From Candidatus Bathyarchaeia archaeon (GTDB lineage Archaea > Thermoproteota > Bathyarchaeia > Bathyarchaeales > Bathycorpusculaceae): a DNA stretch of 64,000 nt. The notes below the pieces were generated by a model. The model was not told where the DNA came from, made no database searches, and worked only from the letters and a program-made list of their open reading frames with translations. The stretch is taken from NCBI GenBank assembly GCA_038882975.1, contig JAVZNE010000005.1, forward strand, positions 1-64,000. Reading direction: 5' to 3'. Both the position numbers and the translations under genes were made by a program. This document shows, in pieces, positions 1 to 64,000 of this stretch (its first letter is position 1; each line of letters opens with the position of its first letter).

Positions 1-114
1 TGGCTTAAAAGCCTCCTAGGCACGGAGAAGCCTGCTGTAAGCTTTTCCTTGAAGGACTTCTCAAAGAAGGTTGACAGGAAGCTTACAGACTTCAAGGCTT
101 TTTCGAAGGGTTAA
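1..114 (+). CDS. C-terminal fragment of a hypothetical protein (5' truncated by window edge)
   Basis: Frame 1 is open from base 1 (WLKSLLGTEKPAVSF...FSKG) to TAA at 112-114, 3 nt before the next ATG. Confidence 0.55.
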   Translation, partial: WLKSLLGTEKPAVSFSLKDFSKKVDRKLTDFKAFSKG

Positions 115-117
115 AAG

Positions 118-522
118 ATGGAATCCCTTGTCAGAATGTTTAGAGAATCGCTTTTCAAAGCCTTCTATGACTGGCTTGAGAAGAATAAAGCGGCCATAGG
201 CGAGAAATGGTATGTTTACGCCTTTAATGAAGCTAAAAAGGCTGAGGATTTAGCCGACAATGCAGTAGGCGTTGTTGGAGTAGCCATGTGGATGTTCAAC
301 ACGATAGCTAACTGCGGCGTAATGGCAGGCGTAGGGCCAGACGGCTACAGCCTACAATGTCTAGACCCAAAAATTGACGAGGCCTCGACTAAAAGGCTCT
401 TAATGATGATTGTGGCGTGTCTAAACCTTCAATGCTTGCCGCTTGAAGAGGCTAAGAAGCCTATTCCAGTAATTAGCCGCAGCAAGTTTTCTTTGAAGCT
501 TTTCGTGGAGGATGGGGAATAG
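118..522 (+). CDS. Hypothetical protein (element 1)
   Basis: 134-aa ORF with ATG start, tightly coupled to the upstream ORF; no recognised motif. Confidence 0.7.
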   Translation: MESLVRMFRESLFKAFYDWLEKNKAAIGEKWYVYAFNEAKKAEDLADNAVGVVGVAMWMFNTIANCGVMAGVGPDGYSLQCLDPKIDEASTKRLLMMIVACLNLQCLPLEEAKKPIPVISRSKFSLKLFVEDGE

Positions 523-644
523 TAACCGTCAGAATGGCTTTACAGCGCTGACAGTTGAGGTGTACATATTTTTCTGATTGGGGTGAGAACAGGTTATGTG
601 CATTATATCAGCAAAAGAGGGTTAAGTTAGGAACATTCTTGCTT

Positions 645-3140
645 TCATTTCACACCCCACTTGCCTAGGTTTGGAACTTCGCGGAGCCAATATTCGTCTT
701 TCAAAATTTCAATTGTTTTTTGAATGTCGAGTCCAAGTTCGCTTATTTTCTTAGCTAGTTCAGCAGCGTCAACTAATCCTTGGTCGTCCTTGTTTTGGAT
801 AAGCCATGTTTTTATATGCTCAAGTTTTTCGCCGAAGGTTGGCTGCCTGTCCAGGGTGTCCAACGTGTCCGGGGATATTTCTATTTTTATATAGGAAGAG
901 TCATTGAGCTCGATGGGCTTGTATGGTTGTCGGTAGTCGCTTCGTTTCTCTTTTAAAGTGTAGAAGGCCCTGGACACGTTGGACAGGTTGGACAGGCTCC
1001 AGCCTTCAGCCTTGTACCTTAACCCTTTAATGGTGTGAAGGCGTTTACCTTCTACTGTTGGTTTGAAGTCTGCGATTTGAACGTGTCCTGGCAGTTTTTT
1101 GAAGAAGCTATCTTGTGAAATGGTGGGCAAGCCTCTTACCCGACAGTACCCTGCAAAAACAGCGTACAATTCTTTCTTTTCTATGAAGGCGTCTGAGTCG
1201 ACTTCCATGCAGTCCATTATGAATGCTGCGACAGGGCTGCTTTTTCGAATGTAGTCTTCTCTAATTTGTTCAGTTGTTTTTGAATAGCTGAATGTTCCAT
1301 TTTTTAAGAGACGCTTAAGTCCTTCGATGGCTAAGTTGAGCAGGCCGCTGAGCTCTTCTGGCGTTGTGAGTTTCTGTAGAATGTAGGGGTCTGCTTTGTC
1401 GTTTACAAACTGGTTTGGAAAGACAATTATTATCCATCTTCGAAAAAATGCTTGTGTATCATCGTATGCTTCGGGCACCTTGTTCGCCGAGAAAAGCAGT
1501 TTGGCGTAGTTTTCAAAGGTGAAGCCTTGCTGAAACTTTCGCTCTGCAGCTATCAGGTCTCGGCCTGTCAACATTTTGAAGGTGCCTGTTCGCCATAAAG
1601 CCTTGTCGGGCAAGTCCGCGTAAATGTTGGCGAGTTTATGGTGTAGATCAGCTTTTGCAAAGCGGTTTTCCTCAAGGTCTTGAAGGCTTCTGCCTGAAAC
1701 ATTTTCTTTGCCCAAAAACTCTTTTATCAGATTGAGGAAGGTGCTTTTTCCGTTTGATCCTTCACCCACAAGCATTAACGCTTTAGCTATGAAGTATTCA
1801 CGGTACAAGCAGAAGCCTATAACTTCAAGAAGTATGTCAACATCCTCTTTTGTGGCTGTTATTTGCTGGAGGAACTCTTTGATTTTGGGGCAATCCGCGT
1901 TGGGGTCGTAGTTTACGGGTAGCAGATTGAAGAACATGTAGTCCGGGCTGTGGAGTGTAAGCTTCATGGCGTTAATGTCTAAAACACCGTTTTTAAGGGG
2001 AATGAGATGGGGCGGCTCCTCTTTGCGGTCTTTAAAGGTGCTTGCCTTAATGTAGTCGATAACCTCGCTTACACGGTTTGTGCGGTACTCCTCGCCGAGC
2101 CTCTTTTTACACTCTTCTTTAATTAAGCTTTCAGCATATGGCCTATAACATCCCTCTCTCCAGACGTAAATCTGCTCGTTATCCCGCATGGTTATGAAGT
2201 GATGTTGATCCATGAGCTCCTCGGCAAGCAACATTGGAACAAACTTGCCTTCAACGAAATACTTGTTGAAAACTGGCGGTTGTCGACAGTCGGCCCAATC
2301 AAAACGTTCACACTCTTCAAAGCAGATTTTTCTTTCTTGCAGCTCACCCTTTGTGAAGTGGCCATAGTGGCCGTAGACGCTTTCAATCTGTTTTTCAGTA
2401 GTTTCAGGCTTATACTCGGGCTCCCAAGCCCTATTCCGGTGAAAAATCTCTTTAACATCTTCAATTGAAAGGCCTTGATGCTCCAACTCGTTTACAAGCG
2501 CCACACGTTCATTATGGCTTAATTCCTGCTTTTCCATTAAACGCTTAAAGCATGGCCTCAAATTTGGAAGGGTGAAGCGCTTCTTTTGCTCGGGAATTTT
2601 GACGCCTGCACGTTTTAAAGCCTCCGTAAATTCAGCCTCAAGATCCTCAACCAATGTGGGAAGGTTGTCGTTAACTTTCACGTAGCCCTTTGAAGGGTAC
2701 ATAATGCACAGCTTGTTTTTGCCTAGAAGCTCCAGGGCCGCAACGTCATGATAAGTGCTTATTGTTCTAGGAGGCTTTCTGCAAAAATAAATTAAGTGCT
2801 CTCCACCGCTTGGAGTGGCCTCCCACGCGGTAACACGCATATATGATAATGCCTTTTTTCCTAGGGCCTGGGCTTCAGGCGTTGTTTGTTTGACGTCGAA
2901 ATCGACAACACCAATGCTTAACCCCTCATTGCCGGGCTTACCGCACAACAATGCAAAGCCCTCAGCCTCATCCCAACGTGAATCCTCAAACTCTTGTAGG
3001 GTCTGCTCCTTAGATTCCCATTTTTTCCAATCGATCAGAGGCTTTTTCTTAACATTTCCATCAGCCTCCTTGACAAAGATTATTGGAATTACAACAAAGC
3101 CCTTTTGCCACCATTCAAAAGCAGCAGCTTTCACTTCCAA
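645..3140 (-). CDS. Primase-polymerase / PriL-like / D5 SF3 helicase replication protein (P4-type phage/plasmid primase family)
   Basis: N-terminal prim-pol motifs (VVDFD, TPSGGEHLIYF), PriL-CTD-like PCF..LSHNERVAL with Cys cluster, D5_N (IPLKNGVLD), Walker A GEGSNGKST, SANKVP..D...AFFRRW, C-terminal wHTH-like region. Confidence 0.92.
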   Translation of the reverse strand: MEVKAAAFEWWQKGFVVIPIIFVKEADGNVKKKPLIDWKKWESKEQTLQEFEDSRWDEAEGFALLCGKPGNEGLSIGVVDFDVKQTTPEAQALGKKALSYMRVTAWEATPSGGEHLIYFCRKPPRTISTYHDVAALELLGKNKLCIMYPSKGYVKVNDNLPTLVEDLEAEFTEALKRAGVKIPEQKKRFTLPNLRPCFKRLMEKQELSHNERVALVNELEHQGLSIEDVKEIFHRNRAWEPEYKPETTEKQIESVYGHYGHFTKGELQERKICFEECERFDWADCRQPPVFNKYFVEGKFVPMLLAEELMDQHHFITMRDNEQIYVWREGCYRPYAESLIKEECKKRLGEEYRTNRVSEVIDYIKASTFKDRKEEPPHLIPLKNGVLDINAMKLTLHSPDYMFFNLLPVNYDPNADCPKIKEFLQQITATKEDVDILLEVIGFCLYREYFIAKALMLVGEGSNGKSTFLNLIKEFLGKENVSGRSLQDLEENRFAKADLHHKLANIYADLPDKALWRTGTFKMLTGRDLIAAERKFQQGFTFENYAKLLFSANKVPEAYDDTQAFFRRWIIIVFPNQFVNDKADPYILQKLTTPEELSGLLNLAIEGLKRLLKNGTFSYSKTTEQIREDYIRKSSPVAAFIMDCMEVDSDAFIEKKELYAVFAGYCRVRGLPTISQDSFFKKLPGHVQIADFKPTVEGKRLHTIKGLRYKAEGWSLSNLSNVSRAFYTLKEKRSDYRQPYKPIELNDSSYIKIEISPDTLDTLDRQPTFGEKLEHIKTWLIQNKDDQGLVDAAELAKKISELGLDIQKTIEILKDEYWLREVPNLGKWGVK
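846..996. repeat. Two inverted arrays of 9-bp iterons around an AT-rich core (putative replication origin inside the replicase gene)
   Basis: cctgtcca-gggtgtcca-acgtgtcc (846-870) is inverted relative to tggacacgt-tggacaggt-tggacagg (971-996); AT-rich tract tatttctatttttatata lies between them. Confidence 0.7.
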
Positions 3141-3183
3141 GTTTTAAGCCTCCGTTTCCAAGCTTCTGCTTGACAAGTCGGCT

Positions 3184-3402
3184 TCACTTACTTTTCATTT
3201 CAAGCGCATGTTCAAGATCTTGAAGAATTATGCGGAGGCTTTTTACAACATCCTCCAACCTGGCGTTTTTCGGGTATAACACACAGGCTGTCCTGTTAGC
3301 TGTCAGTTTAAACTCTAAACCCATACATTCACGTATTTCCTTCGGAATGTAGGCTATTCCCTGCTTCTTGTGCACTTTAACATTAAACTCAACCATAGCC
3401 AT
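3184..3402 (-). CDS. Small AbrB/SpoVT-like DNA-binding protein
   Basis: VKVHKKQGIAYIPKEIRE matches the AbrB-type G.I.IPK.IR pattern; similar protein at 52898-53158. Confidence 0.7.
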   Translation of the reverse strand: MAMVEFNVKVHKKQGIAYIPKEIRECMGLEFKLTANRTACVLYPKNARLEDVVKSLRIILQDLEHALEMKSK

Positions 3403-3412
3403 CGCATATAGT

Positions 3413-3447
3413 TTTCATAAGAAAGGCATAAATATATCTTTATGAAA
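3413..3447. promoter_or_regulatory. Inverted repeat in the divergent promoter region (putative operator)
   Basis: tttcataa ... ttatgaaa flanks a TATA-like taaatatat between the divergent AbrB-like and HTH genes. Confidence 0.4.
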
Positions 3448-3486
3448 GATAGAATCAAAATAAAAGATACTATCAGGTAAACACTT

Positions 3487-4164
3487 ATGGAAAAAACTTC
3501 AATAGAATTTCCACGCCTTCCCGAAATTCTAACCGAGGTTGAAGAGGAAATACTTCATCTTCTCTTGAAAAATCCACTATTAAACAAGTATGAAGTTGGC
3601 GAGAAACTAGGTAAGTCCTATTCAAACATCTATAATGCTATAAAAACCCTCATCGCGAAAGGAATGGTTGAAGTTGCCAACGTGAGAGCCGGAAAAAGAA
3701 ACCAAAATATACGTGTTGAGTGTTATCGGGCTACTGAGAGGGGTGCAAGGCACGTATTAGAATCCGTTCAAATAAAGGTTAACTTAGGATTAATCTCTAA
3801 TGATGATGATCCGTTTAAAAACGTACCAATGGACGTGATGGCTACGCTTATAAAAAATTACCCAAACCTCTTTCCTCCAGAGCTTCAACAATTAACCGAA
3901 AGGTTTGCCGGTATATTAGCAACCACACGTATGGGAACATACACATACCTGTCAATTATTCGAGCGAAATTAGGGGTTGAAGCTCCCAAAGACATATTCA
4001 TCGAAAAGGCCTTTCAAGCCATGACGGAAAGCGACTTGAACGTGTTGATAGACTTGACAGGTAAACTGCTGAACGAAGAGATCAAGAAACTGGAGACTGA
4101 AATACAAAGGAAAAAGTTACAATTAGAATTCTTAGAAGAGATTAAAACCAGAAGCCGAACATGA
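3487..4164 (+). CDS. Winged-HTH transcriptional regulator with C-terminal coiled coil
   Basis: LTEVEEEILHLL..NKYEVGEKLGKSYSNIYNAIKTLIAKGMV followed by Y.ATERG wing. Confidence 0.8.
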   Translation: MEKTSIEFPRLPEILTEVEEEILHLLLKNPLLNKYEVGEKLGKSYSNIYNAIKTLIAKGMVEVANVRAGKRNQNIRVECYRATERGARHVLESVQIKVNLGLISNDDDPFKNVPMDVMATLIKNYPNLFPPELQQLTERFAGILATTRMGTYTYLSIIRAKLGVEAPKDIFIEKAFQAMTESDLNVLIDLTGKLLNEEIKKLETEIQRKKLQLEFLEEIKTRSRT

Positions 4165-4454
4165 ACAGTAAATAAGCACTGGCGCAACCCGAATTTCCAA
4201 CATGTTACGTTAAAATTAATAAAAGAAACATGCTTAAGCAAGCATTAAGAGCGCATCTAAGGTTCTGCATAACCCCCTTAAATAATTGAGAACGTTAAAC
4301 CTATCACTTTTTCATTGACACTATGAAAGTTATCAGGGAAACGTTTTGCTAAAATATATTCAAAACGGCAAAAGACAAGAGGGGGTGGGGGTCCAACAAC
4401 TTTGATGGAACAAAGTCTTAAGTAATACAGTATTATATGTTATATAGTTACTGG

Positions 4455-4507
4455 TGTCCCGCTGTCCCACTGTCCCATTTGTCCCAAGCGTCCCATTTAT
4501 ATGTCCC
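4455..4507 (+). repeat. Six tandem (t/c)GTCCC repeats
   Basis: Copies start at 4455, 4463, 4471, 4480, 4489 and 4502, directly upstream of the ORF at 4537. Confidence 0.8.
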
Positions 4508-4536
4508 ATCTAATTTTACTATAAAATTGATTAGCG

Positions 4537-5481
4537 GTGCTGGTTGATCAGAAGAAGCTTGAAGAAGCTTTTAGGCTGTTAGACGGTGGAAAGGAGAGCT
4601 TTAGAAGCCTGGAGGCTAAGCTTGGCGTTTCCAAAAGTACACTGCAACGCTGGTACATCTCATGGCTTGATAAACGGGTTGAAGAACGCAAAAAGACCCT
4701 CGCAGAGGTTGAAGGAAAAATTTCAAAACTGACTTTAGAGTTCAACAAGCTTGAAAAGAAGTATGACGAGAAAAATAGGATTCTCGAGGAAAACTGCCGG
4801 AAAAAGAAGGCAGTCCTTGAGGAAGAGATCGCAAAACTGAGAAGAGAGGCTGAAACCATCAAAGCAACCTTTGAACGCCAAAATTTAAGCTGGGAAGAGG
4901 GCATGAATATGCTGAAAGACGCAGTCTCTTTGAGGGATATGGTTGCCAGGCTCAGAGACGAAGCAACATGCCTAGAAGGCTTAGTAAAACAAACAAGGCT
5001 CAGCCAATCAGAGCTTGAAAAGAGAAGAGAAAACCTCGGCAAGGTGGTTTCAGCCTTAAGCTCAACATACCTCTCGTATATGAATTGGCTCCAAACAGAG
5101 GCCCCTAGGCTTGAACAACTGAAGAGACAACTCTCAAACGACATTAAAGGGCTTAACATGCAAAAAACTGAGCTGGAAAACGAAATCAGCAAGCTCAAGG
5201 AAGAATTAAAAAAGCTTAAACAAGAGGAGGAAGCGAGAAAAGCCTTAATACTAGCCCTTGCGGACGAAGAAGCCAGAGTTAAGACGGAAACTGATAGGCT
5301 AATAAACGAAGCCGAGGAGCTAGCGAACAGAATAGTTAAAAACGCAAAATCCGAGGAGGAGAAAGCCCGGAGAGAAGTTGAAAAGTTGAGAAAAGAAAAA
5401 GAAAAACTTGAAACAGAAATGGAATTAGCCCAAACAGCCTTAAAGGCAAAGCTTAAAGAACTTCAGGTGACGCACAGCTGA
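4537..5481 (+). CDS. HTH plus long coiled-coil protein
   Basis: N-terminal SFRSLEAKLGVSKSTLQRWY HTH followed by ~270 aa of E/K/L-rich heptads; GTG start. Confidence 0.8.
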   Translation: MLVDQKKLEEAFRLLDGGKESFRSLEAKLGVSKSTLQRWYISWLDKRVEERKKTLAEVEGKISKLTLEFNKLEKKYDEKNRILEENCRKKKAVLEEEIAKLRREAETIKATFERQNLSWEEGMNMLKDAVSLRDMVARLRDEATCLEGLVKQTRLSQSELEKRRENLGKVVSALSSTYLSYMNWLQTEAPRLEQLKRQLSNDIKGLNMQKTELENEISKLKEELKKLKQEEEARKALILALADEEARVKTETDRLINEAEELANRIVKNAKSEEEKARREVEKLRKEKEKLETEMELAQTALKAKLKELQVTHS

Positions 5482-5576
5482 AAAGCAACAATCTTAATAG
5501 CCACATGACGCTTACCACAGCACGACAAAAACTGCTAGAACAAGAAATAGGATTCACTTAATTATTTAATTGCATA

Positions 5577-5591
5577 CCGCCCGGTCCACTA
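5577..5591 (+). other. Putative attR: duplicate of a tRNA-Ala-like 3' end
   Basis: ccgc-ccggtcc-a-cta fits T-stem 3' strand + acceptor 3' strand CCGGTCC + discriminator A of archaeal tRNA-Ala (GGGCCGG...CCGGTCCA); no upstream tRNA body here. Confidence 0.55.
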
Positions 5592-5664
5592 CGAAAACCC
5601 TCAAGTAAAGTATTCTACGCTGGAAAGTGGAAATTTTAAAACCGGCATTTCACGAGGATTTGTT

Positions 5665-5773
5665 GGCGATGAGGATATGCTCCTCCTCTCATCGGCTGAA
5701 CTTGAGAAGAGGGAGCATACTTCTGAGCCGAGGAGGGCTTATGTGATGAGACATTTTCTATGAGATTATCTGA
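5665..5773 (+). ncRNA. Candidate C/D box-like (kink-turn) small RNA
   Basis: C-like GCGATGA 5666-5672, CTGA at 5696, 5723 and 5770, perfect GTGATGA at 5743-5749, internal hairpin tatgctcc/ggagcata. Confidence 0.4.
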
Positions 5774-6702
5774 ACTATTATTAGGGCAACTATTAGCACT
5801 GCCAAAGCTTTCATAGCCTTTTTGTTAAATTGCGCGGCTTCTTCTGTTTTCTTTGCATCCACAAGCTTCATGATGTAAACAGATGTTGAAAGGTTGTAAA
5901 GGAATACAATGTAAATTGACATCATCATTCTATCTGCAAAGGTTAAATAGCCTATTGGCGGCAAGCCGCTAAGAAGAGACAGGTGAAAGGCTGTAGCCGA
6001 CATGAGAGTTGTTACGCCTAAACCTATTCTTTGGCTGAAGTTTTGGGGTGATATGAAGAACGTGAGAAGCGATATCGTTGTTATAACAATTATTGGCAAT
6101 ACGCTTTTCACAAAAGATGAAAGTGTTGGACGCCTCAACTGAACGCAGAAGATGAACCTTGAAAAGGTTTCATCACCATAAGAATGCTCGGTTTCTATCG
6201 TGTTGTATCCCCCTATCTCCCATCCAGCAACATTAATGGCTTCATCAATAGCTGAGTTCTGGTCCGCAATATAGCGTAAGCGAGAAGCATCAAGCTCTTT
6301 ATGTTCTAGCTCTATGGTGAGCGTGTGGGTTTCAAATGGGTAATCGGTGAAGTCAAAAGTTTTTATGAAGTCTCCTTTAATGCGGTATTCCACATAACCA
6401 CGCGTTTCGTTTTCCTCTATTGGGGGGAAAGTTCCCAATGGACCGTTTACAAACTCAAATTTTTTCACATCCACCAAGTTGATTCTGGAGTGGTTAAACT
6501 TGAACCATAAATAAAAGTCTAGACGGTAGCTGCTTGCAGCTAAGTCCACCTTTTCAACGTTCACAAGCCAGACCCCAACATAGACTTCTGCTGGGCCTGT
6601 CTGTGATTCGTGGCTTCCCGCCATTGTCTGCGGTGTTAGCATCATTAATATTAATGGTAGCGTGAAAGCAGATGTTATCATGAGTAAATAGTGCCTCTTC
6701 AT
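5758..6702 (-). CDS. Pentameric ligand-gated ion channel (GLIC/ELIC-like)
   Basis: Signal peptide; beta-sandwich ECD (VYVGVWLVNV, LDFYLWF) with Pro-loop DFTDYPFE; four TM helices (KSVLP, RIGLGVTTLMS, LPPIGYLTFAD). Confidence 0.88.
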   Translation of the reverse strand: MKRHYLLMITSAFTLPLILMMLTPQTMAGSHESQTGPAEVYVGVWLVNVEKVDLAASSYRLDFYLWFKFNHSRINLVDVKKFEFVNGPLGTFPPIEENETRGYVEYRIKGDFIKTFDFTDYPFETHTLTIELEHKELDASRLRYIADQNSAIDEAINVAGWEIGGYNTIETEHSYGDETFSRFIFCVQLRRPTLSSFVKSVLPIIVITTISLLTFFISPQNFSQRIGLGVTTLMSATAFHLSLLSGLPPIGYLTFADRMMMSIYIVFLYNLSTSVYIMKLVDAKKTEEAAQFNKKAMKALAVLIVALIIVQIIS

Positions 6703-6903
6703 AGCGCTTCACCAATCGGGTTTCAATTCGAACATGGAGTTCGATATATAAATGTTAGGCTGATAAATCCTCAATTTCGGCATGGATTTTTATTGTTAAT
6801 AAGTATGTTTGGCTATTCCTATGGATACATTTTGAGGATTCGCTATCTTTATTTATATAAGATGGCATTGAATAGGTTGAAGAAAATCGGGAGAATAGTC
6901 ACC

Positions 6904-7455
6904 ATGTCAAAAAAGGCTCCGTCAAAGGATGACGCCCTTGAAGCATTAGACTTTATTATTAATGTTTTAAGGGAGCATGAGAAGGATTTAGACCGCCTCA
7001 TAAACGAGTTGGGAAAAATAACCGAGAGGCTTGGAGAGGCTGGAGAGTTAAGCGGCAAGATAGAAAACGTTGAGGAGAGGCTTACAAATCTGCAAAATGA
7101 AATATCCAACCTTATCGCTTACCTTTCAACAGCCCATGAAGCCCCGAAAAGCGCTACTCCAACAGTGCCCGTTCAAAAACCACAAATCTTCGCGGCTGAA
7201 GTGCGGGGTCCACCAGTCATATTACGATGCAAACAATGGGAAGACTTCCAAACCCTAGCCCGCCAAGCCCAGGCACTCTCATTCCTATATAAGGAGGCGG
7301 AGAAAACTTTCCAGGCAGACGCCCTAAAAAATAACCAAATCATAACTTATAGTGGGGAACTTCCAAAACCCACAGCCCTTCTAAAGAGCTGGCTTTCTAA
7401 ACAGTTGGATGTTCCGGAAGAGAAAATTCTTGAGGGCATATTAGCCGTCGGCTAA
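6904..7455 (+). CDS. Hypothetical protein with N-terminal coiled coil
   Basis: Likely start at ATG 6904 (MSKKAPSKDDALEALDFIINVL); the longer track ORF runs through the AT-rich intergenic region. Confidence 0.75.
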   Translation: MSKKAPSKDDALEALDFIINVLREHEKDLDRLINELGKITERLGEAGELSGKIENVEERLTNLQNEISNLIAYLSTAHEAPKSATPTVPVQKPQIFAAEVRGPPVILRCKQWEDFQTLARQAQALSFLYKEAEKTFQADALKNNQIITYSGELPKPTALLKSWLSKQLDVPEEKILEGILAVG

Positions 7456-7510
7456 ACTTTTAACCCTCCACACCTAAACTCGGCTCTATTTTGCATCCCT
7501 AACCGCATTG

Positions 7511-8494
7511 TTAGCTGAATAGGTTTATCTCCCTGCATATCCCTTTCTCTTTGGCTTTGGTGTAAGCCAGCCACGCTGTGGCGCAGTCTTGAATTCCTAG
7601 GCCAACAGATTTGAACAAAGTGATTTCTGACTCAGATGTTCTTCCGCTTTTTTTACCGGTTACTATTTCCCCAAGCTCAGCATGTATATCTTCCACCCTT
7701 ATTATTCCTGCCTTCAAAGGGATTATTAAATCGCCAGCCTCTTCCAATGCTGCAGATCTCTGGTCCACGACAATTTTAGACTTCTTAACCACTTTTTCGT
7801 CAACTTCTCTAGCGTCCGGCTTGAAGGAACCGATCAAAGTTAAGTGTGTTCCCGGCTTCACTAGGCTTCCGTCGAAAAGTGGAGTTTTCGAAGTGGTAGC
7901 AGTTATTATTAGGTCTGAGTTTGTGACTATTTCCTCGGGGCTGCTTACTTTTATTGGGATGTTGAGTTCTTTGGACATTTCATCAGCAAAGGCTCGAGCC
8001 CTCTCCATGACTTTATCGTATACAAAAGCCCTTTCTATGTTTCTTACCACACATGCTGCTTTTAACTGAGCTCTCGCTTGAACACCAGCACCGAAGACTC
8101 CAACAGTTTTAGAATCTTCCCTTGCCAGATACTTGGCAGCCACCCCACCCACAGCCCCGGTTCTGATTGCTGTAATAAAAATTCCATCCATTATGGCTAA
8201 GGGCTCTCCAGTTTTGGCGCTATTTAACACCACAACCGCCATCACAGTGGGCAAACCCTTCTTTTGGTTTTCCTCGAAAACGGTGACTATTTTTGTTGAA
8301 AGCGCCTCTATTTTCTCGAGGTAGGCTGGCATAACGCCTACCCAGCCGTTTTCCTTACTTATATCTATTCCAATTCTCTGAGGCAAAACAGCGGTGCCCA
8401 CCTCAAGTTCCGAAAAAGCGTGTTCAACGGCTTCTATGACCTCTTCCATTGACAAAATTCTTTCCAGATCGGACCTTGTAAGTATTAAAACCAT
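7511..8494 (-). CDS. Ornithine cyclodeaminase/mu-crystallin family protein (alanine dehydrogenase or pyrroline-2-carboxylate reductase-like)
   Basis: MPAY, ITAIRTGA, GAGVQA Rossmann motif, FKSVGLGIQD. Confidence 0.9.
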   Translation of the reverse strand: MVLILTRSDLERILSMEEVIEAVEHAFSELEVGTAVLPQRIGIDISKENGWVGVMPAYLEKIEALSTKIVTVFEENQKKGLPTVMAVVVLNSAKTGEPLAIMDGIFITAIRTGAVGGVAAKYLAREDSKTVGVFGAGVQARAQLKAACVVRNIERAFVYDKVMERARAFADEMSKELNIPIKVSSPEEIVTNSDLIITATTSKTPLFDGSLVKPGTHLTLIGSFKPDAREVDEKVVKKSKIVVDQRSAALEEAGDLIIPLKAGIIRVEDIHAELGEIVTGKKSGRTSESEITLFKSVGLGIQDCATAWLAYTKAKEKGICREINLFS

Positions 8495-8522
8495 TTACTT
8501 CCCCAATTAAATAAGGCATTAA

Positions 8523-8996
8523 CTATTTATTTTTGTCGAAGTTATGTTGTTGGCTCTTAAGCCTGGTCACCTCAATTATTCCTATTCTGGCGTTGACCTT
8601 CACAAAATCTCCTGTACGGATTACTTCCATCGGATTTATCTCCGGCTTATCAACTATCGGAACAACCTTCCCATACATTTTTTCAGCCAATACTGCCCCC
8701 AAGGCTATCACGGGATCCGTTTCTAAGTTAACTATGGCTATTGGAGCCTTGCCGAGTCTGATGGACTCGAGTAAAACTGTAGTTCCGGAAACAGATCCTT
8801 TTCCATGAGGAAAAACTAAAACTTTTCCAGAGACCCTTTTTCCATACAGCTCATGCCTTCTATCCGTTATTAACCCTGACTTTGGGTTAAAGCCACCCCA
8901 CAAACTAAGCGGTTGGCTTGTAACTAAAGCTTCGCCATCGGCGATTCCTTCCACAACAGCGTGACATTTCATTACCAACTTTCCCATTTTCATCAT
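8523..8996 (-). CDS. Aconitase X small (swiveling) subunit, DUF126
   Basis: GEALVTSQPLSLWGG..GKVLVFPHGKGS; adjacent to the large subunit. Confidence 0.9.
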   Translation of the reverse strand: MMKMGKLVMKCHAVVEGIADGEALVTSQPLSLWGGFNPKSGLITDRRHELYGKRVSGKVLVFPHGKGSVSGTTVLLESIRLGKAPIAIVNLETDPVIALGAVLAEKMYGKVVPIVDKPEINPMEVIRTGDFVKVNARIGIIEVTRLKSQQHNFDKNK

Positions 8997-10216
8997 CCAC
9001 TTTTACTTATCGCCCTTTCCACACATTTTTCAATATCTCCAAATATAACATCCATTTTAGTAAGTCCCTGAATGTAGTGAGCCATTTTCGCTGAGTCTGT
9101 CATCAATACCTTAAAATTCCATTTTCCTAATGGGAAGTAAAGAAGGCAAGCGTCAGCGATGACTCTGCCGCCAGCCTTCTCTATAAAATTAACGATTCCA
9201 ACGTCGCGAGCCAGCAATTTGGCCATTCTAGATGTGAACACCCAAAACTCGATTCCTTTCTTGACCTTTTTACCCTTGAGAAGATGTGCCACCATCCTTA
9301 ACTGTTCAACTGAGTAGTGAGGACAGCCGAGAGCTACCAAGTCCACTTTGCTTTCTCCAGTTGTACTCAAGTTTTCCTTCACTTCTTCAAATTCTTTAGG
9401 TCCAACATCTACTTTTTCCTTAGCTTTCATTTCATCTAATTTTTTGACTTCTGGAGTGACACCGCAGATGTGACATAAGGCCACAGAGCCTGAAGTCGCT
9501 GCCGCTGCTCCGAAAGCTTTAAGCTGGTCGCAGGTGACATTTTTGGGTATTCCCTTAACGATGGGGATTTGTCCACCAGCCACTGAGCCCACATAAAAAC
9601 CTAAAACTGCGTAGTCTGAGCATGAAAAGGAGTTTGTTGGTAAGTCTTTAACTTCGAAAAGGATGTTCCCCCGCCTATTCTCTTCAAGGTAAAGCCCAAA
9701 GTTTGGAACTTTTCCAACTATTGCTGCACACACATCCACTAAATCCCCAAATCTATTCGTCCTCGCGCCTATTACGGAGTTAGCAAATAAAACGGCGTTA
9801 GACTCCCCCCAAGCAATGTTTTGGCCAAATCTAAGGTTGGCACCATATTGATAAGGGGCACAAGTCCATGTGGTAATAGCCCCCATTTTCTTGTAGGCTT
9901 TCGCCAATCTAATTTGCTTCTTTACCAGTAAGCGGGGTAAACCTAACTCTTTCCACCTTTCAAAATCAATGGCCGCAGTGTTTAGGGTTGTAGGAACCAT
10001 AAAGGAAGCATTCAGTCTGGAAAGTTTTTCGCAGAGCTCTAACCCAGCTTCATGAATCGTCGCGTATGAAGCCGCGTCTATGTGCACATTCTCGATCTTT
10101 ATCATTTTATCAGCTCCGTAGATTTCTCCCATTTTAACTAGGATGGACATGGCTATCTCTAGGGCTTCGCCGTACTCCCCGTCTAACATGGCTTCCTCGT
10201 TTTTTGTCAAGAACAA
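8993..10216 (-). CDS. Aconitase X catalytic subunit, DUF521
   Basis: MFLT.EE.ML.GEYG, TCAPY, WGESNA..ANSVIGARTN, GCPHYS, DAC, TDSAK. Confidence 0.92.
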   Translation of the reverse strand: MFLTKNEEAMLDGEYGEALEIAMSILVKMGEIYGADKMIKIENVHIDAASYATIHEAGLELCEKLSRLNASFMVPTTLNTAAIDFERWKELGLPRLLVKKQIRLAKAYKKMGAITTWTCAPYQYGANLRFGQNIAWGESNAVLFANSVIGARTNRFGDLVDVCAAIVGKVPNFGLYLEENRRGNILFEVKDLPTNSFSCSDYAVLGFYVGSVAGGQIPIVKGIPKNVTCDQLKAFGAAAATSGSVALCHICGVTPEVKKLDEMKAKEKVDVGPKEFEEVKENLSTTGESKVDLVALGCPHYSVEQLRMVAHLLKGKKVKKGIEFWVFTSRMAKLLARDVGIVNFIEKAGGRVIADACLLYFPLGKWNFKVLMTDSAKMAHYIQGLTKMDVIFGDIEKCVERAISKSG

Positions 10217-10417
10217 TGTGTTCCTCTCCTCGGCTACATCAAAACGTTGATGCGTCGGCTATAAGGGTGTCTATTAATCGCCTTTTCAACCGTTTAAGTT
10301 TTGCCATAAGTAAGCTCTTTGTCTTTCCCAGAGGTTGTAGGTTCATGTTATGTAGTAATGTTTTTATATTTGGCATGAGTATTAAGTCTTACGATGCAGT
10401 ATGGGGCGGAGGTTGAA

Positions 10418-10505
10418 GGCTGAGCAAGGGCAGCCAAAATCGGTTTTTCCGTTTTCGAAGCCTTCTCCTTTCTCCTCGATGACGGAAATGGCTGCTCTTT
10501 CAGCC
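10418..10505 (+). other. Long intergenic hairpin with CU-rich loop
   Basis: Stems ggctga/tcagcc, aagggcagcca/tggctgctctt and tttccgtt/gacggaaa, with G:U pairs on the + strand; loop ccttctcctttctcc. Confidence 0.6.
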
Positions 10506-10560
10506 AAAAAACAATGAAAGCCCCTCAACCAAGCCTAATGTTAAATGGAGGTACACAAAC

Positions 10561-10707
10561 GTGGAAGAAGGCAGAAAAACCCTAGAGAGGCTTTATGAAG
10601 AGTTTGTAAAGTTTGAGAGGGCTATGGAGGAACTACGCTTTTTAAAGATGGTGGCACAAGACCTCAAAAGTTTTAGAAGAATGTTGAGATTTAGAAAATA
10701 CGATTAA
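10561..10707 (+). CDS. Small hypothetical protein (48 aa), absent from the ORF track
   Basis: GGAGGT SD upstream of GTG; MEEGRKTLERLYEEFVKFERAMEELRFLKMVAQDLKSFRRMLRFRKYD, amphipathic helix. Confidence 0.55.
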   Translation: MEEGRKTLERLYEEFVKFERAMEELRFLKMVAQDLKSFRRMLRFRKYD

Positions 10708-10768
10708 GAATTAATAGCACCTAAAGTAAAGGCTTTAAACATTTTTGCCACTATCATTTTGACTGAAT

Positions 10769-12193
10769 ATGGAGCCTAAACAAGGGGAAATTTCCTTCTT
10801 TAACACTTTGACGCGTAGGAAGGAGAAGTTTGTTCCTTTAGAAGAGGGCAAGGTTAGGATTTACACTTGTGGTCCCACGGTTTATGATTATGCCCACATT
10901 GGAAACTTTAGGACTTTCGTTTTTCAAGACTTGTTGAGGAGGTGGCTGGAGTACAGGGGTTTTAAGGTAATACAGGTTATGAATATTACCGATGTTGATG
11001 ATAAAACAATTAGGGGGGCCAGAAGGCAAAACATTCCTTTGAAGGAATACACAGACTATTATATGAAGGCGTTTTTTGAGGATATAGAGGCGTTAAACCT
11101 TGAAAAGGCTGAATATTATCCTAGGGCTACAGAGCATATTCCGGAAATGGTTGATTTGATTAAGAGGCTTATGGAGAAGGGTTACGCCTACAGAGGCGAA
11201 GATGGCTCCATCTACTATGATATTTCAAAGTTTAAGGATTATGGGAAACTTTCAAAGTTGAAAATTGAAGAGTTGAAGCCCGGGGCTAGGGTGAAAGTCG
11301 ACGAATATGGAAAGGAAGAAGCCCGCGACTTCGCCCTTTGGAAGGCTTGGGATGAAGAAGATGGCAATGTCTTTTGGGAGACGGAGATTGGTAAAGGAAG
11401 ACCTGGATGGCACATTGAATGCTCAACCATGGCAATGAAGTATTTGGGCGAGACCATAGACATTCACAGCGGAGGCGTCGACCTAATTTTCCCACATCAC
11501 GAAAATGAGATTGCCCAAAGCGAGGCTGCCACCGGCAAGACCTTTGCCCGTTACTGGCTTCATTCTGAGCATTTGCTTGTTGAAGGCAGACGCATGGCGA
11601 AAAGATATGGCAACTTTTACACGTTAAGGGATTTGATGGCGAAGGGTTATGATCCTTTGGCTATACGTTATTTGCTTATGTCAACCCACTACAGGCAACA
11701 GTTGAATTTCACCTTTGAGGGGCTTGAGGCTGCTAAAGGCGCTGTTGACAGATTAACAACATTCGTTAGGAGACTGTTGGAAGCGGAGGGAGTGGGCTGT
11801 GGTGAAGAAATAAAACGTTTAATGGTTGATGTGCAGGAACGTTTTGAAAGCGCTATGGGCGATGACCTAAACATAAGTGTGGCTTTAGCCGCCCTCTTCG
11901 ACTTCGTTAGAGACGTGAATAAGCTTATGGATGAGAACAAACTGAGCAGACAAGAAGCTGAAGAAGTCTATAATCTGATGATGAAGTTTGACAAAGTTTT
12001 GGGGTTGATCGGCGAAGTCAAAGCCGGAGAGAAGCTGCCTCCAGAGGCTGAGGAGCTTATTAGAAGACGGGAGGAAGCCAGAAAAGCCAAGGACTGGGCG
12101 ACTGCTGACAAATTTAGGGAGCAGCTTAGGGCTATGGGCATAATATTGGAGGATACGCCTCAAGGGGTTAAGTGGCGAATAGAAAAACGTTAG
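10769..12193 (+). CDS. cysS: Cysteinyl-tRNA synthetase
   Basis: CGPTVYD.AHIGN, GRPGWHIEC, DLIFPHHENE, DALR/anticodon domains; KMSKS loop reads RMAKR. Confidence 0.97.
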   Translation: MEPKQGEISFFNTLTRRKEKFVPLEEGKVRIYTCGPTVYDYAHIGNFRTFVFQDLLRRWLEYRGFKVIQVMNITDVDDKTIRGARRQNIPLKEYTDYYMKAFFEDIEALNLEKAEYYPRATEHIPEMVDLIKRLMEKGYAYRGEDGSIYYDISKFKDYGKLSKLKIEELKPGARVKVDEYGKEEARDFALWKAWDEEDGNVFWETEIGKGRPGWHIECSTMAMKYLGETIDIHSGGVDLIFPHHENEIAQSEAATGKTFARYWLHSEHLLVEGRRMAKRYGNFYTLRDLMAKGYDPLAIRYLLMSTHYRQQLNFTFEGLEAAKGAVDRLTTFVRRLLEAEGVGCGEEIKRLMVDVQERFESAMGDDLNISVALAALFDFVRDVNKLMDENKLSRQEAEEVYNLMMKFDKVLGLIGEVKAGEKLPPEAEELIRRREEARKAKDWATADKFREQLRAMGIILEDTPQGVKWRIEKR

Positions 12194-12301
12194 AAGTAGC
12201 ACAGTCGTTACACTTTGGTCCTCTCGAAATTGTTATTAAGGTTGTTGGCTTCTATGCTTTTGTTATGAGCTCAGCTCGAAGAGGTGAAACTAAAACAATG
12301 A

Positions 12302-15300
12302 GTGGTGATGGTGGTGAAAAGCCAGCATGCAAAGTTTTCAAGCGTTGGCGAGTTTTCGGGCTGGGCTCTTCCGAGTGCTGAAGAGATTTTAACCCTGCCG
12401 ATTGAGGAGCTTCTTAAACTTTTAAACACGTCTTTGGCTGGGCTTTCTTCCGAAGATGCGGAAGAGCGTCTCAAGGTATTTGGCTACAACGAGCTTGTTA
12501 AGAAAAGGAAGAGAGCAGCCATCATCGATTTTCTCTTTCATTTCAAAAGTCCGTTAATAATCATCCTTCTTATAGCTGGGTTAATTTCAGGCTTTTTTGG
12601 AGAGGTTGTGAACACAGCAATAATATTCTCCATAGTGACGTTCAGCGTGGTCTTAGACTTTTATCAAGAGTCTAAGGCTGAAAGGGCTGCTGAAATGCTG
12701 AAACAGAGAGTGGCGACGACAGCCACGGTTTTGAGAGATGGAATGAAACGGGAAGTTAGGCTTACTGAGATTGTTCCCGGTGACATAATATTTCTTTCAG
12801 CAGGCGACATTGTGCCTGCAGACGCCCGGGTTGTAAACGCCAAAGATTTGTTCGTGAATCAATCCACGTTGACCGGTGAGTCTTTTCCCGTTGAGAAGAC
12901 TGGTTTGCCGTTGAAATCTTATGAGCCGTCGATAACGGAATGGAGTAACTATCTTTTTATGGGCACTTCTGTTGTGAGCGGGACAGCGACCGCTGTTGTT
13001 GTGAAGACTGGAAGTCTAACGGAGTATGGGAAGATTGCGAAGAGGCTTGTGGAAAGGGAGGCTGAGACGGAGTTCCAGAGGGGGATTCGGAGCTTTGGCT
13101 ACATGATAATGCAAGTAACTTTTTTACTGGTCATATTTGTGTTTTTCATCAATGCTCTCTACATGCGCAGCGTTTTGGATTCGCTTCTTTTTGCTGTGGC
13201 TTTGGCTGTGGGCTTAACGCCGGAACTTTTGCCTATGATAATTTCAGTTAACCTTTCTAAGGGCGCCATGGCGATGGCTAAAAGAGGCGTTATTGTAAAG
13301 CGGTTAGCCGCCATACAAAATTTTGGAAGCATGGATGTCTTATGCACGGATAAAACCGGAACTTTGACGGAAAACAGGATAAAGCTTGTGCTTCATGTTG
13401 ACCTCAATGGTGAAGAATGCGAGAAGGTTTTGCTTTATTCCTACCTTAACAGCTACTTCCAAACAGGATTAAAAAGTCCCCTCGACGAGGCGATATTGAA
13501 TTTTAGGGATATAGACGTTAAGGATTATCGGAAAATCGATGAAGTGCCATTTGACTTTGTACGCAAACGCCTTTCTGTTGTGGTGGAATATCAGAATCAG
13601 CGTTTTATGATCACAAAGGGTGCTCCCGAGGAAGTTGTAAAAGTTTGCGATTACTATGAGGTTAGAGAAATTATAGCCGACATAACCGATGATGTGCGCA
13701 GAAAAATAGAGCAGCAATATGTTGCACTTAGCAGTGAAGGTTATAGGGTTTTGGGCGTATCCTACAAACGTGTAAGAGAAGACAAACCCGTGTACGCTGC
13801 AGGCGACGAGAAGGAAATGGTGTTTTTGGGTTTTGTCGCTTTCTTGGACCCGCCTAAAGAGACAGCTAAAGAGTCGCTTCAGCTTCTAAAAAGTGCTGGT
13901 GTGGAATTGAAAATTCTTACAGGCGATAATGAACTGGTGACCAGAAAAGTTTGTGATTACTTAGGTTTAGAAATAAAGGGAATCGTGACGGGAAGCGAAA
14001 TTGCACAAATGCACGATGATGCCCTTGCCAGAGTTGTTGAAGAAGCAAACGTTTTCTGTAGAGTTACACCAGCACAAAAAGACCGCATAATAAATGCTTT
14101 AAGGAACAACGGGCATGTTGTGGGGTTTTTAGGCGACGGGATAAATGATGCACCATCTCTTAAAAGCGCAGACGTAGGCATATCCGTGGACAATGCAGTT
14201 GACGTTGCAAAGGAATCTGCAGACATAATTCTTTTACAGAACGATTTAACAGTGCTTCATGATGGAGTCTTGGAGGGCAGGAAAACCTTCGGCAACACCA
14301 TGAAGTATATCATGATGGGGGTGAGCTCAAACTTTGGAAACATGTTCAGCGTTGCCGGTGCATCCTTATTCCTGCCTTTCTTGCCAATGCTGCCCATACA
14401 AATACTTCTTAACAACCTCCTCTATGATTTTTCGCAGTCGGCGATACCCACGGACGAAGTTGATCAAGAATACATCGAAAAGCCAAAAAGGTGGGATATA
14501 CACTTCATCAGGCTATTCATGGTGTGTCTTGGACCCGTCAGCTCCCTCTTCGACTTCATAACATTCTTTGTGATGCTTTTCGCCTTTAACGCCTCTGAGC
14601 CGCTGTTCCAAACAGCATGGTTTATAGAATCCCTAACCTCGCAAACCCTTGTAATTTTTGTCATCAGAACAAAGAAGTCGCCGTTCTGGAGAAGCAGACC
14701 GAGCGGGCTCTTACTTGTGAGCAGCACGGCAATAATCGCGTTTGCGTTGATACTGCCATACACACCGTTAGGAACGATTTTCCAGTTTGCGAAACCTCCA
14801 CTAACTTTCTTCGTAGCATTAGCCGCAATTCTAGGCTCATATTTGGCCATGGCTGAGGCTGTCAAAAGATGGTTTTATAAGAGGCATGGCTACAGGCTAG
14901 AACAGACCCTTATACCGCCAAGAAAAATTGGCATTTACTTGAGCAAAACCGCCAAGCTGGTGCAGAACATGGTTGCTGTAATATGCCTACGCTTTGAAAG
15001 CGAAATTTCAATAGACTCTCTAGTTGAAGATTTAAAAGATTGCCTAGGCTACCCGTTGGATGAAGAGCAGATTTTCCACAACCTAAATCACATGCGCCGC
15101 GGTGGATTAATCAGCATAAATTGGCACAAGAGAACTGTAAAGCGGGAAAAAGCCATGAAAGAATATGTGACAAAACATGTGATGGGCGAGTTGTGGCCAA
15201 AAATAGCTGGTGACTGGCAGAGAGCCGGTGAACTTTTAAAAGTCAAGTATGGAAGGCTTAACAGCGAATACCTCGAGCTTTTGGATAGGCAACTTTACTC

Positions 15301-15310
15301 TAAGGCTTAA
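12302..15310 (+). CDS. mgtA: Mg2+-translocating P-type ATPase with C-terminal extension
   Basis: TGES, AVGLTPELLP, DKTGTLT, PFDF.RKR, GDGINDAP, SSNFGN, LLNNLLYD. Confidence 0.93.
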   Translation: MVMVVKSQHAKFSSVGEFSGWALPSAEEILTLPIEELLKLLNTSLAGLSSEDAEERLKVFGYNELVKKRKRAAIIDFLFHFKSPLIIILLIAGLISGFFGEVVNTAIIFSIVTFSVVLDFYQESKAERAAEMLKQRVATTATVLRDGMKREVRLTEIVPGDIIFLSAGDIVPADARVVNAKDLFVNQSTLTGESFPVEKTGLPLKSYEPSITEWSNYLFMGTSVVSGTATAVVVKTGSLTEYGKIAKRLVEREAETEFQRGIRSFGYMIMQVTFLLVIFVFFINALYMRSVLDSLLFAVALAVGLTPELLPMIISVNLSKGAMAMAKRGVIVKRLAAIQNFGSMDVLCTDKTGTLTENRIKLVLHVDLNGEECEKVLLYSYLNSYFQTGLKSPLDEAILNFRDIDVKDYRKIDEVPFDFVRKRLSVVVEYQNQRFMITKGAPEEVVKVCDYYEVREIIADITDDVRRKIEQQYVALSSEGYRVLGVSYKRVREDKPVYAAGDEKEMVFLGFVAFLDPPKETAKESLQLLKSAGVELKILTGDNELVTRKVCDYLGLEIKGIVTGSEIAQMHDDALARVVEEANVFCRVTPAQKDRIINALRNNGHVVGFLGDGINDAPSLKSADVGISVDNAVDVAKESADIILLQNDLTVLHDGVLEGRKTFGNTMKYIMMGVSSNFGNMFSVAGASLFLPFLPMLPIQILLNNLLYDFSQSAIPTDEVDQEYIEKPKRWDIHFIRLFMVCLGPVSSLFDFITFFVMLFAFNASEPLFQTAWFIESLTSQTLVIFVIRTKKSPFWRSRPSGLLLVSSTAIIAFALILPYTPLGTIFQFAKPPLTFFVALAAILGSYLAMAEAVKRWFYKRHGYRLEQTLIPPRKIGIYLSKTAKLVQNMVAVICLRFESEISIDSLVEDLKDCLGYPLDEEQIFHNLNHMRRGGLISINWHKRTVKREKAMKEYVTKHVMGELWPKIAGDWQRAGELLKVKYGRLNSEYLELLDRQLYSKA

Positions 15311-16106
15311 CAGACCGTAAAGACTCTTTTCCGTACATGTTCCATTCTGCTGTGGTGTACTTTTCTCTGCAAAGTTTTTCGGCTAACACCTTCTCATATT
15401 TTGTTAAGTCTCCGTTTTCAAGCCTTGTTTTTAACGCCTTTTTGAAGCCTTCGATCATGGTTTCGAGCATCATGGCATGTGGAATTTCTCTTCCAAGCTC
15501 CGCCTCTATTGAGGTTATCTTGTTTTTTGCTATGCCGATGACGTCCATGCATGTTTTTGCCCATGGAACTTTTAGAAAAGTGAACATCCTTTCAAGGTTT
15601 ACATCTACAAGTATTGTGCCGTGTTGTAAGACCATGTCGGATTTGTGGCACTGGGCGCTTCCGGAAATTTTCCTTCCATTTATTGTTAGGTTTGGGCATG
15701 CCCTTGCGTCGCCCTCGTTAAAGTCCGCTTTTAACCCCAGAATTTTTAGGGCTTCAACTATGCCAGCATAAATTTTTGCATAAACCTCTGTTATGTCCTT
15801 GGCGCCTAAATCCTCTTTGCTTGCGACTACGCTGTAGGTTATTTCGCCTTCCGCGTCGTGGTAGACCGTGCCTCCACCAGTTATCCGCCTAACAAAGTCA
15901 ACGCCATACCTTTGACAATTTTCCAGATAAACCTCATTCTCTATATTTTGAAAACGCCCAATGGAGACTGCTGAGGGGTTCCAGCAGTAAAACCTTACAG
16001 TGTTAGGCGCCAATCCCTTTATTCTCGCTTCTAACATAGCTTCGTCTATTGCCATATTCATGTATGCATTATGAGACTCAAACTTTAACAGTCTCCAACC
16101 AGCCAT
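15300..16106 (-). CDS. Lipoate-protein ligase A / octanoyltransferase family
   Basis: NMAIDEA, RRITGGGTVYHD, KISGSAQ, LQHGTIL. Confidence 0.9.
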   Translation of the reverse strand: MAGWRLLKFESHNAYMNMAIDEAMLEARIKGLAPNTVRFYCWNPSAVSIGRFQNIENEVYLENCQRYGVDFVRRITGGGTVYHDAEGEITYSVVASKEDLGAKDITEVYAKIYAGIVEALKILGLKADFNEGDARACPNLTINGRKISGSAQCHKSDMVLQHGTILVDVNLERMFTFLKVPWAKTCMDVIGIAKNKITSIEAELGREIPHAMMLETMIEGFKKALKTRLENGDLTKYEKVLAEKLCREKYTTAEWNMYGKESLRSVKP

Positions 16107-16369
16107 TTGTGAGCCCGCACACTTACACTACCTTTAATGTATTTCCTCGCTTTGAGAGTTTCTGTTTTGGAGCAGCTTCAAGCCAAACGGGCATCCCTTT
16201 TACATTTTAGCTCTATGTCCCGCTCATCTTTAACAAATTTACCCTTACCTATACGAGGGAACGAAAGAGACGGAAGCTTGATTGATTTTCGGAAAATGGC
16301 ATGTAGCCTAAAAATTTAAAAATAAAGTTCTAACACATTAATTCTCCGTTCAGCTCGGAAGGTGAAAAT

Positions 16370-17332
16370 ATGAGGAAAACATTAGCGGCTATCTTTAGTT
16401 TGATAATAATTGCATCCGTTTGGATGTTGAGGGCTGCTCCTGTTCAAGCATATATAGAAACGTATAACTGGGTTACACCGCCGTTCTATAGGGGTTACGA
16501 TGAATTTTACGGAGCCTATGTTATAGCCTATAAAGCAGGTTCAACTGCACAGTTAATGGTAAGAGTATATAACGACTGGTATACCCCGCAAATAACAGTC
16601 ATAGCTGTCAAGGTCTGGTTTGACTGGAACATAAACTATAGTTCAACCGAAACCCCATGTACTATGCAACGCTATGAATACCGTAACTTCATTATTAATG
16701 TCACTGTTCCAGGCACGAATGTCGCGTCTAACATGATACCACACAACTATAGGATATACGTTGAGTTCACCTATGATATTGGTAGGTATTATTGGAGCTA
16801 CTACCCCTATGAATACTTTGCCGTTTACTCGCCAGATCAAGCCGACGCATTTGACTTATCTAACAAGTATCAGGTCTATTATAACAGCTTTCCTTACTAC
16901 TACTTTGAAAGTGCAGAGGCCCGTTCTCTAAGGCTTCAAGCAATTGTTGCGGCAATTTTGGGTTCGCAATATTACTCGCGTGGAGACTTCGCTAGAGCCA
17001 AGACGCAATATGGAACAGCCGTTAACTTGTATGAGCAGGCGCTTACTAAAGAAACAGAATATACGGTGCGTCTTCAAGAATTAGAGTTGAACATCACCCA
17101 AACAGAATTAGAAATTAATAAAATCGAAGCTGAAGCAAGGAAAACTGAAGCTGAAGCTGCGATGGTTATGGCAAACGCGACGAAAACTCAAGCTGACGCT
17201 GCAATAATTACGGCAAATGCAATCATGAACCAGTCATATGCATTGCTTCTCTTCAGCATAGGCTTCGTTATCATGGGTATTGGAGTGCTTGTCTACGCAG
17301 CTAGGAAGCCGAAAACGCCTCAACCACAATAA
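16370..17332 (+). CDS. Secreted, membrane-anchored hypothetical protein
   Basis: Signal peptide, Tyr-rich beta domain, helical stalk, C-terminal TM followed by basic tail. Confidence 0.8.
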   Translation: MRKTLAAIFSLIIIASVWMLRAAPVQAYIETYNWVTPPFYRGYDEFYGAYVIAYKAGSTAQLMVRVYNDWYTPQITVIAVKVWFDWNINYSSTETPCTMQRYEYRNFIINVTVPGTNVASNMIPHNYRIYVEFTYDIGRYYWSYYPYEYFAVYSPDQADAFDLSNKYQVYYNSFPYYYFESAEARSLRLQAIVAAILGSQYYSRGDFARAKTQYGTAVNLYEQALTKETEYTVRLQELELNITQTELEINKIEAEARKTEAEAAMVMANATKTQADAAIITANAIMNQSYALLLFSIGFVIMGIGVLVYAARKPKTPQPQ

Positions 17333-17355
17333 CAACTTTCCTTTTTTCTCTTTTT
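17333..17355 (+). terminator. Oligo-T archaeal terminator
   Basis: ctttccttttttctctttttg immediately after the stop codon. Confidence 0.5.
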
Positions 17356-17563
17356 GAAAATTTAAGTCAAACTCAAGGCAGCCCTTACAATTTTCTAAAT
17401 CCTAATGCATTAAATGGGGGCATTAAAAATGAACTGGCAAAACATTTCCTTTTTAAATGTTTATATATTGCGCATGCAAGACATTCAGAATCAAGTAACT
17501 AGACAAGCAAGTAGGTTAAATATTAGATGTGTGATTAGACGTAGCAAGAGGAAAATGTAAGCT

Positions 17564-18004
17564 ATGGGTTCAAAATCTCCAAGGGGCGAGTTCGCCGCAA
17601 GAAAACTTGCAGAAAAGCGGAAGAAGTTCCGCTGGAGTAGCATGTACTATAAAAGGCGCATGCTGGGCTTGGATGTTAAGGCTGACCCCCTTGAAGGGGC
17701 TCCCATGGCTAGGGGCATAGTCCTCGAAAAGGTTGGTGTGGAAAGCAAACAGCCCAACAGCGCCATAAGAAAATGTGTCCGAGTCCAGCTTATCAAGAAT
17801 GGGAAGGTCATAACTGCTTTTCTGCCCGGGGACGGAGCCTTAAACGTTGTGGACGAGCATGACGAGGTGATAGTTGAGGGGATTGGGGGCTCCCGTGGGA
17901 GAAGCATGGGTGACATTCCCGGCGTCCGCTGGAAGGTCATAATGGTTAACGGTGTTTCTCTTAAGGAGCTTGTGCTTGGTAGGAAGCAGAAGCCTATGCG
18001 GTGA
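17564..18004 (+). CDS. rps12: 30S ribosomal protein S12 (uS12)
   Basis: [30 protein letters not shown]. Confidence 0.98.
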
Positions 18005-18648
18005 TAAAGTTGAGTAAGGAGCAGAAGGGACAAAAGGAAGTTAAAGAGGCGGAACAGAAGAAGATTGAGCGGAAGGCGGAGGAGAAGGAGATAAAGCTTT
18101 TCGGAAAATGGAGTTTTAAGGATGTTGAAGTTAAGGATTTAGGCTTGCAAAGATATGTTTCACTTAAACCAATCATTATTCCTCACACGATGGGGCGCCA
18201 TGAACACAAACGCTTTGGAAAGGCAAATGTGAACATTGTAGAAAGACTTGTAAACAACCTCATGCGGCCAGGAAAAAATGCTGGTAAAAAGGCAAAAGCC
18301 ATAAACATTGTTAAGCATGCCTTCGAAATAATTTACTTGCGGACTGGAAGAAATCCGATAGAGGTTCTTGTGAGGGCTGTTGAGAATTCTGCGCCATGCG
18401 AGGATACAACAAGAATCGCCTACGGTGGCATAGTCTACCACTTGTCAGTTGACGTCTCACCCCAGAGAAGGGTTGACTTGGCTTTACGGTACATATGCGA
18501 GGGAGCTCGGCAGGCGGCAATGCATAATCCCCGCTCTATTGAAGAGTGCCTAGCAGAAGAGCTCATTTTGGCGGCAAACAACGACATGAAAAGCTATGCA
18601 GTCTCAAAGCGTCACGAGCTTGAAAGGATAGCTATGGCTTCAAGATAG
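18001..18648 (+). CDS. rps7: 30S ribosomal protein S7 (uS7)
   Basis: [37 protein letters not shown]. Confidence 0.97.
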
Positions 18649-18658
18649 CCTCGCCAAT

Positions 18659-19834
18659 CTATTTTGTGTGGATTTCAACAACGTCTCCATCTTCAAGAGT
18701 GAATGTAGCCCCAACCTTTTGTGGACTAAAGACGAGCCGCTTAGCCCAAACCTTTGCGTAAGCAAAATTTTCACTCAAGTCGCTGTGAATATTTCTAGCT
18801 AAATCATAAACTGTTGAACCCCTCTTCATTACAAACGGCTTTTCTGAAGCGCTTTTTTCAGCTGGTTCCTTTGTGTATACGCGAATTATGTCCAAGGTTT
18901 TGAAAAGGGCTTCACCTATTTCTTTTATTCCAGTCCCTGTTTTGCATGAAATAGCAATTACGGGAAGCTGTTCACCAATGTATTCTTCTAAAGTATTAAG
19001 GTTCGCTTTTGCATCTTCCCTATCGATTTTGTTTGCAACAACTATGGCTGGCTTGTAGACTGTACTTTCGAAAATGGCGTCTTCAACATCGTCCAGCGTT
19101 GCCTCGCCATAAATCTTGACAACGGCGTCTGTAACCCTATAGCTTTTGAGAAGCTCTTCAACATCTTTAAAATTGCAGTCTAGAAGCCTTCCAAAAACTA
19201 TTATGCGCAAGCCAGAACCCATATGCTTCCTTTCAATTTCAACACGTGCTTTCGGCTTGCTGACTAGTATTCGTGCCTTTTCCAGTTCTCCAAAGATTGT
19301 GGAAAGCTGCCAAACAGGGTCTTCTGTTAAATCTACCATTAGAATTAAGCCATCGGCATTTCTAGCCAAGGCGAGGGTTTGAAGACCCCAAGCTCTTCCA
19401 TCCGCTGCACCCTCCATTAAGGCTGGAGCCTCAACAAGTTGGAATTGAATATCCTTGTAGGGAAGCATTCCGGGAACAGGTTCGCTGGTGGTGTAGGGGG
19501 CCGGTGAAACCTCAACTTTCGCATTCGTAACGGCAGCAAGGAGGCTGCTCTTTCCAACGTTTGTCAAACCTAAAATGACTATTTGGGCTGCGCCTTCCTT
19601 CTCTATGAAGAATTTTGGTCCACCTCTGCCAGCCTTTCTCCTCTTCCCCTCTTCGAGCTCTCTTCGCAGAACAGACATCTGCTTCTTAACTTGGGCGCAA
19701 AGTTTGGCAGTTCCCTTATGCTTCGGGACAAGGCTTAGAAACTCTTGCATAAGCTGAAGTTTCTCTCTTGGATTTCGCGCGGCTGAAACCTCAGCCCACT
19801 TCCGTTTGGCTTCTGCTGGCAGATTTGTAGGCAT
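18659..19834 (-). CDS. DRG/OBG-family GTPase with TGS domain
   Basis: Likely start MPTNLP (ATG 19834); PKHKGT, GLTNVGKSS, NKID, C-terminal TGS (L.DGDVVEIH). Confidence 0.92.
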   Translation of the reverse strand: MPTNLPAEAKRKWAEVSAARNPREKLQLMQEFLSLVPKHKGTAKLCAQVKKQMSVLRRELEEGKRRKAGRGGPKFFIEKEGAAQIVILGLTNVGKSSLLAAVTNAKVEVSPAPYTTSEPVPGMLPYKDIQFQLVEAPALMEGAADGRAWGLQTLALARNADGLILMVDLTEDPVWQLSTIFGELEKARILVSKPKARVEIERKHMGSGLRIIVFGRLLDCNFKDVEELLKSYRVTDAVVKIYGEATLDDVEDAIFESTVYKPAIVVANKIDREDAKANLNTLEEYIGEQLPVIAISCKTGTGIKEIGEALFKTLDIIRVYTKEPAEKSASEKPFVMKRGSTVYDLARNIHSDLSENFAYAKVWAKRLVFSPQKVGATFTLEDGDVVEIHTK

Positions 19835-20119
19835 AAACCGTACTCGTCCCAAGAACCTTATTCAAGGCAAACGCTAATATTCATTTCGAAAAGCTGCTCA
19901 TTTGAGCCTTTCTAAATGGGGAAATAGAAAATGATAAACAAAAAACCTAGAGGGACTAGTCAATTTATGACCGATTGCTTATTCCCCTTTGAGCGATTCT
20001 TAGGGTACATGCAGAAAATGCAGAGTTATGATAAACTTAAAATAATTGAATGAACAGTTGTGTAAACGAATCCACTAAAAATAGGGAAAATTTAGAGTTT
20101 AAAGTATGGAGGAAAAGGG

Positions 20120-21427
20120 ATGAGCAGACCTGAAAAACCTCATCTAAACCTGGTGATTATGGGGCACGTTGACCATGGAAAGTCAACAACAACCGGGCAT
20201 ATGCTGTACTTGGCCGGAGTTGTCGACGAAAGAACAGTGAAGCAGTACGAAGAGGAAGCCAGAAAACTTGGAAAGGAAACTTTCAAGTTTGCATGGATTC
20301 TCGACAACCTAAAGGAGGAGCGGGAAAGAGGCCTAACAATAGACCTGCGATTCCTAAAATTTGAAACGAAAAAATACTACTTCACAATCATTGATGCGCC
20401 AGGCCACAGAGACTTCGTTAAAAACATGATCACCGGCGCAAGCCAAGCCGACGGCGCCATACTATTCGTCTCAGCCAAAAGAGGAGAATTCGAAGCCGGC
20501 ATAGGACCCGGCGGACAGACAAGGGAGCACGCCTTCTTGGCCTTCACCTTGGGCGTTAACCAGCTTGTTGTAGCCATCAACAAGATGGACGACCCGACAG
20601 TTAACTGGAGTCAAGAACGCTACAACGAGGTCAAAAACGAAGTTTCAAGGATGCTCAGAATGGTCGGCTATAAGGTTGAGAAGATTCCCTTCGTGCCAAC
20701 TTCCGGTTGGACAGGCGACAACCTTGTCAAGCCCAGCGACAAAATGCCATGGTACAAGGGACCAACCCTAATAGAGGCATTAGATGTTTTTGAAATCCCG
20801 CCAAAGCCGTTGGATAAGCCTCTGCGAATTCCGATACAAGACGTTTACAGCATAACGGGTGTGGGAACAGTGCCCGTCGGCAGGGTTGAAACAGGAGTTC
20901 TAAAAGAGGGTGACACGGTCATATTCATGCCAGCCAACAAACAGGGCGAGGTGAAGTCTATTGAAATGCACCACACAAGGATTCCGAGGGCTGAGCCTGG
21001 CGACAACATAGGCTTCAACGTTAGGGGCATAGCCAAAACAGACATCCGCCGTGGAGACGTCTGCGGACATGTCAACAACCCGCCAACAGTGGCAAGGGAG
21101 TTTATAGGCCAAATAATCGTCATATACCACCCAACAGCCATAGCCGCCGGCTACACGCCAGTACTCCACTACCACACTGGGCAGATGGCATGCAGATTCA
21201 CGGAGCTAATAAGGAAGATTGACCCACGCTCCGGACAGGTTGTCGAGGAAAAGCCATCCTTCCTAAAGACTGGGGACGCTGCACTTGTGCGAATGGAACC
21301 TTTACGCCCAATAGCCATCGAAACCTACTCAGAGTTTTCAGAGCTTGGAAGGTTCGCTGTAAGAGACATGGGCACAACCATAGCAGCTGGCATAGTGAAG
21401 GAAATAACCAAAAAGGGGCTGCAATAG
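20120..21427 (+). CDS. tuf: Translation elongation factor EF-1alpha
   Basis: [47 protein letters not shown]. Confidence 0.98.
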
Positions 21428-21605
21428 CCTCCATCCTCTCTTTTTATCTATCAAATTTTAAGCTAAGCCTATTTTCTCTTGAAAGTAGGATTTATAAGGC
21501 GCTGATGGAAGGCTAAATTGGAGATTTGAGGAAAATACGTCCTTGTCAGCAAGTACAGAATTGAATTTTGAAAATAAAAAAGGTAGGGGATGAAAGTTGG
21601 GCGTT

Positions 21606-22646
21606 TTAGACTAATAGTTTCCCGTTTTCCATTATTTTTTTGCCATCAAATATCAAGGTGGGCTTTGGAATTATAAAGTCTTGATGGAGGTCTGATGAAA
21701 CCTTTCCTCCCATATGAGAGTTGTCGCCTATCGCAAGATGGACGGTGCCTCTAATTTTCTCTGACTCGAGAACGTTATCTGGACGTTTCGCATTCGGGTT
21801 TGTGCCCACTCCAAGCTCTGCCAGATTTCTGCGGGAAACATAAGGCTCGGTTTTCTTGCTGAAATCTAGTAGGCTTCTGAACTCGTCGCCTACCTTTCCG
21901 CCTCCAATAATTTCCGTCACGTAGCCATTCTTGAATGTCAGTGTCATTTTTTCCTTTAGGTCTGGATACCAGTTCGGCTCAACCACAAGTTTCCCATTTG
22001 CCGTGCCTTCAACAGGAGCACAGTAGGCTTCCCCAGAGGGCAAATTGCCCCAAGAACCTTTTTCCGTGAATATTCCAGCGTCGACCATGCCATTTCTGCC
22101 TTTCAGGCTGAAGGTTATGTCTGTACCCCCAGGCGACGTTATTCTAGCCTCATTAGCTTTGGTCATCAAGTCGGCGATTTTCTTTGTTTCCTTTTCTATT
22201 TGGCGATAATCTGCTGCCATTGGTCCGCCCGGATAGAACATTTCAGCCAAGAACATTGGCATGCTAGCGACGCGGGCTCCGGCTTTGCAGGCGTTAACCC
22301 TCGCATCTGTGTGGGTTAGCGAATATGTTGTTATGGCGATAACGATATCTGCAGCCTTCATTTTCTCCTCAACTTCTTTTCCAGGATAGGTTCCATGTTT
22401 GCCAACCGATGGATAAACAAAGAAATCCACTTTGGAGTCTGGAAACTTTTCAGCTGCGATTTCGCTTACCATTTTTGCTAGTAGCGATCTTGTTATTGCG
22501 TCTGCAATTTTCCCGCTGTCTTTGGATTTCCACTCCTCTGCTGTTGGAATATCTGTTAAGACTAGGACTTTTTCGCCTTTCTTTAGTCCCATATTCACTT
22601 TGAACATGTTAACGACGCCGTCGACGAGCTTCTCCTTCTCGATCAT
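21606..22646 (-). CDS. M29 (aminopeptidase T)-like metallopeptidase
   Basis: NLPSGEAY.AP, AELGVGTN, LESEKIRGTVHLAIG, HQD. Confidence 0.85.
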   Translation of the reverse strand: MIEKEKLVDGVVNMFKVNMGLKKGEKVLVLTDIPTAEEWKSKDSGKIADAITRSLLAKMVSEIAAEKFPDSKVDFFVYPSVGKHGTYPGKEVEEKMKAADIVIAITTYSLTHTDARVNACKAGARVASMPMFLAEMFYPGGPMAADYRQIEKETKKIADLMTKANEARITSPGGTDITFSLKGRNGMVDAGIFTEKGSWGNLPSGEAYCAPVEGTANGKLVVEPNWYPDLKEKMTLTFKNGYVTEIIGGGKVGDEFRSLLDFSKKTEPYVSRRNLAELGVGTNPNAKRPDNVLESEKIRGTVHLAIGDNSHMGGKVSSDLHQDFIIPKPTLIFDGKKIMENGKLLV

Positions 22647-22679
22647 AGGCTTTCACCATTACAGCGCTGAGGTGGAATT

Positions 22680-23726
22680 CTAGTATTTGCCGAGTTTCTT
22701 GGCAAGTTTGGCGAGTTCTGGCTCAACAACCCTACCGTTGTCAAATATCTGTTTTCCATCAAGCCAAACGGATGTGTTTAGGCATATGCCGTCAGTGTGT
22801 GAGGGTGCTGGAATTGGTTCGCCTCCAGTTAGCATTTGACCAACGTAGCCTATTCCCCACTCCGTGCATCCCCAAACTCTCTCGTCTTCAACAATGTTTC
22901 CGGTGAGTTTTGCTCCAGGGTTAACACCGTAGCAGACGTGGGCCATTCGGAGCATCAACGGGTCATTGAAGCTTTTGAGCCATGCCTCGAAGGTGCGGGC
23001 TTCTTCTCCACCCTCTATTTTTTGGATAACCCCTTCCTTAACATGGAGTTTTATTGGAGTTTTAACAAGTCCTACTGGTGGAACAACAGAGCCGTCAAAG
23101 ACTATCACACCATTTATGGACTTAAATATTGGAGACCAGCCTATTTGTCCGCCGAGCATATGAGACCCAGGAGTGTCCGCATACCCCACTTCACAGATTA
23201 CGGGCCTCTTGGGGTCGTTGTCAAATTCTACATTTCCACCAGCCGGGGTGGTCATTTTAACATGTTTTGCCGCCTTTGTCATTTCCACCAGTCTCTCTTG
23301 GAACTTTGCAAGGGTTGGCAGGTCAACTCTGGCTATCACTCTAACCATCATGTCAACGTTCATGCCCACCAAGCACATGTGGCGGATTTTCTTGTTCTCT
23401 TTCATCACTCTTTCGTAGGGTGTTGAGTATAAGAGCCATTCGTTGTTGAATTCAACCCACGCATCCGCATTGTTTAAGGCTGCCGTTAACGCTTCCACTG
23501 GCAGCATCGGGTCTGCAGCTTTTCCAACACCCAAAGGCGATGCCAGCCAAATAACCATCGGTTTTGCTCCGGCTGCAAAGGCTGCTCCAGCCGTTGCATC
23601 AACAACTCGCGGGTCGGACTCCGTGTCTGCTGTTATGACGAAGGTTTCGCCGGGTTTCAGTTTGAACATTTCTGTGGCAAGTTTGTGCGCCGCCTTAGCC
23701 AACTCATACTCATAATACTGTGGCAC
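22680..23726 (-). CDS. M29/NicX-like metallohydrolase (paralog A)
   Basis: AHVCYGVNPGA.LTGNIVEDERVWG..WGIG and PSHTDG; GTG start after GGAGGT. Confidence 0.85.
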   Translation of the reverse strand: MPQYYEYELAKAAHKLATEMFKLKPGETFVITADTESDPRVVDATAGAAFAAGAKPMVIWLASPLGVGKAADPMLPVEALTAALNNADAWVEFNNEWLLYSTPYERVMKENKKIRHMCLVGMNVDMMVRVIARVDLPTLAKFQERLVEMTKAAKHVKMTTPAGGNVEFDNDPKRPVICEVGYADTPGSHMLGGQIGWSPIFKSINGVIVFDGSVVPPVGLVKTPIKLHVKEGVIQKIEGGEEARTFEAWLKSFNDPLMLRMAHVCYGVNPGAKLTGNIVEDERVWGCTEWGIGYVGQMLTGGEPIPAPSHTDGICLNTSVWLDGKQIFDNGRVVEPELAKLAKKLGKY

Positions 23727-23840
23727 TTTTATACCTCCAGAAAATCCATATGTAAGGATGTCACTTTATAAAGCTTATGAAAACACTTTTAGAGGATATT
23801 ATCATAGATGTTTAATCAAAACTCGGGTTGGTTAGAAGGT

Positions 23841-24383
23841 ATGGATGTATTTGAGGCAATAAAAGGCAGGAGAAGTGTTAGAAGGTATAAAAAGGAACCC
23901 GTTGACAAAGAGTTGGTGAAGAGATTATTGGATGCTGCCCGTTGGGCGCCTTCAGGAGGAAACATCCAGCCATGGCTTTTCATAGTCATCGATGATCCCA
24001 GATTGCTCGACGTAGTGCGAAAGATTTCTCCAGGATATTTCGGGGAGGCTCCTCTTGCAATACTTGTCTGTTCAAATAAGGAGAGAGCCTACAAAGTCGG
24101 AGGTGTTCTCGGTAGGGACTATCTCACGGTCTGCGACTGCGCGATGGCTGTGCAGAACATGCTTTTGGCAGCATACGCACTTGGCTTAGGAACATGCGTT
24201 GTGAAATCATTTTCGCATACGGCAATAAAGGAGTTGCTTGCCATTCCAGAAGGCGTGGAGCCAGAACTTTTAGTGATAGTGGGTCACCCAGATCAAATGC
24301 CTAAACCGCCGCCTAGAATTCCACTAAATGAAATAGTCTACCTAAACAAGTATGGCGAAAAGTTTCCTAATCTGGAGGATTAA
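23841..24383 (+). CDS. Nitroreductase-fold protein, cyclodipeptide oxidase subunit A (AlbA)-like
   Basis: RRSVRRY, WAPSGGNIQPW, ISPGYFGEAP, CAMAVQNMLLAAYALGLGTC..SF, LAIPEGVEP; start placed at ATG 23841 after GAAGGT. Confidence 0.85.
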   Translation: MDVFEAIKGRRSVRRYKKEPVDKELVKRLLDAARWAPSGGNIQPWLFIVIDDPRLLDVVRKISPGYFGEAPLAILVCSNKERAYKVGGVLGRDYLTVCDCAMAVQNMLLAAYALGLGTCVVKSFSHTAIKELLAIPEGVEPELLVIVGHPDQMPKPPPRIPLNEIVYLNKYGEKFPNLED

Positions 24384-24385
24384 GC

Positions 24386-24694
24386 ATGAGCGACGCAAAA
24401 CCCAGTGGAGATGATTACCTTTTCGAAATTGCAGTTTTTCTAGCCACAAGCGCCTTGAACTGCATCGACGAACCTCCACTCTACGGCCCCTTCAGATTGC
24501 TAGACGCGCTAAGCAAAGTTGCAGATTTACCGAAATATGCGCCATGCCTAAAAGAGGACCCATTCCTTCAAAAAATAAAAGCCATTGTAGATGAAAAAAA
24601 GTTTCTCGTAATGTATAACGCGGGGGAATTCAGGAAAGCAATAGACGAAATTGTCAAAATGTTTGCAGAGGAACTTAAAAGGAGATATCTATAG
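24386..24694 (+). CDS. DUF6092 protein, cyclodipeptide oxidase subunit B (AlbB)-like
   Basis: EIAVFLATSA..C.DEPPLYGPFRLLD matches the AlbB-type (L/I)A.(Y/F)L.(S/T)S...EP..YG..R..D signature as recalled; starts 2 nt after the AlbA-like stop. Confidence 0.8.
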   Translation: MSDAKPSGDDYLFEIAVFLATSALNCIDEPPLYGPFRLLDALSKVADLPKYAPCLKEDPFLQKIKAIVDEKKFLVMYNAGEFRKAIDEIVKMFAEELKRRYL

Positions 24695-24851
24695 AAAAAG
24701 CAAATGAAGGCGGCGGATGATTTTCCAAAACATAAACATGCTTGCCTAAGGTAATGGCTCAGCAAAACCTCCTTTTCTTTTCATGAACTGGAGTTACGCC
24801 TTTAAGAAAGATTATTAATGATTATTTGCTTCAATGGTTTGAGGGAAGGTC

Positions 24852-27296
24852 ATGCTTGGAGCGGCATACTTAAGTGACAGCCAAAAGATTGAGGAGGAAG
24901 AAGAGAGAAGAAAAGCTGCCATAAAACCAATAAATGAAAGAATAGCGAGGCTTAGAGAAGAAAGCGTTAAGGCTGAGGTCAAACTTTCGGTTGAGAGGGC
25001 AAAGCTGATAACAGAATTTTACAAAAGCGATGAAGTTAAAGGTAAGTCCATCCCTGTCCAACGCGCATTAGCATTCAAACACTTATTGGAACACGTTTCT
25101 CTGCCCCTTGAAGATGGCCAGCTAATAGTTGGCTTAAGAGGGACAGGCCCCAAAGAAGTCCCCACTTACCCAGAAATATGCGTCCACTCAATGGAGGATC
25201 TAGAAGTTTTAGATTCACGGAAGAACATGCCCTACAAAGTGGATGAGAAAGCTAAGGAAGCCTACAAAAATGAAATTATTCCTTTCTGGAAAGGCAGATC
25301 GATGAGGGATATAATATTTAGTAACTTACCCCAAGAGTGGAAAGACGCCTATGAGGCTGGCGTGTGGACCGAGTTCATGGAGCAGAGGGCGCCTGGACAT
25401 ACAGCAGGTGGGGAAAGAATCTTCAAGATGGGTCTTTTAGCGATAAAAGAGGAGATTAAGCAGCGGATGGAAGGGCTTGATCCATGCGACCCAGAATATT
25501 ATGAGAAGATGGAAGAGTTGAAAGCCATGAATATAGTGGCTGACGCGTTGATAATTTATGCGGGGCGTTATGCTGAAAAATTGGAAAAGATGGCGGAGAA
25601 GGAGACAAATTCTCATAGAAAAGAAGAGCTTACGCAGATGGCGCAAATATGCCGCTGGGTTCCGGCGAACGCTCCCCGAACTTTTTGGGAAGCCCTCCAG
25701 CATTATTGGTTTATTCATGTTGGCATAACTTACGAAACAAACCCGTGGGACTCGTTTACTCCTGGACGGTTAGACCAGCATCTTTACCCGTTCTATAAAC
25801 GGGATGTTGAGGAGGGAAGACTCACAAGGGAGAGGGCAAAAGAGCTCCTCGAAGCCTTCTGGGTTAAATTTAATAATCAGCCGGCGGTTCCTAAGGTTGG
25901 TGTGACATTAGAGGAAAGCTTCACCTACAACGACTTCTCAAAAATCAACATTGGAGGATTAAAAGAGGACGGCGCAGACGCAGTTAATGAACTCTCATAC
26001 CTAATTCTAGAAGTACTAGATGAAATGCGTACAATGCAACCCAACACGGCTGTTCTGATAAGTGGCAGAAATCCAAACAGTTTTCTCATAAAAGCTTTAA
26101 AGGTTGTAGCTCCAGGATTTGGTGAGCCCCCAATATTCAACTTCGACGGCGCAATTATAAAGATGCTTCGACAGGGCAAAACGTTAGAGGACGCACGCAA
26201 ATGCGGAGTAAGCGGATGCGTAGAAACAGGAGCCTTTGGAAAAGAGGCGTACATATTGACGGGCTATTTAAACCTTCCAAAAATCCTCGAAATAACATTA
26301 AACAATGGAGTGGACCCAAGGACAGGGAAGAGGATTGGCATAGAAACCGGCGACCCGAGGAATTTCAAAAACTTTGAAGAATTTTTCAACGCCTTTTTGA
26401 AGCAGTTAAAACACTTTGTTTCATTAAAGGTTAAAGGAAACGACATAATAGAAACCCTTTACGCTAAATATTTACCAGTTCCATTTTTGTCACTCTGGAT
26501 TGAGGATTGTGTAAAAAATGCAAAGGACTACAATTGCGGTGGAGCGAGATATAATACAAGCTACATTCAGGTTGTTGGATTAGGAACCATCACGGATTGT
26601 TTAGCCTCGCTGAAATATAACGTGTTTGAGAAGGGAAACTTTGCAATGGGTGAAGTTCTCGAGGCCCTTAACAGAAATTATGAAGGATATGAAGTGATGC
26701 GTCAAATCTTCTTGAATAAAACTCCGAAATATGGTAATGACGATGATTATGCTGATGAAATTGCAAAGAGAATAGTTAACGCTGTTGTTGAGTTGATAGA
26801 GAGCTATCCTTTAACACCGATAAGAAAGGCTTCCCGAAGGGCCTATTTCCTCCCAACAACGGTGCACATATATTTCGGCAAAGTAACTGGAGCAACACCA
26901 GACGGGAGAAAGGCTGGACAACCATTGTCTGAGGGCGTTTCTCCGGTTCAAGGAATGGATAGAAAGGGGATAGTTGCGGTCTTCAGATCAGTCTCAAAAA
27001 TTGACTGGGACAAAACAGGTGGCGCGTTGCTTAACCAGAAACTTAGTCCAGACTTAACAAGGGGTGAAGAAAACCTTGAAAAATTAGCTCATACCATTAG
27101 AACCTTCTTCGTAATGGGTGGACATCACGTTCAGTTCAATGTTGTAAGCACTGAGCTACTCCGTGAAGCGCAAAGACGCCCACAAGACTTTCAAGACCTA
27201 ATGGTCAGAGTGGCAGGGTACAGCGACTACTTTGTAAACCTTCCAAAGGGGCTTCAAGATGAAATAATTGCACGAACAGAACAGAGGGAGATTTGA
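24852..27296 (+). CDS. hypD: Glycyl radical enzyme, trans-4-hydroxy-L-proline dehydratase
   Basis: HypD-type active-site segments FMEQRAPGH, WDSFTPGRLDQ, ESFTYNDF, SGCVE, EAYILTGY, LPTT, plus the glycyl radical motif RVAGY. Confidence 0.9.
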   Translation: MLGAAYLSDSQKIEEEEERRKAAIKPINERIARLREESVKAEVKLSVERAKLITEFYKSDEVKGKSIPVQRALAFKHLLEHVSLPLEDGQLIVGLRGTGPKEVPTYPEICVHSMEDLEVLDSRKNMPYKVDEKAKEAYKNEIIPFWKGRSMRDIIFSNLPQEWKDAYEAGVWTEFMEQRAPGHTAGGERIFKMGLLAIKEEIKQRMEGLDPCDPEYYEKMEELKAMNIVADALIIYAGRYAEKLEKMAEKETNSHRKEELTQMAQICRWVPANAPRTFWEALQHYWFIHVGITYETNPWDSFTPGRLDQHLYPFYKRDVEEGRLTRERAKELLEAFWVKFNNQPAVPKVGVTLEESFTYNDFSKINIGGLKEDGADAVNELSYLILEVLDEMRTMQPNTAVLISGRNPNSFLIKALKVVAPGFGEPPIFNFDGAIIKMLRQGKTLEDARKCGVSGCVETGAFGKEAYILTGYLNLPKILEITLNNGVDPRTGKRIGIETGDPRNFKNFEEFFNAFLKQLKHFVSLKVKGNDIIETLYAKYLPVPFLSLWIEDCVKNAKDYNCGGARYNTSYIQVVGLGTITDCLASLKYNVFEKGNFAMGEVLEALNRNYEGYEVMRQIFLNKTPKYGNDDDYADEIAKRIVNAVVELIESYPLTPIRKASRRAYFLPTTVHIYFGKVTGATPDGRKAGQPLSEGVSPVQGMDRKGIVAVFRSVSKIDWDKTGGALLNQKLSPDLTRGEENLEKLAHTIRTFFVMGGHHVQFNVVSTELLREAQRRPQDFQDLMVRVAGYSDYFVNLPKGLQDEIIARTEQREI

Positions 27297-28218
27297 GACG
27301 CCGGAAAAACATGTGGAAGGAAGAATATTTGACATAATGCGGTACGCAATACACGATGGACCAGGAGTTAGAACAACAGTTTTTATGAAGGGCTGTCCAC
27401 TACAATGCTGGTGGTGTCACAACCCCGAGGGAATCTCAAGCACCAACGACCTCGCATATTTTGATTACAAATGCATAGGTTGTAAAACATGCCTAAAAAA
27501 TTGCCCCACTAAAGCCATAACATTTGAGGGGGATAAACAGATCATCCACAGAGAGGCTTGCACAAAATGTTGTGTTTGCGCAGAAGCATGTCCAACGGGA
27601 GCTCTAAAAATAATAGGGCGTACAATCAGCCTAGAAGAGTTGATAGCCACCATTGAGAGAGACGTTATACTATATGATGCATCGGGTGGAGGGGTAACCT
27701 TCTCCGGAGGTGAACCTCTTTTCCAACCACTGTTCCTAAAGGAGGCCATAAAAGAGTGTAAGAACAGGAAAATTCATGTGGCATTGGATACCTCTGGATA
27801 TGCCCATCCAGAAGTTTTTAGGTCCATTGCAGAAAATGTTGATCTGTTTCTTTACGACTTAAAGCTGTTGAACGACCTTGATCATCGCAAATATACAGGT
27901 GTCTCAAACAAGTTCATCTTAGATAATCTTATTCGCCTTGTGAAGGACGGGAGGGGGAAAGATATCATCCTCCGATTCCCTGTGGTGCCCCAGATCACCG
28001 ATACGGATGAAAACATTAAGAACTTGTTGGAGTTTCTCAAGCTTTTAAATGGTGTTGAGGAGGTTGACTTGCTGCCCTTCCATGATATAGGCGAAAAGTA
28101 CATGCGTATTGGGAAAAGATATTTGATGACATTCCGTAGCGCACCCTCAAAGGAGAAACTTATCCACATAAAAGAGAAAATTGAGGCTATGGGCCTTCGG
28201 GTTAAGATTGGAGGCTAA
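27268..28218 (+). CDS. Glycyl-radical enzyme activating protein (radical SAM with ferredoxin insert)
   Basis: HDGPGVRTTVF.KGCPLQCWWCHNPE, two CxxCxxC motifs, GGVTFSGGEP; real start may be GTG 27313. Confidence 0.93.
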   Translation: MHEQNRGRFETPEKHVEGRIFDIMRYAIHDGPGVRTTVFMKGCPLQCWWCHNPEGISSTNDLAYFDYKCIGCKTCLKNCPTKAITFEGDKQIIHREACTKCCVCAEACPTGALKIIGRTISLEELIATIERDVILYDASGGGVTFSGGEPLFQPLFLKEAIKECKNRKIHVALDTSGYAHPEVFRSIAENVDLFLYDLKLLNDLDHRKYTGVSNKFILDNLIRLVKDGRGKDIILRFPVVPQITDTDENIKNLLEFLKLLNGVEEVDLLPFHDIGEKYMRIGKRYLMTFRSAPSKEKLIHIKEKIEAMGLRVKIGG

Positions 28219-28252
28219 ATTTTAGAGTAAACATTTTTGAAATCGGGTGAGT

Positions 28253-29224
28253 TCACTTCGTGTAAAGGTGGCATGCCACGTAATGGTCTGCCTCTGTCGC
28301 TATAAACTCTGGTTCTTTTGTTTTGCATATGTCGGTTACATAGGGGCATCTGGTGTGGAAGCGGCATCCCGGTGGAGGATTAATTGCGCTTGGTACTTCA
28401 CCCCTTGACGTTATTCCTCTAGGCTTAAGTTTCTCTTCTTCATCTGTTAGCACAGGCACGGATGAAAGTAGCATCTGGGTGTAAGGATGTAATGGTTTTT
28501 GGAAGAATGTTGCAGTTGGGGCAAACTCAACAATTTTCGCCAAATACATTATGGCAACCCTTGAGGCAACATTCCTCATAAGGCTTAGATCATGTGTTAT
28601 AAACAAGTATGAAAGATTTAGTTCTTGCTGAAGCTTCATTAAAACCCGAATAATCTTAGCTTGGATTGACACGTCAAGGGCGGATGTAGGCTCATCAAGC
28701 ACTATAAATGAGGGGCTTGTCGCTATGGCACGGGCAATTGCAATTGCTTGCCGTTCCCCTCCACCCAAGTCTTTCGGTCTCCTCTGCATGAACTTTTCTG
28801 CAGGCAACTCCACAGCTTCAAGGAGCGATGCAACTTTTTTGTCAAGTTCCTCGTGACTTTTAACCAGACCGTGAATTTTTAGAGGCAGCCCAACTATTTC
28901 CTTCACAGTTTTTGTGGGATTTAAGGAAGAAGCGGGATCTTGGAAGACTATTGCCATATCTTTTTTCAAATGTTTGGGCCGCTTTTTGGCATGGAATGAA
29001 ATGTCTTCTCCTTTAAAGATTATCTTTCCGGATGTGGGAGTGTAAATTCCCATTATTACATATCCTGTTGTGCTTTTCCCCGAACCAGACTCTCCCACAA
29101 GGCCAAAAGTTTCGCCTGGTTTTATTGCAAAGCTTATTCCGTCAACGGCTCTTACTGTTCCAAAAGTTGTTTTGAAATATTTTACCAAGTTGTCTACAAC
29201 GAGTAAGCCTTCATTTTTCTCCAT
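28253..29224 (-). CDS. Oligo/dipeptide ABC transporter ATP-binding subunit (OppF/DppF)
   Basis: GESGSGKS, LDEPTSALD, PLHPYT, GCRFHTRC. Confidence 0.93.
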   Translation of the reverse strand: MEKNEGLLVVDNLVKYFKTTFGTVRAVDGISFAIKPGETFGLVGESGSGKSTTGYVIMGIYTPTSGKIIFKGEDISFHAKKRPKHLKKDMAIVFQDPASSLNPTKTVKEIVGLPLKIHGLVKSHEELDKKVASLLEAVELPAEKFMQRRPKDLGGGERQAIAIARAIATSPSFIVLDEPTSALDVSIQAKIIRVLMKLQQELNLSYLFITHDLSLMRNVASRVAIMYLAKIVEFAPTATFFQKPLHPYTQMLLSSVPVLTDEEEKLKPRGITSRGEVPSAINPPPGCRFHTRCPYVTDICKTKEPEFIATEADHYVACHLYTK

Positions 29225-29230
29225 GCATTT

Positions 29231-30214
29231 TCACCTTTTGCCATATAGCCAACAAGCAACTTCATGTCCCTTGCCATTCACGTCGAAGAATGGCGGTGCT
29301 TCCTTTTGGCATATCTCTTTTGCATAATCACAGCGGGGGTTGAATCTGCACCCGGGTGGGGGATTCACATAATCCGGAATATGCCCTCTAATACCCTCTG
29401 AGAATCCTTCGCCAGTTAATTTTGGCACGGATTGCAAGAGTCCTTGCGTGTATGGGTGTAGGGGTTCTGAAAATAGCTCATTTGTCTCCGCCGCCTCAAC
29501 CATGTTTCCAGCGTACATCACGTAAACTCTGTCAACAGTTCCCCTCACAGCTCCTAGGGCGTGTGAAATAAGGATGACTGATAACTTTCTTTCTTCAACA
29601 AGGTTTTTTATTAAACGTAAAACTTGGTCTTGAATTGTAACGTCAAGGTTTGTTGTCGGTTCATCTGCTATTAGAAGGTCCCTCGCCGCGGTAAGGGACA
29701 TAGCTATGCATACCCTCTGCCTCATGCCCCCGCTTAGCTGGAATGGGTAACTGTCTAAAACCCTTTCAGGGTCTGGTAACGCCACTTCTCCAAGAACCTT
29801 TAAGCACATTTCATGAATCTTCTCTTTTGTCAGTTCCTCGCTACTGGAGCCAACTGAGTATTTGATGACATCTCCAAGCATATCCTTCACTTTGAAAACA
29901 GGGTTAAGTGCCGCCGTTGGGTCTTGAAAAATCATTGTTATATGCTTTCTTCTAACTTCTGCCAACTCTCTATCGCCCATTCTAAGCACATCTTTCCCCT
30001 TGAAATTTATGCATCCTCCCTTGATTATGGCGTTTGAAGCTAGAATCCTCAAAATAGCCCTCATGGTTGTTGTCTTCCCACAGCCGGATTCGCCGATCAA
30101 CCCAACCTTTTCTCCCTCTCTAACCCTTAGGTTTACCCCATTAAGCACTTTCAACTCGCCTAGATAGGTCTTATAGTTTACGTAGAGATCCCTGATTTCT
30201 AATAGCGGTTTCAG
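29231..30214 (-). CDS. Oligo/dipeptide ABC transporter ATP-binding subunit (OppD/DppD), probable CTG start
   Basis: GESGCGKT, LSGGMRQR, ADEPT; conserved N-terminus KPLLEIRDLYVNY lies upstream of the track start and begins at CTG 30214. Confidence 0.9.
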   Translation of the reverse strand: MKPLLEIRDLYVNYKTYLGELKVLNGVNLRVREGEKVGLIGESGCGKTTTMRAILRILASNAIIKGGCINFKGKDVLRMGDRELAEVRRKHITMIFQDPTAALNPVFKVKDMLGDVIKYSVGSSSEELTKEKIHEMCLKVLGEVALPDPERVLDSYPFQLSGGMRQRVCIAMSLTAARDLLIADEPTTNLDVTIQDQVLRLIKNLVEERKLSVILISHALGAVRGTVDRVYVMYAGNMVEAAETNELFSEPLHPYTQGLLQSVPKLTGEGFSEGIRGHIPDYVNPPPGCRFNPRCDYAKEICQKEAPPFFDVNGKGHEVACWLYGKR

Positions 30215-30217
30215 AGT

Positions 30218-31108
30218 CTATCTCGCCTCCTCAACGAATATGTCTCGTATACCGTCACCCAGAAGGTTGAAACCCAAAATTATGATGGATATAGCGATGG
30301 CTGGGAAAATGCTTATCCACCAGGCCCCTGGCATGTATTGTCCACCCTCAGCAACCATGGTGCCGAGATCTGGTGTCGGTGGTTGAGCGCCAAGACCAAC
30401 GAAACTTAACGCTGAACCAAGAAGAATAACCCAGCCAACATCAAGCGTCACTTTCGTAAGTATAGGCCCAAGACAGTTTGGCAGTATCTCCTTAAATATT
30501 ATATGGAATGGGCCAGCGCCCATTACTTCAGCAGCTTGTACAAAATACTCGTTTCTTAAAGCCGACGCCGTGTTATACACCATTCTTGTATACCATGGCC
30601 ACCACATAAGTGATACCGCTATCATCGAATTAAACACGCTTGGCGTTAACACTGCTGCTATTGCCAGAGCTAAAACCAAGGGTGGAACTGCAATAAATAT
30701 GTCTGAAATTCTCATAATCACTGTGTCTATCCATGTCCCACGATAATAGCCTGCAATCAACCCTAAAACCACACCTACGGGAACAACGAGGGCCAGAACA
30801 ACTGCAGCCATCGTTAGTGAATAACGGAAACCAAAGATTGTTCTACTTAAGACGTCTCTTCCAACATGATCGGTACCGAATAAATATTTGGAACTTGGAG
30901 GTAAGAAACGTTCACCTAGACCCGTATAAAGCTCAGCATGCTTTGGATAAGGAGCTATCAATGGAGCTGCGATAGCTGTAACAATGGTGCCCACCGAAAT
31001 TATCAAGCCAACGATTGATAGCGGACTCCGAGAGAATCTATACCATTTCCTTTTCAATTCAAATCTTGCTTCTATTTCTCTAAGTTTCTTTAGAATTGGT
31101 GTTTTCAT
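30218..31108 (-). CDS. ABC transporter permease (OppC/DppC)
   Basis: PPS.KYLFGTD..GRDVLSR, EYFVQAA..MGA, LSFVGLG.QPP. Confidence 0.93.
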   Translation of the reverse strand: MKTPILKKLREIEARFELKRKWYRFSRSPLSIVGLIISVGTIVTAIAAPLIAPYPKHAELYTGLGERFLPPSSKYLFGTDHVGRDVLSRTIFGFRYSLTMAAVVLALVVPVGVVLGLIAGYYRGTWIDTVIMRISDIFIAVPPLVLALAIAAVLTPSVFNSMIAVSLMWWPWYTRMVYNTASALRNEYFVQAAEVMGAGPFHIIFKEILPNCLGPILTKVTLDVGWVILLGSALSFVGLGAQPPTPDLGTMVAEGGQYMPGAWWISIFPAIAISIIILGFNLLGDGIRDIFVEEAR

Positions 31109-32133
31109 TATTCTCCCCTTTCCATTAGTCGTATTCTCGGATCTAAATAAGCCACTAAAATATCGACAACCACGTTTACGAATGCGTAAATTATTCCTAT
31201 TACTAGGACGAGGGCAACTATGCCATTCAAATCCGTGTTTAGGAGGAATCTTATGCCTAGTTTAGAGAAGCCTGGCCAGTTAAAAACCATCTCGACAAGG
31301 AAGGCGTTTGCCAACATTGCAGCTATGTCCATTCCAAGGACGGTAACAGCGGGGATCACAGATGGTTTTAGCAAATACTTAAACATTATAAGTCTTTCAG
31401 GGAGACCTTGCGCCATAGCCATCGAAATGTAGTCTTTATCTTTATTCTCCACCATTCCCGACCTAATTATCCTAGCGTCTTGTAACATTCCGCCGAGACA
31501 TAGCGCCAAAGCAGGTAATATCATATGCCACAAGACATTAAGAAAAGAATCAAAGCGCCCTGAAATTAGACAATCCAATGTGTAAAAGTTTGTAATTTTT
31601 GGAGGTTGGGGAAAACCTCGCGAAATAACCCCTGATATTGGGAACCACTTAAGTATATGCCCAAAAATCAATTGGAGTATTATTGCCATTACAAAGGCTG
31701 GAATTGATATCCCGATGTAGGAGATCACTCTTACAACGTTGTCGGGCCATTTATAACAGTATCTACCTGCAATGACACCAAGCAGAAAAGCTCCTATAAC
31801 CTGAAAGATGGCGGCTAAGAATATTAGCTCTAGTGAAGCTGGGAGATATTCAAGAATATCTTCGGTAACACTGCGTCTAGTAAGAATGGAATAGCCTAAA
31901 TTCCCATGAAATACATCCGCTAACCAGTAAAAGTATTGTTCGTATAAGGGTTTGTCAAGACGTAGCTGCTTTTTTGTTTGCTCATAAACCCACGGCTCAA
32001 CCCTTGGTCCAAGCATCATTTTGACAGGATCCCCGGGCAATACCCTCGCCAAAACGAAGACGAGTACTGATAGCCCAAATAACGAGAAAACTATTAGAAA
32101 TGTTCTCTTGATTATGTATGTAGACATTTTCAT
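31108..32133 (-). CDS. ABC transporter permease (OppB/DppB)
   Basis: LPGDP, LDKPL..QY, GNLGYS, VE.VFNWPG, AYLDPRIR. Confidence 0.93.
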   Translation of the reverse strand: MKMSTYIIKRTFLIVFSLFGLSVLVFVLARVLPGDPVKMMLGPRVEPWVYEQTKKQLRLDKPLYEQYFYWLADVFHGNLGYSILTRRSVTEDILEYLPASLELIFLAAIFQVIGAFLLGVIAGRYCYKWPDNVVRVISYIGISIPAFVMAIILQLIFGHILKWFPISGVISRGFPQPPKITNFYTLDCLISGRFDSFLNVLWHMILPALALCLGGMLQDARIIRSGMVENKDKDYISMAMAQGLPERLIMFKYLLKPSVIPAVTVLGMDIAAMLANAFLVEMVFNWPGFSKLGIRFLLNTDLNGIVALVLVIGIIYAFVNVVVDILVAYLDPRIRLMERGE

Positions 32134-32259
32134 GGATTATCACTGTGGACTTTTACCATTAGAAAACGATGCAGAATTTAAAAGTTTTTCCCAACCGAGA
32201 TAGCTTCATACATCACGTAAGTTGGAAGAGAAGGTTTAGACAGAAATAGAAAAGAGGGA

Positions 32260-33942
32260 TTAAGGTGGAAGAACTTTCCAGAATCTGAAGGTTCTTTCAT
32301 AGCCCATTATCATTGTGGCGTTGTTTGGATTTTCAGCAGCTGGGATTTTGACGAATTCCCATTGAGCTATTGTTGTTTTGTAATCGTATATGAATAGGCT
32401 TGGACAGAGATTCATGATTTCCCTTTGAATTTGAGCGTATTTTTGATATCTTTGCTGTGTGTCTACGGTGGCTAGTGCATCCTCTATCATATGGTCGATG
32501 GTCGCATTTTGCAGCCATTCACCTTGTTCCCATGTTCCGCAGGACTTTGAGTGATACCTTGACTCGAGCAGCGAGCCGGCTTCAGGATAGTGGGCGGCTA
32601 CAAGTATGTCGTACATGTGGGCGCATGTTTCAAGACTGCCCATCTCTTCAACAACCTTCGACCAGAAAGTCTTAACCGGCTGAATTATCAACCCTATTTG
32701 TCTAGCAGCCTCCGCTAACAGCAGGGCGTCCAATTCTCTTTCTGGGACATCTGCGATCCAGTGGAACTCTATCGTGTAGTCTGTATTATTGATTATGCCG
32801 GGGTAGTATTTGGACCTTTGTAGACATTGCAAAGCGAGAGTTTTGTTGGTGTAGTATATTTGACAATTAACGTATCCGGGGGTGCCCTTCGGCACGCATG
32901 ATGTCGCTTTGGTATATCTTGAATATATTTGCTGCATCATTTTATCGTATGGACATATGTAGGCTATAGCCTTCCTCACCCATATATCGTCTAGTGGTGG
33001 CTTCTTAGTGTTCATGTATATGTAATATTCACTCATCTCTGGCCAGGCAACCCTTTTTATACCTTCAATCTTGTCGAGAGCGTCGAGGGTCTCCTCTGGA
33101 AGCCACGCATCAGTAACTTCAAGCTCACCATTTACCATCATGGCCAGTTCGGTGGACGGACTACCGGTTGCCGTCCACATCACTGTGACTTCGTCCGGTG
33201 CATCTGGATCTACATAACCCCAATAATCAGTGAAAAGTTCGTAGCGGTACCACTCCTCTGCTCTGCAATCCACAACTTTATAGGCGCCAGAACCAGCATC
33301 GTGAGTTCTCAGCCACTCAGTCGCATAATCGCCATTTGTGCCGTAGGGGCCTGGTGTTTTGATGTGGGCCATGACTTCAGCCTTGTCAAGAATATATAGC
33401 CTTATACATGCAGACAGGAATGGCCCGAAAGTCTTCTTTAGGGTAATCTTCACCGTATAGTCGTCTCCGGGGACGACTTCCGTCTTATTCACGTATGGAG
33501 AGAAGAGGTATGCAAAGCCTTGGCCTATGGTCAATAGCCTGTCTAAGCTGAATTTAACATCCTCGGCTTTTAATTCTCGTCCGCTATGGAACTTAATGCC
33601 TTGTCTTATTTTAAAGGTGTAAACTAATCCATCATTTGAAACGGTCCAGCTTTCCGCAACGTGGGCTTTAACACCACCACCCTCGCCGACAGTCTTCGGC
33701 CACAGTAGTGGGTCATACAGATTGCAAAGGCTCGTTGTGCTTAATTCGTCGTTCCCGATGGCTGGATCTATTTTGTTAGGCCAAGAGAATCCAACTCTGA
33801 TAGCCGTCCTTTTCGGAGTAGGCGCAGGACCAGCTTGGAAGAATGCAAAATATATGCCGACAGCCAAAGCAATGATGATTATTATTGCAATAATGGCAGC
33901 TTGCAATTTTGTTATGGCAGATTTGTTAACAAACACCTTCAA
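32260..33942 (-). CDS. ABC transporter substrate-binding protein, family 5, with class III-like signal peptide
   Basis: NLYDPL, AESWTVS.DG..YTFKIR.G.KFH, GSGAY, KPPLDD..VRKAI; N-terminus KSA/ITKLQ then hydrophobic stretch; start placed at TTG 33942 after GGAGG. Confidence 0.92.
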   Translation of the reverse strand: MKVFVNKSAITKLQAAIIAIIIIIALAVGIYFAFFQAGPAPTPKRTAIRVGFSWPNKIDPAIGNDELSTTSLCNLYDPLLWPKTVGEGGGVKAHVAESWTVSNDGLVYTFKIRQGIKFHSGRELKAEDVKFSLDRLLTIGQGFAYLFSPYVNKTEVVPGDDYTVKITLKKTFGPFLSACIRLYILDKAEVMAHIKTPGPYGTNGDYATEWLRTHDAGSGAYKVVDCRAEEWYRYELFTDYWGYVDPDAPDEVTVMWTATGSPSTELAMMVNGELEVTDAWLPEETLDALDKIEGIKRVAWPEMSEYYIYMNTKKPPLDDIWVRKAIAYICPYDKMMQQIYSRYTKATSCVPKGTPGYVNCQIYYTNKTLALQCLQRSKYYPGIINNTDYTIEFHWIADVPERELDALLLAEAARQIGLIIQPVKTFWSKVVEEMGSLETCAHMYDILVAAHYPEAGSLLESRYHSKSCGTWEQGEWLQNATIDHMIEDALATVDTQQRYQKYAQIQREIMNLCPSLFIYDYKTTIAQWEFVKIPAAENPNNATMIMGYERTFRFWKVLPP

Positions 33943-34006
33943 ATTTCCTCCAGACAAACTGTACCTAACAAATTGTTATATAAAACTTTCGTCATAAATG
34001 TGCTGG

Positions 34007-34735
34007 CTAGGGTGTGTATCCTTCATCACTGGGTGGACTTTCATAGCCATAGAGTTTACAATGGGACAATTTCAATTTTTGATGTAGATCGGCTAGCATC
34101 TCAGCGTATTTCCATGAGATAACAACGGGATCGAGAACAGGAACATTAACTTTCTCCATAAGTTCCTTCACGAAACCGGACTCACCAGTGCATCCCAGGA
34201 CTATCACCTCTGCGCCGTCTTCTTCAACGGCTTTTTTAGCCTCGTTGATTATAGCTTGTTTCAACATTTCGGGTTCCTTGAGCATCCTTGGAACTGTGAA
34301 GTTTATCACCCTGAAAGAGGCAAGCTTCCTCTCAATTCCGTATAAGTACACGTTGCTTTCCATTTTGGGAATCCATTTTCGCCTTCCAACGATTATTGAA
34401 AATTTGTGGCCGAGTGTTGCGGCAACATGCATCGTGGCCTCTGCAACGCCGATAACTGGAATGGAAACTATCTCTCTAGCTTCTCTAAGGCCCGGATCAT
34501 AGAAACACCCTATGATCACGGCGTCGTATCCCTCATTTTCAGCCCATTTAACCCACTTTAATGTTTCGTCCATGTTTAGATGCTCATAGTAATGGTATTC
34601 CAGGTGCACTGGTCCGCTGTTTAGGTGCACCACTTTAACCTCAACATCTGGCCTTTTTACTTGGTTAATTGTTTTTAGAATGTGTTCGTCGAAGGCGTCT
34701 GTCCCCACGGGGTTTATGAACAATATCTTCAACAT
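34007..34735 (-). CDS. Asp/Glu/hydantoin racemase family protein (hydantoin/allantoin racemase-like)
   Basis: KILFINP, two catalytic Cys motifs IIGCFYDPGL and LGCTG. Confidence 0.9.
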   Translation of the reverse strand: MLKILFINPVGTDAFDEHILKTINQVKRPDVEVKVVHLNSGPVHLEYHYYEHLNMDETLKWVKWAENEGYDAVIIGCFYDPGLREAREIVSIPVIGVAEATMHVAATLGHKFSIIVGRRKWIPKMESNVYLYGIERKLASFRVINFTVPRMLKEPEMLKQAIINEAKKAVEEDGAEVIVLGCTGESGFVKELMEKVNVPVLDPVVISWKYAEMLADLHQKLKLSHCKLYGYESPPSDEGYTP

Positions 34736-34861
34736 GGAGCAACCTCCCAGTACTATTTTGTAGAATGCCCATTTAAGGTTAAGCCAATTTCACAAGGACG
34801 CCGCGAAAATTTAATTAGGATATCCGGCGAAAATGGTGCTGTCAAATGTGGAGGTATAAAG

Positions 34862-35905
34862 ATGCCGCAGTATTATGAGTATGAGTTGGCTAAGGCAGCG
34901 CACAAACTTGTCACGGAGATGCTGAAGCTGAAGCCTGATGAGACAATTGTTATAACAGCAGACACGGAGTCCGACCCGCGAGTTGTTGATGCAACGGCTG
35001 GAGCAGCCTTTGCTGTTGGAGCGAAACCGGTGGTTATTTGGATCGCCTCACCTCTTGGCGTGGGTAAAGCTGCAGACCCAATGCTGCCTGAAGCTTTGGG
35101 GGCTGCTTTATGTAAGGCTGACGCATGGGTTGAATTCAACAATCAATGGATTTTCTATTCAGGCATGTACGAGAAGGTTTTGGAGACGAACAAGAAGATA
35201 AGGCACTGCTGCTACGTGGGCATGAACGTTGACATGATGGTCAGGGTCATAGGCAGGGTTGACATGAAAACTCTTGACGCCTACATGACCAGGCTGCATG
35301 GGTTAACTAAGGCGGCAAAACATGTTAAAATGACCACTCCAGCCGGTGGAAACGTAGAATTCGACAACGATCCCAAGAGGATATATACTAAGGACGTTGG
35401 GTATGCAGACACTCCAGGGTCCCACATGCTCGGCGGACAAATAGGCTGGGCGCCAATCCACGAAACCATAAATGGTGTGATAGTCTTTGACGGCTCTATA
35501 AATCCGCCCCTAGGCTTGGTTAAGCAGCCCGTAAAACTCCATGTCAAGGCTGGCAAAATAGTGAAGGTTGAGGGCGGAGACGACGCTAGAGCTTATGAGG
35601 CATGGCTCAAAAGCTTCAATCACCCCGGCATGTTCAATGTCGTCCATGTTTGCTATGGATGCAACCCGGGCGCCAAACTAACAGGCAACGTCGTCGAGGA
35701 TGAAAGGGTTTGGGGTTGCACGGAGTGGGGAGTAGGCTACTTAGGCACGTTCCTTACTGGAGGGAAACCCATTGATGCGCCATCACATTCAGACGGCATA
35801 TGCCTAAACACATCCGTTTGGCTTGATGGAAAACAGATATGGGATCAAGGAAGAGCGGTTGACCCGGAACTTGCAAAGCTAGCTAAGAAGTTGGGAAAGT
35901 TCTAA
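34862..35905 (+). CDS. M29/NicX-like metallohydrolase (paralog B)
   Basis: Highly similar to 22680-23726 over its full length (identical N-terminus MPQYYEYELAKAAHKL); ATG 34862 after GGAGGT. Confidence 0.88.
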   Translation: MPQYYEYELAKAAHKLVTEMLKLKPDETIVITADTESDPRVVDATAGAAFAVGAKPVVIWIASPLGVGKAADPMLPEALGAALCKADAWVEFNNQWIFYSGMYEKVLETNKKIRHCCYVGMNVDMMVRVIGRVDMKTLDAYMTRLHGLTKAAKHVKMTTPAGGNVEFDNDPKRIYTKDVGYADTPGSHMLGGQIGWAPIHETINGVIVFDGSINPPLGLVKQPVKLHVKAGKIVKVEGGDDARAYEAWLKSFNHPGMFNVVHVCYGCNPGAKLTGNVVEDERVWGCTEWGVGYLGTFLTGGKPIDAPSHSDGICLNTSVWLDGKQIWDQGRAVDPELAKLAKKLGKF

Positions 35906-35936
35906 AAATCATTTTCCCTCCTTTTCCTTTTTCTGC

Positions 35937-36488
35937 TTATTTGGTTTCACGCAATCTTCTGCGTGCTCGTAATCTTCTTGGTTTTGCTAAAATGCCGTAG
36001 AATAGTACGCCTACACCTAACAGCAATAAGAGCGTTCCTAGCGACGAGTATGGATGAAGCACCTGTATAATTTTCACACTTTTCTTCGCGTACAAAAAGC
36101 CGGAGAGAATAACCGGCCCTGTTCCTTCATTTATTATCTCAACTTGATACGTGCCCTTCCCTGTGACGTTGACTCGCTGTATTATGTTATTTCCATAATC
36201 CTCAAATAATATCGGATCTGTTGTTATAGGATTCCCAAACGGGTCGCGTCCAACATTTCCAACTTTTACTCGTACGTTGTTTGAAGCAGATATGTTTATC
36301 TCGAAAAAGTCGCCTTCCTCCATTTCAGAGGCGAAAATGGCATTGTTATACTCGCTTAAAGTTTCGTTATCAAAAATTTTGTCGTTTTTGGGCAACTCTT
36401 TCACGTAAGATATTGTTGTTGAAAATCCCATAAAACAGATTGCAGCAATGATAAGGGCTATAGCGCAAATTATAACTACTTTGCGGAT
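35937..36488 (-). CDS. Membrane-anchored hypothetical protein, probable ATC start
   Basis: In-frame extension upstream of the track start gives a signal/TM segment (RKVVIICAIALIIAAICFMG) preceded by GGAGGA; C-terminal TM plus Arg-rich tail. Confidence 0.7.
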   Translation of the reverse strand: MRKVVIICAIALIIAAICFMGFSTTISYVKELPKNDKIFDNETLSEYNNAIFASEMEEGDFFEINISASNNVRVKVGNVGRDPFGNPITTDPILFEDYGNNIIQRVNVTGKGTYQVEIINEGTGPVILSGFLYAKKSVKIIQVLHPYSSLGTLLLLLGVGVLFYGILAKPRRLRARRRLRETK

Positions 36489-36524
36489 GGCTGTTCCTCC
36501 GGTAATTCCTATTTTCCATTACTT

Positions 36525-36845
36525 TTATTCGTTTTTCTCCTCTTCTTCGTTTATCGGTTTTGTGGAGATCTCCCTTATTAGGGGTTCTTGTTTGCCGCCT
36601 TCAATTTCTATTTCTGCTCCTGGATATTGCTGTTGAAGCCTTCTTTTTAGGGCGTTTACATCCACATCTTTTCCAACTTTCGCCTTGACCTTTGTGCCTT
36701 CTGGTGTTTGGGTTACGCTTATGGAGTAGCCGCTTGCAATTTCGCCTTCTGGGAATTCTTTGAAAAACTCATCTATTTCATCAAACACGGAACTGCTGAA
36801 AAGCTCGTCTATGAGGCTTCTTCTCCGCTTTTTCTCAGACGGCAC
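36525..36845 (-). CDS. Hypothetical protein
   Basis: Coding-like ORF; GTG 36845 after GGTGAGG; GYSISVTQTPEG resembles N-terminal regions of archaeal small HSPs, but no alpha-crystallin domain seen. Confidence 0.75.
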   Translation of the reverse strand: MPSEKKRRRSLIDELFSSSVFDEIDEFFKEFPEGEIASGYSISVTQTPEGTKVKAKVGKDVDVNALKRRLQQQYPGAEIEIEGGKQEPLIREISTKPINEEEEKNE

Positions 36846-36940
36846 AGACCTCACCTAAATTGAAAGCGTGATGGCAGTGGCTTAAAAATTTTAATTAGCC
36901 ACTATGGGCTATTTAGGGGCTGTAAGGCGGAAGATGGTAA

Positions 36941-37423
36941 ATGGCGGGGAAAGTTGTTATAATCATGGGTTCTGAACGGGACTTGGATTTCGCTAAGGAA
37001 ATAGCCAAATACTTGAAGATTTTTGGCTTGGAGTTTAGGTTTCGAGTGGCTTCAGCCCACAAAACTCCCGAAAAAGTTCTCGAAATCCTAAAGGAGTATG
37101 AGGGCGAAAATGTTGTTTATATAACTGTGGCTGGTAGGTCTAACGCATTAAGTGCCTTTGTGGACGCAAACACCACAAAACCCGTTATTGCATGCCCACC
37201 CTATTCAGAAAAGTTTGCTGGCGTGGACGTTTTCTCATCGCTTAGGGTGCCGAGTGGCATAGGCTCCACTGTGACGATTGAGCCTGAAGGCGCCGCCGTG
37301 GCTGCAGCAAAAATCTTAGCCTTAGAAGATAAGAAGCTTGAAGAGCGCATAAAAGCTTACCAAAAAGAGAGAAGGGAAAGGATTGAAAAAGCGGATGAAT
37401 CTGTTAAAAAGTTGAAGTTGTAG
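36941..37423 (+). CDS. purE: AIR carboxylase/N5-CAIR mutase
   Basis: IIMGS..D, SAHKTP, AGRSNALS, PVIACP, PSGI. Confidence 0.93.
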   Translation: MAGKVVIIMGSERDLDFAKEIAKYLKIFGLEFRFRVASAHKTPEKVLEILKEYEGENVVYITVAGRSNALSAFVDANTTKPVIACPPYSEKFAGVDVFSSLRVPSGIGSTVTIEPEGAAVAAAKILALEDKKLEERIKAYQKERRERIEKADESVKKLKL

Positions 37424-37433
37424 GCGTGCTGGT

Positions 37434-38477
37434 ATGGGAAGCGTTAAAGACCTTAAAGTGGTGAAGAAGCCGACAAAAACGCGGATGGGGATTGGCAGGT
37501 TTCACTTTTCAGACCGCTACTCGGTTTTTGACTGGGGTGAGATGCCAGACCACATAGACGGGAAGGGTGCAGCCCTATGCTTGATGGGGGCTTACTGCTT
37601 TGAAAGGCTTGAGGAGAAAGGCGTCAGAACCCACTATAGGGGGCTTGTAAACGAGAAGGGAAAAGTTGTGCATTTTGACGAGTTGGAGAAGCCGACAAAC
37701 GTTATGGAATTCCACCTTGTGAACGTTTATAAGCCGAAAGCTTATGTGGAAGGTGGCAAACTGAAATACGATTATAGTATTTACACTTCCAATCTCCGGA
37801 ATTTCCTAATTCCATTAGAGATTATTTACCGAAACGGCTTGCCAGAAGGCTCATCAGTTTTTAAAAGGCTTGAGCAGGGCTTAGTGACGCTTGAAGATTT
37901 GGGATTGGACCATTATCCAAAACCCGGTGAGAGGCTAGCAAAACCAATCTTTGATGTTAGCACAAAGTTTGAGGAAAGCGACCGCTACCTAACATGGCAT
38001 GAAGCCAAGCAACTGACGGGCTTAACAGAAAGCGAAATGGAGGAGGTTAAGGCTATACTCCTAAAAGTTGACGAGACAATTACGGAGATTGCCGCCAAAG
38101 CCAACCTAGTAAACGAAGATGGCAAGATAGAGTTAGCCTTCGACGAGGAAAGGATGCTTATGGTGGCAGACGTGGTTGGCACATTGGACGAGTGCAGATT
38201 CACCTATCAAGGATTGCACGTCAGCAAGGAAATAGCCCGCATATATTACAGACAGACGGAATGGGCAAAAGAAGTGGAACAAGCAAAACAGAAAGCCAAA
38301 GAGCAAGGCGTAAAAGACTGGAGAACACTGGTGAAAAACCAACCGCCAAAACTGGAACCAAAACTGAAAACATTAATAAGCCAAATGTATATGGCGGCGG
38401 CAAACGAAATAACGGGTAAAAAGATGTTTGATATACCAAGCCTTGCTGAAATATTGAAAAATTTTGTGAAAGCTTAA
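37434..38477 (+). CDS. purC: SAICAR synthetase
   Basis: MGSVKDL, FSDRYSVFDWG, STKFE..D, DGKIE, DVVGTLDECR. Confidence 0.93.
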   Translation: MGSVKDLKVVKKPTKTRMGIGRFHFSDRYSVFDWGEMPDHIDGKGAALCLMGAYCFERLEEKGVRTHYRGLVNEKGKVVHFDELEKPTNVMEFHLVNVYKPKAYVEGGKLKYDYSIYTSNLRNFLIPLEIIYRNGLPEGSSVFKRLEQGLVTLEDLGLDHYPKPGERLAKPIFDVSTKFEESDRYLTWHEAKQLTGLTESEMEEVKAILLKVDETITEIAAKANLVNEDGKIELAFDEERMLMVADVVGTLDECRFTYQGLHVSKEIARIYYRQTEWAKEVEQAKQKAKEQGVKDWRTLVKNQPPKLEPKLKTLISQMYMAAANEITGKKMFDIPSLAEILKNFVKA

Positions 38478-38482
38478 GCCTT

Positions 38483-39916
38483 CTACGTTACTATTTCGTG
38501 GAGTTGTTTTGTTTTCCACGCTCGCCTAATTTCTAGGGCTATGCGGTCTCCTGTGCTCATTGGCTTCTTGTACTTGGCATTAGCGTATTGGGAGCCTAAG
38601 CCCATGTGAACGTTTGTTCCTCCGCCGTGGCGTAGGGCTACGTCCTGTGTTACTGGTATGTGCATGTATGGGTCTTGGGCTTCTGGAGCATCGTATAAGC
38701 CGTAGTCTGCGGCTGTTTTGGCTTCTATGCCGCTTGTGTAGTCCAGCTTAACCATTGGTTTAAGCTCGTATTTTGATATGCGGTCCCATGTGATGAGCGT
38801 TTGAAGGCACCATGCGCCAATTATGCCTGGCGGTTCGTGTTCTCTGCACGCCAACAAGAAGCGGTCTGCATAGCGTTGCACGTCTTTTAGGAGGGATTCT
38901 CTTAGGCTTAGCATGGCGTGGGCTGTAACCTCGAAGGATGGAACACGCTTAAGCTTCTGCTGAACCTCTAACGGAAGCCTCTTCAAGCCGTCTAGAATTG
39001 TTTCTCTCCGTTCGTCTATGGATAGGAACTGGTTGGCTAGGCATATTCTCGCCTCTTCAATGGTTACGTTGTAGAGTTTGGAGAACCAGTCATCCACGTC
39101 GCCCCATTCGCTTTTAGCGTCTAGTGGCGAGAAGAAGAAGTTGAAGTTGGCATGGGGTCCAAGAACAATCTGCTCAACGCGTGCATTGCGCAAAGACTCC
39201 TCGTCTAGGTTTCCAGCCTTAACCTCCTTTTCAACTTTCTCCTCCAAATCTTTTGAGTCCGCGGCGAATATGAATTCTCTTTCGAATTTTCTGTGGGCGT
39301 GTTCAGCCTTCAAAAGCATGGGCTCGTCGATAAACTCTTTAAACCGTATCCCGCCCTTTCGAACCTCAAACTTGTAGGATTTCGGATATGGGATGCCCGC
39401 CTGCTCTGCAAACCAGTAGTAGTCCTTCTCAATTTCGCCACGGTTCTCAATTTTTAGAAGAGTTCTTGAGCCAATTATTGGGACTGCAAACTGGTTTTCG
39501 ATTACGCTGCAGTGTTCGTCGCCGCCAACATAAACCGAAAAAGCCCTATTCGGAATCTGCAAACATTCCAAATCAACAAGTTCATCAACATACTTAACAA
39601 TATCAGAGTAGCGGTCAAGAATGACTATTACGCTTTTCCAGTCGCCATTTTTCTTAATGTCCTTCGGATCGTTTACAACGCGGATGTCCCGCCTCACAAG
39701 GCTTGGCAAGTCCTCAATCGGCTCGTCTGGTTTCCCAACCATGGGGTTTTGGATGTATATGCGTGCCCTTCCAGGCGTTGTATATATTATGCTTCTTAAG
39801 CCGTAGTTGCGTTGTCCCTGCCATGCGTCTAAAGCCGAGTGGGAACCCAAATTAAGCCCTATGGGCTCTTTGTATTTTTTGGCTATTTCCTGCATTTCCT
39901 CTCTGCGTATAACCAT
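38483..39916 (-). CDS. purP: PurP-family ATP-grasp enzyme (DUF1246/DUF1297)
   Basis: LGSHSALD, IPNRAF..YVG, SLRESLL, PPGIIG..CLQ, R.GGGTN, MSTG.RIA.EI; start placed at ATG 39916. Confidence 0.8.
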   Translation of the reverse strand: MVIRREEMQEIAKKYKEPIGLNLGSHSALDAWQGQRNYGLRSIIYTTPGRARIYIQNPMVGKPDEPIEDLPSLVRRDIRVVNDPKDIKKNGDWKSVIVILDRYSDIVKYVDELVDLECLQIPNRAFSVYVGGDEHCSVIENQFAVPIIGSRTLLKIENRGEIEKDYYWFAEQAGIPYPKSYKFEVRKGGIRFKEFIDEPMLLKAEHAHRKFEREFIFAADSKDLEEKVEKEVKAGNLDEESLRNARVEQIVLGPHANFNFFFSPLDAKSEWGDVDDWFSKLYNVTIEEARICLANQFLSIDERRETILDGLKRLPLEVQQKLKRVPSFEVTAHAMLSLRESLLKDVQRYADRFLLACREHEPPGIIGAWCLQTLITWDRISKYELKPMVKLDYTSGIEAKTAADYGLYDAPEAQDPYMHIPVTQDVALRHGGGTNVHMGLGSQYANAKYKKPMSTGDRIALEIRRAWKTKQLHEIVT

Positions 39917-40082
39917 CGGAACACCGTGGCTAAATTCCAGAAAGCCAGTTTTAAACCTTTTCAACAAGACCGTTAAAACTGTTCATGCGCTCTTTTCTTC
40001 TAGAAGATTCTTCCATACATGGTTATAAAATGGTTAAGCCTCTCTTCTCAATTGAGGGAAGGGGGAGAAGGGAGAAAATCCT

Positions 40083-40280
40083 TTGGCTGAGGCTTATGGC
40101 TGGCTTTTCGTTGACTTTGTTCCGCTTCTTTATGAGAAGAGGCGGGTTGCCAGACAACTTCAAGTGGAGACTTGGCTGGATTTAACCCAGCTTCTGAACG
40201 AGTTAAAACTTGAACTGGTTGATAATGGAAAAATCGGACAAAATGCAAACGTAAAAGCTAAAATTGATTATGTTGCCTAG
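40083..40280 (+). CDS. Small hypothetical protein
   Basis: 65-aa ORF filling an intergenic gap, TTG start after purine-rich tract. Confidence 0.45.
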   Translation: MAEAYGWLFVDFVPLLYEKRRVARQLQVETWLDLTQLLNELKLELVDNGKIGQNANVKAKIDYVA

Positions 40281-41044
40281 AGACCGCAAACCGACAAAAG
40301 CGCTTCAAAGTTTTGACGGTTTCCATCAGCCTTATAACGCCTTAAAGCCTCAATAACCGCTTCTCTATCTTTTTCACCAAGTTTTCGGCTTATTTTCTCC
40401 GCAACAACGCCACTTATGAAGAGGAACTGCGCAATCGAAGTAACATTTGATGGTTTGCGGTTTGTGCTGGCGGTTTCAAAGTCTACTATGACTGGGTTGT
40501 CTTGGCTGTCCACAATTATATGCTTCGGGGCGTGGCTCAACTCGCCATGGTCCAATCCTGCCTTGTCAAGACGCCAACACTGCTCCAAAACTTTCCTCAA
40601 AACACTTTTTATGCGCGTCTTGCTTGGGCGCTTTTCCAACCATTCTGGAAGCAATAAGCCCTCCACAAACTGCATTAACAAAAAGTTTTTGCTCACACCT
40701 AAAAGCCTTGGTCCAACATTGACAGAGTTTGCCATTCCAATCATTTCAGCCTCATGCAACATTGTAACGCGATCCGCATCCACCCTCCGAATTTTTAGGG
40801 CTACTACCTCACAGCCTTTATAGGCTTTCACAACTATGCCAACACATCCTTTACCCAAAACTTTCAAGTTTGAAACTTGTTTCTCTCCGCAAAATTCCAG
40901 CGCCGTCACTCCCAATTTCCCAAGCTCTTCGATGCGTTTTTTAAGCTCGCTTTTGCCTGGTTTCAGGTAGCATAGCACCAAGGCGAATGGTTCCTCATAA
41001 AGACGCGCAAGAGAGACCTTCAGGCTTTCGGCTTCCATTTTCAC
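40277..41044 (-). CDS. RIO/Bud32-like serine/threonine protein kinase
   Basis: LGKGCVGIV, VALKIRR, HGELS...HII, IVDFE. Confidence 0.88.
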   Translation of the reverse strand: MKMEAESLKVSLARLYEEPFALVLCYLKPGKSELKKRIEELGKLGVTALEFCGEKQVSNLKVLGKGCVGIVVKAYKGCEVVALKIRRVDADRVTMLHEAEMIGMANSVNVGPRLLGVSKNFLLMQFVEGLLLPEWLEKRPSKTRIKSVLRKVLEQCWRLDKAGLDHGELSHAPKHIIVDSQDNPVIVDFETASTNRKPSNVTSIAQFLFISGVVAEKISRKLGEKDREAVIEALRRYKADGNRQNFEALLSVCGL

Positions 41045-41115
41045 CCTTAAAATGCTAAGTTTAGTGCTTAAAAGACTATGCCGAAAAGTTAGAAAAGAGA
41101 AGAAGAAAAGCAGCG

Positions 41116-43335
41116 TTACTCTTCTTCGCAGAATTCTTCTGGTCTTGGCGGTGTTGGTGGCAAGCCTTTGCGTTCGCGTATCTGTCTTATCACTTCTGCT
41201 TGCATGGATTCAGGCACTGGTGCCCATCGGCTGAACTGGGTTGCCCAGAAGGCTCTTCCCTGCGTTGAAGAGCGGAGCTCATCGGCTATTCCAAAGGATT
41301 CAGCCACTGGCAATTCAGCCTTAACAATGACCATGTCTTCTTCGTTAACCATGTCTAGGATTTTGCCCCGACGCTTCTGCAGTAGCGTTATGACCGGGCT
41401 TACAAAGTCATCGGGGACCTTGCATTCGAAGCTTAGGATGGGCTCTAGAAGTTTTGGTTCGCTAAGAAGGAAGGAGCCCCAAATTGGTCGCCATGTCATG
41501 GGCAGAATCTGGGCTGGTCCTCGGTGAACCGGGTCTTCGTGGATAAGGATATCTTCAAGGTTTACTTTAAGCCCGTACATGGGTTCCTTCGCCAAGACAC
41601 CAGTGGCAACAGCATCCCTAAAGCCAGACCTAACATGGTCCAAGACTTCTTCCACATACTGCCTGCCCTTAATCCTGTTGACCAATATGTTTGTGCCTTC
41701 AATGGCGATTACATTACGCGCATCTTCAGTGGACCAACCGAATTCCTTCATTAGGATTTTCTGGCGTTCGTCGCGGGTTTGCATCTCGTTAATCTTGCCC
41801 GCCTTAATAGCCTCTATAACTTCTGGCTGAAGCCTTTCAACGGTTACCCAAAGCCTGTTATGCTTGTTGGGGCTCTTGCCCATAACCGGTGGACCTTTAT
41901 AATCGTGGCTTATGGTTTCGCGGTAAATCACAATGGGCTTGCTCATCCTAACCTTTAGGCCGGCTTCCTGCATGCGGTAGGCTGTAACCTCCAAGTGGAG
42001 TTCGCCCATGCCGCTGAGCAAGTACTGTCCGCTTTCCTTGTCTATCTTAAAGTGCAAGTTTGGATCTTCAAGAGTTAGCTTATGAATAACCTTATCGAAT
42101 AATGGAAGGTCTTTAACGTCTTCCGGCTCAACAGCCACCGTGACGACAGGGTCTGAAACATACTTTAGGGCTTCGAAGGGTGCTGTTTCAACGCCCTCTT
42201 CAGCTATTGTTTCGCCCACGTGGATGGATGGCAAACCAGAAAGAGCCGCAATGTTTCCAGCTGGAATCCTTTCGACTATGACTCTGTCTGTTGCCATGCT
42301 CATGTAAACCTGCTGTATGCTTCCCTTCTGGCGGCTTGTCACGAGGCGGACGGTTTTACCCTTCTCAACAGTGCCGCTGAAAACCCTACCGATGGCGACA
42401 ACACCACTGTGGGGGTCAACCTCAATGAAGGTTATACACATCAAAAGCGGCCCGTTCGGGTCAACCTTAGCCATGGCCTTGCCAACAGGGCTGTTTGGGT
42501 CGCCGGGCCAGATTTGGCTCTGCCTGTAGGGCTGCGCCTCGATGGGGCTTGGGAGGTGCTCGCAGAACATGTCCAAAACTGGCTCGTAGACGGGTATGCG
42601 TTTGCTTAGGGCTTCCACCTTCCGTCCAATTTCCTCAGGCTCGCCAGTATAAGCGTCAATAATGTCCTTGAAGGTTATGCCCTTAGCCTTCATGTGAGGT
42701 AGGTTTAAACCCCACTTGTGAAGTGCTGAGCCAAAGGCAACACGTCCATCTTCGACTTTAACCTGCCAATCCTTCTTATGCTCTGGAGGCGCGTACTTTT
42801 CAATGATGGTGTTTATCCTCGTTATTATTCTTGCAAATTTCTTCTGTATCTCTTCTGGGGTTAGCTTCAGCTCCCGGATTAGGCGGTCAACCTTGTTTAT
42901 GAATAGTATGGGTTTCACACGTTCGCGGAGGGCTTGCATCAAAACAGTTTCCGTCTGAGTCATGGGTCCCTCAACAGCATCCACAACTACTAAAGCGCCG
43001 TCAACAGCCCTTAGGCTTCTTGTGACGTTTCCGCTGAAGTCTATGTGTCCAGGCGTATCTATGAGGTTTATGAGGTAGTCAACGCCCTTAAAAGTGTGGA
43101 CTAGGCTTATGTTGGAGGCGAAAACCGTCATCTGCCTCTTCTGTTCGAGTTCCCAAGAGTCTAGGAAAAGCTTCTGCCCAGCCACTTGCTCGCTGATTAT
43201 GCCAGCAGCCGCCAAAAGGCTGTCTGAAAGTGTTGTCTTACCATGGTCAACATGTGCAATTATGCTTGTGTTCCTTATCCTCTCAGTTTGAGTCATTAGT
43301 TTAACTATTTCCTCTATCTGCCTATAACGACCCAT
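41116..43335 (-). CDS. Elongation factor EF-2 paralog (divergent switch I)
   Basis: AHVDHGKTT, DTPGH, NKVD, HEDPVHRGPAQI; switch I reads RQMTV rather than RGITI. Confidence 0.95.
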   Translation of the reverse strand: MGRYRQIEEIVKLMTQTERIRNTSIIAHVDHGKTTLSDSLLAAAGIISEQVAGQKLFLDSWELEQKRQMTVFASNISLVHTFKGVDYLINLIDTPGHIDFSGNVTRSLRAVDGALVVVDAVEGPMTQTETVLMQALRERVKPILFINKVDRLIRELKLTPEEIQKKFARIITRINTIIEKYAPPEHKKDWQVKVEDGRVAFGSALHKWGLNLPHMKAKGITFKDIIDAYTGEPEEIGRKVEALSKRIPVYEPVLDMFCEHLPSPIEAQPYRQSQIWPGDPNSPVGKAMAKVDPNGPLLMCITFIEVDPHSGVVAIGRVFSGTVEKGKTVRLVTSRQKGSIQQVYMSMATDRVIVERIPAGNIAALSGLPSIHVGETIAEEGVETAPFEALKYVSDPVVTVAVEPEDVKDLPLFDKVIHKLTLEDPNLHFKIDKESGQYLLSGMGELHLEVTAYRMQEAGLKVRMSKPIVIYRETISHDYKGPPVMGKSPNKHNRLWVTVERLQPEVIEAIKAGKINEMQTRDERQKILMKEFGWSTEDARNVIAIEGTNILVNRIKGRQYVEEVLDHVRSGFRDAVATGVLAKEPMYGLKVNLEDILIHEDPVHRGPAQILPMTWRPIWGSFLLSEPKLLEPILSFECKVPDDFVSPVITLLQKRRGKILDMVNEEDMVIVKAELPVAESFGIADELRSSTQGRAFWATQFSRWAPVPESMQAEVIRQIRERKGLPPTPPRPEEFCEEE

Positions 43336-43556
43336 AGTAGAACATACCCCACGCTAACCAAAAGCTTGAAAACTGGATGTTGTTTGCATAGTTTTCAGCA
43401 AACATTACTGTCCACTGCCAGAGTTAGGCTACATGCAAATGAAAACTGAACCATATTAACTTTTTGCACGAAATCCACAAGACTTTTAAGACCACATGAA
43501 ACCCTTGTTTCTTGAAATTTGTAAGTTATCTTAAAGCTGACATCGGGGATTCTGTC

Positions 43557-45767
43557 TTGCCAAGGTTTAGGCAAACCAGCGAAATTCTGAAGCTAATGCA
43601 TAGGAAGGAGGATATCCGCAACATTGGCATAATAGCCCACATAGACCATGGGAAAACGACTATGACGGATTCTCTTTTGGCTGAAGCTGGCTTACTTTCG
43701 CCCAGAATAGCCGGAGAAGCACGAGCTTTGGACTATTTGGAGGAGGAGCAGAAGCGTGGAATAACGATTAAAACTGCCAATATTTCGCTTTTGCACGAGA
43801 TTGGCGGACGCCCATACGTCATAAACTTGGTTGATACGCCGGGACACGTGGACTTTACTGGTAAGGTTACAAGGGCTTTGAGGGCTATTGACGGCGCAGT
43901 GGTGGTTGTAGACGCTGTTGAGGAGGTTATGGTTCAAACAGAAACCGTAACCCGCCAAGCCTTAGAAGAGAGGGTGCGCCCCGTCTTATTCATCAATAAG
44001 GTTGACCGCCTAATAAAGGAGTTGAGACTTACTCCAAGCGAGATTCAAGACAAGTTTATGCGGATTATACGAGACTTCAACAATTTAATAGAGCTTTATG
44101 GGGAGCCGGAATTCAAGGAAAAGTGGAAGGTTGATCCTCAAAAAGAGACTGTGGCTTTTGGTTCTGCGCTGCACCGTTGGGGCTTCACCCTAAAAATCGC
44201 CCAAGAGAAGGGAGTCAAATTCAGCGACATAATGGAGGCTTACATTCGGGGCGAGCATCAAAAACTTGCCCAGTTGATTCCGCTTCACAATGCCATTCTA
44301 GACATGGTGGTGAAAAACATTCCAAACCCCATAGAAGCCCAAAAGTATAGGTTGCCAAGGATATGGAAAGGCGACTTGACATCTGAAATTGGGCAAGCCA
44401 TGCTGAACTGCGACGACAACGGACCAACCGTGATGTGCATAACAATGGCGCAAATGGACCCCCACGCGGGATTAGTGGCAACTGGAAGGCTTTTCTCCGG
44501 CTCTGTTAAGGAGGGCGACCAAGTTTACCTTGTGGGCGCGTGCAAAGACTACCGCGTCCAGCAGGTTTCCATGTACATGGGCGCCTTCAGAGAAGTTGTT
44601 GACAAAATAACGGCTGGAAACATCGCGGCGCTTTTGGGCTTGGATTTGGCCAGGGCCGGGGAAACCCTTGTGGATTTAGCCCACAAAGACATAATGGTTC
44701 CCTTTGAACGCATAAGGTATGTTTCAGAACCAGTCATAACAATCGCCATTGAACCAAAACACCCTAAGGATTTGCCGCGCCTAGTGGATGCTATGAACAG
44801 ACTCTCCATTGAAGATCCAAACCTTGTAACCATTATAAACAGGGAGACGGGCGAATACTTGCTCAGTGGAATGGGCGAGCTCCACCTTGAAATTGCCGTG
44901 AAATTCCTCAAGGATTACGGCGGCGGGCTGGAAATCATAACCTCAACGCCAATAGTGGTTTACCGGGAGAGCGTCGCCGGCAAAGGCGTAGTAGCCATGG
45001 CTAAAAGCCCCAACAAGCACAACAGGTTCTGGGTCCAAGTCGAACCGTTGGAGGAGAAGGTTATAAACCTAATAGAGGCTGGCGGAATAGCCGAAGAAAT
45101 GGGGAGAAAACAGATTGGCAACATACTCTTCAAGGAAGCTGGATGGCCGGCTGAGGAGGCGCGGAACATCTGGGCTATAGATGAGCACCGCAACATACTT
45201 GTAGACGCGACGAAAGGCGTCCAGTACCTGCGAGAAGCGAGAGAAATGATTATTGCCGGTTTCAGATGGGCTTGTAGGGCTGGACCACTATGCGAGGAGC
45301 CAATCCGCGGAGTGAAAGTCAAGCTTATAGACGCCCAGCTCCACGAAGACCCGGTTCACCGAGGACCAGCCCAGATTATGCCAGCGATTCGCCGTGCAAT
45401 TTTAGGCTCTTTCCTAACGGCTAAACCAGTGCTTCTTGAACCCGTTTATAAAATTGGGGTTTCTGTTCCAGCCCAGTGGGTTGGAGATTGCATAAGCATA
45501 ATAACACGGAAAAGGGGGAGGATATTGGCTTCAGAGCATAAGGGCATCCTAACAATAATTGCCGGCTATATTCCAGTGGCTGAAACCTTCGGATTGTCGG
45601 CTGAGATGCGTTCAGCCACTTCTGGACATGCCTTCTGGCAGTGCACCTTCGACCACTGGGAAACAGTCCCAGAAAACATAGCCTCGGAAGTTGTTAGGCG
45701 AATACGCGAAAGAAAAGGGCTGCCGCCGGAAAAGCCGACGCCAGACATGTTTATAGATGAAGAGTAG
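43557..45767 (+). CDS. fusA: Elongation factor EF-2
   Basis: TACK-type N-terminus MPRFRQ (TTG 43557), AHIDHGKTT, RGITI, DTPGH, HEDPVHRGPAQI. Confidence 0.95.
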   Translation: MPRFRQTSEILKLMHRKEDIRNIGIIAHIDHGKTTMTDSLLAEAGLLSPRIAGEARALDYLEEEQKRGITIKTANISLLHEIGGRPYVINLVDTPGHVDFTGKVTRALRAIDGAVVVVDAVEEVMVQTETVTRQALEERVRPVLFINKVDRLIKELRLTPSEIQDKFMRIIRDFNNLIELYGEPEFKEKWKVDPQKETVAFGSALHRWGFTLKIAQEKGVKFSDIMEAYIRGEHQKLAQLIPLHNAILDMVVKNIPNPIEAQKYRLPRIWKGDLTSEIGQAMLNCDDNGPTVMCITMAQMDPHAGLVATGRLFSGSVKEGDQVYLVGACKDYRVQQVSMYMGAFREVVDKITAGNIAALLGLDLARAGETLVDLAHKDIMVPFERIRYVSEPVITIAIEPKHPKDLPRLVDAMNRLSIEDPNLVTIINRETGEYLLSGMGELHLEIAVKFLKDYGGGLEIITSTPIVVYRESVAGKGVVAMAKSPNKHNRFWVQVEPLEEKVINLIEAGGIAEEMGRKQIGNILFKEAGWPAEEARNIWAIDEHRNILVDATKGVQYLREAREMIIAGFRWACRAGPLCEEPIRGVKVKLIDAQLHEDPVHRGPAQIMPAIRRAILGSFLTAKPVLLEPVYKIGVSVPAQWVGDCISIITRKRGRILASEHKGILTIIAGYIPVAETFGLSAEMRSATSGHAFWQCTFDHWETVPENIASEVVRRIRERKGLPPEKPTPDMFIDEE

Positions 45768-45779
45768 CGCATATGTGAA

Positions 45780-46676
45780 GTGAAGTTTATGAGAATTGTA
45801 TTGGAGCCTTCTCAGCCTTTCAACTTGGATTTAACATTGTGTTGTGGTCAAGCTTTTAGATGGGAAAAATTTGGCGAATGGTGGTATGGCATAATTGGGG
45901 ACACACCTCTAAAGATTAGGCAGGTTGGCAACACACTTGAATTCGAGAACACCAGCCCCGACCTCGTGAAAAATTATTTTGGGCTAGGCGACGACTTACC
46001 AACAATTCTATCCCAAATCACAAAAGACAACCATATCGGAGAAGCCGTGAAAACCATTAAAGGCTTAAGGATTCTGCGCCAAGACCCTTGGGAGTGCCTC
46101 ATCTCCTACATATGCGCCACCTACAAGAACATACCAGCCATAAAAAGAATGCTCCACAAACTTTCTAAACGCTTTGGAGAAAAAACAGTACTAGATGGTT
46201 TTGCCTTGTACGCTTTCCCAACAGCAAATAAGCTGGTTAAGGCGAGTTTCCAGCAGTTGGCCGATTGTGGTTTGGGTTACAGAGCCAAATACGTTTACGA
46301 AGCCGCCAAAAAAGTTGCCAGCGGCGAGTTTGAAATTGAAAGTTTGAAAAGGGAAAGCTATGAAAAAGCGAGGGAAAAGCTGCTGACTTTGAAAGGTGTA
46401 GGCTTAAAAGTGGCGGATTGCGTGGCGCTTTTCGCCTTAGAAAAACTTGAGGCTTTCCCCGTGGATGTCTGGATGAAACGTGTGATAATAAGGCATTATG
46501 CAGACCACTTTGAAAATGAGTTTATTGAGAAAATTTCGCTTAAAAAATCGTTGGTAAGGGCGGATTATGAAAGGCTTAGCCTTTTTGGGCGGAGATATTT
46601 CGGCGCTTACGCTGGCTATGCTCAAGAATACCTATTCCACTTTGAAAGAACAACGTCGGGACGGAGCACAACCTAG
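45780..46676 (+). CDS. ogg1: 8-oxoguanine DNA glycosylase/AP lyase (OGG1-type)
   Basis: TL.CGQAFRW, QDPWECLISYIC, GLGYRAKY, GVG.KVADC, FPVDVW, AGYAQEYLF. Confidence 0.92.
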   Translation: MKFMRIVLEPSQPFNLDLTLCCGQAFRWEKFGEWWYGIIGDTPLKIRQVGNTLEFENTSPDLVKNYFGLGDDLPTILSQITKDNHIGEAVKTIKGLRILRQDPWECLISYICATYKNIPAIKRMLHKLSKRFGEKTVLDGFALYAFPTANKLVKASFQQLADCGLGYRAKYVYEAAKKVASGEFEIESLKRESYEKAREKLLTLKGVGLKVADCVALFALEKLEAFPVDVWMKRVIIRHYADHFENEFIEKISLKKSLVRADYERLSLFGRRYFGAYAGYAQEYLFHFERTTSGRSTT

Positions 46677-47048
46677 CTAGATTAGGTTTTTCTCTTTGAG
46701 GGTCTGCGCCGCCCAGTTTCCATGGGTCACAGCCATAGATATGGCTTCTGAAATGAACCGCTGAACAATAGTATAGTTGTGCTGCCTCACCTGTTCGGCA
46801 GCCTTTTGAAGTTTTGAGGCTATATCCCTAAAACCCTCAACTTGCGAAGCGTTAGCCGCAATGTTGACCTCAACTATTAGGGCGTTGAGATATGCCACCA
46901 ACAATTTTTCAGCGCCGGCGGTTTCCGCTTCATCCTCTATTCCGCTTAAAAGCTCTAGTAGGCTTGAAGCCATTATAAGGCTTGTTTTAATCTTCTCCGC
47001 ATAGTTGAAAACTGTTATAGCCTTTTTAGCATCCTCCAAAGTTTTCAT
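46677..47048 (-). CDS. Hypothetical helical protein
   Basis: Likely ATG at 47048 (MKTLEDAKKA) overlapping the stop of the thioredoxin gene. Confidence 0.75.
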   Translation of the reverse strand: MKTLEDAKKAITVFNYAEKIKTSLIMASSLLELLSGIEDEAETAGAEKLLVAYLNALIVEVNIAANASQVEGFRDIASKLQKAAEQVRQHNYTIVQRFISEAISMAVTHGNWAAQTLKEKNLI

Positions 47049-47359
47049 CTCTTTGTTTCTGAAGAGGCTCTGGCACGCCACTTCTCCAGTCTTTTACGGA
47101 CTTCATCCTCAAGTCTCTCCTTGGAGATGAGGCGTCCAACCACTATGACTTCGTCGCCCAAAACTATGCTTGGAGTGCTCATGATTTGGTAGGCAAGACC
47201 TTCAGCCAAGCCTTCTTGGGTGTTCATATCCACTTCACGATACGGCAAGCCAAGCTTTTGGGCAACTTCAATTGCTATTTGCCTTGCCGCTGGACAACTT
47301 GAACATGTTGGCATCGTGAAAACTTTAAGCTCCGGAGCCTTAACATCAAAGCCTTCCAT
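47045..47359 (-). CDS. Thioredoxin/glutaredoxin family protein
   Basis: FT.PTCSSCP, IMSTP cis-Pro motif. Confidence 0.88.
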   Translation of the reverse strand: MEGFDVKAPELKVFTMPTCSSCPAARQIAIEVAQKLGLPYREVDMNTQEGLAEGLAYQIMSTPSIVLGDEVIVVGRLISKERLEDEVRKRLEKWRARASSETKR

Positions 47360-47505
47360 AATTCCAAATTAGCGGTGCAGCATCCTTAAAATTGTTTTGA
47401 CACTCTTACCATAAACACATTAAAAGGATCCCCGCCTAAGGCATAATTTTAACCGTAAAACTTTCATAATGGCAAAACAAATTCTATTTTCAACCGAAAA
47501 GCAGG

Positions 47506-47580
47506 GGGCCCGTAGCTCAGCTAGGTTAGAGCGACAGGCTCATAACCTGTTGGTCGCCGGTTCAAATCCGGCCGGGCCCA
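47506..47580 (+). tRNA. tRNA with CAT anticodon, most likely tRNA-Ile2
   Basis: Acceptor GGGCCCG/CGGGCCC-A, D arm TAGCTCAG..GG..AGAGC, anticodon arm ACAGG-CTCATAA-CCTGT, T arm GCCGG-TTCAAAT-CCGGC; Ile-type acceptor stem, not initiator AGCGGG; CCA not encoded. Confidence 0.93.
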
Positions 47581-47596
47581 CCTTTCACCCAAAAAT

Positions 47597-48076
47597 TCAA
47601 GCCTTCAGTTTTTTGACCAGTGTGGCTGTTCTTTTTCCAAGTTCGCGGCAATATTCAAGTTCTTCTTTGTCTGGTTTTTCCACTGCTGCCGCACCGTAGT
47701 GCTTGTCGTCTGCTCTTCCTTGAACAATCATGCCATGAATTAGCATGGAGTTTAGTATGGACAACAAGGTTGTTTCGGCGCCTGTGGCTGTCCCACCAGA
47801 ACTTGTGAAGGCTGCGCCCACTTTTCCTTCCAGTTTTCCATGGATTTTCACGGACTCGTCTATTAACGCTTTAAGCCTAGCGGACATCTGCCCATAATAT
47901 GTTGGCGAGCCCATTATAATTCCGTCTGCAGCCAGCAAATCCTCAAGGCTTGTTTTGTCAACCTTCTTAACGGCTACCTCGACGCCTTCCACTTGTCTTG
48001 CGCCTTCAGCAACGGCAAAAGCCATCTTCTCGGTATTCCCAGTCTTAGAATCATAAACTATAAGGATTTTCGCTAT
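47597..48076 (-). CDS. Flavodoxin / WrbA-like NAD(P)H:quinone oxidoreductase
   Basis: KILIVYDSKTGNT, GSPTYYG, GKVGAAFTS; probable ATA start at 48076 (track start ATG 48100). Confidence 0.88.
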   Translation of the reverse strand: MAKILIVYDSKTGNTEKMAFAVAEGARQVEGVEVAVKKVDKTSLEDLLAADGIIMGSPTYYGQMSARLKALIDESVKIHGKLEGKVGAAFTSSGGTATGAETTLLSILNSMLIHGMIVQGRADDKHYGAAAVEKPDKEELEYCRELGKRTATLVKKLKA

Positions 48077-48213
48077 GCACACGCACCAGCAAAATTTCAT
48101 TTAAAGACGCTTTTAGCTTTAACCTTTGCCCTTTCCAATAGACTTTGAATGGCTAATGCAGCAAATAGAAGATTCTTCCATAAGCTATAAGAATCCAGAA
48201 AGTGCTAAATTTC

Positions 48214-48287
48214 TGGGGAGAATGGTGGAGCCTTTTTAGAGGGGAGAAAGGAGAGAAGGGAGAAAATCAGAACCACCATTCTCCCCA
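48214..48287. repeat. Perfect 15-bp inverted repeat with GA/CU-rich loop
   Basis: tggggagaatggtgg (48214-48228) / ccaccattctcccca (48273-48287). Confidence 0.75.
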
Positions 48288-48343
48288 TCATCCTTCCATG
48301 CGTATCTCTAATGTTGCTTTTAAACTTTTCCTTCCATTTCGGA

Positions 48344-49159
48344 TTAAACCCTATCCTTAAAAGACCCGAATGCTGCTTGCCTTATTTCAGCCTTAAACCT
48401 TTCCGTATCCATGAAGAAGGTATATATTGGCTTGGCATTTACAACAAGCCACCAGTTTCCCCGCTTTATTGATTCTTCAGGCTTTTCCCACTCGTTTATC
48501 ATCTCAATTTTTATGTTGGGCAGCGTCTCCCTAATCATGGCTTTTATTCTCTCCGCGAATGGATAGGAAAACTGACACTTTTGACCATAAAATATTACTG
48601 CTTTACCAGCATCCTCCTCCAGAGGCTCATATTTCGCCTTTGGAACTGGTTCGTATTCGCCATCCATGGGAAAATACATAGCGTTTCCTTCACCTGTCGG
48701 AATAAAACCATATTTTTCGTAAAATTTGGGCATTGGGAGAAGCTCGCCCGTGTTAAAGGCGTTGGCCAAAATAAACTTGCATGGTTTATTGCCAAGACAA
48801 GATTTTCTCTCCTTGACATCTTTAATAACGCCTTGCAACAACATTCTGCCGAGTCCCAGTTTTTGTGCCTCTGGTGTTGGGTTGTAAATGCAGTTTATGA
48901 AGAGGACGCCTTCACGCTTAGACGCCTTTGCTTTGTCAGCCACCTCCGGATAGTATAAGATTTGGGCTGCCGGTTTATCATTGTGGTAGGCGATTTTTGC
49001 ACAAGAACCATACTCGTCAAGCATTTCTCCAAGCCAAAGCCTCTTAAGCCTAACACCTTCTCTATGGACTGGATCTTCAAGCCTTTTAGAAGAGCAAACA
49101 TAAATAACGTCGTCTATGTTTGAATCTTGGAGATTTTCAATTCTCAATTTATCATGCAT
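48344..49159 (-). CDS. GNAT N-acetyltransferase with YoaP-like C-terminal domain
   Basis: INCIY...QKLGLGRMLL, FYEKYGF, QC-like motif followed by thioredoxin-like tail. Confidence 0.8.
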   Translation of the reverse strand: MHDKLRIENLQDSNIDDVIYVCSSKRLEDPVHREGVRLKRLWLGEMLDEYGSCAKIAYHNDKPAAQILYYPEVADKAKASKREGVLFINCIYNPTPEAQKLGLGRMLLQGVIKDVKERKSCLGNKPCKFILANAFNTGELLPMPKFYEKYGFIPTGEGNAMYFPMDGEYEPVPKAKYEPLEEDAGKAVIFYGQKCQFSYPFAERIKAMIRETLPNIKIEMINEWEKPEESIKRGNWWLVVNAKPIYTFFMDTERFKAEIRQAAFGSFKDRV

Positions 49160-49742
49160 GGCTTTTGCCTTGCCTTCGGCTCTCCGCCATTTCCTTTATA
49201 ATCTCGTCAACAGTCATTATTTTTGCGTTGTAGACATATTCCAAATACTTTAAGCCTTGCTCATGATCTTCTTGTGTGAAGGATTCCACGCCGTCCTTTG
49301 CCACAATTATTTTGTAGCCTCTGAAGAAGGCGTCTGCAGCCGTGTGCCGCACGCAAATGTGCGTGTGTAATCCACCCAAAACAACGGTTTTTACACCTTC
49401 ACCATTATACAAGCTTCTTAAGAGCGGGTCTAGTCCAGTCTCGTAGAAGCCGCTGTAGGTTCGCTTCTCCACAACAAAATCCTTCTCCGTGGGCTTTAGT
49501 TCTGGAATAACATCGGCGCCCTTGGTGCCCTTTATGGCGTGTTTACCCCAGCGGTGAACAACCTCAAAATCGTTAGGATAATGGGCATCATTACTGTAAA
49601 TAACTGGGACGCCATATTTGCGGGCAGCCTCCACAAGCCTCTTAAGATTAGGAATTATGTGCTGTGCTCTCTCACACTTCAAATCGCCGGTGACAAAATC
49701 ATTTAGCATGTCAATTATTATAACACACATTCTCTCGGACAT
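49152..49742 (-). CDS. Isochorismatase/nicotinamidase family cysteine hydrolase
   Basis: IIDMLNDF, DAH, EKRTYSGF, GLHTHICVRHTA.DA; start placed at ATG 49742. Confidence 0.9.
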   Translation of the reverse strand: MSERMCVIIIDMLNDFVTGDLKCERAQHIIPNLKRLVEAARKYGVPVIYSNDAHYPNDFEVVHRWGKHAIKGTKGADVIPELKPTEKDFVVEKRTYSGFYETGLDPLLRSLYNGEGVKTVVLGGLHTHICVRHTAADAFFRGYKIIVAKDGVESFTQEDHEQGLKYLEYVYNAKIMTVDEIIKEMAESRRQGKSHA

Positions 49743-49771
49743 GCTTAACACCCTTCGCACTTCATAGTTTG

Positions 49772-50896
49772 TCATTTCCTCTTTCTAAAGATTTTGACTC
49801 CATCCATATCACATACGTATTCGAAGCCAACCTCTACGAGCCTGCAAGCCTCTTCAACAGTTTTAGCTGTCCTAACATAGAATTCATCGTTTGTGTTTTG
49901 GAATATTGCTTTTTCTATCGTTATATAAACTAACGTATTCTGGATGTTTCTGTGTCCCAGCAGCTCTTTGACATGTATTATATCTTTGGTTTTGTGGTAT
50001 TCCATGGTGCCTTTCCAATGTCTGAAGGAATGGAAGCCAATTTTTAGAAGTCTTGGATTGCCAAGCTTAAAGGCTAATTGTTTTCTACGTCTGTAAAATG
50101 TTGTTTGAGCTACGTTTCTTGACGGAAAGAGCTTCTCGCTTTTCTTTGGAAGCCTATTTAGCATCATTATGGCTGTTTCGCTCAGTGGAAGTATTCTTGG
50201 AAAGCTCCCTTTTTCTGGAGTGATGCGGACCGTTCGCCTTTCAAAGTCTATGTCCGTCCATTTAAGCTTTAAAGCTTCGCCGACTCTCATGCCCGTTTCC
50301 TTTAACAGTTGAAGCAGAGCTGAAAGGGTTTTACTGGAATTCGCTATTAGTAAGTCAAGCTCCTGCTCCGTTGGAACAAATGGGATTTTACATGACACTT
50401 TATATTCTGGCTGCTGCCATGCAATTCCTAAATAGTCGTAGAAGCCCTTAAGGACTGTTGAATAATTATGCTTTGAAGTTTCGTTCATGTTGGCTTTTGT
50501 TAAGAATTCTTTAACTGCTTCAGGCTCTAAGAGGTCGGTTTTCTTGGCTAGATACTCAAGCTTCTGCTTGTAGTCTCTGATTGTAAAGGCAGACCTACCC
50601 ATTTTTTGAAGATGCCACAAGAATTGGAAGATTTTCCCTTTAACGTCAAAGCCTGCTTCTGTGGCTCCCGCCTCCTGCTTTTCCCTTTGCCCTTGGGCTT
50701 CCACCAAAAGCTTAACCGCCTTTTGGTGTGCATCACCATCACTTTTTGTGACCAAGCCATCATATGGCTTTCTGGTTTCGCTAAACCGGAAACAACAGTT
50801 TCTGCATAAATATCGCTGAACACTCGAGCCGTCTGCTAAATAGCGATAGCCGTCTTTGTAGAGGAGCGGTGAGCCACATTGCGGGCAGCAAAGCAT
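49772..50896 (-). CDS. Tyrosine recombinase/integrase with N-terminal Zn ribbon
   Basis: CPQCGS..QRYLCRNC, TGMRVGE, HSFRH, LLGHRNI.NT.VY (R-H-R-H-Y catalytic set). Confidence 0.95.
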   Translation of the reverse strand: MLCCPQCGSPLLYKDGYRYLADGSSVQRYLCRNCCFRFSETRKPYDGLVTKSDGDAHQKAVKLLVEAQGQREKQEAGATEAGFDVKGKIFQFLWHLQKMGRSAFTIRDYKQKLEYLAKKTDLLEPEAVKEFLTKANMNETSKHNYSTVLKGFYDYLGIAWQQPEYKVSCKIPFVPTEQELDLLIANSSKTLSALLQLLKETGMRVGEALKLKWTDIDFERRTVRITPEKGSFPRILPLSETAIMMLNRLPKKSEKLFPSRNVAQTTFYRRRKQLAFKLGNPRLLKIGFHSFRHWKGTMEYHKTKDIIHVKELLGHRNIQNTLVYITIEKAIFQNTNDEFYVRTAKTVEEACRLVEVGFEYVCDMDGVKIFRKRK

Positions 50897-50923
50897 TAGA
50901 GGTTATGCCTCTTTCGTTTAATC

Positions 50924-51259
50924 TTAGCGCTTTTTCCTTCCCACTGTGGAGCCGTTTTTGAAAGTCCAGTAGAACCAGCCGTCTCTGGTAAGCTTGCCAT
51001 TGTGGTTTGCTAAGTCTTTCAATAAAGCCTTAAACTCCGGATTATTAACGTCTTCGCTCCTCTCAAACTCGCCCCTAAAGCCTTGAGCCTTCTCCCATTT
51101 TATTTTGTCAGGGTTCCATGAAAATTTCGGTTTAGCCTTGTCTTCACTAACGCCTACAAGTTTAGCAATTTGCTGTTTCATTCTAATAATTGACGCCTCT
51201 AGCGAGTCTAGGAAATCGCAGAAATCCTCGAGGAAAATTTCAAAATCTTCAATATTCAA
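50924..51259 (-). CDS. Hypothetical protein (element 2)
   Basis: 111-aa ORF co-oriented in the integrase operon. Confidence 0.75.
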   Translation of the reverse strand: MNIEDFEIFLEDFCDFLDSLEASIIRMKQQIAKLVGVSEDKAKPKFSWNPDKIKWEKAQGFRGEFERSEDVNNPEFKALLKDLANHNGKLTRDGWFYWTFKNGSTVGRKKR

Positions 51260-51365
51260 CGCAGTTCACCTCGCTAACATGTTGGCTTCTGCAATATGGA
51301 CAAGGCCTTAAGCCAGCAGCTTGGAAGAGTCTTCCACAAGCATTGCACACATAAAGCCTCAACAT
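51249..51365 (-). CDS. 38-aa zinc-ribbon protein, absent from the ORF track
   Basis: MLRLYVCNACGRLFQAAGLRPCPYCRSQHVSEVNCVEY; CxxC...CPxC; GAAGGTGA SD upstream. Confidence 0.7.
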   Translation of the reverse strand: MLRLYVCNACGRLFQAAGLRPCPYCRSQHVSEVNCVEY

Positions 51366-51429
51366 TTTCACCTTCTTTTATGGTTTGGAAATAAAAAGGT
51401 GGGATGTGGAAGCTGTTGCCTCTAACATT

Positions 51430-51717
51430 TCAGTAGGCCTCGTTAATCCATCCAATAGGCTCTTTCAGCAGGCTTTGAGGAACTTTCAAGTGGATTTTGC
51501 CACCATTGTCTTTGTAGCCGTGTTTCTTGACGCTTTCCAATGCTTCTTTGCCTATTACGCCTAAGCGGTAGCGTTTGCCTTGATATTCAACCTCGAAAAT
51601 TAAGGCGTCTAACGTTCTGGATTCTTTAGGCGGACTTAGCAGCAGGCAATCGACAAGCGCAAGCCCTAAATCCTCGTCTGACAATCCTTGTTTAGGCGTC
51701 TCCTCCTTTTTCTCCAT
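51430..51717 (-). CDS. Hypothetical protein (element 2)
   Basis: Likely start MEKKEETP at 51717 after GAGGTGA. Confidence 0.7.
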   Translation of the reverse strand: MEKKEETPKQGLSDEDLGLALVDCLLLSPPKESRTLDALIFEVEYQGKRYRLGVIGKEALESVKKHGYKDNGGKIHLKVPQSLLKEPIGWINEAY

Positions 51718-51727
51718 AAAATTCACC

Positions 51728-52621
51728 TCATGGCCGGGAAGACTCGTTTCGAGTCTCCCTTTCAGCCTCACCTTTAATGAGTAGCAAAACCTTGTCATAC
51801 TCCTCCGAGTGAACCTTAATCCACTTAACGTCCAGTCGTGAAAGAAGCCTTCCACAATAATCGCATGTCATATACTCCGTCTTTCTAGGTTCGGCTTCAG
51901 GCTTCAAATCGTCTGGACCTAAAGGCTTGAAGCGTTTACCCTCTTCCAAAGCCTGTTTGAGGTTGGTTGTTATGCCTAAATCCTCATCCGTTAATGGTTG
52001 TTTTTCTTGTGATTCTTGTTTGATGATCAAACTTTGAGTCTCTGCCTTGATAGGTGCAGTTTCGTCTGGCTTCTCTTTATATCTTGTTTCTTCAGATTCT
52101 TGTTTGACAGTCAAACTTTTCTCATAAGCCTGTCTGATTGTAAGTGAGCCTTCCTTAACTTTTCCAAGCAAATCCTTGTTTTTAGCTACCGTCAAAAGCA
52201 TGCTGACATAGCCTTTAGACATATGCAAGTTGTCAGCTATCTCTTCGATCTTCATACCATTTTTCTGAAGGTTGAGAACAAACTCGGCTAATTCTCCAAC
52301 GTTAACTTTGCCTCTTAAAACGTTAAGCTTAGCGCTATGGAGGATAGCGTCTTGTTTTGAGCCTTTTACAACATAGGCTTGAATCAAAGTTTTGCCTTGA
52401 CTTTTAAGGGCTTCAAGCCTGTTTTGGCCGTCTGCAAGCCAGTAAACGCCATCCTTATCCTCACAAACATGGATAGGCTGAATGACGCCTTCGGCCTTTA
52501 TGCTTTCCTCAAAATCGCTATGATCGTCGAAGTGGCTGTGGAGCCTACCCTCTGGAATTTTTATGTCGGTCACTTTAAGCCACCTCAAACTTGGTATGGC
52601 ATCCTTTTTCATTCTCGCCAC
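51728..52621 (-). CDS. ParB/Srx-like domain protein with HTH and C-terminal Zn-finger-like motif
   Basis: SIKAEGVIQPI.V, LADGQNRLEALK, IEEIADNLHMSKGYVS, CDYCGR. Confidence 0.85.
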   Translation of the reverse strand: MARMKKDAIPSLRWLKVTDIKIPEGRLHSHFDDHSDFEESIKAEGVIQPIHVCEDKDGVYWLADGQNRLEALKSQGKTLIQAYVVKGSKQDAILHSAKLNVLRGKVNVGELAEFVLNLQKNGMKIEEIADNLHMSKGYVSMLLTVAKNKDLLGKVKEGSLTIRQAYEKSLTVKQESEETRYKEKPDETAPIKAETQSLIIKQESQEKQPLTDEDLGITTNLKQALEEGKRFKPLGPDDLKPEAEPRKTEYMTCDYCGRLLSRLDVKWIKVHSEEYDKVLLLIKGEAERETRNESSRP

Positions 52622-52893
52622 TCGCCCTCTGTAGATCCAAGGGGTTTGGCAAACCGCTTAGCCATCTCGTCCATCCATTTTTGATCTGCGTCTTTCTCGC
52701 CTATTGTTGAACGCCTCTCAGAATAGAAGGCAATAATACGATTGGCGTCTTTGCTTACTCCGGTTACCCAGAACTCTAAGCGATAAAAAATGCCGTGCTT
52801 GTCAAGCCCTTTAATATAAAAGCAATGGTGCACAGGCTTTGAAGGATCCAACCTGTTTTTAAATTCATCGTAATCGAATAGGATTTCCCGCAT
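52609..52893 (-). CDS. Hypothetical protein (element 2)
   Basis: Likely start MREILFD at 52893 just after the upstream stop; overlaps the ParB-like start. Confidence 0.7.
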   Translation of the reverse strand: MREILFDYDEFKNRLDPSKPVHHCFYIKGLDKHGIFYRLEFWVTGVSKDANRIIAFYSERRSTIGEKDADQKWMDEMAKRFAKPLGSTEGEWRE

Positions 52894-52897
52894 ATTT

Positions 52898-53158
52898 TTA
52901 CACCTCAGCCTTTTGCTCAAACCGCAAAAGTAGATCCTTTTTGAGAATGTCCAATCCTTCCAAAACTTTGTGAATGTCGGCATCCTTTCTTACGAGCAAG
53001 ACGCAGTTAGCGTTTATAAAGAAGGGTATTTCGTCCCTGCCTTCACAGCCTACTTCTTTCCTCAAAATTTTTGGTAAATAGCCGTAGCCACGTGGATCAG
53101 TAATCTTTATTACGCCTACAGGTCTAAGGCTTTCTTTTACCTTAACCATCCCATGCAC
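52898..53158 (-). CDS. Small AbrB/SpoVT-like protein
   Basis: DPRGYGYLPKILRKE...NCVLL...V..GL.IL..DL, similar to 3184-3402. Confidence 0.7.
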   Translation of the reverse strand: MHGMVKVKESLRPVGVIKITDPRGYGYLPKILRKEVGCEGRDEIPFFINANCVLLVRKDADIHKVLEGLDILKKDLLLRFEQKAEV

Positions 53159-53213
53159 CTACAAATTTTTTAAGCGTCAATTACGTGTATTTGATAAATG
53201 GTGATAGTAACAT

Positions 53214-53687
53214 TTGTTGAAGCGCGAATCAACATTGAGCCAAAGGTTGATGAAAATCTCCAAAAACGGATGGAAATTGTTGAATGCTTTATATGATACC
53301 TATAAGAAAGGCGTTCCATACCTTAGCCAAACAGAGTTGTGCAAATACGCGGATTTAGATAGAGCAACCGTCTCCAGGGAAATTAAGAGATTAGAAAAAC
53401 TTGGATTCGTAAACATAAGACGGGAAGGGAGGCGTCCTTACGTTTCAATGTCTGGCTTAGCCCACGAGCTTTTTAGAGAGCCGGTCGAAGAGGTTGTTGA
53501 AAGAAGTCTATACCAGCTTATCCAGGAAAGTGAAAATATGGTCGACGAATATGTTGGGAAAAAGTTAATGTTGCCGCCATTAAACGAGGTGCGCAAAAGG
53601 CTTGAAGAAATTTTTGGGCTTCCTCCCCTAGAAGAAAAGCTTAAGGAAAAATTAAGAGAACCCCGGCAAACAAAGAACTTTCAATAA
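53214..53687 (+). CDS. MarR-like winged-HTH regulator
   Basis: LSQTELCKYADLDRATVSREIKRLEKLGFV.IRREGR. Confidence 0.85.
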   Translation: MLKRESTLSQRLMKISKNGWKLLNALYDTYKKGVPYLSQTELCKYADLDRATVSREIKRLEKLGFVNIRREGRRPYVSMSGLAHELFREPVEEVVERSLYQLIQESENMVDEYVGKKLMLPPLNEVRKRLEEIFGLPPLEEKLKEKLREPRQTKNFQ

Positions 53688-54176
53688 TGCACGTCTACTG
53701 AAAGCTCCTTTATTTAGTCACGGTATGTGCTTTACGAGATTTTAAGCTTGTAAAACGCCTCGTAAAGCTGCAAGTTTTGAATTATAGCTGTCGTTGTTCG
53801 CAGGACCTCAAATTCGCTCGTAGTGCTTGCTTGTTCTTGAACTATTCAGTCGCAATGGAAGCATTTATGCATGGCTTACACCTAATAGGCATTATTAGCT
53901 GTATATGCTAGCACGGTATGCCTATTCTTGAATGCTTGCTCTAGCCTATAGGGGGTGGGGGTTTCATTCTAGGGATTGAAATTCATGCATAGGAAATCGA
54001 GAGTTGATAACGTAGCATGTAACGGATACGATGACGAATGCGTCAACGCATGATTGCTTGTATATCTGCGTTATATGCGAAAACACACTCGATAACGGGA
54101 ACCGATGCAAACCCTCGATGATATTAAATTGCCTAGGAGGAGGAGGTGGGGCCCGCATAAAATGCTAAAAATGGGC

Positions 54177-54428
54177 TTATGGCTCATGTTGTCCAAGGCT
54201 AGCTTCAACGGACCCTTCTTCGGCTTGTCCAACGAGCTCCCGTAGCTTTTCCTTAACGGCTCCCTTATCAGCCTCCGAAAGCTCATTCAAGAGCTCAAAG
54301 CCCTTACCCTCAACTATGATCTTTCGCAGAACAGCCTCACACCTTGCTTTACAATCAGCCCCAACCATTTCACAAGCATCCCTAGCTATCTCCTCAGCCA
54401 TTAAACCGGCAATCTCCTCTTCACTCAT
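54177..54428 (-). CDS. Hypothetical protein (element 2)
   Basis: 83-aa ORF, ATG after GAGGTGA. Confidence 0.65.
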   Translation of the reverse strand: MSEEEIAGLMAEEIARDACEMVGADCKARCEAVLRKIIVEGKGFELLNELSEADKGAVKEKLRELVGQAEEGSVEASLGQHEP

Positions 54429-54493
54429 ACATGGATCACCTCAACAAAAATTATTTCAGCCAAAAAACTTAAATTTTGCGCTTATTTTTCAAA

Positions 54494-54694
54494 AAAAGCA
54501 ATTTTTCGGTTACTGTTAAACGAAGCGAAAGAATACTATTCTTTCCCCAAACTCAAAGTGTTTTTGCACGCGCAAGCGCCGACAGCACGACGCAACAATA
54601 GTATTGTTGCGCCTCGCTTAATAGGCGTTAAACGAAAAACCAAAAACAAACGAAACAAAAACGCGAAAAAGCCAAATAAAAGCATTTTCGGTTA
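54494..54694. repeat. Cluster of palindromes and direct repeats
   Basis: gaaagaata-c-tattctttc (54527-54545), cgcaacaata-g-tattgttgcg (54591-54611), gttaaacgaa twice, aaaagca(at)ttttcggtta twice. Confidence 0.7.
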
Positions 54695-54948
54695 GACGTT
54701 ATTAATGGAATAGCCTTGAAACCTCAATATTTTGGAAAGTGTTTCACAAAGTCCGAAGGGTGTAGTTGGAGTTGCGGTGGAAATGGGACTATTCTTATCC
54801 GCGTTGTGGTAGGAGTTGAGAAATTATTGGAGTATTTGAATATTATACTTGTAGAAGATGTGATGGTCAGGGGTGAGGTTACGTGTTCAAGATATGGAGG
54901 GATGTGGAGGAATAGTTGAAATATGAGTCTAATACGCGTATATGAGGT

Positions 54949-54966
54949 TTTTCCGTAAAATTTAAG
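54949..54966 (+). promoter_or_regulatory. BRE/TATA promoter motif, copy 1
   Basis: ttttccgtaaaatttaag, 48 nt before ATG 55014. Confidence 0.65.
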
Positions 54967-55013
54967 CGAACATTCAACCTTAATAATATTTTGCAAACGA
55001 AGGAAAAAGGAAA

Positions 55014-57587
55014 ATGAAGAAAATTGTTCCCGCTGTAACGTTGACTCTGATTTTAATAAGCACATTATCAGTAATGTTTAACATTAAACCAGTTAAGAGC
55101 GAGTGGACTGAGCCCGTCTACATTAGAGTTGATGGAAGCGTGGACCCTCCGAATGCACCGATTATAGCATTAAACTCTAATACATACGTACTTACTGATA
55201 ACATTAAAGTTCCGTATAAAGGCAAAGGCATCGTGATTGAAAGGGATAACATTATTCTAGACGGCGCAAATCATAAAGTAGAGGGAGTAGCGGCTGAGGA
55301 AGGATCTTTTGGAATATATGCTCCGCAAAGGGTAAACGTAACAATTCGGAACTTAAAGATTGAAGTCCTTTATTATGGAATCTACCTTTGGGGCTCCTAC
55401 AATAATATTATAACTCAGAATAATTTTTACGAAAATGGATATGGCATTTACATGAGTTACTCTTACAACAACGAAGTCTCGTTAAACTATATAATAAATG
55501 AAGGCAAGTTTGGTATTGGCATATATTTAAGTAATTCTGAGAATAACGAAATTTATGGGAATACCATCAGAGATAATATTTATGGTATTATGCTCTCCTC
55601 ATCTTCAAAAAACAACATGATATATGATAACGATCTTATAAATTGCGGGGTATTCATTGACGATTCCTATGAAAACGAGATTACTGATAATCGAGTGAAC
55701 TATAAACCTTTAGTTTATTTAAAAAACATTTCAGATATTTTAGTTAAGAATGCTGGACAGGTCATACTTATAAAGTGCAACCGAATACATGTGGAAGGAC
55801 TTAACTTGTGTAATGTCACACCTGGCATATACTTGTTACAAACTAATAATTCTATCATTAAGAAAAATACACTGAATAATAATTTTTACGGTATCATTCT
55901 CGACAGATCTTGTGGCAATACTGTTGTCAATAATTTCATATTAGATCAACGTTGGATTGGAATTTACCTGGTAAACTCCGATAGAAATGAGATTCTTAAA
56001 AATGAAGTCACAAGAGCCTATTATGGGATTAGATTAATTGACTGTTCTAGTAATATCATATCGGAAAATATAGTTAGTGAGATTACACCTTTTGACGGCA
56101 TATGTGTGGCAGGAAATTGCTTTTTCAATAATATTTCAGATAATACAGTGATGAATTGCGGGGTGGGTATAAACATTGCATCCGATATGGGCACCATTTC
56201 AAGAAACATTTTCTTAAATAACGACTATGGCATTATTATCTATAACGCGGTTGCTAACAGAATATATCACAATAAATTTATTAATAATTCTGTGCAGGCA
56301 GAAACAGGGCAATCATCTAATGATTGGGATAATGGCTATCCTTCTGGAGGTAATTATTGGAGTGACTATCGAGGCGTCGATATGAGGAGTGGCCCTAACC
56401 AGGATCAGCCTGGAAGTGATGGCATAGGTGATACCCCATATGTTATTGACAGTTTCAACATTGATCGTTATCCATTAATTCTTCAAATTACCGATGAAAC
56501 TCCCCCAATCACTTCTCATGATTACGATAATTTATGGCACACCTCAGATTTTATCGTTACCTTAACTGCCGTTGATGACCGTAGCGGAGTAAAGGAAACA
56601 TTTTATAAGATTAATAATGGGCCAACCATGAGCGTAAGTAGCAACGGGCATCCTAGATTTACAATGGAAAGTGCAAATAACACGCTAGAATATTGGAGCG
56701 TTGATAATATGGGCAATGAAGAGCAACATAAATTCCTAAACGGAATAAAATTGGATAAAACTCCACCGTCTATTTCAATAATAGCTCCGCTGGATGGCAC
56801 CGTTTTTTCCGAGTCAACTATCATTTTCAATGTCTCAGCAAGTGACCACATAAGTGGGGTAAGCAAGGTGGAGCTTTATATTGATGGACAACTGCGAGGG
56901 GATATGTATTATGACGGAACACAATATACTTTAACAGTTCCATCCATAACTGAAGGAAGTCATATCTGGTATGCTAAAGCCTATGATAATGCAGGTTGGA
57001 CAGCCATTACCCCCATAACAACTTTTACAATTCATGTAATCGAGGTTTTGACTGGAAATTTAAGCGTAAATGTTAGAGATTTGGATGGTAATCCCATTAT
57101 AGGGGCAACCGTATTATCATTTGTTCAACCGAGCGGTCAGCAAATTTTAAGTGGTATCACAAATTCACAGGGATATGCCCTGTTTGATAATATAATCGCT
57201 GGGTCATATGTATTTGAGATAAGTAAGCAAGGGTATCAGACAGTAATTAAGGAGGCCAGGGTATACCCAAACCAAACAACCAGTGTCATCGTAAATTTGG
57301 CACCATTAATAAACCAAGAAAAGCCTTCCGACCATACACCGCTATACTATGTTGGAGGCGTTATAGGATTGTTCGCTGTTATTACAATTACCTATTTTCT
57401 AATAAAGAGAAAGCCCAGTCAGCACCATCCATCCCTGAAAAATACAGCCCAAAGCTCTGAAACTCAAAAATATCGACGGTATTTAGAAAAACTCGAGGAA
57501 AAATACAGGAATGGAGAAATTTCGGAAGATGTCTATCAAAAGTTGAAGCGCGAGTATCTTGAAAAGCTGCGAGGTTATGAGGAATAG
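55014..57587 (+). CDS. Surface protein: NosD/parallel beta-helix + Ig-like + carboxypeptidase-regulatory-like domains, TM, SHOCT-like tail
   Basis: Signal peptide, YGIYL..S.NN.I repeats, GGNYWSDY..DGIGDTPY, DKTPP, SVD..GN, TM, GEISEDVYQKLK. Confidence 0.88.
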   Translation: MKKIVPAVTLTLILISTLSVMFNIKPVKSEWTEPVYIRVDGSVDPPNAPIIALNSNTYVLTDNIKVPYKGKGIVIERDNIILDGANHKVEGVAAEEGSFGIYAPQRVNVTIRNLKIEVLYYGIYLWGSYNNIITQNNFYENGYGIYMSYSYNNEVSLNYIINEGKFGIGIYLSNSENNEIYGNTIRDNIYGIMLSSSSKNNMIYDNDLINCGVFIDDSYENEITDNRVNYKPLVYLKNISDILVKNAGQVILIKCNRIHVEGLNLCNVTPGIYLLQTNNSIIKKNTLNNNFYGIILDRSCGNTVVNNFILDQRWIGIYLVNSDRNEILKNEVTRAYYGIRLIDCSSNIISENIVSEITPFDGICVAGNCFFNNISDNTVMNCGVGINIASDMGTISRNIFLNNDYGIIIYNAVANRIYHNKFINNSVQAETGQSSNDWDNGYPSGGNYWSDYRGVDMRSGPNQDQPGSDGIGDTPYVIDSFNIDRYPLILQITDETPPITSHDYDNLWHTSDFIVTLTAVDDRSGVKETFYKINNGPTMSVSSNGHPRFTMESANNTLEYWSVDNMGNEEQHKFLNGIKLDKTPPSISIIAPLDGTVFSESTIIFNVSASDHISGVSKVELYIDGQLRGDMYYDGTQYTLTVPSITEGSHIWYAKAYDNAGWTAITPITTFTIHVIEVLTGNLSVNVRDLDGNPIIGATVLSFVQPSGQQILSGITNSQGYALFDNIIAGSYVFEISKQGYQTVIKEARVYPNQTTSVIVNLAPLINQEKPSDHTPLYYVGGVIGLFAVITITYFLIKRKPSQHHPSLKNTAQSSETQKYRRYLEKLEEKYRNGEISEDVYQKLKREYLEKLRGYEE

Positions 57588-57590
57588 TCG

Positions 57591-58739
57591 ATGGGAGAAA
57601 AAGGAGAATTATTTGGGGCTTTGTTTTGGCTTATCATCGGAGCCGTAGTGCTTTTTGTTTTGGGTTATGTCGCTAAATCTTTTTTCTTCTCAACGTTAGC
57701 GATGGTTTTTGTGGGTTTGGTAATCGTTATAGGCGGATTCATTTTCCTGGCTATTTTGTTTCTTGTAGGTATAGGCTCTTCAATCGCTACAGTTGGAAAG
57801 CGTGATGTAAAAGGTGGCTTAATTTTATTATTGCTTATTGGTATATGTATCTTTGGCTATTATTCAATGGCATACCTTGACCGTATAGCTAACTCCCCAG
57901 AAGTTCCCGAGGCGGAGGTAGGCTCTACAATTTACACAGGTTTAGAGGGGTATCCCGTTGCAAAAACGATTTTATCGACAATTTTTGGTAGTAGCCTTGC
58001 AGAATATCTTAACGATTTAATTCCATCAGGATATCATTGGACAGTCTTCAGAGTCAGACTTCCCAATTATGTAAACTATTTGTGCATTGCGGAAGGAGAC
58101 TTTGAAGGCACAAACTTTTATCGAATACAGATAGAAGACATCTACGAATTCAGTGTTTTCACGATACTAAAACTAAATAAGATTGAAGAAATCAATGTTT
58201 TTGAAGCAGCAGCCTACATTTTTGGCCATGCACTTCCCTTCGGAACATTAATCTTCAAAATTCAAAGCTACGCCTTTTTAATAGCAATTCCTGCCCTCCT
58301 TATAGGCGCAATAAAGTGTTTAGCCACAAAACCAGAGGAAGGTTTAGAGGAGAAGCTCAAAAAGCCTCCGCAAAAACAGATTAAACCAATTAAGAAAGAA
58401 AAAGTCGAAGTTCCTTCAAAACCTCTGGCTCCTACAAAACCTGAAGTTTCGGAATTAAAGAAGGAGCTGGAAGAATTAAGGGTAAGATTTGACATAGGAG
58501 AAATCTCAGCTGAAGAATTTAAAGAAAAGAAAAATCTGCTTAAAAAGATTTTACAAGAACACCAAAAGCGGTTACACACAGAATTTCAAACGATGAAAAA
58601 ACAAAAAGAGGAACTTGAAGCAAGAAAACTGATAGGCGAATTAAGTAACGAAGTTTACGAAGAAAAAATGAAAAGCATACAAAGCAGACTTGAAAATATT
58701 AAAAAAGAATTGGCTGCACTGGAAAAGTTAGAAACATAA
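57591..58739 (+). CDS. Multi-pass membrane protein with SHOCT/CdvA-like coiled-coil tail
   Basis: Several TM segments; GEISAEEF and GELSNEVY repeats in a coiled coil. Confidence 0.82.
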   Translation: MGEKGELFGALFWLIIGAVVLFVLGYVAKSFFFSTLAMVFVGLVIVIGGFIFLAILFLVGIGSSIATVGKRDVKGGLILLLLIGICIFGYYSMAYLDRIANSPEVPEAEVGSTIYTGLEGYPVAKTILSTIFGSSLAEYLNDLIPSGYHWTVFRVRLPNYVNYLCIAEGDFEGTNFYRIQIEDIYEFSVFTILKLNKIEEINVFEAAAYIFGHALPFGTLIFKIQSYAFLIAIPALLIGAIKCLATKPEEGLEEKLKKPPQKQIKPIKKEKVEVPSKPLAPTKPEVSELKKELEELRVRFDIGEISAEEFKEKKNLLKKILQEHQKRLHTEFQTMKKQKEELEARKLIGELSNEVYEEKMKSIQSRLENIKKELAALEKLET

Positions 58740-58818
58740 ATACACTCTCAAAACTTTATAACAAAGATCTCGAAAAACAAACCAAAATTTTAAAAGCATC
58801 ACATTCGAAGAATTTATC

Positions 58819-59763
58819 ATGCATCGAAAAACAATTTTCATAATATCATTCTTTTGTTTTCTATTAGCACGCAATACTTTAGCATTAAGTCATCAAATTG
58901 GAGTTAAAAGTGGTGACTGGGTTAAATATCAAGCTGGTGGGTCTATAGCAGAACATGAAAACATAGTTTGGGTAAGAATTGAAGTTAAAAGTGTTGATGT
59001 TCAAGAAAAAACTGTGACTTTTGATTTAACGTCTCACATTTCTAACGGTAGTGAGTTCTCAGAAACATTTTGTTTTAATTTGGTGACAGGACGCTATATA
59101 CCCGAAGAAAACTATACTATAATTCCTCCTTTTATTCTTACAAATCTTGAAGTAGGAGATGTTCCTTATGAATCGGTTCCGGAAAAATATACAATTCAAG
59201 GCGATATTATGAAGACATATTGTGGCGTAAAAAGGCAGGTGCTCTATTTTCATATTGATGAATGGTCTGATAGCACAGATCCGGAACACAATATACTTAC
59301 TGCCTACTGGGATAAGACAACGGGTTTTCTCTTGGAATATGAAATTACCATGGATAGCGTAAGCCTTAAAATGACTGCTATAGAAACAAATTTGTGGAGC
59401 AGAGATCTATTCGCCAACCATGATTGGCTGTTATGGGCAATTGTAATAATTACTATTGCATGTGTCGCTACAATAACCATTTATGTTCTGCGTAAAAGAA
59501 AGAAAAGAACACAAGACCATTACATTAGCGGAAGTAAAACTGTTTATTGTAGCCGTTGTGGAGCACCAATGCATATAGAAGACAATTTTTGCCCAAAATG
59601 TGGACAGAAAGCAGAGAGAAAACATCTTCCCCAAGCAGAAGAAGAAAAATACAAGTTATACCTTCAAAAACTTGAAGAAAAACATAACGCAGGCGAAATC
59701 TCCGAAGAAATTTACCAAAAATTAAAAAACGAATACTTAGAAAAATTAAGAAAAACCAATTAA
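58819..59763 (+). CDS. Secreted membrane-anchored protein with zinc ribbon and SHOCT-like tail
   Basis: GVKSGDWVKY, YWDKTTGFLLE, TM, CSRCG..FCPKCG, GEISEEIYQKLK. Confidence 0.85.
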   Translation: MHRKTIFIISFFCFLLARNTLALSHQIGVKSGDWVKYQAGGSIAEHENIVWVRIEVKSVDVQEKTVTFDLTSHISNGSEFSETFCFNLVTGRYIPEENYTIIPPFILTNLEVGDVPYESVPEKYTIQGDIMKTYCGVKRQVLYFHIDEWSDSTDPEHNILTAYWDKTTGFLLEYEITMDSVSLKMTAIETNLWSRDLFANHDWLLWAIVIITIACVATITIYVLRKRKKRTQDHYISGSKTVYCSRCGAPMHIEDNFCPKCGQKAERKHLPQAEEEKYKLYLQKLEEKHNAGEISEEIYQKLKNEYLEKLRKTN

Positions 59764-59835
59764 TTATGTTTCGCCTTTTTCCTTTAGTGTCTCTTAACAG
59801 AAGTAAAAGCTTAAGTCAACGTGCAGTGAGGGGGA

Positions 59836-59853
59836 TTTTCCGTAAATTTTAAG
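59836..59853 (+). promoter_or_regulatory. BRE/TATA promoter motif, copy 2
   Basis: ttttccgtaaattttaag, 49 nt before ATG 59902. Confidence 0.65.
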
Positions 59854-59901
59854 CTAAGTTCAGTAGAATTAATGTAAAAACGCGGATGGAGGAAAGAAAT
59901 T

Positions 59902-62415
59902 ATGAAGAGAACTGCTTTCAGCGTATTATTTGTCGCAATGTTGATGTGCGCATTAACGTTAGTGCTTGACATTAGGCCAGCCAAATCAAAATGGTTTGGA
60001 ACAGTGTATATAAGGGCTGATGGGAGCATAGATCCGCCGGGGGCTCCGATAGAAACTTTAGATAATATGACATATATTTTAACTGACGATATTTTAGGCT
60101 CAATTAAAATTGAAAAAGACGATATTATAGTCAACGGAAGCGACCATTTGATCGAAACAGAAGTGGATGCTCCTTATTATTATGGTATCGTAATAAGTGA
60201 AAGAAAAAATATAACAATACAAAATACTGTTGTAAGATTTGGCACCGGTATTTATATCTATAACTCCTCAAATATAAGTATCATCGAAAATAATCTAACA
60301 AACAATTATTTCGGTATTGCACTGCATAATTCTTCAAATAATAGTATGATTAGAAATATCTTAACAGATCACCTTTATGTTGGTGCTGGTATTTACCTCG
60401 AGTACTCCCAAAACAATAGAATAGAGGAAAACGTTTTCATCAGGAGCGGACTAAGAGTTTGGGAAAGTTATGGAAACATTGTTTCGAATAACACGGTTAA
60501 CGGTAAACCTCTCATCTACCTTGAAGATGTATCAGACAGAATTATCAAGGACGCCGGACAAGTTGTTCTCGTAAAGTGTAACCACATAACAATAGAGAAC
60601 TTAAACATAGCAAATACATCAGCCAGCATCCAGTTGTTTAGAACCAATAACACCAAAATAATCGAATGCAATATAACAAATAACTATTGCGGCGTTGAAC
60701 TTTGCCTTTCCTCGAACATCAGTATAAGCAAAAATAACATTAAAGCAAATGAGGGTGCTGGTATTCAGCTGATTCAATCCAGCAACACAAAAATATCCGA
60801 AAACAACATAAAAGAAAACTTTGACAGCATTTCACTTGAAGGTTCCTCATACAATGAAATAGACAACAATGATATAGATGCCGGAATCAAAGGCATCTTT
60901 TTAACACGCGCATGTTATAACATTGTTGCAAACAACACTATCACCCGAATACTTGAAGTTGGAAGCATCATGCTTTACGGTGCCTTATATAACACTATAC
61001 AAAGCAATACGATAATGGAAGGTCACGGATTATGGCTATGGAGCTCTGCAAACAATACAATAATTCAAAACAGTATAAACACAACTATAACCGCAAATTG
61101 GCGAGGTCACTTTGAGCTGAGCCAATCTTCCGACAACGTTTTCTATCATAACAATTTCTTTATAAACAAAGACGATATCTTTGTTTATAACTCAATGAAT
61201 GTTTGGGATGCTGGCTACCCTTCTGGCGGAAACTATTGGAGCGACTACGTAGGTATTGATGAAAAGAGCGGGCCTGGTCAAGACCAGCCTGGAAGTGACG
61301 GTATAGGGGATACACCTTATGTGATTAACGAGAATAACATAGATCGTTATCCACTTATGGAACCAATTTCTCCGCCAACACACAAGTTTATTATCGGTGA
61401 TGTGGTTTGGGCTACGGCTGATCTTCATGTTAGGGAAGGCCCTGGGCTTAGCTATGCTATTTTGGACACTATGAGGAAGGGCAATAGAGGGGTGATTATC
61501 GCTGGTCCTGTGGAGGCTGATGGATACACTTGGTGGAGGGTGAATTATAGTGTCGGCGTTGTTGGGTGGTCTGCTGAAGATTGGCTTGAACCTATGCCTA
61601 GTCCACCTCAGCCACCCAGGGACTTTGTTTATTGGGCTGAGGCAGCTGTCAATTGGGCTGAGCAGCGGCTAGGTAGAGGCGACTGGAGTGGTCTTTGCAT
61701 GCAATTTGTGGCTAACGCGTATATGCAAGAGGAACATAAGGAGGCTAAATATAACGCTATTGATGGAGCAAGAGAATTCTATCGCTTTAACCAGGAGCCA
61801 AACGGCTGGCTTCAAGCTCCAAAAGGGGCGCTGATATTCTTTGACATGGAAGGAACGAATGAGTATGGCCATGTGGGAATATACCTTGGCAATGGAAGCA
61901 TAATCCACGCCTACGGCACAGTCAAAGTCAATACAGTTGAAGAAGCCGTAGCAAAGCCAGACGTAGGGCGATATCTCGGCTGGTCTTATCCGGCTGAACA
62001 GTGGAGACCAACAAAGTTCACCTTCAACGCTACTTATGACGGCGTAAACTATCCTGTAGCTATTTTCACAAATTCAACAATTATGAACTTCGCATTCCAC
62101 CAACCGTCAAAGCAAATAAGCTTCACAGTTTATGGCGAACCAGGCGAGACGGGATACTGTAACATAACAATACCTAAAGCGCTTCTCAAAGGCGAACCAT
62201 GGGCCATCACACTAAACGGAACAAACTGGAGCTACATAGCCACGGAAAATGAAACCCACAGCTTCATATACATCACTTACACCTTTAGCAGCGCCTACGA
62301 AGTAACAATAGAAGGAACATGGGTAATACCAGAGTTCCCATTAAATCCGGTCATGTTACTAGTGTTGACCACATTGACCGCAGTTATTCTTTCAAGGAGA
62401 AGAGCTAGACATTAA
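59902..62415 (+). CDS. Surface protein: NosD beta-helix + SH3b + NlpC/P60-like peptidase + PEF-type C-terminal anchor
   Basis: LHVREGPG..Y.....ADGYTWW.V..GW (SH3b); GLCMQFV, GALIFF, GHVGIYLGNG.IIHA (Cys-His-His); IPEFP-TM-RRRARH. Confidence 0.85.
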   Translation: MKRTAFSVLFVAMLMCALTLVLDIRPAKSKWFGTVYIRADGSIDPPGAPIETLDNMTYILTDDILGSIKIEKDDIIVNGSDHLIETEVDAPYYYGIVISERKNITIQNTVVRFGTGIYIYNSSNISIIENNLTNNYFGIALHNSSNNSMIRNILTDHLYVGAGIYLEYSQNNRIEENVFIRSGLRVWESYGNIVSNNTVNGKPLIYLEDVSDRIIKDAGQVVLVKCNHITIENLNIANTSASIQLFRTNNTKIIECNITNNYCGVELCLSSNISISKNNIKANEGAGIQLIQSSNTKISENNIKENFDSISLEGSSYNEIDNNDIDAGIKGIFLTRACYNIVANNTITRILEVGSIMLYGALYNTIQSNTIMEGHGLWLWSSANNTIIQNSINTTITANWRGHFELSQSSDNVFYHNNFFINKDDIFVYNSMNVWDAGYPSGGNYWSDYVGIDEKSGPGQDQPGSDGIGDTPYVINENNIDRYPLMEPISPPTHKFIIGDVVWATADLHVREGPGLSYAILDTMRKGNRGVIIAGPVEADGYTWWRVNYSVGVVGWSAEDWLEPMPSPPQPPRDFVYWAEAAVNWAEQRLGRGDWSGLCMQFVANAYMQEEHKEAKYNAIDGAREFYRFNQEPNGWLQAPKGALIFFDMEGTNEYGHVGIYLGNGSIIHAYGTVKVNTVEEAVAKPDVGRYLGWSYPAEQWRPTKFTFNATYDGVNYPVAIFTNSTIMNFAFHQPSKQISFTVYGEPGETGYCNITIPKALLKGEPWAITLNGTNWSYIATENETHSFIYITYTFSSAYEVTIEGTWVIPEFPLNPVMLLVLTTLTAVILSRRRARH

Positions 62416-62566
62416 CTCCTATTTTTATTTTTAGCTGAATCTTCTAACATTAGATTTACGCTTTTGCCTTTACATAAAAGCTTGATTTTATCGATAGAAA
62501 CGAGAAACATTTAATAAGGTGCGGTTAAATATGGACTGAAAATGCTCAAACAACCCAATAGAGGAT

Positions 62567-62584
62567 TTTTCCGTAAATTTTAAG
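62567..62584 (+). promoter_or_regulatory. BRE/TATA promoter motif, copy 3
   Basis: ttttccgtaaattttaag, 50 nt before ATG 62634. Confidence 0.65.
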
Positions 62585-62624
62585 TTCGCTTCTCTAGGAC
62601 AATTAATAGAAAGAGAAGAAAAGG

Positions 62625-63107
62625 ATGAAGGCTATGAGTGATAAATTGAAGAAAGTGTTTGAAGGGCATAGACTTGAGATCTTGACTATGTCTATTTGCA
62701 TTCTGTTGTCGGCTTCTGTTATAGTTTATGCCTTGACATATCTTTGGGCAGGATCTGTGGGTGCCACAATCTCAACAGAGGTTGAAAACATCAAAGTTTA
62801 TGATGAACTAGGGAACGAGGTCACGTCAATAAACTTCGGCAATTTAAATCCAAGCTCAATAATCAACGTAAAATTAATCATAAAGAATATCAGTCCAAAT
62901 GCCACAATCACAATAACTTGGAGCTCCACTTTATCAAGTGTAACTAACAAGATTACAGACGCATGGGTAATTGGCACCCCTACCGGATCGAATCTCAGGG
63001 CTACTATAGCTCCAGGTCAATCGATAGTAACCTATTATAAGATTAGCGTCGCTCCAGATTGCCCATTACAATCCTATTCTTGGACGCTTTACATAGTGCC
63101 AGGATAA
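62625..63107 (+). CDS. Secreted Ig/TasA-like small protein
   Basis: N-terminal TM, INFGNLNP, I.N, beta-rich; start ATG 62625 or 62634. Confidence 0.75.
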   Translation: MKAMSDKLKKVFEGHRLEILTMSICILLSASVIVYALTYLWAGSVGATISTEVENIKVYDELGNEVTSINFGNLNPSSIINVKLIIKNISPNATITITWSSTLSSVTNKITDAWVIGTPTGSNLRATIAPGQSIVTYYKISVAPDCPLQSYSWTLYIVPG

Positions 63108-63137
63108 ATTAACAATTAAATAGACGCTGGTCTTCAG

Positions 63138-64000
63138 ATGAGTCAACACGTTAAGACTGTGGTGGTATGCGTAGTTCTTATTATGCTTTCCATTAGCGTT
63201 GCAGCTCATAGCGTTTTCATAAGCCTCTGGAGAACGCAGGTGGCTGTTACTGTAGGGCCTTCTACTCAACGGTTTATCGTCGTTCTCTCCGAAGGCTGGC
63301 AAAATAAAGAATTATTTGTCCCCATTTGGCATCGCCTTGGCGAAGATCCTAGTAAAATCGCTCTTGGAATTAGCAATAAACGTGACATGTGGTATCACGT
63401 TAGAGTTTATAAAAAGATGGCGGACGAAAGTTGGCTCGAAATAGTTCCAGATGAATTTTTGAAGGGAAGTCCTTACATAGGACCGTGGAGTGAAAAGACC
63501 TTCGTTTATTCCTCAAAACCTGGAGATGAAATTAAGGTTGAAGTTAGAAACGATAGAATAGCCGATCCTTCCCTAATGGCATTATGGTTTATAGATTGGA
63601 TAACTCGTGCTACTATTGGCATCAGAATTCCACCTAAGCTCCCAGACTATACAAATTGGGATACGTTAAAGAGCGAGCTTTCTGATTTTTACAACAGTGT
63701 CATTAAACCATTTGAGTCGGATTTAGAGAAGTGGGGATGGAAAAAACTAATCTTAAAAACATGTGAACTAGCACTCAAGTCAAAAGGACTTTTATCTTCC
63801 ATTCTTTTGGATCTTGGCATTGAAGAAAGTTTAAGGGTTTCAATCATCTTAAGAATAACCAGGATAGTTGAAACCGGCTTTTTCTTAATTAACCTTATCG
63901 GAAACATTCCTGTGTGGTGGGATCTCTTCTGGAATCTGTTCAAAAGCCCGTTTTGTGAAAATGTAATTTTCACCCTAAACGTGAAAAACTCTGCATCTAC
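63138..64000 (+). CDS. Secreted hypothetical protein (3' truncated by window edge), absent from the ORF track
   Basis: MSQHVKTVVVCVVLIMLSISVAAH..., open reading frame to the window end. Confidence 0.8.
   Translation, partial: MSQHVKTVVVCVVLIMLSISVAAHSVFISLWRTQVAVTVGPSTQRFIVVLSEGWQNKELFVPIWHRLGEDPSKIALGISNKRDMWYHVRVYKKMADESWLEIVPDEFLKGSPYIGPWSEKTFVYSSKPGDEIKVEVRNDRIADPSLMALWFIDWITRATIGIRIPPKLPDYTNWDTLKSELSDFYNSVIKPFESDLEKWGWKKLILKTCELALKSKGLLSSILLDLGIEESLRVSIILRITRIVETGFFLINLIGNIPVWWDLFWNLFKSPFCENVIFTLNVKNSAS

Follow-up and report, generated by a model that had tools for sequence, protein, structure and literature searches.

A cyclic-dipeptide-oxidase-like gene pair beside the glycyl radical enzyme HypD in a gene island of a Bathyarchaeia archaeon

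Genes A and B and their relation to AlbAB

The window, a 64,000-nucleotide stretch from a Bathyarchaeia archaeon that may come from a hot spring, carries two adjacent forward-strand genes, here called A and B. Gene A (23841..24383, +) encodes a 180-residue protein with a nitroreductase fold that resembles the A subunit of cyclic-dipeptide oxidases (CDOs), and gene B (24386..24694, +) encodes a 102-residue protein of the DUF6092 family that resembles the B subunit. The open reading frame of A ends at 24383 and could begin at 23808 or 23841, of which 23841 agrees with the N-termini of homologues. The two genes were predicted to lie 2 nt apart, and they do: the TAA stop codon of A (24381-24383) is followed by 'gc' and then by the ATG of B at 24386, with a GGAGGA inside the final codons of A, upstream of B.

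The assignment of the two proteins was supported by sequence, profile and fold comparisons. A matched PF00881 in Pfam (E 1.1e-32), and B matched PF19585, which is DUF6092 (E 6.2e-20; 71.7 bits against a cut-off of 28.7). A sequence search of the PDB with A returned 9exv_A (NdasCDO-A, 2.1e-30) at the top and then 8uc3_A (AlbA, 4.9e-30), and these two chains were its top two PDB matches by sequence, profile and fold alike; the AlphaFold (AF2) model of A (pLDDT 93.7) gave 8uc3_A as its best Foldseek match, with a TM of 0.88. A profile built from 20 B sequences matched two AlbB chains and nothing else in the PDB (1.5e-11 and 1.9e-11). The original prediction of an archaeal AlbA/AlbB-like pair with a DUF6092 B protein is thus upheld, as are the motifs on which it was built: SPG occupies residues 63-65 of A, with P64 and G65 invariant among 24 A sequences, and the EP..YG..R..D pattern of B comprises E29, P30, Y33, G34 and R37, invariant among 20 B sequences, and D40, present in at least 90% of them.

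Characterised CDOs form filaments of A and B subunits (A2B2), carry a cysteine-linked FMN and dehydrogenate diketopiperazines with O2. As in AlbAB of Streptomyces noursei (PDB 8uc3) and NdasCDO of Nocardiopsis dassonvillei (PDB 9exv; PMC11760959), the two genes are adjacent here, although the latter paper describes CDO A and B genes that overlap by 20-30 nt. A shares the nitroreductase fold with AlbA and NdasCDO-A at 36-40% identity and a TM of 0.83-0.89. The AlbAB study (PMC11055893) names Y37 as the catalytic tyrosine of AlbB, with E33, P34, R41 and M78 as further FMN or active-site residues, and R24, R28 and R175 as the arginines of AlbA that bind the FMN phosphate. B has the same DUF6092 pattern, in which Y33 corresponds to Y37 and E29, P30, R37 and M76 to the other four (M76 as read from the profile alignment), while R10, R14 and R159 of A align with the three arginines; R10 and R14 are invariant in the 24 A sequences and R159 is also kept.

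The pairing of the two proteins is itself conserved. Of 30 loci examined in the phylum, 29 have an A-type open reading frame directly beside B or joined to it, and the thirtieth is ended by a contig edge; natural A-B fusions occur (n=6). A search with the A alignment gave 80 loci, of which 39 are nitroreductase loci with no detectable B. Generic nitroreductases follow close behind AlbA among the matches to A (4dn2, 4.5e-26; TM 0.83), as would be expected if A were a NAD(P)H nitro/flavin reductase of the usual kind and B a small protein with no link to it. We find this scarcely credible, given that B is a DUF6092 protein in which the FMN and active-site residues of AlbB are invariant, that the two genes always occur side by side or as a fusion, and that AlbA and NdasCDO-A lead the matches by all three methods. 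The C-terminal domain of FbiB is another nitroreductase-fold enzyme that makes or reduces C=C bonds. Like the TOMM/SagB azoline dehydrogenases (PMC11055893), it has in common with A an FMN, the fold and tyrosine-assisted hydride transfer at an amide-adjacent carbon, but these enzymes have no DUF6092 partner, and the matches of A to the NCBIfam SagB and FbiB C-terminal models were weak, sub-threshold and far under the family cut-offs. Judged by these comparisons, A/B is genuinely related to AlbAB, a cyclic-dipeptide oxidase of two subunits, and the two proteins would be expected to assemble into a heteromer or filament.

Within this family, A/B falls into a class that was described in 2024. Andreas and Giessen catalogued 274 CDO-like pairs, 241 of which (88%) have no cyclodipeptide synthase (CDPS), reported that C115 of AlbA is retained only by CDPS-linked CDO-A proteins, and noted anaerobic hosts (PMC11055893). 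A/B resembles the synthase-less pairs in having neither a C115 nor a CDPS, the whole genome (94.7% complete) giving no match to PF16715, and it shares with them PF01177 racemases, ABC peptide transporters and peptidase-like genes as neighbours. It differs from AlbAB and NdasCDO in its catabolic rather than biosynthetic context and in its host, an anaerobic archaeon in which O2 is unlikely as acceptor. A supplementary table of that study (file 6) lists Bathyarchaeota pairs, one about 89% identical to A/B; its row 208 has about 20 differences from A over 180 positions, and its row 153 is apparently the same sequence as one of our loci (L054), both judged by eye. What is new is therefore not the class but its setting in an island of genes for peptide and hydroxyproline breakdown. 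The terms glycyl, radical, hydroxyproline and pyruvate formate occur nowhere in the main text of PMC11055893, and glycyl, PF02901, formate, M29 and PF02073 nowhere in its text-readable supplements, a count that covers neither the figures nor one supplementary PDF, which may show neighbourhoods. A literature search on the name DUF6092 gave no match.

The flavin-linked cysteine position

The original prediction placed an aspartate flanked by two cysteines on the cysteine that carries the flavin. Alignment confirmed this placement. In the profile of 24 A sequences, a conserved Asp column falls on C115 of AlbA and C121 of NdasCDO-A, the residues bearing the 8-alpha-S-cysteinyl FMN; in A the residue is Asp99, between Cys98 and Cys100 in the stretch VCDCAMAVQN. 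The column holds Asp in 30 of 31 A-type sequences of the phylum and His in the other, and among B-bearing loci from a bacterial and archaeal scan it is Asp in 41/41 and Cys in 0/41. With Asp99 in place of the flavin-linked cysteine, non-covalent FMN is the expected state for A/B.

The FMN might still be covalent through Cys100 or Cys98, since cysteines lie on both sides of Asp99, a cysteine at the +1 position is common to 13 of the 41 B-bearing loci, and one single-sequence HMMER alignment to AlbA brought Cys100 opposite C115 by inserting a gap of one residue. We consider this highly unlikely. The pairing is absent from the alignment to 9exv_A and from the profile alignment, which sets Asp on C115/C121. 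Residues 80-113 form a single helix in the AF2 model of A, so that no indel is expected around Asp99 and the neighbours of Asp99 within residues 98-100 would point elsewhere. The flanking columns are otherwise mostly hydrophobic (V/I/A/M/L, few S or T), the corresponding AlbA residues are L114 and V116, and Ala occupies the position of Cys98 in the published relative whose identity, by eye, is about 89%.

HypD and the surrounding gene island

Downstream of B, after a gap of 157 nt, lies a gene for trans-4-hydroxy-L-proline dehydratase, the glycyl radical enzyme HypD (24852..27296, +; 814 aa). The protein scored 1165.1 bits against NCBIfam NF043068 (equivalog cut-off 1100) and matched PDB 6vxc_A at 6.4e-294. 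Of the residues of Clostridioides difficile HypD (PDB 6vxc; PMC7077986) that serve catalysis, substrate binding or the radical, all 12 that are named are kept, namely H160, D278, S334, D339, F340, C434, E436, Y450, T645, G765, R156 and K326, compared with an offset of +20 in the chain numbering of 6vxc_A. Since these include every residue that binds the free amine and carboxylate groups, action of HypD on peptide- or ring-bound hydroxyproline is disfavoured. The gene differs from its Clostridioides difficile counterpart in its archaeal host and in having no adjacent proC. Archaeal HypDs have been noted before (PMC6219649), while a literature search combining Bathyarchae, hydroxyproline and glycyl radical gave no match, and one combining cyclodipeptide oxidase and hydroxyproline gave a single match, apparently unrelated as judged from its listing. 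An O2-sensitive glycyl radical enzyme next to A/B fits the anaerobic host that had been proposed.

The HypD gene is overlapped by 29 nt by a gene for a radical SAM glycyl-radical-enzyme activase (27268..28218, +), which scored 335.6 bits against TIGR02494 (cut-off 174) and 373.8 against the HypD-activase equivalog NF043069, under its cut-off of 425. By eye, the 157-nt gap between B and HypD contains a run rich in T as well as an AT-rich box, so HypD may be transcribed separately from A/B.

On the other side, divergent from A, lies a gene for a 348-aa metalloenzyme of the NicX fold (M29-like; 22680..23726, -). It had no Pfam match; its profile matched PDB 7cn3_A at 3.1e-29, and its AF2 model (pLDDT 93.4) matched 7cn3 in Foldseek at a TM of 0.77, followed by PepS, AmpT and AmpS. 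NicX is a 2,5-dihydroxypyridine 5,6-dioxygenase whose Fe(II) ligands are His265, Ser302, His318 and Asp320 (PDB 7cn3; PMC7910607). Three of these four are kept, as H263, H310 and D312 (NicX H265, H318 and D320), but identity to NicX is 23%, Ser302 aligns with a gap and Arg293 is not conserved. Dioxygenase chemistry would be implausible in an anaerobic host, which suggests a hydrolytic role for this protein. Next to it is a second M29-like gene (21606..22646, -; 346 aa; PF02073 Peptidase_M29, 1.5e-08).

Beyond the activase, an Opp/Dpp-type ABC peptide transporter (28253..33957, -; Pfam BPD_transp_1 and SBP_bac_5) consists of two ATPases (28253-29224 and 29231-30154), two permeases (30218-31108 and 31108-32133) and a family-5 binding protein (32260-33957), all on the reverse strand. 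It is followed by an Asp/Glu/hydantoin-type racemase (34007..34735, -; 242 aa; PF01177, 2.6e-42) and by a third NicX-fold paralogue (34682..35905, +), which lacks a Pfam match and is 79% identical to the 22680-23726 protein. The listed frame of this paralogue has 407 aa; by its length relative to the 348-aa copy, its true start is probably near 34859. A 104-aa open reading frame at 34188-34502 (+) was rejected as a spurious frame lying opposite the racemase gene, and between 20000 and 37000 Rfam gave no match at E values up to 0.1. Elsewhere in the window lies an AcnX and OCD gene pair (7511-10216).

The island recurs. The set of NicX-fold and M29-like genes, A, B, Opp, racemase, HypD and activase is found in the window and in three other loci (L074, G401 and G402), where the second M29-like gene and the transporter are syntenic; G401 also has a syntenic copy of the third NicX-fold gene. 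A fifth genome, G403, has a shorter set of a NicX-fold protein, A, B, HypD and activase, with Opp, racemase and second M29-like gene not found within the 15 kb fetched; there A, B, a proline-racemase-family gene, AcnX, activase and HypD follow one another on a single strand, with OCD and DAO next. The distance between HypD and A/B in the island ranges from 0.2 to about 11 kb, in four different arrangements. In a HypD tree, the HypD of the window lies in a clade with family f28 (support 100/99), whereas those of G401-G403 and G390 form part of another clade (support 100/100), so that two HypD lineages occur in the same island. Because the five island-bearing genomes are related, they represent some two to four independent events rather than five.

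Outside this small Bathyarchaeia subclade, HypD is not a general partner of A/B. It was found near A/B in 0/30 other DUF6092 loci of the phylum (flanks of up to 10 kb, less at contig ends), it is absent from two Bathyarchaeia whose A is 78% identical, and where HypD and A/B occur together in other sampled genomes, five in number, they are on separate contigs. The suggested tie between the pair and a glycyl radical enzyme thus holds within the subclade and fails in the 30 other loci. Of 80 loci, 15 have a NicX-fold homologue beside A/B, among them loci of Moorellaceae, Clostridia, Syntrophomonadaceae and Ignavibacteriales, and a racemase homologue lies within the fetched flank of 21 of 110 A/B-type loci. 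Elsewhere, the pair more often has DUF917, hydantoinase A and NCS1 permeases as neighbours, and these suggest hydantoin-like rings in preference to diketopiperazines.

Possible roles of A/B in the island

The best explanation, to which we give an even chance, is that A/B is a two-subunit FMN enzyme of the AlbAB type, in its synthase-less catabolic form, working in an island for uptake and breakdown that includes HypD. FMN would be held non-covalently at the A-B interface, Tyr33 of B would act as general acid/base, and two electrons and two protons would be moved to or from a C-alpha/C-beta bond beside an amide carbonyl. The substrate would be a small cyclic peptide-like ring, a diketopiperazine or a related compound. 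In an anaerobic host with a glycyl radical enzyme O2 would not be the acceptor, so that A/B would either reduce dehydro-rings or hand electrons to another partner. In this island, which also includes the hydantoin-type racemase, Opp would provide the uptake step, ring opening or peptide cleavage would probably fall to the two NicX-fold and one M29-like metalloenzymes, and HypD would dehydrate the hydroxyproline released. Points against this explanation are that HypD is no general partner of A/B, that the independent events are few, that a 157-nt gap separates B from HypD and that the commoner neighbours of the pair are of hydantoin type. One residue also speaks against it: S54 of AlbA, which hydrogen-bonds the catalytic tyrosine and whose S54A mutant showed a 62-fold loss (PMC11055893), is Gly40 in A (APSGGN against APTASN), a position at which many archaeal relatives have Ser.

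For about 88% of catalogued CDO-like pairs, the substrate, direction and electron acceptor are not known (PMC11055893). The A/B locus adds no new enzyme type, but it gives synthase-less pairs a concrete context in a Bathyarchaeia subclade, made up of peptide uptake, NicX-fold metalloenzymes, a racemase and hydroxyproline catabolism, with two HypD lineages recruited to the same island. This context narrows the first substrates to try to diketopiperazines and dipeptides containing Pro or Hyp, with pyrroline-5-carboxylate (P5C) as acceptor, and A/B could serve biochemistry as a thermophilic, oxygen-independent representative. A narrower and doubtful proposal is that the pair supplies the O2-free redox step of an archaeal pathway consuming such cyclic dipeptides. 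Opp would import the rings, the racemase and NicX-fold enzymes would process them and HypD would dehydrate the freed hydroxyproline; A/B would reduce a dehydro-ring, or would oxidise the ring with the HypD product P5C as acceptor in place of O2, which would amount to an internal Stickland-type couple.

The link to HypD is where other readings diverge. It is possible, though on balance unlikely, that A/B and its conserved partners (NicX-fold enzyme, racemase and peptide transporter) act on a ring unrelated to hydroxyproline, and that HypD and its activase arrived laterally and share only regulation or habitat. The presence of NicX-fold homologues beside A/B in several bacterial groups, the racemase in other A/B loci, the absence of HypD from the 30 phylum loci and the 157-nt gap after B all favour such an arrival, and the grouping of the window HypD with a distant family is expected of an insert. 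Against it stand the two HypD lineages found at different positions of the same island, the same-strand order of G403, which runs from A-B through the proline-racemase-family, AcnX and activase genes to HypD, and the AcnX and OCD pair of the window.

Quite unlikely, by comparison with our preferred explanation of a ring-directed AlbAB-type enzyme, is that A/B handles the HypD product itself, either standing in for ProC in the reduction of P5C to proline or using P5C as the acceptor that replaces O2. HypD directly follows A-B in the same orientation, and the genome has neither a proC match (control: found in 14/14 reference genomes) nor an aldehyde-dehydrogenase-family gene. However, A/B is common without HypD, and its distribution does not follow what becomes of the HypD product. 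Five HypD-positive genomes of the phylum sample (G000, G390, G204, G228 and G266) are without proC and aldehyde dehydrogenase, and A/B occurs in G000 only, while f28 genomes with A/B do carry an aldehyde dehydrogenase, which adjoins HypD in G106 and G074. On these grounds, namely the four other genomes without A/B and the aldehyde dehydrogenase of the f28 genomes, A/B was rejected as a general substitute for ProC or P5C dehydrogenase. In G228, HypD is flanked by a class-III aminotransferase gene, a possible other sink for P5C.

The AlbA/AlbB-like pair and its flavin site

The original prediction of an AlbA/AlbB-like pair was supported by sequence searches and structural modelling. The A open reading frame (23808/23841..24383, + strand) encodes a 180-aa protein from the start at 23841, which agrees with the N-termini in 23 aligned homologues, and belongs to the nitroreductase family (PF00881, E = 1.1e-32). 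Two bases separate its TAA stop codon (24381-24383) from the ATG of B (24386..24694, + strand, 102 aa), and a GGAGGA lies inside the final codons of A. The best two matches of A among solved structures were the cyclodipeptide oxidase (CDO) proteins NdasCDO-A of Nocardiopsis dassonvillei (9exv_A, 2.1e-30) and AlbA of Streptomyces noursei (8uc3_A, 4.9e-30), followed by a generic nitroreductase (4.5e-26). The AlphaFold model of A (pLDDT 93.7) was nearest to 8uc3_A (TM 0.88) and 9exv (TM 0.83–0.89); since ordinary nitroreductases trail closely behind, the fold of A alone is not diagnostic, and the B partner is. B is, as anticipated, a DUF6092 protein (PF19585, E = 6.2e-20, 71.7 bits vs a cut-off of 28.7). 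Searched against the PDB as a single sequence it matched AlbB weakly (0.0018 and 0.48), and a profile from 20 archaeal B sequences returned two matches only, both AlbB (1.5e-11 and 1.9e-11).

FMN is bound to AlbA C115 and NdasCDO-A C121 via an 8-alpha-S-cysteinyl bond (PMC11055893; PMC11760959). In a profile built from 24 archaeal A proteins, a conserved Asp column aligned with both cysteines, and the window residue there is D99, within VCDCAMAVQN, confirming that the covalent-FMN cysteine is missing and an Asp stands between two Cys instead. In one alignment of A alone with AlbA, a gap of one residue set Cys100 opposite C115; however, residues 80–113 of A form one continuous helix in the model, so the ungapped register is sound. 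Of 31 A-type sequences of the phylum, 30 have Asp in this column and the remaining one has His, in agreement with a remark on four Thermoprotei proteins in the text of PMC11055893. Asp is also present in all 41 B-bearing bacterial and archaeal loci (Cys in 0/41). Cys100 is common to 13 of these 41 loci and the Cys98-Asp-Cys100 triplet to only 2, the flanking columns being otherwise mostly hydrophobic in both sequence sets. Because Asp replaces the flavin-linked Cys, non-covalent FMN would be the expected state of A/B.

Other active-site residues were compared with AlbAB. In 20 B sequences, E29, P30, Y33, G34 and R37 are invariant and D40 is present in at least 90%; Y33 is the counterpart of AlbB Y37, a residue whose Y37F change abolishes activity (PMC11055893), while E29, P30 and R37 correspond to AlbB E33, P34 and R41, and M76 lies opposite AlbB M78. 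The FMN-phosphate arginines of AlbA (R24, R28 and R175) have their equivalents in A at R10, R14 and R159. In contrast to AlbA, in which S54 partners the catalytic Tyr and an S54A mutation causes a 62-fold activity loss (PMC11055893), window A has Gly40 at that position, where many archaeal relatives have Ser.

The text and readable supplements of Andreas & Giessen 2024 (PMC11055893) report eighteen natural A-B fusions among their clusters, conservation of C115 in cyclodipeptide synthase (CDPS) clusters only, and CDOs also in anaerobes, for which other electron acceptors were suggested. Thus, the idea of a non-covalent flavin and an O2-independent enzyme is not new, its general form being in print there. 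Several Bathyarchaeota pairs appear in the supplementary table; by eye, one is the sequence of locus L054, which is 78% (A) and 87% (B) identical to the window pair, and another A differs from window A at ~20 of 180 positions. The window pair belongs to a class already described and functionally orphan. Novelty was judged from this text and the readable supplements, and such gene neighbourhoods may already be shown in the paper's figures or a supplementary PDF.

Gene content around the pair

The pair lies in an island bordered by housekeeping genes (EF-1-alpha upstream, purE/purC downstream) in a 1.42-Mb genome assembled in 15 contigs and 94.7% complete. Whole-genome searches gave a single DUF6092 gene, a single PFL-like gene and no CDPS. 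Around A/B are two divergent M29-related genes (21606-22646 and 22680-23726), trans-4-hydroxy-L-proline dehydratase (HypD, 24852-27296) and its activase (27268-28218), an Opp-type transporter (28253-33957), a PF01177 racemase (34007-34735) and a third paralogue (34682-35905) 79% identical to the 22680-23726 protein. The latter had no Pfam match, though its family profile matched NicX (7cn3, 3.1e-29) and its model (pLDDT 93.4) superposed on NicX at TM 0.77, with the M29 aminopeptidases PepS, AmpT and AmpS ranking lower. The protein retains three of NicX's four iron ligands and lacks NicX Ser302 and Arg293. The window glycyl radical enzyme (GRE) scored above the HypD equivalog cut-off (1165 vs 1100). 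The 12 residues assigned roles in catalysis, in binding of the substrate or in carrying the radical in the C. difficile enzyme are all conserved. On this evidence it should act on free trans-4-hydroxyproline.

Elsewhere in the window, an operon-like trio (7511-10216, - strand) encodes an AcnX large subunit (8993-10216, PF04412, 2.2e-150), an AcnX swivel subunit (8523-8996) and an OCD/mu-crystallin protein (7511-8494), a combination that constitutes the route via cis-3-hydroxy-L-proline dehydratase and pyrroline-2-carboxylate reductase. Another AcnX, on contig C6, is more distant and could be the mevalonate-pathway enzyme.

Scanning the A alignment over 185,579 species genomes gave 80 loci. A NicX-fold protein occurs near A/B in 15/80 loci, several bacterial phyla included, and a PF01177 racemase in 21/110; other recurrent neighbours are DUF917/S-Me-THD with hydantoinase A, NCS1 permeases and ABC transporters. 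Enrichment of hydantoin racemase (PF01177), DUF917, AroM, ABC peptide transporters and peptidases is described in the text of PMC11055893. Within family f28 of the phylum, the gene immediately preceding A in L033–L036 encodes a 458-aa FrhB/FdhB-like iron-sulfur flavoprotein that has a TrmB domain as well as ferredoxin motifs, and an FrhB/FdhB-like protein lies ~4 kb from A in L039. In f28 this protein could serve the CDO-like pair as electron partner; the window has no such gene. In one Clostridia and one Syntrophomonadaceae record (loci L101 and L102), the Opp ATPases and permease next to A/B are 57–60% identical to the window's and A only 42–43%, which hints at inter-domain transfer of the Opp transporter or the whole module.

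Association with HypD and the fate of its product

The implied tie of the pair to a GRE recurs in Bathyarchaeia relatives (locus L074, genomes G401–G403) but not at 30 other loci of the phylum. Among 401 sampled genomes, DUF6092 was found in 31 and HypD above the cut-off in 14; no GRE was near A/B at any of the 30 other DUF6092 loci within the fetched flank (≤10 kb, shorter at contig ends), and the five other genomes with both carry them on separate contigs. HypD is also absent from two Bathyarchaeia whose A is 78% identical. Gene order at L074 (A 91% identical) is exactly that of the window, and three Bathyarchaeia with ~70% identical A have HypD 4.2, 8.7 and ~10.7 kb from A/B. G401 and G402 carry the window gene set in two further arrangements, and G403 a shorter set of NicX-fold protein, A, B, HypD and activase. 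On a single strand, G403 has A, B, a proline-racemase family gene, AcnX, activase, HypD, then OCD/mu-crystallin and DAO, a run that reads as a hydroxyproline cluster.

A 14-row HypD tree drew on the window, G401–G403 and 10 of the remaining 13 phylum loci above the cut-off, L074 being left out. It grouped the window enzyme with f28 (support 100/99) and placed G401–G403 in another clade with G390, from the window's own family (100/100). Window HypD is 76–81% identical to HypDs of families f28, f34 and f56 and 71% to that of f16 (loci L154–L166), whereas its identity to HypDs from its own family and from syntenic relatives is only ~60%. Being closer to other families' enzymes suggests lateral replacement. 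Two HypD lineages thus occupy different places in one syntenic island, which is an argument that selection retains HypD there; the island-bearing genomes are related, and A/B's own part is not thereby established.

Since neither proC (control: 14/14 reference genomes positive) nor any aldehyde-dehydrogenase-family (Aldedh) gene was found in the window's genome at 94.7% completeness, A/B might consume pyrroline-5-carboxylate (P5C), the HypD product. A match of ProC strength is missing in 10/14 HypD genomes (7 with none, 3 with matches only near 1e-6), five with A/B and five without. Four of the latter five (G390, G204, G228 and G266) also lack Aldedh, and the f28 genomes with A/B have Aldedh, which adjoins HypD in two; A/B is therefore ruled out as a general P5C sink. 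A class-III aminotransferase flanks HypD in G228. Consumption of P5C by A/B as a special case has a low probability.

The best reading of A/B is as a heteromeric (de)hydrogenase of the AlbAB type with non-covalent FMN, which would act on a small imported ring or peptide. Its setting would be a catabolic island working without oxygen and, in this lineage, handling hydroxyproline as well.

Other features of the window

A primase-polymerase/D5-type helicase gene (645-3140, - strand) and a phage-type integrase with a ParB-like gene (49772-52621, - strand) look like remnants of integrated mobile elements. A 314-aa ORF (5758-6702, - strand) gave a weak match to PF02932 (3.3e-07), the family for the transmembrane part of pentameric, neurotransmitter-gated ion channels. 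Two EF-2/EF-G-type GTPase paralogues lie side by side and divergent (41116-43335, - strand; 43512-45767, + strand). Lastly, 54000-62500 has a GC content of 0.35–0.41, compared to ~0.44 elsewhere. Two large surface-type proteins of the NosD/beta-helix kind are encoded there, and one of them also carries NlpC/P60 and SH3 domains.
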